59,571 bases of DNA. Origin: a virus. Its lineage: Duplodnaviria; Caudoviricetes. Each line of letters starts with the position of its first letter. Positions within the stretch are counted from its first letter, which is position 1. The notes under the pieces are model-generated. The model saw only the letters and a program-made list of their open reading frames with translations, did not search any database and was not told the origin of the DNA. Both the position numbers and the translations under genes were made by a program. Positions 1 to 59,571 of the stretch are shown piece after piece. Location: positions 1 to 59,571 of the IMG/VR virus record IMGVR_UViG_3300009108_000010; one strand, 5' to 3'.

Positions 1-113
1 CTCAAGCAGCAGGAGGAGTATATACACCTACAGGAAATATTGGTTTACGCCCTGCAGGAACAACACCTACAAATATAAATACAAGACCTTATCAACCATT
101 AGCAGCATATTAA
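1..113 (+). CDS. 3' end of a virion/internal protein, probably the same gene that starts at 58204
   Basis: Frame from base 3 reads QAAGGVYTPTGNIGLRPAGTTPTNINTRPYQPLAAY-stop (111-113); composition resembles the ORF running off the right end. Confidence 0.6.
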   Translation, partial: QAAGGVYTPTGNIGLRPAGTTPTNINTRPYQPLAAY

Positions 114-129
114 TAAAAGGAATAAGACA

Positions 130-2529
130 ATGATAAATGAATTAGAACAACTACAGAACTTTCAAGATGATCTTGGAAGTAGAAATCCATTAGACAGATT
201 AGGAGCTTTGCAATCTATGCAAGGTCAAGATCCTGGTCTGATGGGATTACCTGTTGTTCAAGAACCAGAAGGAGATCCTAGAGCTATGTTACAACCAGAA
301 GGAGATCCAAGAGCTATGTTACAAAATATTCCTCCAGAAGTACAACAACCTAATCAAACTATAAGTGTTCCAATATCAGCAGGAGGTACTTTAGAATTAG
401 ATCCAAATACTATTGCAGTAATGGAAGCTCCACAAGGACCTGTTAATCCTATGTTAGGTGCTCCACAAGGACCTGTTAATCCTATGTTAGGTGTAGGTCC
501 TATGATACAAAGAAAAGGTGGAGGAATGGCAGAGAATGTACAAATTATAGGTGATACAGCAGAAGGTCTTGCATCTTTTGGAAGACATGGAGACAATATG
601 CTTGTTCATATGAATCCTGAAGAAGTTGCAGGATTAGCATCACTTGGAGAAATTACATATAATCCTATTACAGGATTACCTGAAGCTTGGGGTATTAAAA
701 GTTTCTTTAAACCTTTTAAACAAGCAGCTAGATCAATTAAGAAAGTAACTAAATCTAAAGCATTTAGACAATTAGCTCCTATTGCATTAGCTATTGCAGC
801 ACCTTATGCTGCTGCTTATATGGGATGGGGAGTACCTGCAGCTATGAAAGGAGCTGCTCTTTCTGCAAAAGTAGCTGCTATGGGTCCTATGGCATATGGT
901 CTTAGTACAGCAGTAGGTTCAGGATTAGGTGCATTAGCTGGAGGTGCAAAAACTTCTGATGCTTGGAGAGCTGCAGCATTAGGTGGATTATCAGCAGGTG
1001 CTTTAAGAGGTTATACAAATTATCAAAATACTGGATCTATGTGGGGTAAACCTACTATGGATTATGGAAATATTCCAAAAGTAGATGCATCTTATAGTCC
1101 AACAATACGAACAGGTTTTACTCCATCAGCACAAGTTGCTTCTTCAGTTCCAGGAGGACCTTTAAGTATAGATTCAACTTTATTAGAAGGAGCAGGAGGA
1201 AGAGGATGGCTTAGTGGTGGAAACCTTCGTACTTTTCCAACACCTTATGATCCAATGGCTGGTACAGGGTTTACAGTTGGTGGAGGAATACCACAAACAC
1301 AAATAGCTCCAGGACCTATAGGAGTAGATACTGCTGGATATACAGTAGGAGGATCAGGTATAAGAGCAGATCAACTTCCTGCTGATTTTGGTACTAGAGA
1401 TATAGCTCCTTATACAGGTTCATCTAGACTTCCTATGAGTGCAGATGCAGGAGTAGGAGCACAACCAGATTATATAGTAGGTTCTAATTATCCACAACCT
1501 GCTCAACCTAGTTGGATGGACAGACAAATAGCAGATCTAAAAGATACTCGTCTTGGTAGAGGAGTAGGTAAAGGAGTAGATTATATAACAGATCCTCAAT
1601 CAGTAACTGGAGGTATAATAGAAGACTATGGTACAAAAATGGGATTAGCTAAATTAGCAGCAATAGATTATATGACACCTGATTATACAGGAGATCGTGA
1701 AAAGGAAAGAGCATTAAGAGATGCTAGAGAAGAATTAGAACGTCAAGAGTGGGAATTTAGAAGAGAACTAACACCTGAAGAAACAGGTTTTGGTATGTCC
1801 TATGTTGTAGTTGATCCTAGTGGTGTTGAATATAATTTAACTGAAGATGAAATATTAGAGATAGCTTATGGTAGAAGAACACGACCTAAACTAACACCAA
1901 CTTATAGATTTAATCCTGATAGATTTATACCTGTAAAACGTGGTGGTGGTATAGGTTCTTTAATACATAGACAAGAAGGAAATCAAATTGGAACTCCTGA
2001 TGTAGTTGGTGATACTAGAGATAGTCTTGGAAATGAGTTTATAAATGATTTAAGAAGTCTGACTTCTGAAGAATTTGAAACTAAATATAATATGACTATG
2101 CAAGAAGGACATAAGCAATTAAAAGTTATGTTTCCTGATGTAAAACCTGGTGATTGGAATGAACTGTTTTCAGGTAGAGCATTACAACCTATAGTTCCTG
2201 ATATTCCAGTAGAAAAACCTGTTATACCTAGAGCATATGGTGGAGAATTTAGAGGTCAAGTTCCTGGTCAAGGACATGGTATGCAAGATAATGTTTACAT
2301 GCCCATAAAAGATAAAGGTAAACAAGTAGGAACATTAGCTGTATCTCCTTCTGAATATGTTGTAGATTCTTATACAATGTCTGCACTTGGTAATGGTAAT
2401 CCAGATGCAGGTGCAAAAGTAATGGATGGTGTTGTTGAAAGTGTACGTAAGAAAGCTTATGGTACAATAAAACAACCCAATGAAATAAATGGTCTTCAAG
2501 CATTAAAACCTATGATGGAAAGGGTATAA
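130..2529 (+). CDS. Internal virion/ejection protein
   Basis: 799 aa, Gly/Pro/Ala rich; blocks LASFGRHGDNMLVHMNPEE...NPITGLPE and GQVPGQGHGMQDNV...SPSEYVV resemble marine podovirus internal proteins; SD aagga upstream. Confidence 0.6.
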   Translation: MINELEQLQNFQDDLGSRNPLDRLGALQSMQGQDPGLMGLPVVQEPEGDPRAMLQPEGDPRAMLQNIPPEVQQPNQTISVPISAGGTLELDPNTIAVMEAPQGPVNPMLGAPQGPVNPMLGVGPMIQRKGGGMAENVQIIGDTAEGLASFGRHGDNMLVHMNPEEVAGLASLGEITYNPITGLPEAWGIKSFFKPFKQAARSIKKVTKSKAFRQLAPIALAIAAPYAAAYMGWGVPAAMKGAALSAKVAAMGPMAYGLSTAVGSGLGALAGGAKTSDAWRAAALGGLSAGALRGYTNYQNTGSMWGKPTMDYGNIPKVDASYSPTIRTGFTPSAQVASSVPGGPLSIDSTLLEGAGGRGWLSGGNLRTFPTPYDPMAGTGFTVGGGIPQTQIAPGPIGVDTAGYTVGGSGIRADQLPADFGTRDIAPYTGSSRLPMSADAGVGAQPDYIVGSNYPQPAQPSWMDRQIADLKDTRLGRGVGKGVDYITDPQSVTGGIIEDYGTKMGLAKLAAIDYMTPDYTGDREKERALRDAREELERQEWEFRRELTPEETGFGMSYVVVDPSGVEYNLTEDEILEIAYGRRTRPKLTPTYRFNPDRFIPVKRGGGIGSLIHRQEGNQIGTPDVVGDTRDSLGNEFINDLRSLTSEEFETKYNMTMQEGHKQLKVMFPDVKPGDWNELFSGRALQPIVPDIPVEKPVIPRAYGGEFRGQVPGQGHGMQDNVYMPIKDKGKQVGTLAVSPSEYVVDSYTMSALGNGNPDAGAKVMDGVVESVRKKAYGTIKQPNEINGLQALKPMMERV
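263..322 (+). repeat. 2 x 30-bp tandem repeat encoding (Q/E)PEGDPRAML
   Basis: aaccagaaggagatcc(t/a)agagctatgttac twice, one mismatch. Confidence 0.95.
427..492 (+). repeat. 2 x 33-bp perfect tandem repeat encoding APQGPVNPMLG
   Basis: gctccacaaggacctgttaatcctatgttaggt twice. Confidence 0.95.
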
Positions 2530-2533
2530 TAAA

Positions 2534-4492
2534 ATGGCAGTATGGTCTTCTATTTTTGGTGAAAAACAATTAACACCACCAGTTCCTGCACAACAGATAA
2601 GTGTTTCAGAAATACCTAAAGAACTTGCTCCTTATTATAAAGATATATTAAGTAAGTCTCAAGCATTATATGAACGACGAATGGCAGAAGATGAGAAAGA
2701 GAGAAGTTTTACAGGAGCTACACTTGCAAAATTTACACCTGAACAACAACAAGCATTTACAGGTATTGCAGGTCTTGTAGGATCACAAGCTCCTGCTATG
2801 GCAGAAGCTACAGAAATGACAAGAGCTGGTGCTGCTCCTATAACTGGTGAACAAATAGAAGAATATATGTCACCCTATCAGCAAGCAGTTACTGATATAG
2901 AAAAGAGAGAAGCTACTAAACAATTTGAATCAGAAGTCGTTCCAGGATTAGCTGCTAAAGCTGCACAATCTCAAGCATTTGGTGGGAGTAGACAAGCTAT
3001 ACTTGAAGGTATGGCAGCAGATACACAACAAAGATTATTAGCTGATATACAAGCTAAAGGAAGTGCTCAAGCTTATCAAGATGCTGTTCAGAGATTGCAA
3101 GAACAACGTACTAGAACAGGACAAGCAGCATCACAGATAGGTAATATTGGTACAGCAGCATATAAAGGAGCTGCTGCAGAATTAGGAGGTCTTGGTATAG
3201 TAGGTGCAGCTAAACAACAACAAGCTCAAACTGCACTTGATAAAGAATATGCTGAATGGTTAAAGCAAAGAGAACAACCTTTTAGAGAAATGGGTAAGTA
3301 TCAATCTATGGTAATAGGTGCACCTATGGGTCAAACAACATTTGAACCAAGTAAACCAGCGACTTTTGGTCCAAGTGTAGGTCAACAAATTGTAGGTGGA
3401 CTTGGAGGACTTGGACAACTCTATGGACAATTTAGTGGTAAGACTCTTGCAGGAACACCTTATCCTACGTATCCTCCAGGAGCTACTGGTAAAACTGGTG
3501 GTGGTATCTCTTCATTAGTTAGTAGAAAAAATAATGCTCAAATAGGAAATCCTTTAGATGACAAATCAGATTTTATGCAGAATTATTGGAATCAATTAAA
3601 ACAATTTCAAGGAGATATAAGTGGATATAGAACTGAAAATAAAGCTATAGCAGATTTGAAAAGAGCTCAACTACAAAGAGAAAGAGAATTAATAAAAGGT
3701 CAAACAGCTAGAAATCAATTTGAAAGAGAACAAGCATTATTTAAATCTATGGCTAAATGGGGTATGTCTCCAGAAGTTACAGGTCCAGAAGGTACAACTG
3801 CTGGTATGCAAGTTTCTCAACTTCTAAGTAGAATAGGTTCAGATGTAGGAGAAGCTGGTACAGAAATTAGAGAGAGAAGTTTAGCTGAAAAAAGAGCTGT
3901 TGATGATTTAGAAATTAAATATAGAGAAGCTATAAATGCAGGTGATATGGCTACTGCTGGTTTACTTTTAGATCAAATGAAAAATTTTGGAACAGCTTAT
4001 GCAGCAATAGAAACAGCAAGAAGAAGTAATCAACCTACATATAAAGCAGGAATGAAGACAGGAGATTTTAATGAGTTAGCTGAAAAAATGTTTCCTGGAA
4101 CATTAGATGAAAATCAGAATTGGATAATGCCTGATAAACATATAGGAGCATATACTAATTTAATGACACAATTTACACAAGCTACTGCTAATTTAGATAC
4201 AAATCCATCTACAACATTTACTGTAGGAGGTAAAACATTTGAAGTAGATATTGCAAGAGATTTAATGGGAGGTAGTGAACCAACAGGATCTATAACTTTT
4301 AGATCATTAGAAACAGATCAAAGTCCTGAAATAGCAAATGTATATAAATCTGCACTTTTATATTATATAAGAAGCAAACAAAAAGAATTAGTACCAGTAG
4401 AAGAAGAACTTCAAATGTCTCTAGATCCAAACTTAAAGGATCCTGAATTTCCTGATTTAAATTGGAAAAACAAATGGACAACAGGAACATAG
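2534..4492 (+). CDS. DNA ejection/pilot-like internal virion protein
   Basis: 652 aa, Gln/Ala-rich helical; YMSPYQQAV...AFGGSRQAI motif resembles podovirus DNA-transfer proteins. Confidence 0.6.
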   Translation: MAVWSSIFGEKQLTPPVPAQQISVSEIPKELAPYYKDILSKSQALYERRMAEDEKERSFTGATLAKFTPEQQQAFTGIAGLVGSQAPAMAEATEMTRAGAAPITGEQIEEYMSPYQQAVTDIEKREATKQFESEVVPGLAAKAAQSQAFGGSRQAILEGMAADTQQRLLADIQAKGSAQAYQDAVQRLQEQRTRTGQAASQIGNIGTAAYKGAAAELGGLGIVGAAKQQQAQTALDKEYAEWLKQREQPFREMGKYQSMVIGAPMGQTTFEPSKPATFGPSVGQQIVGGLGGLGQLYGQFSGKTLAGTPYPTYPPGATGKTGGGISSLVSRKNNAQIGNPLDDKSDFMQNYWNQLKQFQGDISGYRTENKAIADLKRAQLQRERELIKGQTARNQFEREQALFKSMAKWGMSPEVTGPEGTTAGMQVSQLLSRIGSDVGEAGTEIRERSLAEKRAVDDLEIKYREAINAGDMATAGLLLDQMKNFGTAYAAIETARRSNQPTYKAGMKTGDFNELAEKMFPGTLDENQNWIMPDKHIGAYTNLMTQFTQATANLDTNPSTTFTVGGKTFEVDIARDLMGGSEPTGSITFRSLETDQSPEIANVYKSALLYYIRSKQKELVPVEEELQMSLDPNLKDPEFPDLNWKNKWTTGT

Positions 4493-4496
4493 TTAA

Positions 4497-7400
4497 TTGG
4501 ATCAATTAAATACAACATTAGGTGCACGTTCTCAAACTTTTATAGATATGAAAGATGCTATAAAAGAGAGTATGGATAATGGTATATTTAAAAACGAGCA
4601 AGATGTAATAAATTTTATTATAGATACTGGATATGAACCTGATGATTATTTAGAAGCTAATAAAGAATATAATAGACTTGTAGCAAAAGGTGAAAATCCT
4701 AGAGATGTAAGTATTCCAGAATTACTTTTTAAAACTACTACAAAATTTGTTTCTGATACTGCTGAAGCACTATCTAATAAAGTTCCTATTACAAAAAATA
4801 TAGGTAATCTTATTGGAGATGGTACTAAAGATTGGTGGAGTAATTTTTCTGATCCTTATACACCACCAGGTGCAAAAGAAATCACGAAAGAAATAGGAGC
4901 AGATATTGGTCAAGGTGCAGCAGGTATATTAACTGTTGGTAATATTGTTCCTAGAGTAAGAAAGTTTATTAAAGGTGACAAAGTTGATGTTAACAAAATA
5001 AAAAAATTTAAAGAAGCTGTAAATAAAATTTCAAAATTAAGAACTTATTTAAAAAAAGGAGCTTATAATACTACAATAGCTGCTGGTGGATTAACATTAG
5101 CATTTAATCCTGATGAAGCAACTCTTGATGTATTAAAAAAATCTTTTCCTGAAACAGTTGAGTGGGCAAGATTAGATCCTATAGTAGATGCTTTAGCTGT
5201 TGATCCAGAAGATCCTATAGCTCTTCAATATGCTAATCAATTTGGTCAAGAACTTTTTACTGCTGGTATTATATCAACTCCTATTATAGGATTGACTATG
5301 CTTGTTAAAGCAGCTAGAAATGCTAAAAAAGTAAAAGCAAAAGAAGATGGTATTGATTCTCCTATAACAGTTTCTAAAAATAAAGGTGATGATTCTTTAG
5401 CTAATAATGCTGATCAAGAAAAAGTTATTGTAAATGAAGTTGTTGATGTAGATAATGCTTTTGAACCACCTAGTTTATTAAAAAGAATAAGAGTATCAAA
5501 ACCTTTTTCATATATTGATGAAATAAAAGAAAATTTTTTAGCTAATAGAAATATAGGAGATGATGCTTATGATTTATGGATAACAAAAAAAGGAACACCT
5601 AGAGTTATAAGACAACAAACTTCACTTAATATTAGAGAATTTAATAAAGCTATAAAAAAAGAATATGGAGTATCTAAATTTAGTAAACTTAAAAAAGAAA
5701 TACAAGATAAAATTAATAGTATTTTAGTATTGGATAAAGATAATCCTGCATATCAAAAAATATTTAATAGAAATATAGATGCTTTAAGACCTGTTATTAA
5801 AAAACAATTAGATGAAGAAAATATTAAACGAGTAGCAGAAGGTAAAAAGAAAATACCTGTAAGAAATTATAATAAAAAATTAAAAGATTTAACTGAAAAA
5901 GCAGCAGCAAATAAAACAGATACTTTTTTTAGATCTCAACAAGTTAAAATTTTAAATACATTAGAACCTTCTACAAAAAAAATAGTTCAAAAACTTAGAC
6001 AAAATGTAGATGATTTGAGTAATTATTTAGTTAAGTCTGGTGTAATGGATTCAAAAATGAGTGCAACTTTTGGATCTAATAATAAATTTTATTTACAACG
6101 AAGTTATGACATTTTTGATAACCCTTCTATTTCTCGTAATTTAAATAAAGCTTTTCGTTTATTAACTAATGAAGGTAAAGGTAATTTAAATTTTCTTATA
6201 AAGAATCCAAAATATCAAACACAAATAGATAAGATACAAAAATACCATAGTTATTTAAAAAATACTTTAGGTTTAAGTGAAGATGAAATTACTGGTATAA
6301 TAAAAGAAAGAATTACACAAAAAGGTGCTAAAGAATTATTTGATTTTTTAGAATGGGGTAGTAAAAATTATAATCATCCAAATGTTTTAAAACAAAGGAA
6401 ATTATTTTCAAAAGAATTAAGAGATATGTGGGGTGAAAAAAGAAATCCTATAACTCGTTATCAACAAACTATGGGTGAATTAGGAAAAATTACTTCTCAA
6501 GTAAAATTTTTAAAAGATTTAAGAGCAGATGGATTAGCTAAAGGATATTTACATGCTTCTAAAAAAATACCACCATCAAAAGGTATAAAAAAAATAGATG
6601 ATGTAGATACAAAAAGATATAAATTAGACGCAACAGATAAAGTACACTTAGGTAAATTGGATAGACAAGGAGGATTACAATTTCCTGCGTCTTTTAAAAG
6701 TCCTTTAGAGGGAATATTTGCAGAGGAAGAATGGGCTAAAGGAATTAGAAGAGGACTAGCTAATGAAGAAATAACAGGAGAAACTTTACTAGGTAAATTG
6801 TGGAGATTTACATCCTCAAGTTTAAAAGGAGGTGCAGAAGTTGCTAAAACTATTTTATCTCCAGTTACACAAGGAGTAAATTTTATAGGTAATTTTAATT
6901 TTGCTGCATTGTTAGGTGGTGCAAATCCTATAGAATTTGTTAAATCATTTGGTAGAACAATACAAAGTCCTAATTTTCTTAGAGGTCAAGAATGGAATAA
7001 TTGGTTTAATAAAAGATCTAAATTAGGAATAATAGATGAAGGTGTTAATGCAAAACAAATGCAAGCATATATGGATGATATATCTGAAGTAGCTAAAGGA
7101 AATAAAATTACATCTAAAGTGTTTAATGCTATATTATATCCTGTACGTTTACCTACAAAAATATATCAAGGAGCTGATAGTATAATGAGAGCTACAGTAT
7201 TTGATAGTTTACGTTCAGGAATTAGAAGAAGTGTAGAACCTACTTTAAAAAATATGCCCATAGCAAATAATCGTACTTTAGATGATGTATTAGATCATTT
7301 TATAGCAGAACGTGTACGTATGAGAATGCCAACATGGTCTATGGTTCCTAAAGGAATACGAGGATTAAAAACAATTCCTTTATTTGGCTCCTTTCCTTCT

Positions 7401-8825
7401 TGGTTTGCAGAAATTATAAGAACAACTAATAGAACTTTAAGAGGTATAGGTAATGATTTATCAGGTAGATCTGCAAATGATTTAGCTAGACATGCAGGAT
7501 TTAAAAGTGCTGATGATATGTTACAGAAAACTGGATATAATTTACGTACTAATAAAAAAGTAATGGGTTATCTTAGAGGTAAAGGAATGTGGAGTTTAGG
7601 AGCAGGTACTGGATTAGCTGTAGGTTATGATGCTTTAAATGAAACTTCTAGATTAACTTATAATATTAGTAAAAAAGCAAGTGATGCTTTAAGTTTCTTT
7701 GTTGATTATTATCAAGCTACTCCTAAAGTCTTTACAAATAATGTAGAACGTGTTAAAAAATATGATAAAAGAAAAGGAGTATGGACTGATCATTTAATTT
7801 ATAGTTATAAAGAACCTTCACGAGTAGATGTATGGCAAGGAATTAAAAATCCTATACGAAGAATAATACGTACTATAAAAAATAAGGAAGAATTAACTGA
7901 TACTCAAATTAATAATCAAATTATAAATGCATCATGGGAATTTATTTCACCTATTCTTGGACCTTCTATAGCTGCTAAAGCATTTTATGATGTAGCAACA
8001 AATAATATAGCTAATTTACCAGAAGGATCTGGACAAAGAGAAGCAGCTCTATGGGTAGAAAGTATACTAGGACCTAATGCAGGATTTACTCCTGGATTTT
8101 TATCTGAAATGCAAAGACTTTCTGAAGCTAATATAACAGAAGAGACTATGAAGAATTTTAGTACAGTTGAGAATGTCTGGGAATGGGATGGACAAAGCTG
8201 GATTAATAAAGGAGGAAGAGATCCTGAAGGAATTAAAGTTAAAACAGGAATGCCACAAGCAAGTAAATATGAAGCAGGTAAACTTTGGGAAAAAATATTA
8301 GATGGTGACTTTAATAAAATTACAAAAGATAATATATTTTCAAACTTAGGTTTAAAAACAAAACAAGTAGATATAAATCAATTAGTTAAATTTAAAGTAG
8401 CACCTTTATGGTATCAAAAAAGTTTAATAAAGAGAGATTTTTTAAGAGATATTATTACTATGCGAGCTGAAGGTTTAGATGAAGATAAATTAATACAGAG
8501 ATATAAAGATACTTTAGAAAAACATTATCAAGCTGATAAAACATTAGCTAATCTAATATCTAAATTTAAAATTTTAGGTTTGTCAGATAAAGAAATTGCA
8601 ATAGCAGTAAGTGATGTAGCAGGTAAAGATTTAAAATTAAAGACAACTAAAATAGAACGATTACTTATGGGTAAATATGATAATAAACAATTACTTCCTA
8701 CAACTCCAGAAAATAAAAGAATGTTAAGACTTTTAACAGAAGCAGGAGTAACTTTAGATAATAATGAATATGTTATTAATGAAATGAATAAAGCTTGGAA
8801 AGAATATATTAATAAACCTTTTTAA
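4497..8825 (+). CDS. Large internal virion (ejection) protein
   Basis: 1442 aa, TTG start, last of three large genes after the tail genes, the usual position for podovirus ejectosome genes. Confidence 0.55.
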   Translation: MDQLNTTLGARSQTFIDMKDAIKESMDNGIFKNEQDVINFIIDTGYEPDDYLEANKEYNRLVAKGENPRDVSIPELLFKTTTKFVSDTAEALSNKVPITKNIGNLIGDGTKDWWSNFSDPYTPPGAKEITKEIGADIGQGAAGILTVGNIVPRVRKFIKGDKVDVNKIKKFKEAVNKISKLRTYLKKGAYNTTIAAGGLTLAFNPDEATLDVLKKSFPETVEWARLDPIVDALAVDPEDPIALQYANQFGQELFTAGIISTPIIGLTMLVKAARNAKKVKAKEDGIDSPITVSKNKGDDSLANNADQEKVIVNEVVDVDNAFEPPSLLKRIRVSKPFSYIDEIKENFLANRNIGDDAYDLWITKKGTPRVIRQQTSLNIREFNKAIKKEYGVSKFSKLKKEIQDKINSILVLDKDNPAYQKIFNRNIDALRPVIKKQLDEENIKRVAEGKKKIPVRNYNKKLKDLTEKAAANKTDTFFRSQQVKILNTLEPSTKKIVQKLRQNVDDLSNYLVKSGVMDSKMSATFGSNNKFYLQRSYDIFDNPSISRNLNKAFRLLTNEGKGNLNFLIKNPKYQTQIDKIQKYHSYLKNTLGLSEDEITGIIKERITQKGAKELFDFLEWGSKNYNHPNVLKQRKLFSKELRDMWGEKRNPITRYQQTMGELGKITSQVKFLKDLRADGLAKGYLHASKKIPPSKGIKKIDDVDTKRYKLDATDKVHLGKLDRQGGLQFPASFKSPLEGIFAEEEWAKGIRRGLANEEITGETLLGKLWRFTSSSLKGGAEVAKTILSPVTQGVNFIGNFNFAALLGGANPIEFVKSFGRTIQSPNFLRGQEWNNWFNKRSKLGIIDEGVNAKQMQAYMDDISEVAKGNKITSKVFNAILYPVRLPTKIYQGADSIMRATVFDSLRSGIRRSVEPTLKNMPIANNRTLDDVLDHFIAERVRMRMPTWSMVPKGIRGLKTIPLFGSFPSWFAEIIRTTNRTLRGIGNDLSGRSANDLARHAGFKSADDMLQKTGYNLRTNKKVMGYLRGKGMWSLGAGTGLAVGYDALNETSRLTYNISKKASDALSFFVDYYQATPKVFTNNVERVKKYDKRKGVWTDHLIYSYKEPSRVDVWQGIKNPIRRIIRTIKNKEELTDTQINNQIINASWEFISPILGPSIAAKAFYDVATNNIANLPEGSGQREAALWVESILGPNAGFTPGFLSEMQRLSEANITEETMKNFSTVENVWEWDGQSWINKGGRDPEGIKVKTGMPQASKYEAGKLWEKILDGDFNKITKDNIFSNLGLKTKQVDINQLVKFKVAPLWYQKSLIKRDFLRDIITMRAEGLDEDKLIQRYKDTLEKHYQADKTLANLISKFKILGLSDKEIAIAVSDVAGKDLKLKTTKIERLLMGKYDNKQLLPTTPENKRMLRLLTEAGVTLDNNEYVINEMNKAWKEYINKPF

Positions 8826-8843
8826 TATTAGAGGACTAAGATA

Positions 8844-9104
8844 ATGCAAGATATGACAATGCTATGGAATGGAATCTTAACACTAGCTATAGGTGCATTT
8901 CTATGGTGGATACGTGGTACTAATAGTGATATAAATAAGCTACGTGAAGATTTAAAAGACCATGCATTGTCTGATGCAAAGACTAGAGAGTTTATGGCTA
9001 CTAATTATGCTACAAAAAAAGAAGTATATAGTGAAGTAAATAAAATACTTGATAGGTTTGATAGACTAGAAGAAAAATTAGATAGGTGGATGGAAAAACA
9101 ATAA
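8844..9104 (+). CDS. Small membrane protein with coiled coil (possible lysis accessory)
   Basis: N-terminal TM segment, C-terminal RFDRLEEKLD coiled coil; SD gagga. Confidence 0.6.
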   Translation: MQDMTMLWNGILTLAIGAFLWWIRGTNSDINKLREDLKDHALSDAKTREFMATNYATKKEVYSEVNKILDRFDRLEEKLDRWMEKQ

Positions 9105-9214
9105 TGTCAGAATGTACATGTAATAACCCAGATTGTACTGGTGATCCTTGTCTATGTATAGAAACTAACCAATGTGATTGTGATTGCTATGAAAAAGATA
9201 CTGATACTGATTAG
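9104..9214 (+). CDS. Cys-rich metallothionein-like peptide (36 aa, not in ORF track)
   Basis: MSECTCNNPDCTGDPCLCIETNQCDCDCYEKDTDTD; 8 Cys; TAATG coupling to the upstream gene. Confidence 0.6.
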   Translation: MSECTCNNPDCTGDPCLCIETNQCDCDCYEKDTDTD

Positions 9215-9728
9215 TGTTTGTTTTTTATTTACATTACCTACATTTGCACAAACTAATACAGTAACATCTACTACCTCTACTGTTAGTGGAACAACTAGCG
9301 TTGATAGAACTCCATCAACTGCAAGTGCTCCATCTATTATGAACAGTAATCAAGATGTCTGTAGCTTTGCTGCATCTGCTGCTATACAATCACAGATACT
9401 AGGAATAGCAGGTGGTACATCTATAAGAGATTTAAATTGTGAAAGATTAAAATTAAGTAGATCTTTATATTTTATGGGTATGAAAGTTGCAGCAGTATCC
9501 ATGTTATGTCAAGATGAAAGAGTCTTTAGAGCAATGGAAATGGCAGGAACACCATGCCCATACATGGGAAAAATTGGTGTAGACGCTGCAAAAGAATGGT
9601 TAGAAAATCCAGAAAAACGACCTGATTATGAGAAGTGGTTAAAGGAAAATATTAAAGATGAAGAATATATTACTGATGAAAATGCTCTTGGTATTTTCTC
9701 TGTTCTTCTTATATTGTTACTCATCTAA
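9189..9728 (+). CDS. Exported, C-terminally anchored protein with several Cys
   Basis: Signal peptide MKKILILISVCFLFTLPTFA-Q (ATG at 9189 preferred); C-terminal hydrophobic tail. Confidence 0.65.
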   Translation: MKKILILISVCFLFTLPTFAQTNTVTSTTSTVSGTTSVDRTPSTASAPSIMNSNQDVCSFAASAAIQSQILGIAGGTSIRDLNCERLKLSRSLYFMGMKVAAVSMLCQDERVFRAMEMAGTPCPYMGKIGVDAAKEWLENPEKRPDYEKWLKENIKDEEYITDENALGIFSVLLILLLI

Positions 9729-11157
9729 TGCACAAATGCTTGAAGAGGGTGATACAGTTACCCAAGAGATAGAGACTGAGCATCTAGGTGAAGGACATAT
9801 AGATACAATAACAGAAACTACTACAACTGTTGAACATAAAACAACAGGTGATATACTACATAAAGATACAGGTATCGTAGCAAATCGTTACGAGGGAGAT
9901 ATGGATCTAGATTGGGGTGGGCTAGGTCCTGCGAGTATGCCAAATTGTAATGCATATTTTGGTACAGGTACGTGTGGAAAAGGTACATCAAATTCTCTCA
10001 CAACCTTTGATCAATATGTAGACATATCAGATTTTCATATATCAGATGGAGGTGCATTAGAATGGGAATTACAGATGCATCATTCAAAAGCTAATACTAC
10101 AGGATATTTTCAAACAAAAGGTTATAATAATAATGTTTTACAATGGGATACAGGACAGATTACATTAGAAAATAATCAAACACCTACAACATATTCAGGA
10201 ACATATGATTTTGCAGGAGATTTAGATAAAGTATTTATAAGAATAGGTGGAGCAAAGAATTATTATTTTGATAATGTAGAATACACAGTTAATTACAATC
10301 ATATAACAACATCAGTAGAAACATGGATAGAAATTGTTCAACCAGGATTAATGGAAGATCAAATAACAATAGAACTTATTGAACAATATGATATAGCTAC
10401 ACCAGAAGAACAGTATCAAATGGATGAGATGATGGAAGAGTTTGATATAGTTATGACATTTGATATACCTACTATGGAACAACCTATGGAAGAGATGATG
10501 GTAGACGTGCCAATAGAAATGGGTGCAATGATGGAAGAATATAACGAAGGTACTATATCATATGAAGAAGTTATAACAGAAGTTCAGGAAATGGTAGAAG
10601 AGATACAAGATATAGGGATGGATGTTGACGTATCTATGCCAACATTAGAAGAGGTTAAAGAACCTGCTATTGAACAAGAACCAGTAGAAGTAGAAGTTGT
10701 AGAAGAAACTAACGAAGAACCTACAAAGGAGGTTGCTGATGTTTCTGAAGACAATAATATGGAAGAGATTAAAGACGAAGCTAAAGAAGAGATTGAACCA
10801 CAAGAAAAGAAAACTGCGAGTAAGGATGTGGATGCAGAAGAGGTGGGTCAGAAAACAGAAACAAAGAAATTAGAAACTACAAAACAACAACAAAAGAAAC
10901 AAGCTAAAGCAAATGAAATACTTGCTACAATTCAATCACAATATGATCCTGTAGCACAGATGACAACCATAGCATTAGTGACTGCTCTTGGTCCTGATAT
11001 ACAACAATATCAACAACAAGATATAGTACAACAAATGCAATGGTATGTAGAAGAAGAGATTTATACTGATCAATTAATGCCTGATCCTCTTGGAGATTAT
11101 CTAAGTGTTAGATCAAACTTACAAATGGAAAGGATGATACAACAACAGTATGAGTGA
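9658..11157 (+). CDS. Exported acidic protein
   Basis: Signal peptide, beta-rich N-domain, long Glu/Met-rich low-complexity region. Confidence 0.65.
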   Translation: MKNILLMKMLLVFSLFFLYCYSSNAQMLEEGDTVTQEIETEHLGEGHIDTITETTTTVEHKTTGDILHKDTGIVANRYEGDMDLDWGGLGPASMPNCNAYFGTGTCGKGTSNSLTTFDQYVDISDFHISDGGALEWELQMHHSKANTTGYFQTKGYNNNVLQWDTGQITLENNQTPTTYSGTYDFAGDLDKVFIRIGGAKNYYFDNVEYTVNYNHITTSVETWIEIVQPGLMEDQITIELIEQYDIATPEEQYQMDEMMEEFDIVMTFDIPTMEQPMEEMMVDVPIEMGAMMEEYNEGTISYEEVITEVQEMVEEIQDIGMDVDVSMPTLEEVKEPAIEQEPVEVEVVEETNEEPTKEVADVSEDNNMEEIKDEAKEEIEPQEKKTASKDVDAEEVGQKTETKKLETTKQQQKKQAKANEILATIQSQYDPVAQMTTIALVTALGPDIQQYQQQDIVQQMQWYVEEEIYTDQLMPDPLGDYLSVRSNLQMERMIQQQYE

Positions 11158-11728
11158 AGTAGAATATCAAGGTATTAAGATAAAAGGTGGTAGATTATTT
11201 TTAATTTTCCCACTACTCGCAACTTTAGGTGGTGCTATATGGGCAGGATTTGAGGGATATGCTAGGTGGGTTGCTATGGAGGATAAGATAAATGGATATG
11301 TTGCTCCTGATCTTTCTGGTTTTAATTTAAAACTAGATGTATTAGAAGAAAGAATAATATCTTTAGAAGATAATATGAGTACAGAATTACGTACTGTAAA
11401 AGAACTTGTAGGTGCAGCACAAGATGATGCACGAACTATACGTATAGATTTAAGAAAAGATATTAATGAAGTACAAGATCAAGTTGCTGGAGTTGATAGA
11501 CGTTCTCGTAATATGGATCAAGAAGTAAGAACTTCTCTTAGACAAACTGAAACAGATTTAAGAACTATGATTGACCATGCAAGTGACAGATTTGATTCTA
11601 AACGTACAGCAATCGAGTCTGATGCACAACGAAGAATAGAACTAATAGATAGTAAACTATCAGAATTAGAATCAAAGTTACGTGAGATGTTACAACGAGC
11701 TTTAGATAATCCTTTAGCTGGTCAATAA
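11150..11728 (+). CDS. Membrane-anchored coiled-coil protein
   Basis: N-terminal TM segment then long heptad region. Confidence 0.65.
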   Translation: MSEVEYQGIKIKGGRLFLIFPLLATLGGAIWAGFEGYARWVAMEDKINGYVAPDLSGFNLKLDVLEERIISLEDNMSTELRTVKELVGAAQDDARTIRIDLRKDINEVQDQVAGVDRRSRNMDQEVRTSLRQTETDLRTMIDHASDRFDSKRTAIESDAQRRIELIDSKLSELESKLREMLQRALDNPLAGQ

Positions 11729-12145
11729 TTAAAACCCACATTTCTTAACAAATTCCATAACCTTTTTCTTACCTAATATCTTTAGAGTATCAACTATATT
11801 AGCTTCAAGACCTTCAGGTGACATATCAATTTCTTTGTCACTCTTAGCTCCTCTTACTCTTGATAATAATTCCAATGCTTTAATAGCACTATTTGTATGT
11901 CCATTGTTTTTAGCATAGGTATACTGTGTTTCTATTTCAGATATAACATCTACATTTGTCTCAAGATTATTTTCTAATTCTTCTATACGTTCTTTAACTT
12001 CATCATTATGAATAAGTCTATGCCCTTGATTAGCTAAAGCTTGTCCTGAATTTGCTGTATATCCTGCAGCTTTCGCAGCTTCTTTAGCATTCCTATGTAG
12101 AATATATGCTTGAGCAAAGCGTTCTTGTTTTTCGTTTAATGCCAT
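11729..12145 (-). CDS. terS: Terminase small subunit
   Basis: LNEKQERFAQAY...NAKEAAKAAGY...RL HTH signature of the Terminase_2 family and C-terminal AIKALELL. Confidence 0.8.
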   Translation of the reverse strand: MALNEKQERFAQAYILHRNAKEAAKAAGYTANSGQALANQGHRLIHNDEVKERIEELENNLETNVDVISEIETQYTYAKNNGHTNSAIKALELLSRVRGAKSDKEIDMSPEGLEANIVDTLKILGKKKVMEFVKKCGF

Positions 12146-12220
12146 TAATTAACTATCCAATGAAATAAACCTGCAACAAGACCTGTTATAACAGCATAAT
12201 AAAAAGCAACAACAAAGACA

Positions 12221-12562
12221 TTAGAGTTCTTTTCCTTTTTCTTGTTGCCACCTAAGATCGTTTTGATCTGGCGTGTGAAGTTTTGGATCAACATTAGGTG
12301 TTATCCTCCAATCATTATCATCTTCAGGGTTTCTATGCGTTGTATCACAACCTGCATATTTAATTACTATATCTTCAGGGTTATCTTTTTCAAAATCAAT
12401 AATCTTATCATAGTAAGGACCAACTTGAGTTTGAAAAGTATATATTAACATTTTTTGACATTGATCTGCACTTATATTTCTTGAATAAGGTGCACTCTCA
12501 AATGTAGTACACTCCCCATGAAAGCAAATGAGAAGCATAGCTACATGAAATATCTCAGGCAT
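12221..12562 (-). CDS. Hypothetical exported protein
   Basis: 113 aa, hydrophobic N-terminus, 4 Cys, coupled to neighbours. Confidence 0.55.
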   Translation of the reverse strand: MPEIFHVAMLLICFHGECTTFESAPYSRNISADQCQKMLIYTFQTQVGPYYDKIIDFEKDNPEDIVIKYAGCDTTHRNPEDDNDWRITPNVDPKLHTPDQNDLRWQQEKGKEL

Positions 12563-12693
12563 TATTCTGCTTGAGTAGTTATTGGTGCTGGTTCTGGTAA
12601 CATAACTTCTTCAGTTGTATGTTCTTGATATAGATACCACCCACCAAAAGCAAGTGCTCCTATAATTAGGATTGCTATTATATATTTTATCAT
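12562..12693 (-). CDS. Small membrane protein (43 aa, not in ORF track)
   Basis: MIKYIIAILIIGALAFGGWYLYQEH...; fills the gap with stop/start overlaps. Confidence 0.55.
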   Translation of the reverse strand: MIKYIIAILIIGALAFGGWYLYQEHTTEEVMLPEPAPITTQAE

Positions 12694-12833
12694 TTACATG
12701 TTCCTTTATCTGTACAAGCTTCAGTAGATTTTATAACAGTACTATCTTGTATGACTGTACTATCTACCTGACTTGAGTCAAGAGCACATGCTGAAAAAAA
12801 ACATGTACTAATTAATATTAATAAAAATCTCAT
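12690..12833 (-). CDS. Small lipoprotein (47 aa, not in ORF track)
   Basis: MRFLLILISTCFFSAC with lipobox-like FSAC; overlapping start and stop codons. Confidence 0.55.
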   Translation of the reverse strand: MRFLLILISTCFFSACALDSSQVDSTVIQDSTVIKSTEACTDKGTCK

Positions 12834-13219
12834 TAAAATTTAATCTCCTGTTCAAAGAATATAACTCCATCATCATCAGGATTCAATTCAAATTGATTTA
12901 AATCTTTACCAACCTGTCTATCCCAACCAATTCTAAAAGTATTACCACTTCTTTGTTTATATTTTCCAAACAGTCTTAGTTTGGATTTCTCATTCTCATC
13001 CATATCATACCAATATCTATACCCAAGAGACCAACCAGGAAGAGTACTTCGCATCTCTTCAGCAGATTCTGCGTCTTTAGGTTTTCCAAGCATAGAAAAT
13101 ATAATAAGTACTAAAATAATACCTATTAAGAATACCAAACCTTTAGACGAAGGTTTGCCCATAAGATTTTGAATAGTATTCTTGGTATGCTGAACAACTT
13201 TCTTTGTTTGTTTAGCCAT
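12833..13219 (-). CDS. Exported protein with OMP-like beta strands
   Basis: TM/signal segment, alternating aromatic strands, ends VIFFEQEIKF; SD aggag. Confidence 0.55.
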   Translation of the reverse strand: MAKQTKKVVQHTKNTIQNLMGKPSSKGLVFLIGIILVLIIFSMLGKPKDAESAEEMRSTLPGWSLGYRYWYDMDENEKSKLRLFGKYKQRSGNTFRIGWDRQVGKDLNQFELNPDDDGVIFFEQEIKF

Positions 13220-13316
13220 GTTATTTCTCCTTGTAAAGTTTTTTTAGCTGATAACCACAGCCATTCATCTTCATTATAAGGGAACATTTTTATTTTACTC
13301 CTTTCTATTTAAATGT

Positions 13317-14018
13317 TCATAGTACCTTTGGTTTTTTAATAGGATCTGTATTACGTTTAATACAAACTCCTTTTAAACTTTTTTCACCTTGATCTCCTGT
13401 TGTAGCTAAATAAATTTTTAAATGTTTAAAATCTCTCCATATATTTGCTAGTCTTTCTACCCATTCATTGTGACTAAAGAGAGATACATGAACATTTCTT
13501 CCTTTATGTTTTCCTTTTGGAAATGTCTTTAATGCTTTCATAGCACAGACATTTATAAATACAATTTTATTTGCATAACTTAATACTTCTCTTATCACCC
13601 AATCTAAATCATCTTCAGGTATATGTTCAAGAACATCAGTACATAATACTATATCATATTTTTTATTAGGTAATTTATCATGGTCAGGATAAGCAGGATC
13701 ATAAAGAAAAAATTCATCTATTCCCCATACATCTTGTATAGGTTTATCAAACTCTTTCCATTTATTTTTAGGATCAGCAGCTTTAAAATATTCTTTATGA
13801 TAAGGTATACCTTTACCACAACCATAATCAAATAATGTTTTACATTTATTTTCTTTTATAAGATCTTTAATAACAAGAATAAAAGGTACTAAACTTATAC
13901 CTTTAAATGCACCTGTATCATTATGCAAATCTTTATAAGCATCAAGTAATTCTATATACTCTTGAGAGGGTTCTGGTTTACGTGGTAATACATAATCAGT
14001 CATTAAATATTTCCTCAA
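13317..14018 (-). CDS. Class I SAM-dependent methyltransferase
   Basis: Motif I LFDYGCGKG, YDPAY, YDIVLCTDVLEHIP; start possibly 14003. Confidence 0.85.
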   Translation of the reverse strand: MRKYLMTDYVLPRKPEPSQEYIELLDAYKDLHNDTGAFKGISLVPFILVIKDLIKENKCKTLFDYGCGKGIPYHKEYFKAADPKNKWKEFDKPIQDVWGIDEFFLYDPAYPDHDKLPNKKYDIVLCTDVLEHIPEDDLDWVIREVLSYANKIVFINVCAMKALKTFPKGKHKGRNVHVSLFSHNEWVERLANIWRDFKHLKIYLATTGDQGEKSLKGVCIKRNTDPIKKPKVL

Positions 14019-16344
14019 AAGTTTTATGTTGTTTATTTTCTTGAGCTATTTCCCATAAAGAAGCTACTAATGTATTCTCTCCATGAAAAGTAAAATCCAT
14101 TTCCATTTTTTGATCAGCAAAAGTTCTTTCACAATCTTGAGCCATAGCTAATAGTTCTCCTGTTGTCCAATAACTTTTATCCTTTACACCTACTTGAAAA
14201 TACTTTGGTCTTGGTTCTTCATCTTCAGCACCAGTAGTTTCTTTTTTCATTTCTTTAGTAGGTTCTTCCATATTACAATCAAAACCAAATAAATCAAAAG
14301 CTCTAAAGCCCATAGTGTGCATGATACCTATGGTTCTCATAGCAGCACACGTACCACCTGTTATAAGAGTAGCTCCTAGTGGTATACCTAACTCTTCATT
14401 TACTTTAACTGCATTATTTTGTATACCTTTTTTCTGTTCTTCAGGGTCTCTTAATGATTCTGTAAATGCGTGCCATCCCCATATGTTTGCATCTTTTTCT
14501 TTTAGATATTTTGTAACAGAAGGATCAGTCATAGAAGCTACAAAGAATTTAGTTTTCGAATCAACCTCTTTAAATAAATCTTTTCTTACTATACCATGTG
14601 TACTTGTACCTGTAATAGGTCTAGGATCAAGAACAACACAAGCCCAAGGTTGTATTCCATGTTTTAATAAATTTAAATAAGAATGTTTAACACATACAAT
14701 CTTTGCTTCACCATCATACTTTTTAATAGTAGCTTTTAATTCATCATAGTTTGTATAAGGTCCTCCTGAAACTATAATAGCTCTACCTGAATGATAAAGA
14801 TATTTTCCTAACCATTTTTTCTCATCTATTAAAGTCATATTCTCTTTTATATTATTACGTATATAATCTTTTGATACACAATCTCTAGGATTAACTACAA
14901 TAGGTACATTTAAAAGAGATTTAGGAATGTTAGATAATTTTTTATCATTTAAAATAATAGCTAGATGTGTGTGACCACCACCACGAACTTTATCTGCTGA
15001 AGGTAATACCCATTGTCTAATACTTTTATTCTTTTCTTTTTTAAGTTGATCTAATACTTTATTTGCACCTTGAAATTCTTCAGGAGTTTGATTACCATCT
15101 TTATCTTCTAAAAAATAATGATCAATCATAACAATAGGATTGTGTTTTAAATGTTTGTAATCACTTGCTACTGTTTTAATACTATTGCCACCACCTATTA
15201 AAACAAAGTCAGCATTTAAATCAGTACGATCTTTTAATATATCTCTGGAATTACCTTTACCTATTTCAAATGTAAATACTTTTTTATCTTTCATCATCTT
15301 AGCTCTAAATTCTTGTAGTCTTTTTATTACTGCAGACTGAGTATTATGAGCTTTAACATTAAATTCTTCTATATCTGTTTCAGTAGTAGCATCTTCAAAT
15401 AAATCAAAACCTTTATAAACTATTTCATCATGGTGTTTGAAAGAAGTAAGAGCCATTTCAATAGCACGACCTGCATTCCATGTACCTACTTCGATAATTG
15501 ATTTAGGTTTATACTCCTCTATAATTTCTAAAATTTGTTTATATCTCGTGGGCATAATATCTGGACTTGTATCATCATCAGATAAATTAAATAATCTTCT
15601 ACCAGAACTATCTCTAACAGGTAACATAGTTATATCTTGAATACCTTTAAAGTGCATAACATAATCAGATATACCATTCAAAGATATAATCTTCATTCCA
15701 TGTGCTTTATAAATATTTAATAATCTTTCTGTTATAAATGCATCATGCCATTCTCTATAAGAAATTAATTCTCCTGAATTATAAGCACCTCTTAAATCAC
15801 CTAGTAAATCAAGAGCAGGTTTTTTATTTAAATTAAAAGCCATAAAAGATGTATCAAGATATTGTACATTATCATCTGTTGTTCTGATACCTGCATAAGC
15901 TACATCACAAGCTTCAGGTAGCATAGCAAGTATATCATCAGATACTAATCTTTTCTTAGCAAAAGAATCAGCATCAATCCATATTAACCAACCTGCTTCT
16001 TTATCTTTTTCTGCTAATTCAAAAGCATATTCTGTTAGAGCATATACTTTATGTGCCCATCTGATAACATCAAGTCTCCAATTATAAGCAACTTGTCCAT
16101 TCTCTGTACCATCATGTATTGAATTAGTTTCTTTAAAAGTTTTATAATCTTCTATATTATCTAATTGTTTATAAGAAATAGATTTATTTTTAGGAAGAGA
16201 ATAACTTTCTAATGAACAGTCATGTGTATAACATGCAAGATTTAAAGAAGGTTCCCAATGTTCACTAATTGATTTTAAAAAATGATGTCCAACATTCTTT
16301 AAAATATCTTCATTAAATGAAGTAACAAAATTTATTTTTGTCAT
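13996..16344 (-). CDS. Three-domain fusion: GT-A glycosyltransferase-like + Methyltransf_24-like + Maf/MptE-like (DUF115)
   Basis: LIWIDAD (DxD); IIEVGTWNAG...GFDLFE...LIGGGNS; AIIVSGGP...ITGGTCAAMR...MGFRAFDLFGFD. Confidence 0.75.
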   Translation of the reverse strand: MTKINFVTSFNEDILKNVGHHFLKSISEHWEPSLNLACYTHDCSLESYSLPKNKSISYKQLDNIEDYKTFKETNSIHDGTENGQVAYNWRLDVIRWAHKVYALTEYAFELAEKDKEAGWLIWIDADSFAKKRLVSDDILAMLPEACDVAYAGIRTTDDNVQYLDTSFMAFNLNKKPALDLLGDLRGAYNSGELISYREWHDAFITERLLNIYKAHGMKIISLNGISDYVMHFKGIQDITMLPVRDSSGRRLFNLSDDDTSPDIMPTRYKQILEIIEEYKPKSIIEVGTWNAGRAIEMALTSFKHHDEIVYKGFDLFEDATTETDIEEFNVKAHNTQSAVIKRLQEFRAKMMKDKKVFTFEIGKGNSRDILKDRTDLNADFVLIGGGNSIKTVASDYKHLKHNPIVMIDHYFLEDKDGNQTPEEFQGANKVLDQLKKEKNKSIRQWVLPSADKVRGGGHTHLAIILNDKKLSNIPKSLLNVPIVVNPRDCVSKDYIRNNIKENMTLIDEKKWLGKYLYHSGRAIIVSGGPYTNYDELKATIKKYDGEAKIVCVKHSYLNLLKHGIQPWACVVLDPRPITGTSTHGIVRKDLFKEVDSKTKFFVASMTDPSVTKYLKEKDANIWGWHAFTESLRDPEEQKKGIQNNAVKVNEELGIPLGATLITGGTCAAMRTIGIMHTMGFRAFDLFGFDCNMEEPTKEMKKETTGAEDEEPRPKYFQVGVKDKSYWTTGELLAMAQDCERTFADQKMEMDFTFHGENTLVASLWEIAQENKQHKTFEEIFND

Positions 16345-17129
16345 ATAACATAGTCCTTTGCTTCATCTAATAATCCATTCATCTGTAACCATCTGGCATC
16401 ATTAACCCATTCAATACCATACTTAGTATCTTGGTCTCTCTTTGGACCCCAATCTTTAAACCAAGGACCACCTGTTGTAAAGTGTACATTCTTTGCTTCT
16501 AACTTAACATCTGAATGTCCATCCAACCAATTCCATTCTTCAGGTATTCTACCTATATCTGCTTCTTTATCTGGTAGCCACTCAAATCCATGTAGCCATC
16601 TACCTGATTTAGTATTAACATCTTCAACTGTAAGTCTTTTATTTAAATCATGTCCACAATTAAACATCATAAGACTTGACCAGTTCTTTCTACGATAGGG
16701 TTCTTGTAATTTACCATCCATCTTTAAACCTTTTTTAGGTTCATACTTATGATGTACACACCACAAAGGATAATATTTATTATCACACATTTCAAATAAT
16801 TCAGATATATCTGTACGAACATACATATCACAATCCATAAATAATGCATATCCTTCATACATATTAAGAGCAGGTACTAAAAATCTAGTAAAAGAAAAGT
16901 CAGTTGAGAAAGGTCTTCCATCTATTATATCGTAAGGTTGACCTTGTAGTATCTCATGTTTTCTATTATATAAACCCATACGTTCTACAATAGGTTTCTT
17001 AATTGGTAAAACTCTAACAGGTTCCATTGATATTCGTTCTATTGAAAACTTTAGAACTTCGTAAGCAGCATATTCTCTAGGATCATATCCTATATAAACT
17101 GTATTTATACTTTTCTTTTTTTTACTCAT
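16341..17129 (-). CDS. Glycosyltransferase (GT8/Cdi-like nucleotide-diphospho-sugar transferase)
   Basis: VYIGYDPRE, STDFSFTRFLVP, FMDCDM, RKNWSSLM, EWNWL, HFTTGGPW. Confidence 0.85.
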   Translation of the reverse strand: MSKKKKSINTVYIGYDPREYAAYEVLKFSIERISMEPVRVLPIKKPIVERMGLYNRKHEILQGQPYDIIDGRPFSTDFSFTRFLVPALNMYEGYALFMDCDMYVRTDISELFEMCDNKYYPLWCVHHKYEPKKGLKMDGKLQEPYRRKNWSSLMMFNCGHDLNKRLTVEDVNTKSGRWLHGFEWLPDKEADIGRIPEEWNWLDGHSDVKLEAKNVHFTTGGPWFKDWGPKRDQDTKYGIEWVNDARWLQMNGLLDEAKDYVI

Positions 17130-17140
17130 AATATCTCCAT

Positions 17141-17173
17141 AAATAAGAGAGGATGTAATAAAACACCCTCTCT
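17141..17173 (-). terminator. Intrinsic terminator-like hairpin after hsp20
   Basis: Minus strand agagagggtgt-tttatt-acatcctctct followed by tattt. Confidence 0.55.
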
Positions 17174-17182
17174 AGTATTTTA

Positions 17183-17599
17183 TTACTGTATAGTAATGCT
17201 CTTTGGTTTTTGTTCTTCAGGTATATTATGTGTCAGACTAACAATCAATACACCATCTTCCATTCTAGCATCTTCAACTTCTATGTTTTCTGCTAGAGAA
17301 AATCTTTTATGAAAAGATCTTCGTGCTATATTCTTATGAAGATATTCTTCATTAGAATGTCGTTTATTAGAATCACCTTTAATAGTTAAGTATTGATCTT
17401 TAACCTCAAGATATAATTCATCTTTTTTAAAACCAGCAACTGCTAATTCTATAGTATATTTATCTTCTCCTGCTTTAACAATATCATAAGGTGGATAATC
17501 ATTACCAGCTAAGACATCATTATTTTGCAGAGCTACCATATGATCCATCAAATGATCAAATCCTATAGCATATCTATTTATGTTATGAAATAAACTCAT
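17183..17599 (-). CDS. hsp20: Small heat shock protein (Hsp20/IbpA-like)
   Basis: YPPYDI...IELAVAGF...YLHKNIARRSF...F.LA...A.MEDGVL.V.L...IPEE.KP..I.I. Confidence 0.95.
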   Translation of the reverse strand: MSLFHNINRYAIGFDHLMDHMVALQNNDVLAGNDYPPYDIVKAGEDKYTIELAVAGFKKDELYLEVKDQYLTIKGDSNKRHSNEEYLHKNIARRSFHKRFSLAENIEVEDARMEDGVLIVSLTHNIPEEQKPKSITIQ

Positions 17600-17656
17600 G
17601 CTTTTCTCCTTTCATTAAGCGAGTTATAGAATCCATAATTGGCATTCTATAGTGTA

Positions 17657-17685
17657 ATTATGACACACTTTATTATAAAAGTCAA
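17657..17685 (-). promoter_or_regulatory. sigma70-type promoter for hsp20
   Basis: TTGACT-17 bp-CATAAT with extended TG. Confidence 0.7.
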
Positions 17686-17815
17686 GAACTTTTTTCTTGT
17701 AAACCATATTTACTAAGTAAATAAACTTTATAATAATAAGCAAAACTTTGAGGATAATGTTTAGGATTTGGAAGTCCTACAATTTTAAACATTTCCTTCA
17801 TTTCTTTCCATTCTT

Positions 17816-17995
17816 CTATCGTGTACTTAATATGCAATGTACTTGAGCATCCTCTATATTATATACCTCTTTAATTTCTTTTAAGACCCTTGCTTTCTCT
17901 TGTATACATTCTTCTTCTGTATTATACTCTTCTATTTGTAATTGAGGATCACTATTAAAAGAAACAAGTATATACAACAACCAAATTGTTTTCAT
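17816..17995 (-). CDS. Hypothetical protein (59 aa, not in ORF track)
   Basis: MKTIWLLYILVSFNSDPQ...; TAATG coupling with the RNR stop. Confidence 0.5.
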   Translation of the reverse strand: MKTIWLLYILVSFNSDPQLQIEEYNTEEECIQEKARVLKEIKEVYNIEDAQVHCILSTR

Positions 17996-19920
17996 TATAT
18001 ATCTACCAACTCACATACACCTGCAGTACAGGCAAGTTGTTGTGATCCTTTTGTATTATCACCTGTTTCAAAGTCTTGAAGTAAATTCCAATTTATTTTC
18101 GTTGGCATCTTCTTCATTAAACTATTATATTTTCTTTGAGTAATATCCTGATAAGGTGCTTGTTGATATGTATGATCAGAATGTGGTAAAAAAGATACAC
18201 CACTTAAATATTTAAAATTATTCCAACACCATGCACCCACAGGAACCCACTCTTCTTCTTTAACACTAATAGTTACAGAAGGTTTATGTTCACACCAATG
18301 TTCAGCATAAGTTCTCCATAGTTTTAATTGTTGAATAGCAGTCATATCATTACGACATACAGAACCTTTAGGAGCCATCATAGGAAAAGAAAATACAGTT
18401 GTATGTTCTGGTTTAAGATAATCAGGTTCATTGGGTATGCCAGATTCCCTCATAAATTGTGTAAGAGGATCTTTATTATCTCCTCGAACTGTTCTAAGAT
18501 AATAAGGATTATGTCTTGCATGTATACCACTAGCACTATCAACTAATTGACTAACAGTACCTGAAGGTTTAACACAAGTAATAGCAGTTGACTGAGGTAT
18601 ACCAAATTTATCTGACCATTCTTTATTTGTTTTAACAGCTACTTTTCTAAGAGTTTGTAATGTACTTTCTAATCCTGTTTCAGTTCCATTTAATACAGAA
18701 CTATCCATAATACCTGTAAGAGATACACCTAATAATCTTTCTTCTTCTGTATTATCAATCCATCTCTTCCTTAAATAACCAAAGTTTGTAAAGGTAGATT
18801 GTATTGTACCTAGTATGGTAGCTATTTTTATTTTATTTTTTAATGTATCTAGTGTATCTGTAGAACGACATACAACTTCAGTTAGATTACAGAATTGATT
18901 TGGTCTTAGTATAATTTCACTACAAGGATTAGTTCCAAAAGCTGCATCAGCATTTCTTCTACCATTTTGTTTTGCTTTTTCTTGAGCAGATGCTCTATTA
19001 AATATTCCACGTTCACCTGATTTACTTTCATATAAAGACAACCATTCTTTCATAAAAGTTCCTGTATCAGGTTGACCATCATAAACAGCAGAATTATTTG
19101 CTAATGCTCTCTCAGGATTTATGTTCCACCACTCTCCTTTTTTAGCTACTCTCATTCTATCATCAGATAAATTAGACAAAGATATTAATGCTGACCTTCT
19201 AACACCACCAACTACTACAACTTCTCCTGTCTTACAAGCTATATCATGGCACTCTAAACTGGTAAGCTTTCTACCTTTAGCATTTTTAAATTTATTAATA
19301 GTAAAATCAAATAAGTCTACTAAAGGTTGAGGACCACTTGCTCTACCACCAAATGTTTTTAATCTTGCACCTGCAGATCTTACTTTTGATACACTTATCT
19401 TAGGAATACGACAAGTATAAAGATATGATATTAAATCTCTAAATGCTCTAGCCCATCCTTCTTTAGAGTCAGCAACAGATATAACATCATCTGTATGTTC
19501 AAATTCTCTATCAGGTATAGTAGGTAAACCATTTATATATGGTCGTTCAACAGAAAATCCTACACCTGTTCCATTCATAAGAACATATAAAACTTCATCA
19601 AATGCTTTAGGACTATCAATAGGAATATAAGAACAATTATATCCTGCTATATGTTCTCTCTCTAATGCTTTACCTGAAGTCATTAAAGCTCTCATACTAG
19701 GCATAACATCTAAAGATAATATGGATTCTTCAAGCATATTCCATGCACTAGCATTTACCTTTGCTTCAATATTATTTTCAATATGATTTCTAAAAAATGT
19801 TATTAATCTATTAACAGTTTCTACCCACGTTTCTCTTCTTCTTTCTTCTTCTAACCATCTTGAGTATCTTGATAGATGTATAAATGATTGATATTCAGTA
19901 GGTAAATAATTATTTGCCAT
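17995..19920 (-). CDS. nrdJ: Class II (B12-dependent) ribonucleotide reductase
   Basis: MPSMR, YNCSY, GTGVGFS, VVGGVRRSA, GTNPCSEI, CNLTEV, TCVKPSGT, C-terminal CTAGVC; no beta-subunit gene present. Confidence 0.93.
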   Translation of the reverse strand: MANNYLPTEYQSFIHLSRYSRWLEEERRRETWVETVNRLITFFRNHIENNIEAKVNASAWNMLEESILSLDVMPSMRALMTSGKALEREHIAGYNCSYIPIDSPKAFDEVLYVLMNGTGVGFSVERPYINGLPTIPDREFEHTDDVISVADSKEGWARAFRDLISYLYTCRIPKISVSKVRSAGARLKTFGGRASGPQPLVDLFDFTINKFKNAKGRKLTSLECHDIACKTGEVVVVGGVRRSALISLSNLSDDRMRVAKKGEWWNINPERALANNSAVYDGQPDTGTFMKEWLSLYESKSGERGIFNRASAQEKAKQNGRRNADAAFGTNPCSEIILRPNQFCNLTEVVCRSTDTLDTLKNKIKIATILGTIQSTFTNFGYLRKRWIDNTEEERLLGVSLTGIMDSSVLNGTETGLESTLQTLRKVAVKTNKEWSDKFGIPQSTAITCVKPSGTVSQLVDSASGIHARHNPYYLRTVRGDNKDPLTQFMRESGIPNEPDYLKPEHTTVFSFPMMAPKGSVCRNDMTAIQQLKLWRTYAEHWCEHKPSVTISVKEEEWVPVGAWCWNNFKYLSGVSFLPHSDHTYQQAPYQDITQRKYNSLMKKMPTKINWNLLQDFETGDNTKGSQQLACTAGVCELVDI

Positions 19921-20240
19921 TATCTTTCATCTCCATATTTCTTTTCAATTAATAGTTGTGCATAGTGAATTACTTTTTCTAAATCTTTTTTACCTTCACC
20001 TTTTTTCTTATGTCTGGTAGTATATTTTATTATATTACCTTCACAAAATCCAAAGTTATTTGCCATGATAAAATCAATGGGTTGTATAGCACAATCTTTG
20101 TAATGACTACCACCTATCTGTTGATTACTTGCTAATACTTTTTCTTCTGCAATCATTTGTTCTTCAGCATTTTTTCTTTTCATATAATCTCTATGTCTCT
20201 CATTTTTTATCGAGAACTCTTTTAATTTTTTGTCTGACAT
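19920..20240 (-). CDS. DUF3310 family protein
   Basis: QIGGSHY...IQPIDFI...FCEGNIIKY..R...K....DLEK..HY. Confidence 0.85.
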   Translation of the reverse strand: MSDKKLKEFSIKNERHRDYMKRKNAEEQMIAEEKVLASNQQIGGSHYKDCAIQPIDFIMANNFGFCEGNIIKYTTRHKKKGEGKKDLEKVIHYAQLLIEKKYGDER

Positions 20241-20535
20241 ATCCTATCTCCTTTGAATGAATTACTTTATATGCAAAGCTTCTTGTATATTCAGGACTAA
20301 GACCTGCATTATAACATACATCCTCAAAATCATCACACGTTACACCTACACTACAGAAAAACCAGGCACGTGCTCGTTCTCTCTCAATACTTGTTTGAGG
20401 AGTTTCAACTTTACTCTTTGTTTTAGTAGCATCTAACAATGCTTGTAGTATAACAGATAAAAATAAAACTCTTTCTGGTCGTTCCCCATTCTTAGAAGAT
20501 ACATCCAATGTTATACTGAAATAGTCTTGTTCCAT
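20200..20535 (-). CDS. Hypothetical phage protein
   Basis: 111 aa; LFLSVILQALLDA...ARAWF...DFEDVC. Confidence 0.65.
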   Translation of the reverse strand: MEQDYFSITLDVSSKNGERPERVLFLSVILQALLDATKTKSKVETPQTSIERERARAWFFCSVGVTCDDFEDVCYNAGLSPEYTRSFAYKVIHSKEIGYVRQKIKRVLDKK

Positions 20536-20538
20536 CTA

Positions 20539-20769
20539 TCATTTTTCTTTTGGACTTATCTCGTCTTGGAATGCATTTTGCAACATATAAATAGCTTCTT
20601 CATTTTCAGCAGCTATTTTTATTTGCTTAATAAATTCATCAATAACTTGGGGATGTTCTCCTATACCAACAGGATGTTCCAAGTATATACGTGCAGTAGA
20701 AATAGCTTTATCTCTTGTTGATTCAAACTCAGATAATGCTGATTCATACATTGACTTTTTTACTGACAT
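20539..20769 (-). CDS. Hypothetical phage protein
   Basis: 76 aa; YLEHPVGIGEHP motif; SD aggagg. Confidence 0.65.
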   Translation of the reverse strand: MSVKKSMYESALSEFESTRDKAISTARIYLEHPVGIGEHPQVIDEFIKQIKIAAENEEAIYMLQNAFQDEISPKEK

Positions 20770-21520
20770 CTTTTACCTCCTTTCTTTTTTTCCAAATTAA
20801 TTTCATTTTTTTAGAAAGTATACCTTTAGTTTTATTTGAAATTGGATGACCTTTATGAGCTTTACTAAGTTTCTTTCTGGTTTCATCAGATACTTTATGT
20901 CCTAATAAAGATTGACGTATCTTTTCTTTTACTTCTGGTGGTCTACCATTACGACTTAATTTTTTTTGAAATTCACCTATCTTTTTTTTAGCTTCATCTG
21001 TTTGTTTCTTTCCAAACATACCATTATTAGAACCACTTAATTTCTCACTAAGTTTTTTTCTTGTTTCATCAGATACTTTCTGTCCTTTATGAGAGTCACT
21101 AAGTTTTTTTAAATAGTCAGGATCTTGATAACTTTCAACAGGTCTATAAAATTTACCACCTACATAAGAATTATAATAAGCAGGTTCATCTGTACCTTCT
21201 ATCACAGCAGTAAGTACATCCCATTTCATTTGATAGTATGCTTCATAGTATCGTAAACTTCTTTTGTTTTTATATTCTGCTATAACTTCAAAAGTAAAAT
21301 GTTCTTTACCTATCTTTTCTATATCAGCTTTAAGATACTTGGAAGAACCTATATAAGTTTCCCATTGCATTTTCTTTTTAGATTTACCTCTAAAATATTG
21401 CTTACAACCTACGTATGCTTTACCTGATTTCATATTGGTTATGATATAAACAAAACCAAACTTATCAAGATTAGGTACGAAAGATTCTTCAGTATCATAC
21501 CTAACCCAATGGTTTACCAT
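20744..21520 (-). CDS. GIY-YIG endonuclease with NUMOD3-type repeats (Seg-like homing endonuclease)
   Basis: GFVYIITN...YVGCK; repeated KVSDETRKKLS motifs. Confidence 0.8.
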   Translation of the reverse strand: MVNHWVRYDTEESFVPNLDKFGFVYIITNMKSGKAYVGCKQYFRGKSKKKMQWETYIGSSKYLKADIEKIGKEHFTFEVIAEYKNKRSLRYYEAYYQMKWDVLTAVIEGTDEPAYYNSYVGGKFYRPVESYQDPDYLKKLSDSHKGQKVSDETRKKLSEKLSGSNNGMFGKKQTDEAKKKIGEFQKKLSRNGRPPEVKEKIRQSLLGHKVSDETRKKLSKAHKGHPISNKTKGILSKKMKLIWKKRKEVKDVSKKVNV

Positions 21521-22377
21521 GTTGTAACTTCCTCTACATCAGGTGTCCTATTAACTTGCGTAAGAAACCTGTAACCTTTTGCATACTGAAATACACGTAA
21601 CCCTTTACCTTCATTCGCATCACTCCAACAAGTACGCTTATGTGGACAATAGATGCAACCAATAGCAAGCTTACGATTACCACTAGCTCCATCAGGCACA
21701 TCAGGATAACACTTATCAGGTGGATTGTCTTTCTCCATAACTCCTTTAAGATATTCAACTCTTTCTTTAGCATCAATCATTTCCATTGAATGTACATGTG
21801 TTAAACATATCTCTCCATTCTGTTTATTTATAACAAGGAATGCTCCTGCATCTACATTATTACCTTCAGCATAAGCTGATATTTGTGCTATATATCCAAA
21901 GGGATCATCAGCATGAAGATTTCCTTTAGCAAACTTCTCAAAGCTTTTACCTGATGCACTCTTACAATCAACCAATACACCATCAATCATACAATCTTGG
22001 TGTCCTTTAATACCACCAACATCAATTTGTTTTTGTTGATCAGTTACTGTATGTCCTGCAACACGTGTGAAGAGAAGTAATACTTCCTCAAGAATATGAC
22101 CATATAAAAACTTAATACGTGTACTAGGTTCTAATGGTATTACATCTTTGTCTGAATTTTTATCATACCAAAGTTGTCTTGCAGGTCTACCTATAGAAGA
22201 TAAACGTAAGTTACGTTTTACTGCAGGTTTCTCTTTAAAAAATTCAGTTACAACTTCTTTTAAACCATTCACAAATATATCTAAATTTTCTTCTAATTTT
22301 TTCTCATCTATTTTATTATCAATATTAGAATCAAATAAAGAATAAATATCTTTGACTAATGTATCTATTGTTTTCAT
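21514..22377 (-). CDS. PD-(D/E)XK (Cas4-like) exonuclease
   Basis: LRLSSIG, GHILE, GHQD...VDCKS, YIAQ...Y, C-terminal CIYC...C. Confidence 0.8.
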   Translation of the reverse strand: MKTIDTLVKDIYSLFDSNIDNKIDEKKLEENLDIFVNGLKEVVTEFFKEKPAVKRNLRLSSIGRPARQLWYDKNSDKDVIPLEPSTRIKFLYGHILEEVLLLFTRVAGHTVTDQQKQIDVGGIKGHQDCMIDGVLVDCKSASGKSFEKFAKGNLHADDPFGYIAQISAYAEGNNVDAGAFLVINKQNGEICLTHVHSMEMIDAKERVEYLKGVMEKDNPPDKCYPDVPDGASGNRKLAIGCIYCPHKRTCWSDANEGKGLRVFQYAKGYRFLTQVNRTPDVEEVTTW

Positions 22378-22380
22378 AAT

Positions 22381-22419
22381 AAATAATGGAGAGATACTCG
22401 TTCAGTAGCACCTCTCCAT
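22381..22419 (-). terminator. Terminator-like hairpin after ssb
   Basis: Minus strand atggagaggtgc...gtatctctccat followed by tattt. Confidence 0.5.
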
Positions 22420-22433
22420 CCTTTCTTGGTTGG

Positions 22434-22913
22434 TTAAGAAGCGAAAGACACTTCCTCATCAGATTCATTACTTACAAATCCATCAGGAACTATTTCAAAA
22501 GCTTCATCTGCATCAGCGTCTACATTGTAAGGTACTAAATTAGTTACCTGTATAGCACGTAAATCAGCAGATACTCCAGAACGACCTTTGAACTCCCATT
22601 CATATGTACTATAAAGTACATTGACTTCTGAACCATTACCAATTAATGTATTAATCATGGTACGTTTTTGTGCATCCTTAACTTCAGGTGCTTTATTCAT
22701 GCTACCATCCTTACGTCTAACTTTACGTTTAACAGTAACAAAATCTCCACGATCATCTCCTTTATTCTTAATTTCGAGACCATCATTTTTAGCAATCTCA
22801 ATGTTTTTCTTATCAAGATTACCTACGTCTATTGACCATACTCCATCTGAATCGAATGTAGTATTTGGGCTGACGATTGATGCCCAATATGCGTTTCCTT
22901 TTATTACACTCAT
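22434..22913 (-). CDS. ssb: Single-stranded DNA-binding protein (T7 gp2.5-like)
   Basis: G.AYWA...PNT.F, IGNGS.VNV, L.A.QV..LVPY, acidic tail; replication-module position. Confidence 0.8.
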   Translation of the reverse strand: MSVIKGNAYWASIVSPNTTFDSDGVWSIDVGNLDKKNIEIAKNDGLEIKNKGDDRGDFVTVKRKVRRKDGSMNKAPEVKDAQKRTMINTLIGNGSEVNVLYSTYEWEFKGRSGVSADLRAIQVTNLVPYNVDADADEAFEIVPDGFVSNESDEEVSFAS

Positions 22914-22946
22914 AGGTGTACTCCTTTTCTAGTTATTAATAAAGTA

Positions 22947-22975
22947 ATTATGACACATCTAATTAGAAATGTCAA
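22947..22975 (-). promoter_or_regulatory. sigma70-type promoter for ssb
   Basis: TTGACA-17 bp-CATAAT; shares TGTGTCATAATTAC with the hsp20 promoter. Confidence 0.75.
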
Positions 22976-23504
22976 CAGTTTTTTTCCATATAAAAGTATT
23001 TTTTAATTCTAATATCTTGGACATCTCCATCCTAGATATTAAATCTTTTTTACCCTGATATAATCTACCCCAAACTTTGTATTCAGCATCCTTATAACTA
23101 GAAACTCTGTCATTTCTATTCACAAGTTTATGTGCCAGAACTACTAATTCTTTTGTACTACAAAATACAAAATCTTTTATTCTTTCAAACACTATGTAGT
23201 CAGCACTACCATAGAGCCAACCTTTATCACCCATAGTATTTAAAAATTCTACAACAATCCAAGTATCATCAGGTACTCTACTTTTATTCCCTGTCCTTAT
23301 AGCTTTTACATCTACACTAAACTCCTTTCCATCTTTTTGTAGCACTAAATCTATATGCTGTTTTATATTTTGTTCTTCAGAAGCAATCCATATATTATAA
23401 TCTCTCTTCTTTGCTTCCTTAACAAAATAGTTTTCTACTGCTATACCACGTTTGATATAATCAGCATGATCTTTTCTACCTTTAAATTCCTGTACTTCCA
23501 TCAA
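22959..23504 (-). CDS. PD-(D/E)XK-like nuclease
   Basis: G...E...HIDL...SVDVKA...VEF.N..G..GW. Confidence 0.6.
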   Translation of the reverse strand: MMEVQEFKGRKDHADYIKRGIAVENYFVKEAKKRDYNIWIASEEQNIKQHIDLVLQKDGKEFSVDVKAIRTGNKSRVPDDTWIVVEFLNTMGDKGWLYGSADYIVFERIKDFVFCSTKELVVLAHKLVNRNDRVSSYKDAEYKVWGRLYQGKKDLISRMEMSKILELKNTFIWKKTVDISN

Positions 23505-24066
23505 AGTCTCCTTTCAAATATTTAATAGCTCTCTCAAGACCTTCTATAGTATCTCCCATTGCTCCTAATCCTGTATTACAAGTTCTACATAACCAACCTC
23601 TAAACTCTCCTGTTTTATGGTCATGGTCAAGATGCCAAGCACTCTTTAAATCATATTTTCTTTTATAAATATTATAGTCTTTATCTACAATTATTTGATT
23701 ACTAAAAATTTCTTCTTCATTTTTTTTACATATAGGACAATGATAACCTTCAGGAGGGTTAGGATACATACGTAATCTAGCATGTCTTCCTGCTCTTCCT
23801 TTAGCATCACACTCTTTACAAGTATTAAATAAAACAAATAGCTGAACATCTCCTTTATGTGTTTGTCTACGAACAGGAAAAAAACTTCCTTCTTTTTTTT
23901 GAGGAGGTATTATATTTTTAGTATTAAAAGAATGAACAGGTTTAACTTTTTCACACTCTCTACATTTATGTGTAGATATATCATCAGATATATAATCTTC
24001 TTCATTCATATCAAACAAAGTAAATTGTTCTAATGTGTCTGTGCCCATGTCTTTCCTACCTTCCAT
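23482..24066 (-). CDS. Endonuclease VII family nuclease
   Basis: CPIC...HLDHDHKTGEFRGWLCRTCNTGLG; N-terminal CxxC pair. Confidence 0.85.
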   Translation of the reverse strand: MEGRKDMGTDTLEQFTLFDMNEEDYISDDISTHKCRECEKVKPVHSFNTKNIIPPQKKEGSFFPVRRQTHKGDVQLFVLFNTCKECDAKGRAGRHARLRMYPNPPEGYHCPICKKNEEEIFSNQIIVDKDYNIYKRKYDLKSAWHLDHDHKTGEFRGWLCRTCNTGLGAMGDTIEGLERAIKYLKGDFDGSTGI

Positions 24067-25664
24067 TCATTATCTAGAGGACATTTCATTTGTAATTGTA
24101 TCTCAGTATCTTTCATAGCATCCTTTGTTACTCTTCCAAATTTATTAATGTCTTTGTTAGCTACTTCAAATTGGTATTCATCATGTATAGATGCAATAAG
24201 TTTAGCATCCACACCTGTTTGTTTAATACGTTTAATCATATTGATTAACCATAGCTTACATACTACTGCTCCAGCACCCTGTATAAGGGTGTTTAAAGCA
24301 CTATGTGGGCTTCTTATACGTAATAACCTACCATCTATACCCTTAATAACACCTTTCCTTGATGCTTTCGTAACAGAATCACGTACTCTTTTTAATGCTG
24401 GCATATTAGAAAGGAATTTATTAATTAATATCTGTCCTTCCTTTGCACCTGCTCCAACAATCTTACCTATCTTAGATGCACCTGCACCATACATAAATGC
24501 ATAGATAAATGTCTTTGCCTGATCTCGATTAGTTAATCCTGCCATTTTCATATTAGCTGTATGGACATCTCCTGTTAATAATATATCTGTAAACTTTTTA
24601 TCATTCATTAAATGAGCAAGACATCTTAATTCTAATCCACTTGCATCAGTACCTACTATAGAATGAGTATAAGGATTATCAATAGTCCAACAATCCCTAC
24701 ACTCTTTTCCATAGGGAGAACGAACTGCAGGAACTTGAGCCATGTTAGGTGAATGATGTGCCATACGACCTGTAATAGTTTTTAATGTATGTACTCTCCC
24801 ATGTACTCTACCATCTGTATCACTACATGCTTCTATCCATGACTTAATTTGTGCTATACGTTTTTGTAATAATAAAAATCTTGAAAACTTTTTAGCTTCA
24901 GGTATATCTAAACTATCTAATACTTCTTCACTTACTATTATGTTACCTTTATCTGTATGATGTGTTGGTTTCCAACCTAGATTTACTAATTGTTCTGCAA
25001 TCTGTTGTCTTGAACCTATATTAAATGGTATATATTTTGTTTTTGTTTTTAATTCTATAACTGTTGGATCAAAATGTGTTCTTCCCCACTTCTCTAACTC
25101 ATATGCTTCATCTTTTAATTGATTAAATAAACACATAGTCTTCTGTAAATCTAAAGCAAACCCATTTGATTCTTGTTGATTAACAATTAATCTTACTCTA
25201 TGCTCAAGATTGATAGAAGATTTAGAAAATCCTTTACCTTCCTGTTTTAAAATATCATAAAGTTTATGAGTTATATTCACATCCTGTTTACAATACTCTA
25301 ACATATCATCTGTATATATATCAAAAGTTTCTACTTCTCCTTTAGGCATTTGTAATTTCTTACCCCATGCTTCCAAGCTATGACCATCATCTCGAATAGG
25401 ATTAAATAGTTGTGATAGTATTAACGTATCTACAATCTGACTAGGTTTTATATTTGTATTCAATAACTTATTAAGAATAGGTGCATCAAAAGATAAACCA
25501 TTATGCATAATAAATTGGTCTACTCCATGTGACCAATCTCTAAATCCATGCAACAGGTCAGGTGGAAAAGGATAGACCTTACCTGTATCTATATCTTTAG
25601 CCACTACACAATGAACTACTGTAGGATTTAAACTGTCTGTTTCTATATCAACTACTGCTCTCAT
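24030..25664 (-). CDS. polA: DNA polymerase family A with 3'-5' exonuclease
   Basis: ExoI DIETD, HNGLSFD, YCKQD; motif A DASGLELR; motif B RDQAKTFIYAFMYG (Tyr at the 762-equivalent site); motif C IHDE; start at MRAVVDIE (25664) preferred. Confidence 0.95.
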   Translation of the reverse strand: MRAVVDIETDSLNPTVVHCVVAKDIDTGKVYPFPPDLLHGFRDWSHGVDQFIMHNGLSFDAPILNKLLNTNIKPSQIVDTLILSQLFNPIRDDGHSLEAWGKKLQMPKGEVETFDIYTDDMLEYCKQDVNITHKLYDILKQEGKGFSKSSINLEHRVRLIVNQQESNGFALDLQKTMCLFNQLKDEAYELEKWGRTHFDPTVIELKTKTKYIPFNIGSRQQIAEQLVNLGWKPTHHTDKGNIIVSEEVLDSLDIPEAKKFSRFLLLQKRIAQIKSWIEACSDTDGRVHGRVHTLKTITGRMAHHSPNMAQVPAVRSPYGKECRDCWTIDNPYTHSIVGTDASGLELRCLAHLMNDKKFTDILLTGDVHTANMKMAGLTNRDQAKTFIYAFMYGAGASKIGKIVGAGAKEGQILINKFLSNMPALKRVRDSVTKASRKGVIKGIDGRLLRIRSPHSALNTLIQGAGAVVCKLWLINMIKRIKQTGVDAKLIASIHDEYQFEVANKDINKFGRVTKDAMKDTEIQLQMKCPLDNEWKVGKTWAQTH

Positions 25665-25911
25665 TTTCCTTCCACTCACAATCTTCTGTTGCACCACACC
25701 AATTACATTCTTCATCTTTACCAATAGACATTTCTGTTTCTTCCACAGGACAATAGTGATCCCACATTTTATCTTTAGGTAGGTAAACCATTACAAAAGA
25801 ATCACATTGAGGACAATGTAAATTTGTTTCTATACAGTACTCAGAATCTTCTTCTTCAATGTCATGGTCTCCACCCCATATTAATTCTGTATTACAATAC
25901 CAACATTTCAT
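25648..25911 (-). CDS. Small double zinc-ribbon protein
   Basis: CWYC...CPQC and HYC...CNWC. Confidence 0.6.
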   Translation of the reverse strand: MKCWYCNTELIWGGDHDIEEEDSEYCIETNLHCPQCDSFVMVYLPKDKMWDHYCPVEETEMSIGKDEECNWCGATEDCEWKENESSS

Positions 25912-27572
25912 TAAAATGGTATCTCCTCATCACCAGAATTATTATCATCTACTTCATAAGGATTAGAAATTTCTTTCATACGACCTGTCTCTCTATCATA
26001 AAATAAGTGTGTAGCTATACCTGTATCTCCTGTATATCTATTCTTTAATATGCGTATGGTAGTTGTATTTGCTAACACTTCATCTTCAGCTTGTTGGTCT
26101 CTCTCTAATGCTACAACACTATCAGATAGGTGAGCAATAGAAGCAGAACCACGAAGATGTGATAGAGAGACTTCCTTCCCATCCTCATGTCCTCTATCTC
26201 CTGTAGGTCTACGTAAGTGTGACACTAATAGTAATCCTATACCTGTTTGTTCTACTAATGAACGTAACTTAGTCATAAGAATATCAATAGATTTTCTTTC
26301 ATCATTATCTTCCTGACCTGATACAAGGATAGATAGATGGTCAAGGAATATCCATTTACAATCCAATGCCTGTGCCATGAACCTAACTCTTGAAAGTATT
26401 TCATCATTATTAATAGAACCAAAGTGGTCAAAAGCAAAGAACCTTCCTGTACCTACAGTATTATCAAACCATGTATCTAATTCTTCTTGACTATATTTCT
26501 TACGTACTTCATTAATATATAATCTAGCATTAGCATCTACTGACATGATATTAAAGGTAGTATTTTTTATACCTTCTTCCAATGCAAGTATACCTACATT
26601 ATCATTTGTATTCTTTAACATATGATACATCAACTCTCTCATAATAGAAGACTTACCCATACCTGCACCACTTGTAAAGGTAATTAACTCACCTGTACGC
26701 ATACCATAAGTCTTATCATTTAATTTAGTCCAAGGATAAAGACATGTCTCACAATACTCTTCTTCAAATAATGTACTCTTTAAATCTTTTAGATTAACTA
26801 TTCCTGCAGGTGTAAATGGTTGTGCATTCCACCATGCTCTAGTAAATTCTTCACGTTTATTTACTTGTAAATATTCATTCGCATCTTTGTGTTCCATATG
26901 CATAATCTTACACTTGTTAGGTGAAAATAATTGTGCAACCTTTTCACTTGCTTCTCTACCTTGCTTGTCCATATCAAATGATATAACTATCTGGTCAAAG
27001 CTATCAAGATATTCAAATGCTTTTTTACAATCACGTAATGCTGACCCTGCTCCTGTCTTAATAGAAACACATGCCCACTTGCTACCTAGTAATTCGTAAG
27101 CAGACATGGCATCTACTTCACCCTCAGTTATAGTTATATATTTACCATTAGGAGCAAAGATATTCTGACCAAACAATAATGCTTCAGTCATATTACCTTC
27201 AACCCACATATCTTTGGTAGAAACATTACGTACTTTATTTCCTATATTATTTCCACTCTCATCAAAGTATTTATAGATGTGATGGGTATTCATATTTCCA
27301 TTTACCTTCACATCTGTATTATATTTTTGTGCAGTTTCTTTAGATATACTACGTTCAGTTAATGCACCTAAAGTACCTACAGTTTTTATATTACTTTCTC
27401 TCTTCATAGGTATTATTGTTTCTGTTTGCATACTCTCTCCAAATCTAGTTTCACAGACAAAGCAAAAGCTATATCCCTCTGAATGGTTTACATTACCATC
27501 ACTAGAGCCACACTTAGGACAAGCACCTCTGTCTAACCATTTTTTATCCATGTTATTATTCCAATTCATCAA
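25911..27572 (-). CDS. T7 gp4-like primase-helicase
   Basis: Zn finger CPKC...CFVC, TOPRIM ITEGEVD...FDMD, Walker A SGAGMGKS, FLDHLS, SHLRR, LRGS, LKNR. Confidence 0.95.
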   Translation of the reverse strand: MMNWNNNMDKKWLDRGACPKCGSSDGNVNHSEGYSFCFVCETRFGESMQTETIIPMKRESNIKTVGTLGALTERSISKETAQKYNTDVKVNGNMNTHHIYKYFDESGNNIGNKVRNVSTKDMWVEGNMTEALLFGQNIFAPNGKYITITEGEVDAMSAYELLGSKWACVSIKTGAGSALRDCKKAFEYLDSFDQIVISFDMDKQGREASEKVAQLFSPNKCKIMHMEHKDANEYLQVNKREEFTRAWWNAQPFTPAGIVNLKDLKSTLFEEEYCETCLYPWTKLNDKTYGMRTGELITFTSGAGMGKSSIMRELMYHMLKNTNDNVGILALEEGIKNTTFNIMSVDANARLYINEVRKKYSQEELDTWFDNTVGTGRFFAFDHFGSINNDEILSRVRFMAQALDCKWIFLDHLSILVSGQEDNDERKSIDILMTKLRSLVEQTGIGLLLVSHLRRPTGDRGHEDGKEVSLSHLRGSASIAHLSDSVVALERDQQAEDEVLANTTTIRILKNRYTGDTGIATHLFYDRETGRMKEISNPYEVDDNNSGDEEIPF

Positions 27573-27741
27573 ATGAATTATCCCACAATTCTTCTACAAA
27601 GTCAAGCTTATCTTGCATAACTTCTTTAGTGTCTTGTTTAGCTAATGTTTTAGCTTCTTCTAAATCATATCCTTCTGTCAGATATTCTTTTAGAAACTCA
27701 CGATAAACTTGACTTTGCTCTCTCTTCAAATCTTCAATCAT
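27556..27741 (-). CDS. Hypothetical protein
   Basis: 61 aa acidic, in operon. Confidence 0.55.
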   Translation of the reverse strand: MIEDLKREQSQVYREFLKEYLTEGYDLEEAKTLAKQDTKEVMQDKLDFVEELWDNSFDELE

Positions 27742-27743
27742 CT

Positions 27744-28190
27744 TTAGTCTACCTTACGTTTCCATGCTCTTGGGTCGTCAGAAAATACATGGTCACCCCA
27801 ATGATTAGGATAGTGGTCACCCTCTCTGTCTGCTTCAGCAGATATTTTAGGTGAGATACCATATAATTCTTTCATGTCATCTAGTAAATCTAAAAGGTTT
27901 TCTATTTCCCAGGCAGTCACATACTTAATGCCTGAGTCTCTATAACTTTGTAGAAAGTCATTACCTGCATTAAAAATATCAAGCAATCCTTTCTTTTGTT
28001 TATCATTTAAAGTCATCTCTACTTTAGGTGTTGTTGCTTTAGCCATGTTTTTACTCCTTTCATATGCTTTAGCTTCGTTTTCTATCCATTGGATAAAACT
28101 ATTTTTAGACATCTTTTTTTCCTTTCTTTTTTCTAAAAGTTTTCTTTGTGTACCATCAAAGTCAAACCAAAATCCTCTGGCATCACTCAT
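27744..28190 (-). CDS. Hypothetical protein
   Basis: 148 aa, in operon; internal SD+ATG options. Confidence 0.55.
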   Translation of the reverse strand: MSDARGFWFDFDGTQRKLLEKRKEKKMSKNSFIQWIENEAKAYERSKNMAKATTPKVEMTLNDKQKKGLLDIFNAGNDFLQSYRDSGIKYVTAWEIENLLDLLDDMKELYGISPKISAEADREGDHYPNHWGDHVFSDDPRAWKRKVD

Positions 28191-28404
28191 CTTTTTTCTC
28201 CTCTATATGTGTAGCATCAGGATTTTCATTAGGCATAGCCCATCCTGATGGTGTTGTATAATGGTCATTATGTCCTGCTCTTTTTCTTTCTTCATGTAAT
28301 GCTTCTGTTAATTCTTTTATTCTTATGTAAGCATTTTGTAATTGTCCTTGTAAATCCTTTACATTTTTACGTAACAATTCTATTTCATTAAATCTTTTAA
28401 TCAT
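28183..28404 (-). CDS. Hypothetical coiled-coil protein
   Basis: LRKNVKDLQGQLQNAYIRIKEL. Confidence 0.55.
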   Translation of the reverse strand: MIKRFNEIELLRKNVKDLQGQLQNAYIRIKELTEALHEERKRAGHNDHYTTPSGWAMPNENPDATHIEEKKDE

Positions 28405-28535
28405 CTTCCTTGTCCTCTATATTTTTTCCATGTTCTACGTTTATGTTTATTTAATGGTCTGCTCAAAGGTGAACGACCAATAGTAGTTTTCTTTCTGACG
28501 TGTTCGTTTCTGTAAACAAAATTAATTCTCATCAT
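28401..28535 (-). CDS. Small basic protein (44 aa, not in ORF track)
   Basis: ...RKKTTIGRS...NKHKRRTWKKYRGQGR; fills the gap with an ATGA overlap. Confidence 0.6.
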   Translation of the reverse strand: MMRINFVYRNEHVRKKTTIGRSPLSRPLNKHKRRTWKKYRGQGR

Positions 28536-29016
28536 AATCCTTTAAATAAAATAAATGTGTACCTATTTTATTAATAAAATAAAATTTATTTGCCCATTTA
28601 GGACGTACATAAACTGCATGATAATGTGTAGCACCTAATGTATCATGTAGTTCTACACCATTCAAAGCAAAATCAGCTATTGTATATGCATCTGCTTTAG
28701 CTTTTATATTTAACATACGTTCATGTTTTCCATCACAATAATAAGAAAAAGCACATCTGTTTCTTACTATATTATTCTTCCAATATACACCATCATGCAC
28801 AACTTTGCAAATAGTATTTGGAAAATCATCTCTTCTTAATCTTTCAAGTATTACATTAGCTACTGCTAATTTACCTTCAAAACTTTCTGACCTTGCTTCA
28901 TAATAAACTGCTTCAGCTAAACAATCTCTCCCATCATCAGCCATTACACTTATTGTCCAAACATATAACATGAGGATAAATATAAAAAAATAAATACTTC
29001 CTATTATATATCTCAT
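28522..29016 (-). CDS. Cell wall hydrolase, SleB/Hydrolase_2 family
   Basis: CLAEAVYYEARSE...AVANVI..R....FPNTIC.VV...C.FSYYCDG...GATHYHA..V.P.W...IG.H.FY; N-terminal TM. Confidence 0.9.
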   Translation of the reverse strand: MRYIIGSIYFFIFILMLYVWTISVMADDGRDCLAEAVYYEARSESFEGKLAVANVILERLRRDDFPNTICKVVHDGVYWKNNIVRNRCAFSYYCDGKHERMLNIKAKADAYTIADFALNGVELHDTLGATHYHAVYVRPKWANKFYFINKIGTHLFYLKDYDEN

Positions 29017-29291
29017 TTCTTAATAACTTTCCATTTAGTTTTTAATTCCTGTCTATATCCAAAGAAATCACTACACCAATCTCCATGTCGTAGATAATGA
29101 TTAATCATTCTTATATATCCTTCAACATTTGCTTTCTCTGCTATAGCTCCCTTTTCTTTTTCTCTAACTCTACGTTTAAGTGAAGGTAAAAGTTTCTTAT
29201 TATATTCCAACCATTCTAATACAGTTCTTACATTGAACGTGGCATCTTCTCCTAATTTTAATACACTCTCATGTATCTGTGATTTATGCAT
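29013..29291 (-). CDS. Hypothetical protein
   Basis: 92 aa, SD aaggag. Confidence 0.6.
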   Translation of the reverse strand: MHKSQIHESVLKLGEDATFNVRTVLEWLEYNKKLLPSLKRRVREKEKGAIAEKANVEGYIRMINHYLRHGDWCSDFFGYRQELKTKWKVIKK

Positions 29292-29393
29292 TATTTTTCT
29301 CCTTTAAATTAATTTGTGGGCGAGAACTTGGTCTGCATTTCGTTGAGTTCTCATTAAGTGAATTGCCCTAGGATAACCTATCACACCCACACT

Positions 29394-29585
29394 CTATTGT
29401 ACTCTCATTATTAATAAACCATCATCTTCAAATGGCTCTACATTAACACCTGTTTTTACATATAATTTGGAGATGTATGCTCTAGCTTCTGCTTCTGTTT
29501 TAAAAATTATAGTTTCTCCATTAAAATGTGTTAGCTGTTCTATGATAACATCTTCATCTTTTGTTGGATAACCTATTATAAACAT
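29394..29585 (-). CDS. Hypothetical protein
   Basis: Likely start MFIIGYP after SD ggag (ORF track extends to 29660). Confidence 0.5.
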   Translation of the reverse strand: MFIIGYPTKDEDVIIEQLTHFNGETIIFKTEAEARAYISKLYVKTGVNVEPFEDDGLLIMRVQ

Positions 29586-29637
29586 TATACTACTCCAAAC
29601 GTACCTAAAAACATCATAACTATAATATATAATACCC

Positions 29638-29667
29638 ATAGTAACACAATATACTTGCATAAGTCAA
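29638..29667 (-). promoter_or_regulatory. Possible sigma70-type promoter
   Basis: TTGACT-18 bp-TACTAT preceded by TGTGT, as in the ssb and hsp20 promoters. Confidence 0.45.
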
Positions 29668-29687
29668 ATAGTTTTTTTATTATTATA

Positions 29688-29966
29688 TTAATCACTCTTA
29701 ACCTCTTGATTTATATAGTGTCTTTTCAAACAAGCCCTTACAAAATCATAGTGTTGTCTATATATCTTCTGTGCTTTAGGTAATCTCTTTCCATCTCCCA
29801 TGATGTCATGCAGGTCATGGTAACTCCATTGCATAGTAGACCTACGAAACATTTCTTCTGCTATTTCTCTAACAAAACTTTTATAAACTTCTCTGTCTAT
29901 GGTAACTTGTTTTTCTTTTGTTGGTTTAATTATATTACTTTCTCCAAACATCATATCATCAGTCAT
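29688..29966 (-). CDS. Hypothetical protein
   Basis: 92 aa, SD ggag. Confidence 0.55.
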   Translation of the reverse strand: MTDDMMFGESNIIKPTKEKQVTIDREVYKSFVREIAEEMFRRSTMQWSYHDLHDIMGDGKRLPKAQKIYRQHYDFVRACLKRHYINQEVKSD

Positions 29967-29968
29967 CT

Positions 29969-30811
29969 TTATTCTCCAAGTTGTTCTTCTAAATGTGTAG
30001 CTTTAACACTTTGTATAGCACTTGAAAATAATTCTTTAGCTTCTGCAACAGAAACATTATGCCACTCTAACGAAGTTGTATTAGTAGAACTAACTTTTTC
30101 TTTTCGTTTCTTTTTCTTAATAAACTTATTAAAATGTTTGTGTACTTCATGCTCATTAAAGTGTAACTTATCTGTTATGTGATAATCTATAACTTTACAT
30201 TCAGTAGGATTACATGCATTAAAACCTGCTATACGAGATTTAAGTCCAGTAGTCATACCTATTTTAACCCAATCTTTCCAAGACTCATTTGTTATACAAT
30301 AAATATAACCAAATTCACCTCTCTTTATTTTAAAACTATTTTCTTCAGTCATTTCTTTCTCCTTTTTTGTTTTAGTTTTATCTTCAGGAACTACTTCAAA
30401 AGCTTCATCTTCATTATCACAATTATAAGGTACTAAATTTATTACTTGAACTGCGTGTAAATCTGCTGAAACTCCTTTATGCTCTTTAAATTCCCATTCA
30501 TAAGTAGAATATAATACATTAACCAATGAACCATTACCAACTCTAGTTGTAGACATATCATTCTTTTGAGCATCAATAATTTTTGGTGGTTTATTTTTAT
30601 CACCATCTGCACGCCTAACTTTTCTTTTAATGATAACAAAATCACCTCTATCATCACCTCTATTCTTAACAGTTAATCCATTCTCTTCAGCTCTTTTTTT
30701 ATTTTTTTTATTAAGATTACCAACATCTATAGACCATACTCCATCTGTATCAAATGTAGTATTTGGAGTAATGATTGAAGCCCAATATGCTTTACCTTGT
30801 ATAGTACTCAT
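29969..30811 (-). CDS. SSB paralog fused to a T5orf172/GIY-YIG nuclease domain
   Basis: 92 of the first 130 aa identical to 22434-22913 (hand count); C-domain GYIYCITN..W.DWVKIGMT...R....N...E...H...EW. Confidence 0.8.
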   Translation of the reverse strand: MSTIQGKAYWASIITPNTTFDTDGVWSIDVGNLNKKNKKRAEENGLTVKNRGDDRGDFVIIKRKVRRADGDKNKPPKIIDAQKNDMSTTRVGNGSLVNVLYSTYEWEFKEHKGVSADLHAVQVINLVPYNCDNEDEAFEVVPEDKTKTKKEKEMTEENSFKIKRGEFGYIYCITNESWKDWVKIGMTTGLKSRIAGFNACNPTECKVIDYHITDKLHFNEHEVHKHFNKFIKKKKRKEKVSSTNTTSLEWHNVSVAEAKELFSSAIQSVKATHLEEQLGE

Positions 30812-30996
30812 GCTAATTCATTCTCCTCAATTTTATAATCTTCTATAGCTTGGTTTATAGCAGTAATTTTTTTTCTATCATCAGGAAAATAAAATCCTTT
30901 AACATTTCTAGGATATTTTTTACCATTTATTTTAATTGTAAATGCTCGTGGTATACCATCTATATCTTTAGCTACTCTTGAAATTTTAATTCTCAT
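30808..30996 (-). CDS. Hypothetical early protein
   Basis: 62 aa, ATGA overlaps. Confidence 0.55.
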   Translation of the reverse strand: MRIKISRVAKDIDGIPRAFTIKINGKKYPRNVKGFYFPDDRKKITAINQAIEDYKIEENELA

Positions 30997-31271
30997 TTAT
31001 ATACCACTCCAAACTTATCTAACACATCTAATTCTTTTGGTGTTATATCTTTTACAGAATATACTTGTATATATGTATCCCAATCTCTTGAAAAATATTT
31101 ATTTGTTCCTTCTTCTTGTTCAACTTCTCCACCATAAACTTCCTCTATCAGTACCTTATCTTTAATAACTCCCACATCATAATCAGATTGAGTACCCATA
31201 GAGAACCAAGAGTACTCATGGTATTCATGCTCTCCATCTTGGATTTTATATGTTACTAGGAACATCTTCAT
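30993..31271 (-). CDS. Hypothetical early protein
   Basis: 92 aa, SD gaggag. Confidence 0.55.
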   Translation of the reverse strand: MKMFLVTYKIQDGEHEYHEYSWFSMGTQSDYDVGVIKDKVLIEEVYGGEVEQEEGTNKYFSRDWDTYIQVYSVKDITPKELDVLDKFGVVYK

Positions 31272-31398
31272 TCTCCTCTATTTCTACATCAGAAATATCT
31301 CCATAGTCATCAAGATTTTCATAGATTTCTGTTGCTTCTTCTTTACTATCTGCTTCAATTAAAACAGTATGCTTTGTTGTAAATATATATTCATTCAT
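31246..31398 (-). CDS. Small acidic early protein (50 aa, not in ORF track)
   Basis: MNEYIFTTKHTVLIEADSKEEA...; SD aaggag. Confidence 0.5.
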   Translation of the reverse strand: MNEYIFTTKHTVLIEADSKEEATEIYENLDDYGDISDVEIEENEDVPSNI

Positions 31399-32765
31399 TA
31401 TACATTCTCCTTATTATGTAAGAGTTGTTTCCATTGAGTTACTAAAGCTAGTCCAATAACTCCCCCACTCATTACAGGGTCTCTTGTCTTTAAAACTTTC
31501 TTTGGTAATGTAATTTCTTCAAAGAGTTTATTAACTCCACAATGTTCTTCACTTGGTTTCTTTCCATTATCATCCTCTAAAAAGAAATCATCAAGAACAA
31601 TTTGAGGATTATGTTTTAACATTTCAAAATCATGTTTAACTGTTTCATATGAATGTCCACCATCAATAAAGACAAAATCAGCATCCATTTTTTCTTTTAG
31701 TGTATCCTTTGTATCTCCTTCATGAAGAACATATTCAAATGTTTTTCCTAGTTTTTTCTTTTCTCTTGCATACTTATCTAATCTATCTTGTATTTCTTTT
31801 AAAGTATGGTGCGTCTTTGTATTAAATTCTTTTTTATCTAGTTCATTATTAGCTAGTCCAAATAAATCATATCCAATATATTGCACTACATCTGTATGTT
31901 TAAATGATGCATCTGCCATTTTGATAGCACGACCACCATTCCAAGTACCAGTTTCTATTATTTTATTAGCTTTATATTTTTCTATCATATCATAAAGAAA
32001 TGTATATCTACTAGCATTTATATCTTTAAATCCTTTGAAATGTTGTAGATAATTATTTAAAGAAGATTGATTAAATACATCTAATCCTCTTACACTTGGC
32101 GTAAGATTATGGGCTACTAATCCATGAGCCATATGAATTTTGAGAAGACGTTCAAATATAAAACCATCATGCCATTCTCTATATGCAATAGTTTCACCCA
32201 TGTTATAACAACCACGCATATCTTCTAAAAATTCTTGTGCCATCACAGAAAGTAAATTAAATCCTACGAAAGAAGTTTCGCTATAATCTATTGCAGTTCT
32301 ACCTAAATGAAGTATATCTATTTCTTTTTTACATAACTCATTAAGAAATTTTTTTGGTACTGGTTTATGAGTAACTGTATCAGCATCTAACCATATCAAC
32401 CATTTACTACTACTCATTCTAGCTGTTTCAGTCATAGCATAAACTTTATGACACCATTTAATAGCATCTCTTCTCCAATCATATTCAACTGTGCCACCAA
32501 GAGTACCATCATATCTAGCCATATTTTTTCTATAATTAATCATATCCTTTACATCATTTAAATTTTTATAAATAATGTTAGAAGCTCGTGGAATATCAGC
32601 AGGTAGTTTACAATCATGATACCATGCTTCTAGTTCTACATCTTTATTCCAAAACTTTTTAAAACTTTTAAGCATATCTTTTGCATAAAGTTTATATCCC
32701 TCTTCATTAAAGGAAGTAATAAGTACATAATGATTATCTTTATTCATCTGTACAACACTCCTCAT
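31398..32765 (-). CDS. GT-A-like + methyltransferase fusion, paralog of the N-terminal part of 13996-16344
   Basis: TSFNE, DAIKWCHKVYA, LIWLDAD, YREWHDGFIFERLL, HFKG, IIETGTWNGG, FIDGGHSYE, LDDF. Confidence 0.8.
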   Translation of the reverse strand: MRSVVQMNKDNHYVLITSFNEEGYKLYAKDMLKSFKKFWNKDVELEAWYHDCKLPADIPRASNIIYKNLNDVKDMINYRKNMARYDGTLGGTVEYDWRRDAIKWCHKVYAMTETARMSSSKWLIWLDADTVTHKPVPKKFLNELCKKEIDILHLGRTAIDYSETSFVGFNLLSVMAQEFLEDMRGCYNMGETIAYREWHDGFIFERLLKIHMAHGLVAHNLTPSVRGLDVFNQSSLNNYLQHFKGFKDINASRYTFLYDMIEKYKANKIIETGTWNGGRAIKMADASFKHTDVVQYIGYDLFGLANNELDKKEFNTKTHHTLKEIQDRLDKYAREKKKLGKTFEYVLHEGDTKDTLKEKMDADFVFIDGGHSYETVKHDFEMLKHNPQIVLDDFFLEDDNGKKPSEEHCGVNKLFEEITLPKKVLKTRDPVMSGGVIGLALVTQWKQLLHNKENV

Positions 32766-32895
32766 CTAATTTATCTTCATAAAATTGAACAGTAGCTACA
32801 ACACCTCTTGTTGCACTTGTTACAACTTGAAAATCAACATCATAAAATTCATTATCAAGTCTATTTAATAGTTCATGTTCTGTTAGTTTATCCAT
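32740..32895 (-). CDS. Small acidic early protein (51 aa, not in ORF track)
   Basis: MDKLTEHELLNRLDNEFYDVDF...; SD gaggagg. Confidence 0.5.
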   Translation of the reverse strand: MDKLTEHELLNRLDNEFYDVDFQVVTSATRGVVATVQFYEDKLDEECCTDE

Positions 32896-33172
32896 CTTTA
32901 ATATCCTCCTCTATTGAATTAACTAATACTCTAACATTATCTACATGGTTTTTTATTCTAGATAATTGTCCTTCTATTATATCTTTATCCTTTGTAGAAG
33001 TATTGTTAGTCTTGGATAAAGCTCTGATAACATGAATTAAATCCATGTCTAATATGTCACGTTCTTTACCTTCTGAACTTGAATAGTATTTAAAATCATA
33101 TTCATGTATATCAATAGGTGTATTCTTTTTCTCTATAACTTCTTGTAGTTCTATTAAATCTCTAATCTTCAT
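32888..33172 (-). CDS. Hypothetical early protein
   Basis: 94 aa; YYSSS...ILDMDLIHVIRA. Confidence 0.55.
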   Translation of the reverse strand: MKIRDLIELQEVIEKKNTPIDIHEYDFKYYSSSEGKERDILDMDLIHVIRALSKTNNTSTKDKDIIEGQLSRIKNHVDNVRVLVNSIEEDIKDG

Positions 33173-33288
33173 TGTCTATATCCTCTCTTATTTTATTAAA
33201 TGATTTATCAATTAATTCTCCATCTTCGCTAGGATTATCATCAAGATAATTTACTAATGCCCAACGAATATTTTCTAGTGCTTGTTCT

Positions 33289-33492
33289 TTAGTCATAAAC
33301 TTCTCCTTCACTATAATGTTGATTGTCTAAATCTCTAGACATTTCTTTATCATATTCCTTTATGAAAGTATTTATTTTTTCTATAGGAATTTCTTTTATA
33401 TTAGTCGTATCAAAAGCACCTTGTATAATACTCTCAATAGATGTATCAATTTCTGTATGTGTTTTATATTTTTTTATCATGTTATTCTCCAT
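33289..33492 (-). CDS. Hypothetical early protein
   Basis: About 63-67 aa. Confidence 0.5.
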   Translation of the reverse strand: MENNMIKKYKTHTEIDTSIESIIQGAFDTTNIKEIPIEKINTFIKEYDKEMSRDLDNQHYSEGEVYD

Positions 33493-33503
33493 AAATTATA
33501 TAT

Positions 33504-33531
33504 ATTATACTCATATAAATTTTAATGTCAA
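33504..33531 (-). promoter_or_regulatory. sigma70-type early promoter
   Basis: TTGACA-16 bp-TATAAT. Confidence 0.6.
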
Positions 33532-33534
33532 GTA

Positions 33535-33744
33535 TTATTTTTTACCATTTTTGTTACCAATATGGTAATATTCATCTCTTAATATTTTTATTCCTATAAA
33601 CATCATAATACCTATTGCAAATTCAGTAGCAAATATAAAAAACATAAATAAATCAATAGGATATTTAAAATACATAAGAAGTATTACACTTGTTATTGAA
33701 TGAAACAAAGCAAATACTCCAACAACTTTCATAAATGTTATCAT
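33535..33744 (-). CDS. Small two-TM membrane protein
   Basis: Two hydrophobic segments; SD aggag. Confidence 0.55.
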   Translation of the reverse strand: MITFMKVVGVFALFHSITSVILLMYFKYPIDLFMFFIFATEFAIGIMMFIGIKILRDEYYHIGNKNGKK

Positions 33745-33889
33745 TCTTCATTCTCCTGTTTGTAAACTATTATAAATTCTACTCCATAACTCATGGAAAT
33801 TATTTAAGTCATCATAAGGAATTTCATCTTTGTACTTCTCACAAAAAGCTAATAACTTATTACTCATTTCGTATAAATCTTCATTCATA

Positions 33890-34198
33890 TTAATATCCTT
33901 TTACTTCTATGTTCATGTCATGCTCCCATTTATTTTTAGTTATTATAAAACCTATTCTATTAACCCAATGGTAGCCACTTGTTACATACCAGACACAATC
34001 TTGTTCTCCTATTGTCCATATGTATCTTTCACCTTCTGGTTTCTTCATAGTTTCTATAAACTCTTTATCATCTACCCATACATTTTCATGGATAGGTATA
34101 TACTTGTTCAGAAATGTTTTACTATAAATAGTTTTCCATTTATCTCTGAACTCTGTTAATTTATATCCTCTGCTAATAATCATCTTCATTCTCCTCAT
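33890..34198 (-). CDS. Hypothetical early protein
   Basis: IWTI...VTSGYHWVNRIGFIIT..W. Confidence 0.6.
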   Translation of the reverse strand: MRRMKMIISRGYKLTEFRDKWKTIYSKTFLNKYIPIHENVWVDDKEFIETMKKPEGERYIWTIGEQDCVWYVTSGYHWVNRIGFIITKNKWEHDMNIEVKGY

Positions 34199-34306
34199 CT
34201 TCTTCTATGCCTAGTAGTTCTCTAACTTCTTCACAAGTTAGATTATACCTAGACCCTAGACAAGCAATGTCCATGCCTAGTGCATAGTCTTTATATAGTT
34301 CATGTT

Positions 34307-34516
34307 TCATCTTAACATACTCCATTTTTCATTCCAAAATTCCTCTAGTTCTTCTTCCACTTCATGTGTAGGAATATTAGGATTTGGGTGTGGTTTTCTT
34401 TGTGTCACTTCACTTGCAAATTCTGCGAAGTGTTTATGACCCTCATCAAATATCTTACCTACTGCAAGATACCATGTGTTTTCTTCGTCTAGTATTTGGT
34501 CTGATAATCTACTCAT
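34307..34516 (-). CDS. Hypothetical early protein
   Basis: 69 aa acidic, SD aggag. Confidence 0.55.
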   Translation of the reverse strand: MSRLSDQILDEENTWYLAVGKIFDEGHKHFAEFASEVTQRKPHPNPNIPTHEVEEELEEFWNEKWSMLR

Positions 34517-34685
34517 TCATACTTTCTCCTCTATTCTATATCCTAGATTAATTAGTAACTGCAATATCTCTAACAGTTTTCCTTTAGCTACTAATTCATT
34601 GTCTTCATTGTATATTTTATATTCTTTAGTCATTTTTATTCTCCTCTAAATTTTCTAATTATTTTTCCTTTATATGCTAGTTTTT

Positions 34686-34714
34686 AAAATACAGGAACTA
34701 GCAAAACCTGTCAA
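34686..34714 (-). promoter_or_regulatory. Possible early promoter overlapping an 8-bp inverted repeat
   Basis: TTGACA-17 bp-TATTTT; tgctagtt (34675-34682) / aactagca (34696-34703). Confidence 0.4.
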
Positions 34715-34722
34715 GTATTATT

Positions 34723-34920
34723 TTAACCTTCAAAGTTTAGTCTATCTAAACTCCAAAATGTTTTAGGTTTGTATACATATAGAGCTAAACTTCCAAAGTA
34801 TATAGAACATAGCGTATCTTTACCTTTACCTTTAATACCATACCATGTTTCACATTTACCTCTAGTAAACATTCTATTTGGTCTTGGTCTGTACTTTATA
34901 TTTTTAAATAATGTTTTCAT
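34723..34920 (-). CDS. Hypothetical early protein (first gene of the leftward arm)
   Basis: 65 aa basic, SD aagga. Confidence 0.5.
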   Translation of the reverse strand: MKTLFKNIKYRPRPNRMFTRGKCETWYGIKGKGKDTLCSIYFGSLALYVYKPKTFWSLDRLNFEG

Positions 34921-34971
34921 TATTTGTTTTCCTTATTTTTGTTTAATATGATTTACCATAGCACAGCTAGA

Positions 34972-35076
34972 TATAATTTCAACCTATATGTTACATAGGA
35001 AATTCCTATATCATACATTATTATATATCTTTTTAGTTATAGGTTTTTCCTATCTCAAGTATAGGTTGTAATTATA
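34972..35076. repeat. Symmetric inverted-repeat element with six ATAGG/CCTAT half-sites
   Basis: 39-bp arms 34972-35010 and 35038-35076, 32/39 matching; each contains ATAGG-N5-CCTAT. Confidence 0.85.
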
Positions 35077-35263
35077 ATTAATTAGTATACTCTATATATA
35101 GTTTTTAATTTATAAAGGTTTAAAAAAATGCAAAAAGAAAAACAATTAAATAAAATATTGAATAAAACTATGCAATTATTTTTAAATAAAAAAATTACAT
35201 ATAAACAAATGCAAGAATTAAATTTATTATATGCATTTAAAATTTTAATAAGGAATTAAAAAA

Positions 35264-36121
35264 ATGAAATTTGATAAAACAAAAATAATATATAATATAG
35301 ATAATTTAGAAAATTTATTATTTGATAGTAAAAAGGAAACATCAAAAGAAATAGCTACCAGAATAAAGCATAAAATATTTACTGATAAAAAAATATATAA
35401 TGCTTTCTGTAAATTCCCTAATTCTCTTTTATCTATTGAAAAAGATTTAAAGACAAGTAAAAACTCTAAAAATGGATATATTACAGGGATACAATATTTA
35501 TATAATTTAAAGCAATTTTGTACACATGCAAAAATTGCTAATTGTTTTAAAACTTGTATTTTGCATACTGGCAATGCTATTATATTTGAAAATATAAATA
35601 TATATAGATTAATAAAAGCATTATTTAAAATACAATATCCAAAAGAATATTTAAAACTATTAAAAAAAGATACTGAAAAACTTTTAAGAATAGCTAATAA
35701 AAAGAATTTAAAACCTTGTATTAGATTAAATGGTACAAGTGACATTGAATTTGAAAAAGACTCTAACATATTTAATTATATAAAATATTATACTATACAA
35801 CATAATATTAAATATTATGACTATACCAAAAAACCATTAAGAAATACCAAAGGTTTTATTGACTTAACATTTTCCTATAGCAATGAAAGTAAATATAAAA
35901 AATATGTTGATATAGCATTAAGTAAAAAAATGAGAATAGCTATTGTAATACATGAAAAAGTTATAGATAAATATGTAAAGCAAGGTTTTTTATATAGTAA
36001 TATGATTTCAGGTGATAGTAACGACTTAACATTTTTAAAACCTGAGAATAGTACATTATATTTAAAAGCAAAAGGTTTTTTACCTAGCTTTAAAGATAAT
36101 AATTTTATGTTAGTTGAATAA
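35264..36121 (+). CDS. Phage gp88-like protein
   Basis: C-x7-C-x3-C (CTHAKIANCFKTC), IRLNGTSDI, YYDYTK, LTFSYS, GD..DL.F, LKAKG. Confidence 0.75.
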   Translation: MKFDKTKIIYNIDNLENLLFDSKKETSKEIATRIKHKIFTDKKIYNAFCKFPNSLLSIEKDLKTSKNSKNGYITGIQYLYNLKQFCTHAKIANCFKTCILHTGNAIIFENINIYRLIKALFKIQYPKEYLKLLKKDTEKLLRIANKKNLKPCIRLNGTSDIEFEKDSNIFNYIKYYTIQHNIKYYDYTKKPLRNTKGFIDLTFSYSNESKYKKYVDIALSKKMRIAIVIHEKVIDKYVKQGFLYSNMISGDSNDLTFLKPENSTLYLKAKGFLPSFKDNNFMLVE

Positions 36122-36190
36122 ATAACTTGCATTAATATTTTTTTATCTATATATAGATTATTAATATTAATTAAAGAAGGAAAAATAACA

Positions 36191-36388
36191 ATGAATAATG
36201 AAATAACAAATTATATAGATAATTATAAAAATAAAGCTTTTAAAACTGGCTCTTACTTTCCAGACAATAAAAGATATATAAGCAATGGCTTTCATTCTGA
36301 GACTATTATAAATGAAATAGTTGAAAAGTTTGGTTTGTCATATGAATTTACAAAGGAATTAGTACATGAATATTTATTAAAAAAATAA
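36191..36388 (+). CDS. Hypothetical protein
   Basis: 65 aa, SD aagga, followed by a terminator. Confidence 0.5.
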   Translation: MNNEITNYIDNYKNKAFKTGSYFPDNKRYISNGFHSETIINEIVEKFGLSYEFTKELVHEYLLKK

Positions 36389-36407
36389 ACTTTTAAACCT
36401 TACAAAT

Positions 36408-36445
36408 AAAAAGAGTTATTGATTGATTTTAATAACTCTTTTTTT
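36408..36445 (+). terminator. Intrinsic (possibly bidirectional) terminator
   Basis: aaaaagagttatt-10 nt-aataactcttttttt. Confidence 0.65.
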
Positions 36446-36921
36446 ATATATAATATAGTGTTTAATGGTTCATAAATAGCCATGCACTAGCCATAAATAC
36501 ATTTAATATACTAACATACTACAAACTAAAGAAAGCTTTGTATAAGCTTATTTAATGCTTTTAAATAGATTTTAATAATCAATATAATAATCAATAGAAT
36601 AAATAATAATAATGACTGGTTATTATTAGATTGTAGTCACTACCTTGCTTTATATAGGTTTATAGATTGATTTAATACATAATACACTTCTTCTTGATGA
36701 TAATTTATGAAGTAATAACCAATATAAAAAGAATTACATAGATTATATTAAATTTTAAAAGATTCTTTTTAATAAGGTATTGATTGAGAATGATTTGCAT
36801 TATTATAAAAGGAATTGCACCACCCCACCCCAAAAAACGCATGCGTGTATTATATATATATATGATACCCCCATATATTTACCTAAAAACTAGGGTCTAT
36901 AACTAAAAATAAAAAAAAGAC

Positions 36922-36950
36922 TTGACATTAAGTGGGGAGTAGTGTATAAT
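36922..36950 (+). promoter_or_regulatory. Consensus sigma70 promoter upstream of terL
   Basis: TTGACA-17 bp-TATAAT with an upstream A-tract. Confidence 0.8.
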
Positions 36951-37064
36951 TATATATAATATATAAAGATTTAAAAACCACAAGTACATTATACTTTGTT
37001 TTTCATTTTTGTTTTTTGTTTTTCCTTATAAAAAATATAATAACATACAACAAGGATTATAACA

Positions 37065-38606
37065 TTGGAAACTATAGAGAACTCTATAGACATATCACCT
37101 CTTTTAACTCTTAATAATCTCTTAAATATTAAGGTTAAACAGGAATCTAAAGCAGATTTCCTAACATTTGTTCGCCAAATGGCTCCAAAGCTTGTTTCTG
37201 ATTGGAAGATGGGTAGACATATAGAGGTTATTAGTGAAAAATTACGACAATTAGAAGCTGGAGAGATAAAAAGACTCATGGTTTTTCTACCACCCAGGTC
37301 TTCTAAGTCTGTAATCTGTTCTAAATTGTTTCCTGCATGGTATATTGGAAGGAATCCAGAACATGAGATACTTACTGTTTCCCATAGTGACCAGCTTTCA
37401 AGTGATTTTGGTCGTTCTGTCAGAGATTTGGTCAATGAAGAAGATTTTCAGAATGTTTTCAAAGGAGTGTCCTTACGTACAGATGTACGAGCAGCAGGTA
37501 AATGGAAGACAAATGTGGGAGGAACCTACTATGCTGCTGGAGTACGATCCCAGATTGCAGGAAGAGGTGCACACATTGCGATCCTTGATGATGTCATGTC
37601 AGAAGAGGATTCATACTCTGAAGCAGGCAGAAGATACGTTAAGGAATGGTATCCAGCAGGACTAAGAACACGTATTATGCCCAATGGTTCCATATTAATA
37701 ATAAATACAAGGTATCATTATGATGATCTTTGTGGATGGTTACTAAAACAACAAGAAAATGTAGGAGATTATGCTGTAACTCCTTGGGATGTAGTAAGAA
37801 TACCAGCATGGCTTGACGAAAATGCAGCAGAATTACTTAATTTACCTATAGGTTCTAGTTATTTTCCAGAATGGAAGCCAGAAGAAGTATTAAAAGTAGA
37901 TGAATCAGAAATAAAAGCATCAAATGGTGCACGATATTGGAATGCATTGTATATGCAGGACCCAACTCCTGATGAAGGTGGTTTAATTAAAAAGAAATGG
38001 ATACGTTGGTGGGAATATGATGAACCACCTCCATGTGATTTTATAATACAAACATATGATACAGCATTTTCTACTAAGACAACAGCAGATTATAGTGTCA
38101 TACAAACATGGGGTATATTCTCCATGTATGATCAGGATGAAGATGGGTATGAAAATTATCAATCCAATTTACTTTTATTAGGAAATATAAAAGGTAGATT
38201 TGAATATCCAGAATTAAGACGTATGGCTCAATTATTGTACCATGAACATAAACCTGATGTTTGTATGATAGAAAAGAAAGCATCAGGACAATCATTAATA
38301 CAAGATATGCGTAGATCTGGTGTACCTGTATTAGAATATTTACCTGATAAAGATAAAGTATCCAGAGTTTATGCAGCATCTCCTATGATGGAATCAGGTC
38401 GTGTATGGATACCAAAAAATAAGAAGTGGTCAGAAGATTTACTGGAAGAAATGTTAAGGTTTCCCAATGCTGCACATGATGATCAGGTAGATGCTATGAC
38501 CATGGCAATACATTATATGAAAGAGTCTTGGCACCTATCACATCCAGAAGATCCTGATTGGGAAGATGAACCTAGAAAGAAAAAGGTTGCATACTGGCGA
38601 ACTTAG
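37065..38606 (+). CDS. terL: Terminase large subunit
   Basis: Walker A-like PPRSSKS, Walker B AILDD, TRYHYDDL, ALYMQDP, nuclease YDTAF...DYS, IEKKASG, HDDQVDA; TTG start. Confidence 0.95.
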   Translation: METIENSIDISPLLTLNNLLNIKVKQESKADFLTFVRQMAPKLVSDWKMGRHIEVISEKLRQLEAGEIKRLMVFLPPRSSKSVICSKLFPAWYIGRNPEHEILTVSHSDQLSSDFGRSVRDLVNEEDFQNVFKGVSLRTDVRAAGKWKTNVGGTYYAAGVRSQIAGRGAHIAILDDVMSEEDSYSEAGRRYVKEWYPAGLRTRIMPNGSILIINTRYHYDDLCGWLLKQQENVGDYAVTPWDVVRIPAWLDENAAELLNLPIGSSYFPEWKPEEVLKVDESEIKASNGARYWNALYMQDPTPDEGGLIKKKWIRWWEYDEPPPCDFIIQTYDTAFSTKTTADYSVIQTWGIFSMYDQDEDGYENYQSNLLLLGNIKGRFEYPELRRMAQLLYHEHKPDVCMIEKKASGQSLIQDMRRSGVPVLEYLPDKDKVSRVYAASPMMESGRVWIPKNKKWSEDLLEEMLRFPNAAHDDQVDAMTMAIHYMKESWHLSHPEDPDWEDEPRKKKVAYWRT

Positions 38607-38615
38607 TGGTATAAT
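38587..38615 (+). promoter_or_regulatory. sigma70 promoter upstream of the 402-aa gene and portal
   Basis: TTGCAT-17 bp-TATAAT with TGn extension. Confidence 0.65.
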
Positions 38616-38643
38616 AGATAGTATATAGGGGAAATTCAATATA

Positions 38644-39852
38644 ATGGCTGATGGTTTACGTTCACTTAAATATGGTATTGGTGATCAAACAACTTCAAAT
38701 CTTACAAAACAGGATTTGAAGAACATGGGATTACTTTCAGCACAAATGCTTCCTATGTCTGATATAGCAAGAGAAACTGGACTATCAAGTATAGAACCTA
38801 CTATCTATCAGGATCTAAAAAATAAAAGATACATGGATGCATTATTAAAAGGTATTAGTACTGCAGGAGATGTTGGTACAGGTACAGGAGCTGTAATGAT
38901 GGCTACAGGAGCTGGTGCACCCATAGGAGCAGCAGTAATAGGTGCAAGTCAATTAGCTAAGTTAGCTGCTAAAATGGCTAGTAAAACTAAAGTACCAGAA
39001 ATAGCAAAAGATTTAAATACTACAGAAGCAATAACTGGATATATTATTGATCCTGCTAAACTTTCTCGAAATCAATTAATAGCTAAAATAGAAAATAATA
39101 AAGAAATAAAAACTAAAACAACTAACTATTTAGATGAACAAGGATATGGTGATACTATTCCAGTTTATAGAATTATTTCTGTACAAGATAAAACAGCAGG
39201 ACTTCCAGGAAGACAAAAAGTAATAGAAAAAGCAGAAATAGGAAAAGAAAGTTTAATATCAGGATCACTTACTCCAGAAGCTAATTTAAAAACTATAAAA
39301 TTTTTTCAAGATAAAGGAGCTACGCAACAACAAATAGTTCGTTATGATGTTCCTAGAAATAAGATTAAACTAACTATGGGTAGTATTAAAGATGATATTA
39401 AACAAAATGTTAATAAAAAATTAAAACAAAAAGGTTTTGGTCAAGAAAAAATATCTGGTGTTGAAACTATAACTAATCCAAGTAAATCAGCAAAAAATCT
39501 TATTGATATGCAAGAAGAAATTATTGCTGATGTTTCTGGATTAAAACAAACTGTTTTAGGAAGTCCACAAGATTTAGTACCTATTGATGTTAATAGAATA
39601 TTAAGTGGTGAAATAAAAACTTTTAAAGATTTTAAAAAGAATCTTCCTTCCAGTTTTAGTTATGCATCACTAGAAGATTTGGACAAATTATTTAATAAAA
39701 AAATATCTTTAGATGAATTTCGTAAAATTGAAAATGCTAAAACAAAAGAAGCTTTTGATAAAATTGTAGATTTTTATGGTATTAAAATAAAGAAAAACCA
39801 AGGGGGTATGATCATGCGTGATCCATATAAGAGAGAAGCGAGGTTTATATAA
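38644..39852 (+). CDS. Variable protein between terL and portal; candidate ADP-ribosyltransferase-like domain
   Basis: Gly/Ala-rich hydrophobic N-part; VYR...SGSLT...RYDVP...QEEII pattern; C-terminal KNQGG. Confidence 0.5.
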   Translation: MADGLRSLKYGIGDQTTSNLTKQDLKNMGLLSAQMLPMSDIARETGLSSIEPTIYQDLKNKRYMDALLKGISTAGDVGTGTGAVMMATGAGAPIGAAVIGASQLAKLAAKMASKTKVPEIAKDLNTTEAITGYIIDPAKLSRNQLIAKIENNKEIKTKTTNYLDEQGYGDTIPVYRIISVQDKTAGLPGRQKVIEKAEIGKESLISGSLTPEANLKTIKFFQDKGATQQQIVRYDVPRNKIKLTMGSIKDDIKQNVNKKLKQKGFGQEKISGVETITNPSKSAKNLIDMQEEIIADVSGLKQTVLGSPQDLVPIDVNRILSGEIKTFKDFKKNLPSSFSYASLEDLDKLFNKKISLDEFRKIENAKTKEAFDKIVDFYGIKIKKNQGGMIMRDPYKREARFI

Positions 39853-42410
39853 TGGCAACAGAACGTAATCCATTTGAACAGATACCAGAAGAAGTATCAA
39901 ACGTAGTTAATATACCAAAACCTGAAGAAGCTACAATGGCACAACCAACATTTGAAATGGATACAGATGGTGGTGTTATTGTTGATCTTGAAGGTACATC
40001 ACCAGAAATGGGAGCTGAAGAATCTGTACAAGAATGGTATGGTAATTTAGTTGATACATTAGATGAAGAACAAATAACAACTATAGCAACTGAAGTTATT
40101 GATTGTTTTACATCAGATAGAGATTCTCGACAAGAATGGGAGTCTATGTTTGAAAGAGGATTTGATTTATTAGGATTAAAAATACAAGATTCATCAGAAC
40201 CATTTGAAGGTGCATGTACAGCAGTACATCCTATGTTAATTGAATCTGCTGTTAAATTTCAATCAAAAGCTATACAAGAATTATTTCCACCTTCAGGTCC
40301 AGTTAAAGCACATATACTAGGTAAGACTACTCCTGAAAGAGAAGATCAAGCTAATCGTGTACAAGAATTTATGAACTATCAAACAACAGAGCAGATGCCT
40401 GAATACTTTGATGAGTTTGAAAGAATGCTGTTCCACCTCCCTTTAATAGGATCAGCATTTAAAAAAGTTTATTATGATGCAACATTAAAAAGACCAGTAT
40501 CTGAATTTGTTCCTATTGATCAATTCTATGTATCTTATTATGCATCTAATCTAAAAAAAGCAGATAGATATACACATGTAATATATAGAAGTCCTGTTGA
40601 TCTTGCAAAAGATATACGATCAGGAATATATAGTGATATAGAATTACCAGATGCAACAAATCCACAACCTACATCATTTTCTTCTAAAATGGATACTATA
40701 TTAGGATTATCACCTACAGAAAATAATGATCCTCAATATACATTACTAGAACAACATTGTTATCTAGAAATAGAAGAAGACTATGCTCTTCCTTATATTG
40801 TTACAGTTGAAGAGCAATCAAAACAAATTTTAAGTATTCGTAGAAACTATAAGAAGGATGATAAGAATCAAGAAAAAGTCTCGCACTTTGTACATTATAG
40901 ATTCGTTCCAGGATTTGGTTTCTATGGATTTGGTCTCATGCACTTCTTAGGAAATCTTACTATGACTGCTACAGCAGCTATGAGAAGTCTAGTGGATGCA
41001 GGTCAATTCGCAAACTTGCCAGGAGGATTTAAAGCAAAAGGTGTAAGGATTGTTGGTGATAATGAACCAATAAGTCCAGGTGAGTTCAAAGAAGTAGAAG
41101 CAACAGGACAAGATTTGAATAAGGCAATTATCTCTCTCCCTTATAAAGAACCTTCCTCAACTCTTTTCCAAATGTTGGGCTTTGTAACTGCAGCAGGACA
41201 GAAGTTTGCAGACAGTACAGAACAAATAGTTTCTGATGCTGCATCTTATGGACCTGTTGGAACGACTATGGCATTACTTGAAGCATCAAGTAAGTTCTTC
41301 TCTGCTATACATAAGAGATTACATAAATCTCAAAGAGATGAATTTAAAATACTTGCAAGAATCAATTATGATTACTTACCTTCAGAGTATCCATATGAAG
41401 TTCCTTTTGCTGAAAAAAGTGTAATGAAACAAGACTTTGATGGAAGAGTGGATGTTATCCCTGTCTCAGATCCTAATATTCCATCAAATGCACATAGAAT
41501 GATGATTGCACAAATGGCTTTACAAATGGCACAGCAATCACCTCCTGGTATGTTTAATCTAGAAGCATTAAATAGAACTATTTTAAATTCTGCTAATATG
41601 CCTAATCTAGAAGAAGTATTACCACCAAAACAAGAACCACAAGAGATGGACCCAGTATCTGATATTATGGCTGCTACTAAAGGTATACCTATTGCAGCAT
41701 TTGCTGGACAAAACCATGATGCACATATACAAACAAAGATGGCATACTTACAAGACCCACAGAATGGTGCTAATCCTATAATGGCTAGATTAAAACCAAT
41801 ATTAGAAGCAAATATACAAGAACATTCTGTTATGAAATATCAAGAACAAATGAATGGAATGGCAAGAATAGCAATGGAACAAATGCCACCTGAACAACAA
41901 AAAGATCCTAAAGTTGCAGAAGCAGCTATGGCTACTGCAGCACAACAAGTATTAAATGCAAATCAAGCTATGGGTCAAGCACAATCACCTGAACAACAAA
42001 TGGTAGCTTTAGAACAAGCTAAAGTAGAATTAGAGAAACAGAAGCTACAAGCAACATCTGCTAAGTATTCTGCAGATTCTGCATTAGATGCACAGAAATT
42101 GGAATTAGAGGAAGCTAAATTATTAGTGGAATCTGGTAAAGCTGGTCAAGATGCAATATTGAAAAAAGAAAAGTCTGATCTTGATAGAGAAAGTAAAGAA
42201 ACTATGAAAGCTCTTGATAATCTAACTAAAACAATTATTGCAGATCAGAAAGCTGAAATTGATCTAGAGAAAATTCGTATGACTGCTCTAGAGAAAATTT
42301 CACAAATGGAAGATCTAGATAGTAGACAACGAAGTTTAAAACTTATAGATATTATGATGGATCTATTAAAAGAAGAAATGAAAGGAGAAAATAATGCCAA
42401 TAGGGAATAA
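39852..42410 (+). CDS. Portal protein (P22-like, long barrel)
   Basis: 852 aa after terL; PFEGAC.AVHP, FMNYQ, GSAFKKVYYD, GFYGFGL, PVGTTMALLE; Q-rich helical C-terminus. Confidence 0.88.
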   Translation: MATERNPFEQIPEEVSNVVNIPKPEEATMAQPTFEMDTDGGVIVDLEGTSPEMGAEESVQEWYGNLVDTLDEEQITTIATEVIDCFTSDRDSRQEWESMFERGFDLLGLKIQDSSEPFEGACTAVHPMLIESAVKFQSKAIQELFPPSGPVKAHILGKTTPEREDQANRVQEFMNYQTTEQMPEYFDEFERMLFHLPLIGSAFKKVYYDATLKRPVSEFVPIDQFYVSYYASNLKKADRYTHVIYRSPVDLAKDIRSGIYSDIELPDATNPQPTSFSSKMDTILGLSPTENNDPQYTLLEQHCYLEIEEDYALPYIVTVEEQSKQILSIRRNYKKDDKNQEKVSHFVHYRFVPGFGFYGFGLMHFLGNLTMTATAAMRSLVDAGQFANLPGGFKAKGVRIVGDNEPISPGEFKEVEATGQDLNKAIISLPYKEPSSTLFQMLGFVTAAGQKFADSTEQIVSDAASYGPVGTTMALLEASSKFFSAIHKRLHKSQRDEFKILARINYDYLPSEYPYEVPFAEKSVMKQDFDGRVDVIPVSDPNIPSNAHRMMIAQMALQMAQQSPPGMFNLEALNRTILNSANMPNLEEVLPPKQEPQEMDPVSDIMAATKGIPIAAFAGQNHDAHIQTKMAYLQDPQNGANPIMARLKPILEANIQEHSVMKYQEQMNGMARIAMEQMPPEQQKDPKVAEAAMATAAQQVLNANQAMGQAQSPEQQMVALEQAKVELEKQKLQATSAKYSADSALDAQKLELEEAKLLVESGKAGQDAILKKEKSDLDRESKETMKALDNLTKTIIADQKAEIDLEKIRMTALEKISQMEDLDSRQRSLKLIDIMMDLLKEEMKGENNANRE

Positions 42411-42600
42411 AGCATATCCTGTTGATAAAGGTATTACTAATGGTAAACCTATGCATGTACCTAATAAAGATGGTGGTTTGTATGGAGATTATACTAAGAT
42501 GTCACAAAGTGACTATGGTAGTAGACCTAAAAAAGGTGTAACTTTAAAATGGGAAGATAAAGCTTGGAAATATCCAAGTCCTACGAAAGGAAAAAGATAA
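42394..42600 (+). CDS. Hypothetical protein
   Basis: 68 aa, SD aaggag. Confidence 0.55.
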   Translation: MPIGNKAYPVDKGITNGKPMHVPNKDGGLYGDYTKMSQSDYGSRPKKGVTLKWEDKAWKYPSPTKGKR

Positions 42601-42674
42601 TGTGGACTAAACCTAATATTAAAGAAATATCTGTTGGATTAGAAATTAACTGCTATATGTGTGCAGAAATCTAA
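42600..42674 (+). CDS. pqqA: PQQ precursor peptide PqqA-like (24 aa, not in ORF track)
   Basis: MWTKPNIKEISVGLEINCYMCAEI: W-x-x-P start, G-x-E-x-x-x-Y core; TAATG coupling and SD aagga; fills the intergenic gap. Confidence 0.85.
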   Translation: MWTKPNIKEISVGLEINCYMCAEI

Positions 42675-42678
42675 TTAA

Positions 42679-42876
42679 ATGGAAATATGGGATGAGGTTG
42701 TTAAAGAATTTAATGACGAACTCAATAAATTAAGAACTGGTGTTTGTGAAGGGCAATCAGATAATTTTGCTCATTACAGACAAATGGTTGGGCACATTTA
42801 TGGAATTGAATGGTCCAGAAATAAACTAACAGATATTGTTAAAAAACGTATCTATTCAGATGAAGAGGAAGACTAA
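42679..42876 (+). CDS. Hypothetical protein preceding groES
   Basis: Y.Q.VG.I.G motif; coupled to groES. Confidence 0.65.
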   Translation: MEIWDEVVKEFNDELNKLRTGVCEGQSDNFAHYRQMVGHIYGIEWSRNKLTDIVKKRIYSDEEED

Positions 42877-43301
42877 TGCAACAGGTATCATTAGCTAAGA
42901 CTATTAAGAATGATATGTGGATTACAGAAGAAGATCAAAGTGATCCAAATATTCTACCTGAACTTCCAGGTTTTCATGTACTCGTAAGACCTGTCTCAAT
43001 TAAAGAAAAGACAAAAGGTGGTATACTATTACCTGATTCAACAAAGGAAGACATGTCCTATCTTACTACAGTAGGTCGTGTGGTAGCTCTAGGAGATTTA
43101 GCTTATCAAGATAAAGATAAATTTCCTAAAGGTGAATGGTGTAAAAAAGGTGATTATGTTTGTTATGGAAAACATTCAGGTCAAAAGATAAAATATAAGG
43201 GTATTCGTCTTATATTATTATTTGATGATCAAATTATTATGCGTGTGGAACATCCAAAAGATCTAGATCCAACCTTTAATTTACATGCAGGTAGTGCATA
43301 A
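42876..43301 (+). CDS. groES: Co-chaperonin GroES-like
   Basis: VLVRP...EKTKGGILLPD...VGRVVALG.LAY...GDYV.YGK.SG...L.DD.I. Confidence 0.9.
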   Translation: MQQVSLAKTIKNDMWITEEDQSDPNILPELPGFHVLVRPVSIKEKTKGGILLPDSTKEDMSYLTTVGRVVALGDLAYQDKDKFPKGEWCKKGDYVCYGKHSGQKIKYKGIRLILLFDDQIIMRVEHPKDLDPTFNLHAGSA

Positions 43302-43304
43302 AAC

Positions 43305-43333
43305 TTGCACTAACTCAATTTTTGTAGTATAAT
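43305..43333 (+). promoter_or_regulatory. sigma70 promoter for the scaffold/capsid operon
   Basis: TTGCAC-17 bp-TATAAT. Confidence 0.7.
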
Positions 43334-43384
43334 ATAAGGTATATACGTAAGTCGTATGTCTCGTAAACAACGAAAGGAAGAACT

Positions 43385-44362
43385 ATGTCTGAAGAAGAAA
43401 AAAAAGAAGAATGGGATGAAGTCGTTCCAGAAAAAAAAGAAGAAAAAGAAAAAGTAGAATATGAAGTAGAAGGAGAAGAAAATGAAAAAATTAAAACTAC
43501 TTCGTCTACTAAAGAAAAAGAAGAATTTCCAAAAGAAGAAGTACCCAAAGAGCTTGAAGGTATTGAAACTAAAGGAGCACAAAAGCGAATACGTCAATTA
43601 GTTAAACAACGTAAAGAACGTGATGAACATATTGCTCAAGTTATACAACAAAATGAACAATTATCACATCAATTAAATCAGGTTAATCAACAATTTACAA
43701 ATGCTAGAGGAGTAAATTTAGATACTACTGAAAAACAATTAGCTGATAAATTAGTGTTAGCACGTAATGCTTATAAAGTTGCACATGAAGAAGGTGATTC
43801 TCAAAAAGTTTTACAAGCTCAAGAAATACTAAATGATGTACAAACTGATTTAAAATCAGTACAAATACATAAACAACAGTTTCAACAGCAGCCACAACAA
43901 ACTCAAGGTATAGGTAGACAACAACCACAATATCAACCTCAACCTACACCTGATCCTCAAGCACAAGATTGGGCATCAAAAAATGAATGGTTTGGTGCTG
44001 ATAGAGTAATGACTGCTGCTGCATTAGCAATAGATGCAGAATTAAAAGAAGAAGGTTTTAGTCCTACAGAACCTGAATTTTATCAGGAAGTTAATAATAG
44101 GATAAAAGAAACATTTCCTCATAAGTTTTCAACAACCAACGAGGAAGTTCGTCAGCAGGGGAAAACGTCATCTCCTGCTCAAGTAGTAGCTGGAGCATCT
44201 CGCAGCTCTCCAGGTTCTAATAAAAAAGTTAAACTATCTAAAGAAGATATTCGTTTAGCTAATAAATGGAATGTACCACTTGAAAAGTATGCAGAAGAAA
44301 AACTAAAAGCTGATAAAGCTGAAGGTGAGTATACTACAATTAATATGCAGCGTGGAGGATAA
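43385..44362 (+). CDS. Capsid scaffolding protein
   Basis: Acidic N-terminus, coiled coil (QKRIRQL), DP.A..W...N.WFG, C-terminal VPLEKYA; upstream of the MCP. Confidence 0.7.
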   Translation: MSEEEKKEEWDEVVPEKKEEKEKVEYEVEGEENEKIKTTSSTKEKEEFPKEEVPKELEGIETKGAQKRIRQLVKQRKERDEHIAQVIQQNEQLSHQLNQVNQQFTNARGVNLDTTEKQLADKLVLARNAYKVAHEEGDSQKVLQAQEILNDVQTDLKSVQIHKQQFQQQPQQTQGIGRQQPQYQPQPTPDPQAQDWASKNEWFGADRVMTAAALAIDAELKEEGFSPTEPEFYQEVNNRIKETFPHKFSTTNEEVRQQGKTSSPAQVVAGASRSSPGSNKKVKLSKEDIRLANKWNVPLEKYAEEKLKADKAEGEYTTINMQRGG

Positions 44363-44366
44363 AGTT

Positions 44367-44858
44367 ATGACACGAACAAATACACGTAGTTCTGAAGCTC
44401 GTGAGAACTTAGATAGAGAAACAACTGAATATACTTTTGAGGAGCAAGATGCTCTTCATATTCCTGAAGCAGTTACAAATCGTTTCGCCAACGAAGGTAT
44501 GACTCTTGGATGGTTAAGAATAACTCTTAAAGGTCAAGAAGATTATAAATACATAGGTAAGAAATTGCAAGAAGGATGGGAGTTTGTTTCAAAAGACGAA
44601 GTTCCTGAACTTGGATCAACATCTGTCGTTAGGGATGAAGGTAGATATGCTGGAGCAATCTGTCGTGGAGATATTGCATTAGGAAAAATTCCTACTAGAA
44701 TCTACAAAGCTAGAAGTGAACACTATAGAAAAAAATCTGATCAGTTAATGGATGCAGTTAATTCACAACTGATGAGAGGTAATAATTCTAGAATGCCCAT
44801 TTCTAATACTAGTAAAACACAAACAATAAAAGGGCGAACACCTAGATTTCAGGAATAG
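44367..44858 (+). CDS. Head-associated protein
   Basis: Likely start MTRTNTR after SD ggagga; W.R...EGWEFV motif. Confidence 0.6.
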   Translation: MTRTNTRSSEARENLDRETTEYTFEEQDALHIPEAVTNRFANEGMTLGWLRITLKGQEDYKYIGKKLQEGWEFVSKDEVPELGSTSVVRDEGRYAGAICRGDIALGKIPTRIYKARSEHYRKKSDQLMDAVNSQLMRGNNSRMPISNTSKTQTIKGRTPRFQE

Positions 44859-44881
44859 TCCTTTAGAAAAGGAGACAAAAC

Positions 44882-45496
44882 ATGTCAACAACTAAAGCGT
44901 TTCGTGGTTTTGTTCCTGCTCGTAAAAAAGATGGAGCTTATAATACTGGTTCCTTTACGCAGATTTTCTCACCTACTTCAGGTGGTGCTTGTAATAATAA
45001 TATTTTTACTGGCGATCCTGTAGTTTTACCTGGTGCTAATCTTGCTACTATTCAACCACATGTGGCTGGTACGCTAAAACCCTCTGGGATTTTTGCTGGC
45101 TGCTCATATGTATATAATGGAGAGCAAAAGTTTAGTAGGTATTGGGGTACAGGAACCTCTGCGAATGGATATTCAGATGTTAAGTTCTTTATCATAACTG
45201 ATCCAAATCAGACATATTACATCCAATGTAGTCTGTCTTTGTCTGCAAACGAACTAATGGTTGTTAAAAACTATAATGTAACTGTAAGTTCAACTGCAAG
45301 TTCTGGTGATACCACAACTGGTCAGTCAAGCTACTATATGTTAGCAGCGAGTGGAGCAGAATCTGAACAACAACTAAGAGTCATAGGTAAGAAGCAAGAT
45401 GATGGAGAAGCTGATTCAGATGCTTATCCTATTGTGGAAGTATGGCTAAACATGCATAGAGATCGCTACGTTACAGCGACTGCATCTTCAGCATAG
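44882..45496 (+). CDS. Minor capsid/decoration-like protein
   Basis: GFVP...IFTGDPV...G.F.GC.Y...DP...Y.IQ...G.S; directly upstream of the MCP. Confidence 0.6.
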   Translation: MSTTKAFRGFVPARKKDGAYNTGSFTQIFSPTSGGACNNNIFTGDPVVLPGANLATIQPHVAGTLKPSGIFAGCSYVYNGEQKFSRYWGTGTSANGYSDVKFFIITDPNQTYYIQCSLSLSANELMVVKNYNVTVSSTASSGDTTTGQSSYYMLAASGAESEQQLRVIGKKQDDGEADSDAYPIVEVWLNMHRDRYVTATASSA

Positions 45497-45510
45497 AAAG
45501 GAAATAGAAA

Positions 45511-46419
45511 ATGGCTATAAATAGATCGAGTATCGCCAAAGAACTCCTTCCTGGATTGAACGCAGTCTTTGGAACAGAGTATGGCGAAGTTAATGATGAG
45601 CACAAACCATTATTTGAAATAGAAAATTCTGATCGAGCATTCGAGGAAGAAGTTCTATTTACAGGTTTTGGTACTGCTCCAGATAAAACAGAAGGTGCTG
45701 CTGTAAGTTATGATGACGCACAAGAATCATATACAGCTCGTTATGATAACGAAACAGTAGCTCTAGCTTTTGCAGTAACAGAGGAAGCTATGGAGGATAA
45801 CCTCTATGATACTTTCGCTAAGTTACGTGCAAAAGGTCTTGCAAGAGCAATGGCAAATACCAAGCAAGTAAAAGCTGCTAAAGTCTTTAATAATGGCTTT
45901 ACTGCTGGAGCTTCTGCTATTGGTGATGGTGTAGCATTCTTTAGTGCTTCTCACCCAACTATTGCTGATGGAACTCAAGACAATAGAGCATCTGCTGCAG
46001 CAATAGCTGAAGGTACTTTAGAAAGTGCAGTAATTCAAATACAGAAAACAAAAGATGATAGAGGTATCTTAATTGGTGCTTCTGCAGTATCTTTACATGT
46101 TCCTGTTGATTTACTATTTACAGCAGATCAATTATTAAATACTCCAGGTACACCTGGTGGATCTAATAATGACATCAATGCTGTAAGACACTTGGGAGTA
46201 TTTCCAGATGGCTTCTTCGTAAACAGACGTTTTACTGATACCAATGCTTGGTTCATTAAAACTGATGTACCTAATGGTACTAAGATGTTTACAAGAACAC
46301 CTTTACAAACTAAAATGGAACCAGACTTCGATACTGGCAACCTAAGATTTAAAGCACGTGAAAGATATTCTTTTGGTGTTTCAGATTGGCGTGGCTGGTA
46401 TGGTAATGCTGGTGCATAA
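45511..46419 (+). CDS. Major capsid protein
   Basis: MAINR...KELLPGLNA.FG.EY, SDRAFEEEV, ITEEA-like VTEEAMEDNLY, FDTGNLRFKARERYSFG.SDWR. Confidence 0.9.
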   Translation: MAINRSSIAKELLPGLNAVFGTEYGEVNDEHKPLFEIENSDRAFEEEVLFTGFGTAPDKTEGAAVSYDDAQESYTARYDNETVALAFAVTEEAMEDNLYDTFAKLRAKGLARAMANTKQVKAAKVFNNGFTAGASAIGDGVAFFSASHPTIADGTQDNRASAAAIAEGTLESAVIQIQKTKDDRGILIGASAVSLHVPVDLLFTADQLLNTPGTPGGSNNDINAVRHLGVFPDGFFVNRRFTDTNAWFIKTDVPNGTKMFTRTPLQTKMEPDFDTGNLRFKARERYSFGVSDWRGWYGNAGA

Positions 46420-46431
46420 ACTATAGTATAT

Positions 46432-46459
46432 GAGAGAGGATAAGAAATTATTCTCTCTC
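46432..46459 (+). terminator. Hairpin after the MCP gene
   Basis: gagagaggataa-GAAA-ttattctctctc; weak U-tract suggests partial read-through. Confidence 0.6.
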
Positions 46460-46481
46460 TATACACTTTAAAGGAAGAAAT

Positions 46482-46751
46482 ATGGCAACAAATATTACAT
46501 CAAAATTTTTAGCAGGTACTGGTGTTATTGTTACAACATCTAATACTTCTCGTATTATAGGTTTACATGTATATTCTACAGTTAATGGAACTTTTGATAT
46601 TACTGATAGTGGTGGAAGTAAAATAAAATTTCAAGTTCCTGCAAGTGGACAAGCAGATATTTATATAGGAGAAATGGGTATTAGGTGTGATGCAACAGTA
46701 TGTTGTTCAGCTCCAGGTGCTAATGGTGGCGTAACTTTATTATTAGGATAA
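46482..46751 (+). CDS. Small virion protein
   Basis: 89 aa beta-rich, after the MCP. Confidence 0.55.
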   Translation: MATNITSKFLAGTGVIVTTSNTSRIIGLHVYSTVNGTFDITDSGGSKIKFQVPASGQADIYIGEMGIRCDATVCCSAPGANGGVTLLLG

Positions 46752-46755
46752 TTAC

Positions 46756-47436
46756 ATGCCAGCTTATTCTTATCTTAAAGATGACATTATAAATACAATA
46801 GAGAATAATTCAACAGAGTTTTCAGATCATATTCCTTATATGATTGAAAAAGCTGAAAATCGTTTAATGAAAGAATTAGATGATTCAGGGCTTGATTATT
46901 ATTCTTCATTTACATTTACAGCTTCAGATCCAGTAGTAAGTTTACCTGCTGGAGCATTAGTTATACGTAATGTAAATTTTAAAACAAGTGCTTCATCTAA
47001 TATAATTCCTTTACTACAAAGGTCTTATGAATATGCAATAGACTTTTGGGGATATGCAAGTGCATCTACTGGTACTCCCAGATACTATGCACGAAAAAAT
47101 AATACATCAATTTATATAGTACCTACTCCTGCATCAACATTAACAGGAGAAATTCAATATACAAAAAGACCATTAGCTTTATCAAGTGCAACAGGTACAA
47201 GTGCAACAACTTCTAATTACTTTAGTGAGTTTTGTTACAATGCTTTATTTAATGCATGTATGATAGAAGCTAATTATTTTATAAAAGATTTTAATACTAT
47301 TCAAGTTTGGGAAGGTAAGTATAAAAATTCCATAGATGGATTACGTAATCAAGCTAGACGTACTAGACAGGATGATATGGAAAGTCCAGCTAGTCCTGCT
47401 GGTGGTCCTAATCCAGTTCTACAAGGAGCTAACTAA
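46756..47436 (+). CDS. Head-tail adaptor-like protein
   Basis: Y..L...I...I..AE.R...G.P.YYA...I..P.P...EA..F.K pattern. Confidence 0.6.
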   Translation: MPAYSYLKDDIINTIENNSTEFSDHIPYMIEKAENRLMKELDDSGLDYYSSFTFTASDPVVSLPAGALVIRNVNFKTSASSNIIPLLQRSYEYAIDFWGYASASTGTPRYYARKNNTSIYIVPTPASTLTGEIQYTKRPLALSSATGTSATTSNYFSEFCYNALFNACMIEANYFIKDFNTIQVWEGKYKNSIDGLRNQARRTRQDDMESPASPAGGPNPVLQGAN

Positions 47437-47651
47437 TGGCTAACGATAATGATAATGAAGATCAAATTTTAGTTTTAGACGAAGATGGGAATATAATAGA
47501 TATTATTGATAAAGAAATGATGCAACTTGAATTATTTAAAACAAAAGATTTAAAACCAAATAAAACAGGTGGACAAATAAAAAAGAAAAGAAAAAGATCT
47601 AAAAAGAAACCTAGAGGTTGGGGTAAAGCTAGATATAAAGGAGCTAATTAG
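47436..47651 (+). CDS. Small protein with basic tail
   Basis: KTGGQI...KKKPRGWGKARY. Confidence 0.6.
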   Translation: MANDNDNEDQILVLDEDGNIIDIIDKEMMQLELFKTKDLKPNKTGGQIKKKRKRSKKKPRGWGKARYKGAN

Positions 47652-47881
47652 TGGCTGATAAAAAAAAATCTTTATGGAATAAATATAAAGAATCTCATGC
47701 ATCTAAAGTTGTAGATCCTTTATTTAAATATTGGACTGCAACTGAACTTGCTGATATGATAATGAATGCTTATTCAGGTGTACCATTATTTAAAGAAGGT
47801 GGGCAAATAGAAAAGAAAATAAAAAGAAAAAAAACTAAGAAAAAACCTAGAGGTTGGGGAAAAGCTAGATATGGTAAATAG
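47651..47881 (+). CDS. Small protein with basic tail (paralogous C-terminus)
   Basis: GTG start; KEGGQI...KKKPRGWGKARY. Confidence 0.6.
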   Translation: MADKKKSLWNKYKESHASKVVDPLFKYWTATELADMIMNAYSGVPLFKEGGQIEKKIKRKKTKKKPRGWGKARYGK

Positions 47882-47948
47882 AGCTAGTATTAGACAACAA
47901 ATAATGAAACCAAAAAATAAAAAGAAAAAAAAGAAAAGGAAAAAATAA
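47871..47948 (+). CDS. 25-aa poly-Lys peptide (not in ORF track)
   Basis: MVNRASIRQQIMKPKNKKKKKKRKK; fills the gap before 47950. Confidence 0.5.
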   Translation: MVNRASIRQQIMKPKNKKKKKKRKK

Positions 47949-47949
47949 A

Positions 47950-48153
47950 ATGTTAGGACCACATACAATACTACAAAGACCTGCAAAACTTGAAGAGATA
48001 AATGGGAAACCAACTGGTCAAGGTTTTGGTGCAGCTCGTAAAGGACCTCAAGTTCATGGTGGTCCTATAGAAGCTGTAACAGATGAGAAATATCCTGAAG
48101 GAGAATCTTTTAAAACTAACTTAAATGAAGTATCTAATATAGGAGTAAAGTAA
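47950..48153 (+). CDS. Small protein
   Basis: PTGQGFGAARKG motif. Confidence 0.55.
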   Translation: MLGPHTILQRPAKLEEINGKPTGQGFGAARKGPQVHGGPIEAVTDEKYPEGESFKTNLNEVSNIGVK

Positions 48154-48792
48154 ATGGCAGATATACCAAAAAGTAAAGGACAAGCAGTAGTATGGGGTTT
48201 TAAAAAAATTAAAAAACTTTGGGATGGATTAAAATCTAATAAAGATGAAATTCAAAAAGTACAAAAGAATATTAAACAGTTAAATAAACAAAAAACAAAA
48301 GATATAAAACATCATGGTTTTAGTAATGCTAATAAAAAATTAGATACTGCTAAAAATAGACTTAAAAAATTAAAAGCAGCAGATAGAGAAAGAATACAAA
48401 AATTAAGAAAAGGTGGCTTTGGTGCTATTGTTGGTATAGGTGGAACTGGTGCTGCAGTAAGTATTATAGATAAAATATTAAAAGATACTAAACCTTATAC
48501 AATTAAAAAAGGAGATACTCTTTCAGAAATAGCTAGGGATCATGGTACAACTTTAAAAGCTGTAAAAGAAGCAAATCCTCAAATAAAAGATCTTAATAAG
48601 ATAAGACCTGGACAAGAAATTAAAATGCCTGAAAAAGTTAAAGATAGAAAATCTGTATATCAAGGTATGACTAAATCTGAAATGGCAGGTATAACAAAAG
48701 ATAAAGTTATTGAGAGAAAACATGGTGGACAAATAGGAACACCTAGAGGAGTAGGAGCTGCACTACGTGGCTATGGTAAAGGATATAAGTAG
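48154..48792 (+). CDS. LysM-domain protein
   Basis: YTIKKGDTLSEIA...GTT...V..ANPQIKD.N.I.PGQ.I.MP. Confidence 0.85.
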   Translation: MADIPKSKGQAVVWGFKKIKKLWDGLKSNKDEIQKVQKNIKQLNKQKTKDIKHHGFSNANKKLDTAKNRLKKLKAADRERIQKLRKGGFGAIVGIGGTGAAVSIIDKILKDTKPYTIKKGDTLSEIARDHGTTLKAVKEANPQIKDLNKIRPGQEIKMPEKVKDRKSVYQGMTKSEMAGITKDKVIERKHGGQIGTPRGVGAALRGYGKGYK

Positions 48793-49025
48793 TGCCCTTT
48801 AAATCTAAGAAACAAAAAACTTATCTAGCTATTAATGAGCCAGAAGTTTATAAGAAATTTAAAAAGGAGGAAAATATGTATAAAGTAAAGAAAAGAGCTA
48901 AAGGTGGTAAAATAGATAATAGTGGACAAAAGTTTGTTGCAAATTTATATAAAACTATTATATCTCCAGTAACTCAAGGACTAAATTTACTTGGTAATAT
49001 GAATTTAAAAAAAAGGAAAAAATAA
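48792..49025 (+). CDS. Small basic protein
   Basis: MPFKSKKQ..YL..N.PEV; RAKGGKI. Confidence 0.6.
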   Translation: MPFKSKKQKTYLAINEPEVYKKFKKEENMYKVKKRAKGGKIDNSGQKFVANLYKTIISPVTQGLNLLGNMNLKKRKK

Positions 49026-49196
49026 ATGGATAAAATAAAAGCAAGACTAAAAGAACCATCATCATATTCTGGAATAGCAGCTATATTAGCTATGTGTGGT
49101 ATTATAGTTCCTAATTCTACATGGCAAATGCTATGTCTAATAGGTTGTGGTATCGCAGGTGCTGCAGGATTTTGGATGAGTGAAAAGAAAAAATAA
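49026..49196 (+). CDS. Small two-TM holin-like protein (56 aa, not in ORF track)
   Basis: MDKIKARLKEPSSYSGIAAILAMCGII...IAGAAGFWMSEKKK; SD aagga. Confidence 0.6.
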   Translation: MDKIKARLKEPSSYSGIAAILAMCGIIVPNSTWQMLCLIGCGIAGAAGFWMSEKKK

Positions 49197-49211
49197 TTAG
49201 GAGTTAATTAT

Positions 49212-49649
49212 ATGTTAGCTGGATTACCAGTAGAAATGTTGACAATGCTTGGATCTAGTTTACTAGGTGGTGTTATGACTATCTGGGGACAAAGATCAAA
49301 AGATAAAGCTAATCAACAAAAGATGCTTCTTGCCAGAGGTAAATTTCAAATGGATGAAGTTACTAAAGCAAGAGAGTATGATAATAAAGGATTCCAATGG
49401 ACAAGAAGAATTATTGCTTTAACAGCAGTCTTTATGATTATTGCTTATCCTAAAATAGTTCCTGTATTTTTTGATACTAATGTTGTTCTTACATGGACAG
49501 AATTTGAACCTGGATTTTGGTTCTTAATAGATAAAAAAGAAGTAGTTATGGATAAGATATTTAATGGAGTTATTATTACACCTCTTGATACTCATTTAAT
49601 GTCTGCTATTGTAGGATTATATTTTGGTGGGAGCTTAGTTAAAAAATAA
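49212..49649 (+). CDS. Holin-like (3-TM) protein
   Basis: Three hydrophobic segments, WTRR, C-terminal IVGLYFG. Confidence 0.6.
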   Translation: MLAGLPVEMLTMLGSSLLGGVMTIWGQRSKDKANQQKMLLARGKFQMDEVTKAREYDNKGFQWTRRIIALTAVFMIIAYPKIVPVFFDTNVVLTWTEFEPGFWFLIDKKEVVMDKIFNGVIITPLDTHLMSAIVGLYFGGSLVKK

Positions 49650-50329
49650 TGGCTAGATCAGGTACATATAATTTTAATTTAGATATTGATGAAGTAATTC
49701 AAGAAGCTACTGAAATGATTGGTGGCGAAGAAACTCTTGGACATACACCTCAATCTGCTAGACGTTCAATTAATTTAATGTTGAATGACTGGCAGAATCG
49801 AGGTGTTTTATTATGGTCTACCTTTACAACTGCTGTAACTGTAGCATCAAGTACAACTACTTATGCACTAGCTGATTCAGTAACAGATGCATTAGAAGTT
49901 ACTTATGCAGCAAATACTAGTAGTTCTGATTTAGCATTAGAAAGAATATCTTTTGAAGAATATAATGTTATTCCAAATAAATCACAAACAGGTAGACCTT
50001 CTCAATATAGTATTAAACGTAATGTAGATAATCCTACAATACATCTTTATCCTGTTCCAGATAATTCTACAGGTATTTTAAAAGTAGAAGGTATTAGACA
50101 ATTAGAAGATGTAAATAAATCTGCAGATCAAAATGCAGATGTACCAGTAAGATTTTTACCAGCTTTAACATGTGGTTTATCATATTATTTATCTATGAAA
50201 AGACCAGGTATTCCTGCAGATAGAATACAAATGTTAAAGATGAATTATGAAGAAAAACTAATGAGAGCAATGGAGGAAGATCGAGAAAGGGCAAGTATCT
50301 ATTTTAAACCTAAAATAGGTTATGTCTAA
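49649..50329 (+). CDS. Tail adaptor/tubular protein A-like
   Basis: SGT..F.LD...I.EA...ARRS.NL....W.NRG..LW...GRPSQ...LYPVPD...P.RF.P...GL.YYL. Confidence 0.65.
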   Translation: MARSGTYNFNLDIDEVIQEATEMIGGEETLGHTPQSARRSINLMLNDWQNRGVLLWSTFTTAVTVASSTTTYALADSVTDALEVTYAANTSSSDLALERISFEEYNVIPNKSQTGRPSQYSIKRNVDNPTIHLYPVPDNSTGILKVEGIRQLEDVNKSADQNADVPVRFLPALTCGLSYYLSMKRPGIPADRIQMLKMNYEEKLMRAMEEDRERASIYFKPKIGYV

Positions 50330-50604
50330 TGGCTTCCAATAAAAATGCTCTAGCTATGTGTGATACATGTGGTTTTGTATATGCACATAGAATAATGAAA
50401 TTAAATAGTTATAATATGGTCACTTGTCCTGAATGTTGGGATGGTGCATATGATTTTAAAAATCATCCTCAGAATAAAGTACCAGACGTAAGAGATGATG
50501 TAACAATTAGAAATCCTCGACCTGATATTGGTGGCAGAAACCTTGAATGGCAAAATGTTGCTGTAAATTGGGAAGATGAAGATAAATGGTGGCAAGGAAT
50601 ATGA
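50329..50604 (+). CDS. Zinc-ribbon virion-associated protein
   Basis: CDTCGF...CPECWD...HPQ...NPRPD. Confidence 0.65.
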   Translation: MASNKNALAMCDTCGFVYAHRIMKLNSYNMVTCPECWDGAYDFKNHPQNKVPDVRDDVTIRNPRPDIGGRNLEWQNVAVNWEDEDKWWQGI

Positions 50605-53186
50605 CAACACTTACAGGAAAACAAATAGCAAAAAGTTATAAACAGTTATTAAAAATGGCTGTTAGTACAAATACTGGTATTACAGAAGATGTAGTTCAAG
50701 TAGAAACTGGTGATGGTACAGACACACCTATAAAAATGTCTACAAATACTGTAAATATTGTAGGTAACTTTGGTGTAACAGATGATGTTTCTGTATCTGG
50801 TAATGTACAAGTTACAGATAAAGTTTGTGCTTCAGCATTTTATGGTGATGGTTCTAATTTAACAAATGTTCCTGCATCAGGAGATGTATCTGTATCTACA
50901 TTAAGAGTTACAAATGATGCAACTATTGGTGGAGCTTTATCTGTAGGAGGAGCAGTAAATTTAGCTTCTACTTTAACAGTAGCAGGAAAAGCTGAGTTTG
51001 ATGATGATGTATGTGTAAGTGGTAATACAATACTTGTTGGAAACTTAGCAGTTGGTGGAACAGCTACAGTTGCTGGTAATGCATCTGTGGGTGGAACACT
51101 ATCTGTAGGAGGTGCTACACATCTTGCAAGTACTTTAACTGTAGCAGGAAATACAACATTAACAGGAACTCTTGGAGTTGGTGGAGCAGCTAACTTTGCA
51201 TCTACAGCAACAGTTGAAGGTGCTACACATTTAAAGAGTACATTATCTGTTGGTGGAGCAACTCATTTAGCATCTACTCTTACTGTAGCTGGTAATACAA
51301 CATTAACAGGAACTCTTGGAGTTGGTGGAGCTGTTAATCTGGCAAGTACATTAACTGTTGCAAGTAATATTTCTATAGGTGGTACATCTAATATAACTGG
51401 TAAAGCAGAATTTGAAGATGATGTATCTGTTTCTGGAAATGTTAATATAGGAGGTACAACAACTATTGCAGGTGCTACATCTATAGGTGGTGCTTTATCT
51501 GTAGGAGGTGCTGTACATCTTGCATCTACATTAACTGTAGCAGGAAATACAACATTAACAGGAACATTAGGTGTTGGTGGAGCTGTTAATTTAGCATCTA
51601 CTCTTACAGTTGCTGGTAATACTACATTAACAGGAACACTTGGAGTTGGTGGAGCAGCTAACTTTGCATCTACAGCAACAGTTGAAGGTGCTACACATTT
51701 ACAAAGTACAGTATCAGTTGGAGGTGCTGCAACATTTGCAAGTACTGTAACAATAGCAGGAGCTAATGTACAAGCAGCAAATGCTAAAGTATGTGCAAGT
51801 GCGTTTTATGGAGATGGAGCTAATTTAACAAATGTACCTGCAGGAGGTATATCAGGAAATATATCAGTTAATAATGCTACAATAGGTGGTACTCTTTATG
51901 TTGGAGGTACTGCTACTATTGTAGGTAATACAACATTAACTGCTAATTTAGGAGTTGGTGGTACATTTACTGCTGTAGGAAAAGCTGAATTTGATGATGA
52001 TGTATGTGTTTCTGGAAATACAGTATTAGTAGGAAACTTAGCAGTAGGAGGTACAGCCACAGTTGCAGGAAATGCTTCAGTAGGTGGTACTCTTAGTGTT
52101 GGAGGAGCTACACATCTAGCTTCAACCTTAACTGTTGCAGGTAATACTACAATGACAGGTACTCTTAAAGTTGGAGGAGCTGCTACATTTGCTAGTACTG
52201 CTACAGTAGCTGGAGAAACTCATTTACAAGATGCAGTAAGTATGGCAAGTACTCTTGTCGTTGGAGGTAAAGCAGAGTTTGATGATGACGTATGTGTATC
52301 AGGTAATAGTGTTCTTGTAGGAAATCTTGCAGTTGGTGGTACAGCTACAATAGCAGGTAATGCATCTGTAGGAGGTACATTAAGTGTAGGAGGAGCAACA
52401 CATCTTGCTTCTACTTTGACAGTTGCAGGAAATACAACACTAACTGGAACTCTTAAAGTAGGAGGTGCAGCAACTTTTGCATCTACTGTTACCATAGCAG
52501 GTAATACTACTATGACAGGTAATTTAGGTGTAGGTGGTACATTTACTGGTGTAGGAAAAGCAGAGTTTGATGATGATGTCTGCGTAAGTGGTAATACAGT
52601 ATTAGTAGGTAATTTAGCTGTAGGTGGTACTGCAACTGTAGCAGGTAATGCAAGTGTTGGAGGTACACTATCTGTTGGAGGTGCTGTATATCTTGCTAGT
52701 ACTTTAACAGTAGCTGGTAATACAACACTTACAGGAACATTAAAAGTAGGTGGTGCTACAACAATAACAGGTAATTCAGGATTCTTAGGTACTGTAAGAG
52801 TATCTGGTAATACAAGTTTAGAAGGACAATTACAATTAACAAAGAGTGCAGCAGCAGTTGTATGTGCAACAGCTATTAATGGTATAACATCTGTATCATT
52901 AGCTTTTGGTACTGCTCAAAACTTTAGTACATCTGTTACTGCAGCACACACATTAGCCCAACCTACTGGATGTAGAACAGGACAAACAGGTAGTATTTTC
53001 TTAGTTCAACAAGGTGGAAGTGGTACTATGGCATATCATGCTGATTGGAAATTTCCTGCAGCAACAGATCCAACCATGTCTACTTCTAATGGAGCTGTTG
53101 ATAGATTAGATTATATAATAGTATCTGCTTCAAGTGATGGAGTAGGTGGAAATATTCAGGCAATATTATCGAAGGAGTATGGATAA
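50601..53186 (+). CDS. Tail fibre with long internal repeats
   Basis: Many 6-residue-periodic units (TLSVGG/ATHLAS/TLTVAG/NTTLTG), five KAEF(D/E)DDV(C/S)VSGN units; ATG at 50601 after SD aagga. Confidence 0.85.
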   Translation: MTTLTGKQIAKSYKQLLKMAVSTNTGITEDVVQVETGDGTDTPIKMSTNTVNIVGNFGVTDDVSVSGNVQVTDKVCASAFYGDGSNLTNVPASGDVSVSTLRVTNDATIGGALSVGGAVNLASTLTVAGKAEFDDDVCVSGNTILVGNLAVGGTATVAGNASVGGTLSVGGATHLASTLTVAGNTTLTGTLGVGGAANFASTATVEGATHLKSTLSVGGATHLASTLTVAGNTTLTGTLGVGGAVNLASTLTVASNISIGGTSNITGKAEFEDDVSVSGNVNIGGTTTIAGATSIGGALSVGGAVHLASTLTVAGNTTLTGTLGVGGAVNLASTLTVAGNTTLTGTLGVGGAANFASTATVEGATHLQSTVSVGGAATFASTVTIAGANVQAANAKVCASAFYGDGANLTNVPAGGISGNISVNNATIGGTLYVGGTATIVGNTTLTANLGVGGTFTAVGKAEFDDDVCVSGNTVLVGNLAVGGTATVAGNASVGGTLSVGGATHLASTLTVAGNTTMTGTLKVGGAATFASTATVAGETHLQDAVSMASTLVVGGKAEFDDDVCVSGNSVLVGNLAVGGTATIAGNASVGGTLSVGGATHLASTLTVAGNTTLTGTLKVGGAATFASTVTIAGNTTMTGNLGVGGTFTGVGKAEFDDDVCVSGNTVLVGNLAVGGTATVAGNASVGGTLSVGGAVYLASTLTVAGNTTLTGTLKVGGATTITGNSGFLGTVRVSGNTSLEGQLQLTKSAAAVVCATAINGITSVSLAFGTAQNFSTSVTAAHTLAQPTGCRTGQTGSIFLVQQGGSGTMAYHADWKFPAATDPTMSTSNGAVDRLDYIIVSASSDGVGGNIQAILSKEYG

Positions 53187-53950
53187 TGGGTGTTTTTCAA
53201 AATCATTTAATGGCTGCAGCAGTAGATGCAACAGCAGATACAGGAGGAGCAATAGATTTATACGAATCTGATGCTACTGCTGATACTTTTGTTTGTGAAT
53301 TTACAGGCACAGGTGATGAGACAGGAGCTGGTGGTGGACTGTCAGGAGATGATTTAATTTTAACTGAAGCTGGTACAGTTAGTGATGCTTCTAGTGGTTG
53401 GAGAACTTTAAATAATGGTGCATTTACACTAACTACTGCTTTTTTTGATAATTTTTTTAGTGGTAATACTGGAAATGAAAGAACTATTGCTCTATATATT
53501 AAAAATGCAAATGTAACACCTGCTACAACTAATGGTTTTTTTAATTGGGTATCTTCTAATGCTTATGGAGGTATATATCTTCAAATTCCAAGTGGTGGTG
53601 CTGCTGAAGATGATCTTAGATTAATTATTCAAACAGGTAACGCAGGAGTAGGAGTAAATGGAACTACTTTTACTGGTGGCAATATGTTTGGATCTAGTGA
53701 TGCAGTTTGGCTTGTTTGGTGGCAAGATGGTACTTATGATAGATTTGGTTGGGTAGCAGATGATGCTCCTAGTAATTGGTCAGATTTCCCTTCAGGGCAA
53801 AGAGCTTCAGCAAGTTTTGATGGATCTATTAGTGATTCAGGTCAAGGAGGAGGATATGGAGTAGGAACAAATAATGGTAATACTGCTGGATATTTTGAAA
53901 TTAATAGATTTATAATGTCAAAATCTGGGACAATAATAACAAACGATTAA
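53186..53950 (+). CDS. Putative receptor-binding/tail tip protein
   Basis: 254 aa beta-rich, Gly/Asp/aromatic, after the fibre gene. Confidence 0.5.
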   Translation: MGVFQNHLMAAAVDATADTGGAIDLYESDATADTFVCEFTGTGDETGAGGGLSGDDLILTEAGTVSDASSGWRTLNNGAFTLTTAFFDNFFSGNTGNERTIALYIKNANVTPATTNGFFNWVSSNAYGGIYLQIPSGGAAEDDLRLIIQTGNAGVGVNGTTFTGGNMFGSSDAVWLVWWQDGTYDRFGWVADDAPSNWSDFPSGQRASASFDGSISDSGQGGGYGVGTNNGNTAGYFEINRFIMSKSGTIITND

Positions 53951-53961
53951 GGATAATAATA

Positions 53962-54561
53962 ATGTGGGCAAGAGTAAAAGATAATAACATAGTAGAATAC
54001 TATAATAATAAAAAATCTATAGTATTGAATAATGTACGTTATTCTTCTCAAATATTTACAATATGGACAGATGAAGAAAGAGTAGATTTAGGAATATATT
54101 CTGTTGAAAAACCTGATTTTCCAGATATGAAATTTCATAAAACAAGTGAAATAACATATACATTTAATGCAGAACAAAAAAAAGTTATAGGTACTCATAC
54201 AGTTTCTGATCGTGAATTAGAAGATAAAAATGCTGTAGATAAAGATGGAAATACTATTTTAGATAATCATAATAATCCTGAAGTAAATTTAGGATTAAAA
54301 TCTACAGAAGTAAATACAGTTAAATTAGAAGCTGCAAATTTAATTAAACCTTATGCATGGTTAATACAAAGAAAAGTAACTGCAGATAAAGATATTCCTG
54401 CAGATGTTTTAACATATATAGCAAATGTAAGAACTAAATGTGGAGAAATTTGTACAGCTTTAACAAATGCAAGTAATATGACAGAATTTAAACAAGTCTT
54501 TGAAAGTAAAAAAAGAAATGATTTTCCTGATGATTATGATATAAAGGATTATAAAAGATGA
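53962..54561 (+). CDS. Tail fibre accessory protein
   Basis: MWA...Y...IF..W...E...LGIY...GLKS...W...RK...IP..V..Y...VR. Confidence 0.55.
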   Translation: MWARVKDNNIVEYYNNKKSIVLNNVRYSSQIFTIWTDEERVDLGIYSVEKPDFPDMKFHKTSEITYTFNAEQKKVIGTHTVSDRELEDKNAVDKDGNTILDNHNNPEVNLGLKSTEVNTVKLEAANLIKPYAWLIQRKVTADKDIPADVLTYIANVRTKCGEICTALTNASNMTEFKQVFESKKRNDFPDDYDIKDYKR

Positions 54562-54899
54562 AATTAATACCACTTATAGCATTATTTTTTATATTAGTAT
54601 TTGGTTCTTTAGTAAAAGCTCAAGATATAGAAATAGAAACAAGAACATATATGAAAGGTTTAATGTGTACAAAATATAATGATTTAGTAGGAAATCTACA
54701 ACAAGCACATGGAGAAGCAAGAAAATGGTGGGCAATAAATTCTCATAATGAATTAGTTGAACTGTTTGTTAATAATAAAAATGGAGCATGGACTATAATT
54801 ATTACCAGACCTAATGACCCAATTTCTTGTGCATTAATTGGAGGAGATAATAGTGGAGCCAATTATGATATTGATAGTATAGTAGAAATGAAACAATAG
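54558..54899 (+). CDS. Exported protein
   Basis: Signal peptide; C...GE...ELFVN...G.WT...SC. Confidence 0.6.
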   Translation: MKLIPLIALFFILVFGSLVKAQDIEIETRTYMKGLMCTKYNDLVGNLQQAHGEARKWWAINSHNELVELFVNNKNGAWTIIITRPNDPISCALIGGDNSGANYDIDSIVEMKQ

Positions 54900-54908
54900 G
54901 AGTAAACA

Positions 54909-55832
54909 ATGGCATCAACATATACAAGTAGAATAAGACTGAATAAACAAGGAGATGGAGATAATCCTAATTCTTGGGGTACAGTTTTAAATGATGGTGT
55001 TATCAGTTTAGTTGATGATGCCATAGCAGCATATACAACAGTATCAATAGGATCAGCAGCAACTGTAACATTATCAGCAGTAGATGGAGGATCAGATGTT
55101 CCTCGTTCTGCTTTTCTAGAAGTTAAAGGTTCTGTAGGTGGTTCACATACTACTATATCACTTATTATACCTGCTAATTCTAAATCATATGTAATTAATA
55201 ATGTTGTATCAGCAAATACAACTGCATCTGATATTGTAAAAATTAAAACTGCTGCAGGTGATGGATATGATGTTCCTTTTGGAGCAGTAGGTTTAGTTGT
55301 TTGTGATGGTACTTCTGTATATCCTACTAATGCAAAAGGATTAGGATTAGGCACAGCAGCTTCAGCAGATATAGGAGTATGTGCATCTAATGTACCAGAA
55401 GTATCAGCAGCAGATTTACGATATGTAAGAACTTCTGTTACAACAGATGCAACTGTTAGAGGAAATATAACATATGAAGCAGGTTCATTAAAAATTAGTA
55501 CATCTGCTAGAGCTTATAATCCAATAACAACATTAACAGATGCTGCAAGTATTACAAATAACTTTGCTCTTGGTAATAATTTCTTAGTAACTCTTGGAGG
55601 TAATAGAACATTAGCAGCACCAACAAATGCTGTTGCAGGACAAAGTGGAACTATACATATTATTCAAGATGGAACAGGAAGTAGAACATTAGGTTATAAT
55701 ACAGCGTGGCAATTTGTATCTGCAACAGTTCCTACATTAAGTACTGGTGCTGGTGATGTAGATATATTATGTTATATAGCTAGGAGTTCAACAACGATTG
55801 ATGCAGCTTTATTAAAAAACTTTGATAGGTAA
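54909..55832 (+). CDS. Tail fibre/collar protein
   Basis: MASTYT..L..Q..G.N...WG N-terminus; C-terminal TL..PT...GQ.G.I...Q domain shared with 50601-53186. Confidence 0.7.
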   Translation: MASTYTSRIRLNKQGDGDNPNSWGTVLNDGVISLVDDAIAAYTTVSIGSAATVTLSAVDGGSDVPRSAFLEVKGSVGGSHTTISLIIPANSKSYVINNVVSANTTASDIVKIKTAAGDGYDVPFGAVGLVVCDGTSVYPTNAKGLGLGTAASADIGVCASNVPEVSAADLRYVRTSVTTDATVRGNITYEAGSLKISTSARAYNPITTLTDAASITNNFALGNNFLVTLGGNRTLAAPTNAVAGQSGTIHIIQDGTGSRTLGYNTAWQFVSATVPTLSTGAGDVDILCYIARSSTTIDAALLKNFDR

Positions 55833-55837
55833 AGTAT

Positions 55838-57709
55838 ATGTCAACAAGTTCTAAACTCGTAAAACTTAATTTTCCAGCAGGAGTTAAAAGAGAATCAACT
55901 CAATATGCTGAAGAAAATTCTTGGTATGATGTAGATAAAGTTAGATTTCGTGCAGGTAAACCAGAGAATATAGGTGGTTATGCAGTAAAGGTATCTGCAG
56001 CATTTGATGGAGCTGGAAGAGATTTAATAACTTGGTCAGATAATGATCAATTTAAAAGAGCTATGTTTGGTACTGCTCAAAAATTATATGAGCATAATGG
56101 AGATGAAATATTTGATGTTACACCAGTATCAGCATCTACAACTTTAGCCAATGCTTTTACTGTAGCTTTAAGTGCAAATGTTGTAACAATTTCTGCTACT
56201 GCTCATGGTAGACAAACTGGTGATTGGATATTTTTTACAAGTTTAAGTCCTACAACTATAGGTGGAAATATATTATTAGGTACTAATACTTATGCAGTAA
56301 GTGTTATTAATTCAAATACATTAGCAATAGATGTAACAGCAACAGCAAGTGCTGCTCAATCATCTTCTGGTGCTGGAACAATACATTATTTATTATCAAC
56401 TGGTGTATCAAATGCTGTTACAGGTCTTGGTTATGGAGCTGCATCTTATCAAGCTACAGTATGTGCTTCAGAAACAAGAGCATGGAATCAACCAACATCT
56501 ACAGGAGCTAGTGATTTCTCAAGTGAGATAACACAATGGAGTTTAGATAATTGGGGTGAGGATGTTATAGCAAATAGAAGAAAAGGTTCTATTTATTATT
56601 GGGATACAGATGCATCTACTACACCTTTAAGAGCAACAAAAGTTTCAGGTGCTACAAATTCAACACCTACGACTGTAAATAGTATTATAGTATCTCCTAA
56701 TGATAGACATTTAATTGCTTTAGGAAGTAATTCATTTAATACAACTGCATCACCTACAGGAACTTTTGATCCTATGACTGTTAGATGGAGTGATCAGGAA
56801 GATTATACAAACTGGGTTCCTTCTGTTAGTTCTACATCTGGTGAAGTTATTGTTGCTGATGGAACAAAAATAGTAGGTGGAGTTAGATCACGTAATGCTA
56901 TTAATGTATGGACAGATAATTCATTATGGACAATGCAATATGTAGGTCCACCATTTATATTTAGAATGCAACAAATTGGTACTAATTGTGGATTAATATC
57001 ACAACATGCAGCAGTTGATTATGATGGTCGAGCAGTATGGATGGGCTATGATAACTTCTATGTATTTGATGGACAAGTAAAAAGTTTACCATGTACAGTA
57101 AGAAGATATGTATTTGATAGATTAAATGTCGATCAAAAAGATAAAATATTTTGTGGAATAAATTCAGAATTTAAAGAAATTGTTTGGTTATATCCTTCTA
57201 CAGATTCTAGTGAATGTGATAGTTATGTTATATGGTCTCCTGATGAAGATTATTGGACATATGGTTCAGGTATATTTACAACCTTTGCAGATAAAGCTGT
57301 CTTTGGAAATACAATTACAACAGGTATAAGTGGAGATAATAATTATTTATATAATAATGAACCTGATGGATTATATACAGCAGATGGAGTAGCAATATCA
57401 TCCTTTATTGAATCAGCAGATTTTGATATACAAGATGGTAATGAAATAATGTTTTTAAGTAGAGTAATACCTGACTTTACAATTAGTGATGGATCATTAA
57501 GTTTTTCTATTAAGACAAAAGATTTTCCTGAAAGTGGAACAGTTAGAGAAAAACCAGTACCACCACATACAGTAACAGAAGATACAACTAAAATAGATTT
57601 AAGAGCAAGAGGAAGACAAGGGAGAGTACGAGTGTCATGTAATTCTGCAAATACAAGTTGGAGATGGGGATCTATTAGACTTGCAATACAACCTGATGGA
57701 AGAAGATAA
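55838..57709 (+). CDS. Tail nozzle/stabilisation protein (tubular protein B-like)
   Basis: 623 aa; W.D.DKVRFR.G.PE.IGG, WSLDNWGED, VRWSDQE, RARGRQ...W.WG..R...QPDGRR. Confidence 0.75.
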   Translation: MSTSSKLVKLNFPAGVKRESTQYAEENSWYDVDKVRFRAGKPENIGGYAVKVSAAFDGAGRDLITWSDNDQFKRAMFGTAQKLYEHNGDEIFDVTPVSASTTLANAFTVALSANVVTISATAHGRQTGDWIFFTSLSPTTIGGNILLGTNTYAVSVINSNTLAIDVTATASAAQSSSGAGTIHYLLSTGVSNAVTGLGYGAASYQATVCASETRAWNQPTSTGASDFSSEITQWSLDNWGEDVIANRRKGSIYYWDTDASTTPLRATKVSGATNSTPTTVNSIIVSPNDRHLIALGSNSFNTTASPTGTFDPMTVRWSDQEDYTNWVPSVSSTSGEVIVADGTKIVGGVRSRNAINVWTDNSLWTMQYVGPPFIFRMQQIGTNCGLISQHAAVDYDGRAVWMGYDNFYVFDGQVKSLPCTVRRYVFDRLNVDQKDKIFCGINSEFKEIVWLYPSTDSSECDSYVIWSPDEDYWTYGSGIFTTFADKAVFGNTITTGISGDNNYLYNNEPDGLYTADGVAISSFIESADFDIQDGNEIMFLSRVIPDFTISDGSLSFSIKTKDFPESGTVREKPVPPHTVTEDTTKIDLRARGRQGRVRVSCNSANTSWRWGSIRLAIQPDGRR

Positions 57710-57999
57710 TGGCACGTTATCCAGATTTACCAATGTTATTTGACTATGAATTAAATGATAGTCCTGATTCAAAAAAAGTTTATAATAAAGTAGAACAATG
57801 GAGTGGAGCTTTATTAAATGAATTAGATACAAGAGATACACAAATGGAAACAAAACCTGCTACAAATATTTATACAGTTACTACTATAACATTAGTAGGT
57901 AATCCTAATAAAGGTGACATAGCTTATTCTGCATCTACAGGTAAATTTAAAGGATATGTTAGTACAACAGCAACACAAGCATGGGAAAATTTAAATTGA
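57709..57999 (+). CDS. Virion protein
   Basis: 96 aa, coupled; G..AY...TG.F.GY...W. Confidence 0.55.
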   Translation: MARYPDLPMLFDYELNDSPDSKKVYNKVEQWSGALLNELDTRDTQMETKPATNIYTVTTITLVGNPNKGDIAYSASTGKFKGYVSTTATQAWENLN

Positions 58000-58223
58000 A
58001 AAAGAGTGAATATTTTAAATTTATTAATGATAGTACCTATATAGGTAATATAAATTCAGGACAGGTTATACCTCCTAATATGTATAATTCACAAGAAACT
58101 GTCAAACCTATAGCAGACTCTTCAAAAATAGTGTATAATAGTAATAGTAATTTTATTGCAGATAATACTAAACCACAATCTAATTATATGAATGTAAAGA
58201 ATAATGTACAGAAAAATATATAG
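57981..58223 (+). CDS. Hypothetical protein
   Basis: Fills the gap; start uncertain (TTG near 57996). Confidence 0.4.
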   Translation: MGKFKLKKSEYFKFINDSTYIGNINSGQVIPPNMYNSQETVKPIADSSKIVYNSNSNFIADNTKPQSNYMNVKNNVQKNI

Positions 58224-59571
58224 ACAAGAAGGAGGACTAGCTGAAGAAGGGTATCGTGCCCAACTACGTCAAGCTAGAGAGAAAGCTATTGAAGATTGGA
58301 ATAGACGTACTAAAGGAGAAGTAGCACAAAAAGTAAGAACACCTGTACGTAAACCTCCAATATCACAAAGAATTAAAAAAGGTATTAGTAGTTTAGTGCC
58401 TGATACTGTTAAAAATATTGCAGCAATTCCTATAAATGTATTTAACGCTTTAGGAGGAGGTGATACAGGATATATGTCACCTGAAATGATAGAAGCTACA
58501 CGACAAGCTGCATTAAATGCTATAGAAAGAACTGGTCAAGATAAAAATGTAACAATGGATTATATGGATTATATAGGTGCTCCTGATTATTTAGATGCAG
58601 GAAGATATGGTGGAGGTTTTCCTCAAATTTTTAAAGAAGGGGGTACTGGAGCAGGAGCTGCTTCTCTTACATTTGGAGGAGCTACTGTTAATAAAGATCC
58701 AGCAACAGGTGAAATTTCTTTTACTCCTGGAAGTGGTGATTATGATATGTCTGATAATAACCCAATTTGGTTAGGAGGTCTTCCAGGTTGGTTAGGATTA
58801 TCTGATAAAAATCCTATGAATGTTCCTATGGAATCTTTTATTGATCCTGATTATACTGCAGCAAAACAATTAGGAGATATAGAAGCACAAGTAGATCCAT
58901 ATGATCAAGGACTAGCAAGTTTACCAGAAGCTCAAGCAGATGAACCATGGTATACTGACGATTGGGATACATTTGTAAGTAAACGTAGAGAAGATCCAGA
59001 TACTGATTTACAATATAGAGGTCCTGAAGTTTCTTATGTACCAGAAGCTCAAGTTCAAATTCCAAATAAAGGTCTATATTTTTTTAATCCTGGTGATCTA
59101 GCAGATGTACCAAAAGCTCAAACTGAACAACCATTTAAGTCAGATATAACTATACAACAACCCACAGGATGGGAAGGAACAGGATATGGACAACCAAGTC
59201 CTCAACAAATAGAGAAGTGGAATGCAATCGTAACTTCAGCTGATCTTGAGTGGGCTATGAACCAATATGCATTAGACAATATAAGTCAACCACAACCTAC
59301 AGGATGGGAAGGAACAGGATATGGAGGACTAGCAGATTTACAAGCATCATTAACCAATTATCCAACAGGTTCAATTTATTTTCTAGATCCAACAGGTCGT
59401 ATTTATCCAGGTCATCAATCACAGGATACTATAGATACTATAAACTTAAGTTTAGGTGGTTATAAAGATATACCATACTCAACTCAACTAGAATCAGGAT
59501 TTGGAGGAATGGATAATCCATACAGTCTAGATGAATATTATAGAGTTCATGCACAACCCACAGGATTTGAA
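58204..59571 (+). CDS. Internal virion-like protein, truncated by the window end (not in ORF track)
   Basis: MYRKIYRQEGGLAEEGYRAQ... open for 456 codons to the last base; QPTGWEGTGYG repeats. Confidence 0.8.
   Translation, partial: MYRKIYRQEGGLAEEGYRAQLRQAREKAIEDWNRRTKGEVAQKVRTPVRKPPISQRIKKGISSLVPDTVKNIAAIPINVFNALGGGDTGYMSPEMIEATRQAALNAIERTGQDKNVTMDYMDYIGAPDYLDAGRYGGGFPQIFKEGGTGAGAASLTFGGATVNKDPATGEISFTPGSGDYDMSDNNPIWLGGLPGWLGLSDKNPMNVPMESFIDPDYTAAKQLGDIEAQVDPYDQGLASLPEAQADEPWYTDDWDTFVSKRREDPDTDLQYRGPEVSYVPEAQVQIPNKGLYFFNPGDLADVPKAQTEQPFKSDITIQQPTGWEGTGYGQPSPQQIEKWNAIVTSADLEWAMNQYALDNISQPQPTGWEGTGYGGLADLQASLTNYPTGSIYFLDPTGRIYPGHQSQDTIDTINLSLGGYKDIPYSTQLESGFGGMDNPYSLDEYYRVHAQPTGFE
59158..59571 (+). 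repeat. Dispersed coding repeat QPTGWEGTGYG
   Basis: caacc(c/t)acaggatgggaaggaacaggatatgga near 59158 and 59293, third partial copy at the window end. Confidence 0.8.

Follow-up and report, generated by a model that had tools for sequence, protein, structure and literature searches.

Among the head genes of a phage, in a space barely wider than the gene itself, lies an ORF of 24 codons that was initially annotated as PqqA, the precursor peptide of PQQ. Alcohol, methanol and sugar dehydrogenases of the periplasm depend on PQQ as their cofactor, and in a number of streamlined marine bacteria energy metabolism is dominated by them. The locus raises the question whether so short an ORF is truly a pqqA gene and, if so, what a phage would gain from the precursor alone. 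Here we analyse the window, the whole stretch of 59,571 nucleotides, which corresponds to a phage genome that is ~99% complete according to CheckV.

From the letters alone the ORF had been described as provided with a Shine-Dalgarno sequence, coupled by TAATG to the upstream gene, and filling the gap between the gene that follows the portal and the gene that precedes groES; all three elements were recovered (Table 1), and the TAATG overlap is also found in relatives L004, L006 and L007. The encoded peptide has a W2-x-x-P5 leader, E9, the core V12-G-L-E15-I-N-C-Y19 and C21. With 24 residues it falls within the length of PqqA peptides (about 20-30), and E15 and Y19 have the E-x-x-x-Y spacing of the Glu and Tyr from which PQQ is made. 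The W-x-x-P motif is the part of the PqqA leader that is recognized by PqqD, and neither W2 nor P5 varies among 90 distinct viral DNAs or among the cellular copies (106 listed in the core-motif scan). Scoring with profiles confirmed the identity proposed by the initial annotation, since the curated cut-offs of both Pfam PF08042 (29.9 bits, gathering score 21.1; E 5.3e-7; all 19 profile positions) and NCBIfam TIGR02107 (32.3 bits, cut-off 20; E 6.3e-8; all 21 model positions) were passed. When the complete 59,571-base record was searched in all six frames, this ORF was the single PqqA match (E 5.5e-8), and the same search gave a match in 0/14 control genomes.

An ORF of only 24 codons, below the cut-off of ORF callers, might in principle have arisen by chance, or be a leader or regulatory peptide of the GroES operon that resembles PqqA. 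This is exceedingly improbable and is refuted in practice by the model scores, obtained over the full length of two curated models, by the clean control genomes and by the codon pattern described below. A leader peptide is further contradicted by L003, which at 93% identity in the portal is the nearest relative; it is cleanly devoid of pqqA and still has the p65 and GroES genes. We therefore take the ORF to be a genuine pqqA, with a match to PqqA that is beyond chance. Other resources returned little: PHROGs has no family for the PqqA peptide, phmmer against PDB gave no match at E<=10, and tblastn of the 24-mer against 50,697 GenBank phage records found nothing at E<=10, a search that is insensitive at 24 residues and also missed the phage Melnitz copy discussed below. 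As 24 codons is too short for gene callers, pqqA is mostly absent from annotations, even in a cultured phage (Melnitz).

Table 1. Features of the pqqA locus and the pqqA of phage Melnitz. Positions are those of the window unless an accession is given.
Feature	Position	Strand	Remarks
portal protein	39852..42410	+	phrog_1216, E 1.4e-40; query for fetching relatives
68-codon gene (p68), function unassigned	42394..42600	+	accessory; occurs with and without pqqA (tblastn)
Shine-Dalgarno-like AAAGGA	42586..42591	+	8 nt 5' of the pqqA ATG
TAATG overlap	42598..42602	+	stop of the 68-codon ORF (TAA 42598-42600) shared with the pqqA start
pqqA	42600..42674	+	24 codons + TAA; ATG at 42600, TAA at 42672-42674
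65-codon core gene (p65), function unassigned	42679..42876	+	abuts GroES; in loci with and without pqqA
phage GroES co-chaperonin	42876..43301	+	Cpn10 E 1e-12; phrog_3188
unannotated pqqA of phage Melnitz	MZ577097.1 76140-76196	+	beta/gamma type, 31.6 bits (HMM search)

The ORF is surrounded by TerL, portal, GroES and MCP and thus lies inside a bona fide phage genome. Best GenBank matches of the portal protein are 023Pt_psg01, HTVC023P, CRP-901 and HTVC027P with 38-41% identity, and the window shares the head module (TerL, portal, GroES, MCP) and the ~55-60 kb genome size of the HTVC023P-type podophages, of which it is a distant member (~40% portal identity). Passages of PMC9599517 name GroES as a core gene of this group. 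Megablast of positions 37000-47000 against phage records gave no match, and neither Pfam, NCBIfam nor PHROGs contained a match to the 68-codon ORF. In every pqqA-positive locus of the HTVC023P-type group pqqA stands immediately 5' of the 65-codon gene. The idea that pqqA is tied to its small neighbours was rejected, given that p65, GroES and p68 all occur with and without it.

Relatives were fetched by means of the portal protein, and 27 copies of pqqA (24 distinct DNAs) were ascertained in this manner. The pqqA ORF is conserved in 26/80 portal-related loci, and 24 of the 58 informative relatives have it at the same place, after the portal and before GroES. All 27 copies retain the reading frame, Glu15 and Tyr19, the loss of which in relatives would have spoken against the initial annotation, and inspection of the upstream 20-mers revealed purine runs (AGGAG-, AAGGA- or GGGAG-like) at comparable spacing before the ATG in 27/27. 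Variable sites are distributed over the three codon positions as 10/7/20; for core codons 12-19 this becomes 1/0/8, with all eight codons showing synonymous change only. The pN/pS is 0.225 overall, 0.50 for the leader and 0.10 for codons 12-24. This pattern shows strong purifying selection on pqqA and its maintenance in the phage lineage. At the same time the 58-row portal tree demands at least 10 state changes, eight of which are forced by well-supported branches; pqqA has hence been gained or lost at least eight to ten times. The interval between portal and p65 ranges from -8 to 1895 nt and forms a variable slot. Since pqqA is easily lost, its benefit must be conditional.

The initial annotation had seen no further pqq genes, which held for pqqB to pqqE in a six-frame search of the window (no match to PqqB, PqqC, PqqD or PqqE at E<=1). 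PqqE, PqqD and PQQ alcohol dehydrogenase were found in 0/15 larger pqqA-bearing viral records, and tblastn with host PqqC, PqqD and PqqE detected 0/312 viral loci versus 63/120 cellular loci, the latter among the matches listed. Genomic association with pqqBCDE is therefore lacking in the window and in the 312 viral loci and is present in candidate hosts. Linkage to pqqBCDE reflects how cellular genes are arranged in operons and is not a property of the peptide; the hosts too have unlinked copies.

Cellular PqqA of the alphaproteobacterial type shares with the window copy its 24 residues, the W-x-x-P leader and the E-x-x-x-Y core; it differs in being found beside pqqBCDE, whereas the window copy is flanked by phage head genes. 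Assignment to this type, made earlier from the letters alone, agrees with a degenerate DNA motif scan, which fixes the core motif by construction and yields counts that apply to the matches listed: a PqqA ORF is present in 106/120 genome loci with the core motif, the majority of them titled as Alphaproteobacteria. Every residue that cellular PqqA keeps without variation (W2, P5, E9, G13, E15 and Y19) is also invariant in the phage copies. Peptides of close phage relatives are one residue off those of AT-rich marine alphaproteobacterial genomes. The window peptide belongs to the more diverged variants: among the matches listed its nearest cellular peptides, from GC-rich alphaproteobacteria, share 18/23 residues, and its Met20 occurs in 0/105 sampled cellular copies. 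At the DNA level the best identity to a cellular copy among the matches listed is 54/72 for the window pqqA and 66/72 for any viral pqqA, so the transfers are not recent.

The genomes with near-identical PqqA peptides are AT-rich, 1.1-1.7 Mb in size and marine alphaproteobacterial. The initial annotation predicted a PQQ-producing host, and for these candidates that prediction was borne out: contiguous pqqABCDE is present in 5/5 AT-rich genomes, three of the five with a second, unlinked pqqA. PQQ alcohol dehydrogenases score above cut-off in 5/6 candidate host genomes, with several paralogues, and GSDH is also found in 5/6. The membrane glucose dehydrogenase TIGR03074 is above cut-off in 0/6, weaker matches being TIGR03075 genes. 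The dehydrogenase genes are not located beside the pqq operon. Plausibly, the host of the window phage belongs to these candidate AT-rich PQQ-producing alphaproteobacteria, the link being made by G+C content and the peptides of related phages. The genome titles read Rhodospirillaceae, Pelagibacterales or MarineAlpha9, the last being a separate streamlined AT-rich taxon (PMC8879329). Size and G+C of AEGEAN-169/HIMB59 (PMC10308909) fit the candidate hosts; the term PQQ and the names of the candidate genomes are absent from the main texts of PMC10308909 and PMC10734472, and a literature search combining AEGEAN-169 with pyrroloquinoline found no report. TMED127/Methylaequorales, which have a methylotrophy island with H4MPT-linked C1 genes adjoining xoxF and pqq (PMC12542740), were considered as host as well and are not supported, with Fae (PF08714) in 0/6 candidate genomes.

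Phage-borne pqqA is not confined to one lineage. Among the matches listed by the core-motif scan an alphaproteobacterial-type ORF is present in 110/112 further viral loci, 48 of the listed loci having an HTVC023P-like context; other contexts are HMO-2011/HTVC103P-like, adjoining TerS/TerL, and that of a Melnitz/HTVC008M-like myophage. A motif scan for the beta/gamma type found pqqA in 120/120 further viral loci among the matches listed. Several unrelated phage groups have captured pqqA independently, in two peptide classes. Melnitz, a cultured phage of Methylophilales (OM43), resembles the window in that it is a lytic marine phage with a solitary pqqA preceded by a strong Shine-Dalgarno sequence. 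It differs in being a myovirus, in its core F-G-F-E-V-T-M-Y of beta/gamma-proteobacterial type, and in the location of the gene, which has the gp5 baseplate hub and a tRNA-Leu nearby, whereas the window copy lies among head genes. The Melnitz record annotates a minus-strand hypothetical CDS across pqqA. For the culture of Melnitz on OM43 strain H5P1, the medium as published includes 1 nM PQQ (PMC9004378). Of ten further phages that infect SAR11 or Roseobacter, or have a gammaproteobacterial or unassigned host, none carries pqqA. By peptide type, then, the phage copies appear to match the class of their hosts.

Together with the initial annotation we consider it rather probable that pqqA is a precursor-only auxiliary metabolic gene, a captured gene that feeds the PQQ enzymes of the host. 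An HTVC023P-type podophage would have taken pqqA from a PQQ-producing host lineage, the cassette of ~80 nt having been inserted into the variable interval that separates portal and GroES. Translation would proceed from the structural-gene transcript by means of its own Shine-Dalgarno sequence and the TAATG coupling. The phage would supply the peptide alone; binding and the Glu15-Tyr19 cross-link would be left to PqqD and PqqE of the host, upon which host PqqB, PqqC and a peptidase would complete PQQ. Among the references of PMC7678222 is a title on the PqqE/PqqD cross-link chemistry. One PqqA peptide would be spent per PQQ molecule, and PqqA would therefore be the sole part of the pathway that needs continuous re-making; with host gene expression shut down by the phage, its supply should be the first to run short. 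The phage copy may then keep PQQ reaching the periplasmic quinoprotein dehydrogenases of the host and thereby sustain respiratory energy during infection. We infer that the ORF is transcribed and translated, that host enzymes accept the peptide and that PqqA supply is limiting. Weighing against an energy benefit, the position in the late structural operon may come late for it.

A similar logic holds for psbA of cyanophages, the classical turnover-type auxiliary metabolic gene: the phage provides the component that is consumed or turned over fastest, and the rest is left to long-lived machinery of the host. The psbA product is a structural protein of a complex, unlike that of pqqA, a substrate that is chemically converted to a small-molecule cofactor.

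Three other explanations grant that pqqA is real. The peptide could be a decoy that occupies host PqqD and PqqE without yielding PQQ and so shuts down PQQ synthesis, for instance saving SAM, or it could interfere with a host function that needs a PqqD-type peptide-binding domain; taken jointly, these two forms are improbable. They would fit the lack of a processing enzyme in the phage, the Met at position 20 in 10 of the 90 distinct viral DNAs, and leader position 11, where phage copies have Ser, His, Gln or others and candidate hosts have Ala. For a decoy, however, the leader alone would suffice, whereas the residues invariant in cells, including those that are consumed, are invariant in phages, and core plus tail evolve more slowly than the leader. 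Should the peptide indeed become PQQ, the profit might be another than energy: PQQ could close a PqqU-type TonB-dependent receptor to superinfecting phages, or act as antioxidant or public good. According to PMC12124388, PQQ blocks infection by a coliphage that targets PqqU, and producers secrete PQQ. Nothing links the PqqU effect to HTVC023P-type phages, though, and the heavy investment of the candidate hosts in PQQ dehydrogenases fits the energy reading more simply, which leaves such a benefit unlikely.

Patchy distribution, frequent loss and the very small size of the cassette in a variable slot are what one would also expect of passenger DNA, a recently captured host fragment without function in the phage. 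This we hold to be very unlikely, as the coding signature over 24 distinct DNAs is strong, the Shine-Dalgarno sequence is kept in all copies, and neither a dN/dS near 1 nor frequent frame disruption is seen. That pqqA was captured independently by several unrelated groups of phages, and in both peptide classes, also speaks against it, as does the DNA identity to cellular copies, which argues against recent transfer.

The viral population VP_266 of Lake Baikal was reported in 2020 to encode a PqqA (Coutinho et al. 2020, PMC7678222), and PMC13188868 also lists viral pqqA. Our literature search on viral pqqA found only these two; supplementary tables (PMC9599517, PMC13188868, PMC11360552) may list PqqA. 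Full-text search showed that pqqA is unmentioned in the main texts of papers on HTVC023P-type phages, Melnitz and global-ocean auxiliary metabolic genes. According to PMC7678222, VP_266 encodes, like the window, a PQQ precursor peptide, which its authors propose to enhance PQQ-dependent oxidation in infected hosts; it is described there as a freshwater virus with a predicted methylotroph host that also carries methanol dehydrogenase, whereas the window phage is a marine HTVC023P-type podovirus with no phage-encoded PQQ enzyme (window Pfam scans; 0/15 records). Viral pqqA was hence known before, yet it is far more widespread than reported and recurs in hundreds of contigs.

Providing nothing but the consumable precursor, at ~80 nt, would be a very economical upkeep of a host pathway, and a precursor-only gene would point to the step whose failure the phage anticipates first. 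The presence of pqqA predicts a PQQ-producing host, so it can be used as a host marker, and the hypothesis is directly testable in the cultured Melnitz-OM43 system. A much broader claim, unlikely as a whole, would be that pqqA is among the most widespread and systematically uncalled auxiliary genes of aquatic phages, matched to host class in HTVC023P-type, HMO-2011/HTVC103P-like and Melnitz/HTVC008M-like phages, that PQQ of infected cells is phage-controlled, that lysis is a major source of dissolved PQQ for scavengers, and that PQQ might close receptors to rivals. If true, the groups carrying matched pqqA include several of the ocean's dominant phage groups.

Parts of the region 39800-46500 are contained in 20 sequencing runs, six of which are RNA libraries with small shares. 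At 90% likeness, contigs of four RNA libraries match parts of the portal gene as well as of the 44.1-46.4 kb stretch, with DNA carry-over being possible; those of RNA libraries X16 and X17 have 99-100% identity to the window. No listed piece spans 42600-42674, a gap that, in contigs only, proves nothing. One contig of RNA library X18 matches from 42678 onward and has unlike sequence ahead of that point, which suggests a relative with another upstream gene.

The initial annotation had described a 24-codon frame encoding PqqA, the short precursor peptide of the redox cofactor PQQ, and its translation is identical to ours. The ATG overlaps the TAA of the upstream 68-codon gene as TAATG and lies 8 nt 3' of an AAAGGA at 42586-42591, so coupling and Shine-Dalgarno sequence (SD) are as claimed, as is the slot between the portal-side gene and the gene preceding GroES. 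Both curated PqqA models recognised the peptide over their entire length, PF08042 with 29.9 bits (gathering score 21.1, E 5.3e-7) and TIGR02107 with 32.3 bits (cut-off 20, E 6.3e-8), which bears out its identification. In six-frame searches this was the sole PqqA match of the whole record, and none of 14 control genomes was matched. The peptide is a diverged variant, with Thr3, Lys4, Asn6 and Met20.

Features of the window around pqqA
Feature	Position	Strand	Remarks
pqqA	42600-42674	+	ATG to TAA, 24 codons
68-codon gene, 5' of pqqA	42394-42600	+	TAA at 42598-42600
65-codon gene, 3' of pqqA	42679-42876	+	starts four bases past pqqA stop; abuts GroES
GroES	42876-43301	+	Cpn10, E 1e-12; phrog_3188
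Portal	39852-42410	+	phrog_1216
TerL	37065-38606	+	phrog_38
Major head protein	45511-46419		phrog_371

The record, a single IMG/VR virus (59,571 bases, completeness rated at 99%), has 31% G+C (approximately 24-38% along its length) and no tRNA genes. Pfam scans of 37 window ORFs identified family A DNA polymerase, primase-helicase, class II ribonucleotide reductase and endonuclease VII, a GIY-YIG homing endonuclease and methyltransferases, as well as HSP20, a cell-wall hydrolase and TerS; no radical-SAM or PQQ gene was among them. The claimed absence of other pqq genes holds, PqqB, PqqC, PqqD and PqqE having no match in six-frame searches of the window at E<=1. The PqqC search evidently works, since its model matched all five candidate host genomes; it matched 0/14 controls. 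Among 50,697 GenBank phage records the best portal matches, at 38-41% identity, were 023Pt_psg01, Pelagibacter phages HTVC023P and HTVC027P and Roseobacter phage CRP-901. Because there was also no DNA-level match to these records, the window phage is classified by sequence as a distant HTVC023P-type podovirus. According to one paper, no known viral group in the sea is more abundant than podoviruses of this type (bioRxiv 10.1101/2019.12.14.876532), and GroES belongs to their core genes (PMC9599517).

Relatives were retrieved by portal homology, hence the sample is not biased towards pqqA. The search gave 598 viral-contig stretches, of which the best 80 (69-95% identity) were used. When both strands were scanned with BLOSUM scores and without a motif, 26 of these 80 loci had a 24-mer scoring 98-128, each a complete 24-codon ORF 3' of the portal, and the other 54 had best scores of at most 31. 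The whole interval from portal end to 65-codon gene was covered in 58 loci, 24 with pqqA and 34 without. The position of pqqA is constant, directly 5' of the 65-codon gene, and loci with and without it have the 65-codon gene and GroES in common. In L003, the relative nearest to the window (93% portal identity), the TAA of the 68-codon gene and the ATG of the 65-codon gene are only three bases apart, a clean absence of the pqqA cassette of approximately 80 nt.

Selection was studied in 27 copies including that of the window (24 distinct DNAs, 21 peptides), all preceded by a purine-rich SD. Relatives have kept the reading frame, in line with the gene proposed initially, and codon positions 1, 2 and 3 have 10, 7 and 20 variable sites, of 24 each. 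The corresponding numbers for core codons 12-19 are 1, 0 and 8 of 8, without a single amino-acid change. For all codons together pN/pS is 0.225; codons 2-11 give 0.50 and codons 12-24 give 0.10. On a FastTree phylogeny of the 58 portals the state of pqqA requires at least 10 changes, of which well-supported branches dictate 8; after label shuffling the mean was 18.5, and 10 or fewer were obtained in 0/500 shuffles. Portal-related loci L034 and L036 have nearly identical portals and differ in pqqA state. Given these results on conservation, selection and gain and loss, pqqA is a selected yet readily exchanged accessory gene.

The interval from portal to GroES (window 42411-42678; L003-L081, L325, L326) is a hot spot of small accessory genes. 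The distance from portal to 65-codon gene ranges from -8 to 1895 nt in the 58 relatives, and the HTVC027P interval contains about eleven small ORFs. A contig from RNA library run X18 matches the window from 42678, the start of the 65-codon gene, and is unlike it in the preceding 255 letters, which points to a relative carrying another gene in place of pqqA.

The core motif, back-translated to DNA, matched at least 119 stretches of IMG/VR, and among the matches listed 110 of 112 new loci contain a complete PqqA ORF. An HTVC023P-like head module surrounds 48 of the listed copies, five of which lie between TerL and portal instead of 3' of the portal. The other 62 listed loci have nothing in common with the window's head proteins, and their contexts were assigned by gene-family clustering and PHROG scans. 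One context consists of TerS and a TerL, the latter with approximately 49% identity to its counterparts in Roseobacter phages CRP-9 and CRP-212 and Pelagibacter phages HTVC115P and HTVC033P; another of a gp59-like helicase loader, PhoH and an exonuclease; and another of a tail protein and baseplate hub with best matches in the myophages Melnitz, HTVC008M and Mosig. In other phage groups pqqA sits in replication or packaging modules. PqqE, PqqD and PQQ alcohol dehydrogenase were each found in 0/15 larger pqqA-bearing records, two of them 97-100% complete. By tblastn, PqqC, PqqD and PqqE of a candidate host matched 0/312 viral loci (2.46 Mb in all) versus 63/120 cellular loci, hence the viral copies are truly solitary rather than fragments of host operons.

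Among cultured and GenBank phages, TIGR02107 identified no pqqA in the five nearest GenBank relatives (HTVC023P, HTVC027P, 023Pt_psg01, CRP-901, DSL-LC04) and one in six representatives of other contexts (Melnitz, HTVC008M, Mosig, CRP-9, HTVC115P, HTVC033P). That one is an unannotated 24-codon gene of Melnitz (MZ577097.1 76140-76196(+), 31.6 bits; 2641-2697 of locus L337), with AAGGAGG as SD 8 nt upstream, located just 5' of the tRNA-Leu and gp5 baseplate hub genes; the record places a minus-strand hypothetical CDS (MelnitzEXVC044M_152) across the site. Its core, F-G-F-E-V-T-M-Y, is beta/gamma-proteobacterial, and the host of Melnitz is the OM43 methylotroph strain H5P1, so the peptide class fits the host in the one cultured case. 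Scanning IMG/VR for the beta/gamma core (G-F-E-V-T-M-Y) yielded at least 120 stretches; all 120 listed (30-47% G+C) have a PqqA ORF. Phage hallmark queries matched in 24 of these 120, with relatives of the window's major head protein in 20, GroES in 9 and portal in 7. In the remaining 96, the large neighbours encountered most often are RecE-like exonuclease, Sak and Erf annealing proteins, replication initiator, primase-helicase, TerL, DNA polymerase exonuclease and Hsp20; many of these loci have RecE/Sak/Erf recombination modules. Judged by its peptides, phage pqqA therefore comprises at least two classes.

Virus-encoded pqqA is already known as a kind. A 2020 study of Lake Baikal reported a viral PqqA alongside a viral methanol dehydrogenase (PMC7678222), and a list of phosphorus-cycling AMGs from reservoir sediments includes viral pqqA, pqqD and pqqE (PMC13188868); full-text literature searches found no further reports. 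The term pqq is absent from the main texts of papers on HTVC023P-type phages (PMC9599517; bioRxiv 10.1101/2019.12.14.876532), and phage pqqA is unmentioned in those of the Melnitz paper, where PQQ is a medium supplement only, an OM43 phage paper and a global-ocean AMG catalogue. New findings are a pqqA in an HTVC023P-type phage, the wide spread of the gene over phage groups and peptide classes, the fact that processing genes are strictly absent, a candidate lineage of hosts, and a cultured phage whose pqqA had escaped annotation. Phage pqqA is far commoner than the literature suggests, and with Melnitz a cultured system is at hand.

A motif scan of 185,579 species genomes gave at least 120 stretches. 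A PqqA ORF is present in 106 of the 120 cellular loci listed, with titles mostly of Alphaproteobacteria, which agrees with the alphaproteobacterial type assigned initially; none of these 120 contains anything related to the TerL, portal, GroES or head proteins of the window. Among the matches listed, 24 AT-rich loci (28-39% G+C) encode 24-residue peptides one residue apart (Ala for Ser, position 11) from copies of phages whose portals are 84-87% identical to that of the window. These loci are titled as MAGs and SAGs of Rhodospirillaceae, Pelagibacterales, Alphaproteobacteria or MarineAlpha9. The genomes behind five of these loci measure 1.1-1.7 Mb, and PqqE is above cut-off in four of them, as well as in 22/41 relatives of one AT-rich genome. 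PqqA-PqqB-PqqC-PqqD-PqqE are contiguous and all above cut-offs in five genomes (e.g. G004:C10 35522-38818), namely four of the five AT-rich-locus genomes and one relative; the predicted host class thus has the genes to make PQQ, as had been expected. A second pqqA, unlinked to pqqBCDE, occurs in 3/5 candidate genomes (L133 4252-4326 on G004:C28, G001:C10, G006:C79), which suggests that precursor dosage matters. The L133 copy is flanked by genes for a LysR regulator and an MFS transporter, with oxidoreductase genes nearby. Two MAGs have two motif matches each (cellular loci L110 and L117; L108 and L156). PQQ alcohol dehydrogenases (TIGR03075) are above cut-off in 5/6 candidate genomes, with up to four full-length paralogues exceeding 400 bits in one of 1.6 Mb, and GSDH-type sugar dehydrogenases are present in 5/6. 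Fae was found in 0/6 candidate genomes, so the candidate hosts are not H4MPT methylotrophs of the TMED127 kind (PMC12542740).

When 137 viral copies of the alphaproteobacterial type were compared with the cellular peptides among the matches listed, 83 were closest to those of the 26 AT-rich loci alone, 37 were tied and 17 were closest to GC-rich loci. The window's peptide is nearest to GC-rich alphaproteobacteria (18/23 residues; best AT-rich 17/23, among matches listed), which counts against the AT-rich host link. We therefore infer the host of the window phage only from its 31% G+C and its relatives. At the DNA level, among matches listed, the window's copy shares at most 54/72 bases with a cellular one, against 66/72 for the best viral-cellular pair.

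PQQ is made from the Glu and Tyr of PqqA, the first C-C bond being formed by PqqE with chaperone PqqD; one PqqA is spent per PQQ molecule, with PqqB-E acting as catalysts. Since phage copies keep all residues invariant in cellular PqqA, including the two consumed, and evolve slowest in core and tail, a role of the peptide as substrate fits better than one as decoy. Considering the stoichiometric use, the conserved residues and the second pqqA of candidate hosts, the best reading of phage pqqA would be that of a precursor-only auxiliary metabolic gene. The phage would supply PqqA precursor once host expression fails, and this would keep PQQ supply, hence periplasmic quinoprotein respiration, going. 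The late-operon place of the window's pqqA is a mild argument against such an energy role in this phage, and the frequent losses imply that any benefit is conditional.

The window has two chaperone genes, HSP20/alpha-crystallin (17183-17599(-), E 4e-21) and GroES, the latter with an N-terminal extension of approximately 30 residues. TerS (11729-12145(-)) is on the opposite strand to TerL, approximately 25 kb apart. The class II (B12-type) ribonucleotide reductase, matched by Pfam in pieces only, and a SegE-like GIY-YIG/NUMOD3 homing endonuclease are close together (17995-19920(-), 20744-21520(-)). A 782-residue protein (13996-16344(-)) has an MptE-like (6-hydroxymethylpterin diphosphokinase-like) domain at residues 496-691, and its gene adjoins a methyltransferase gene (13317-14018).
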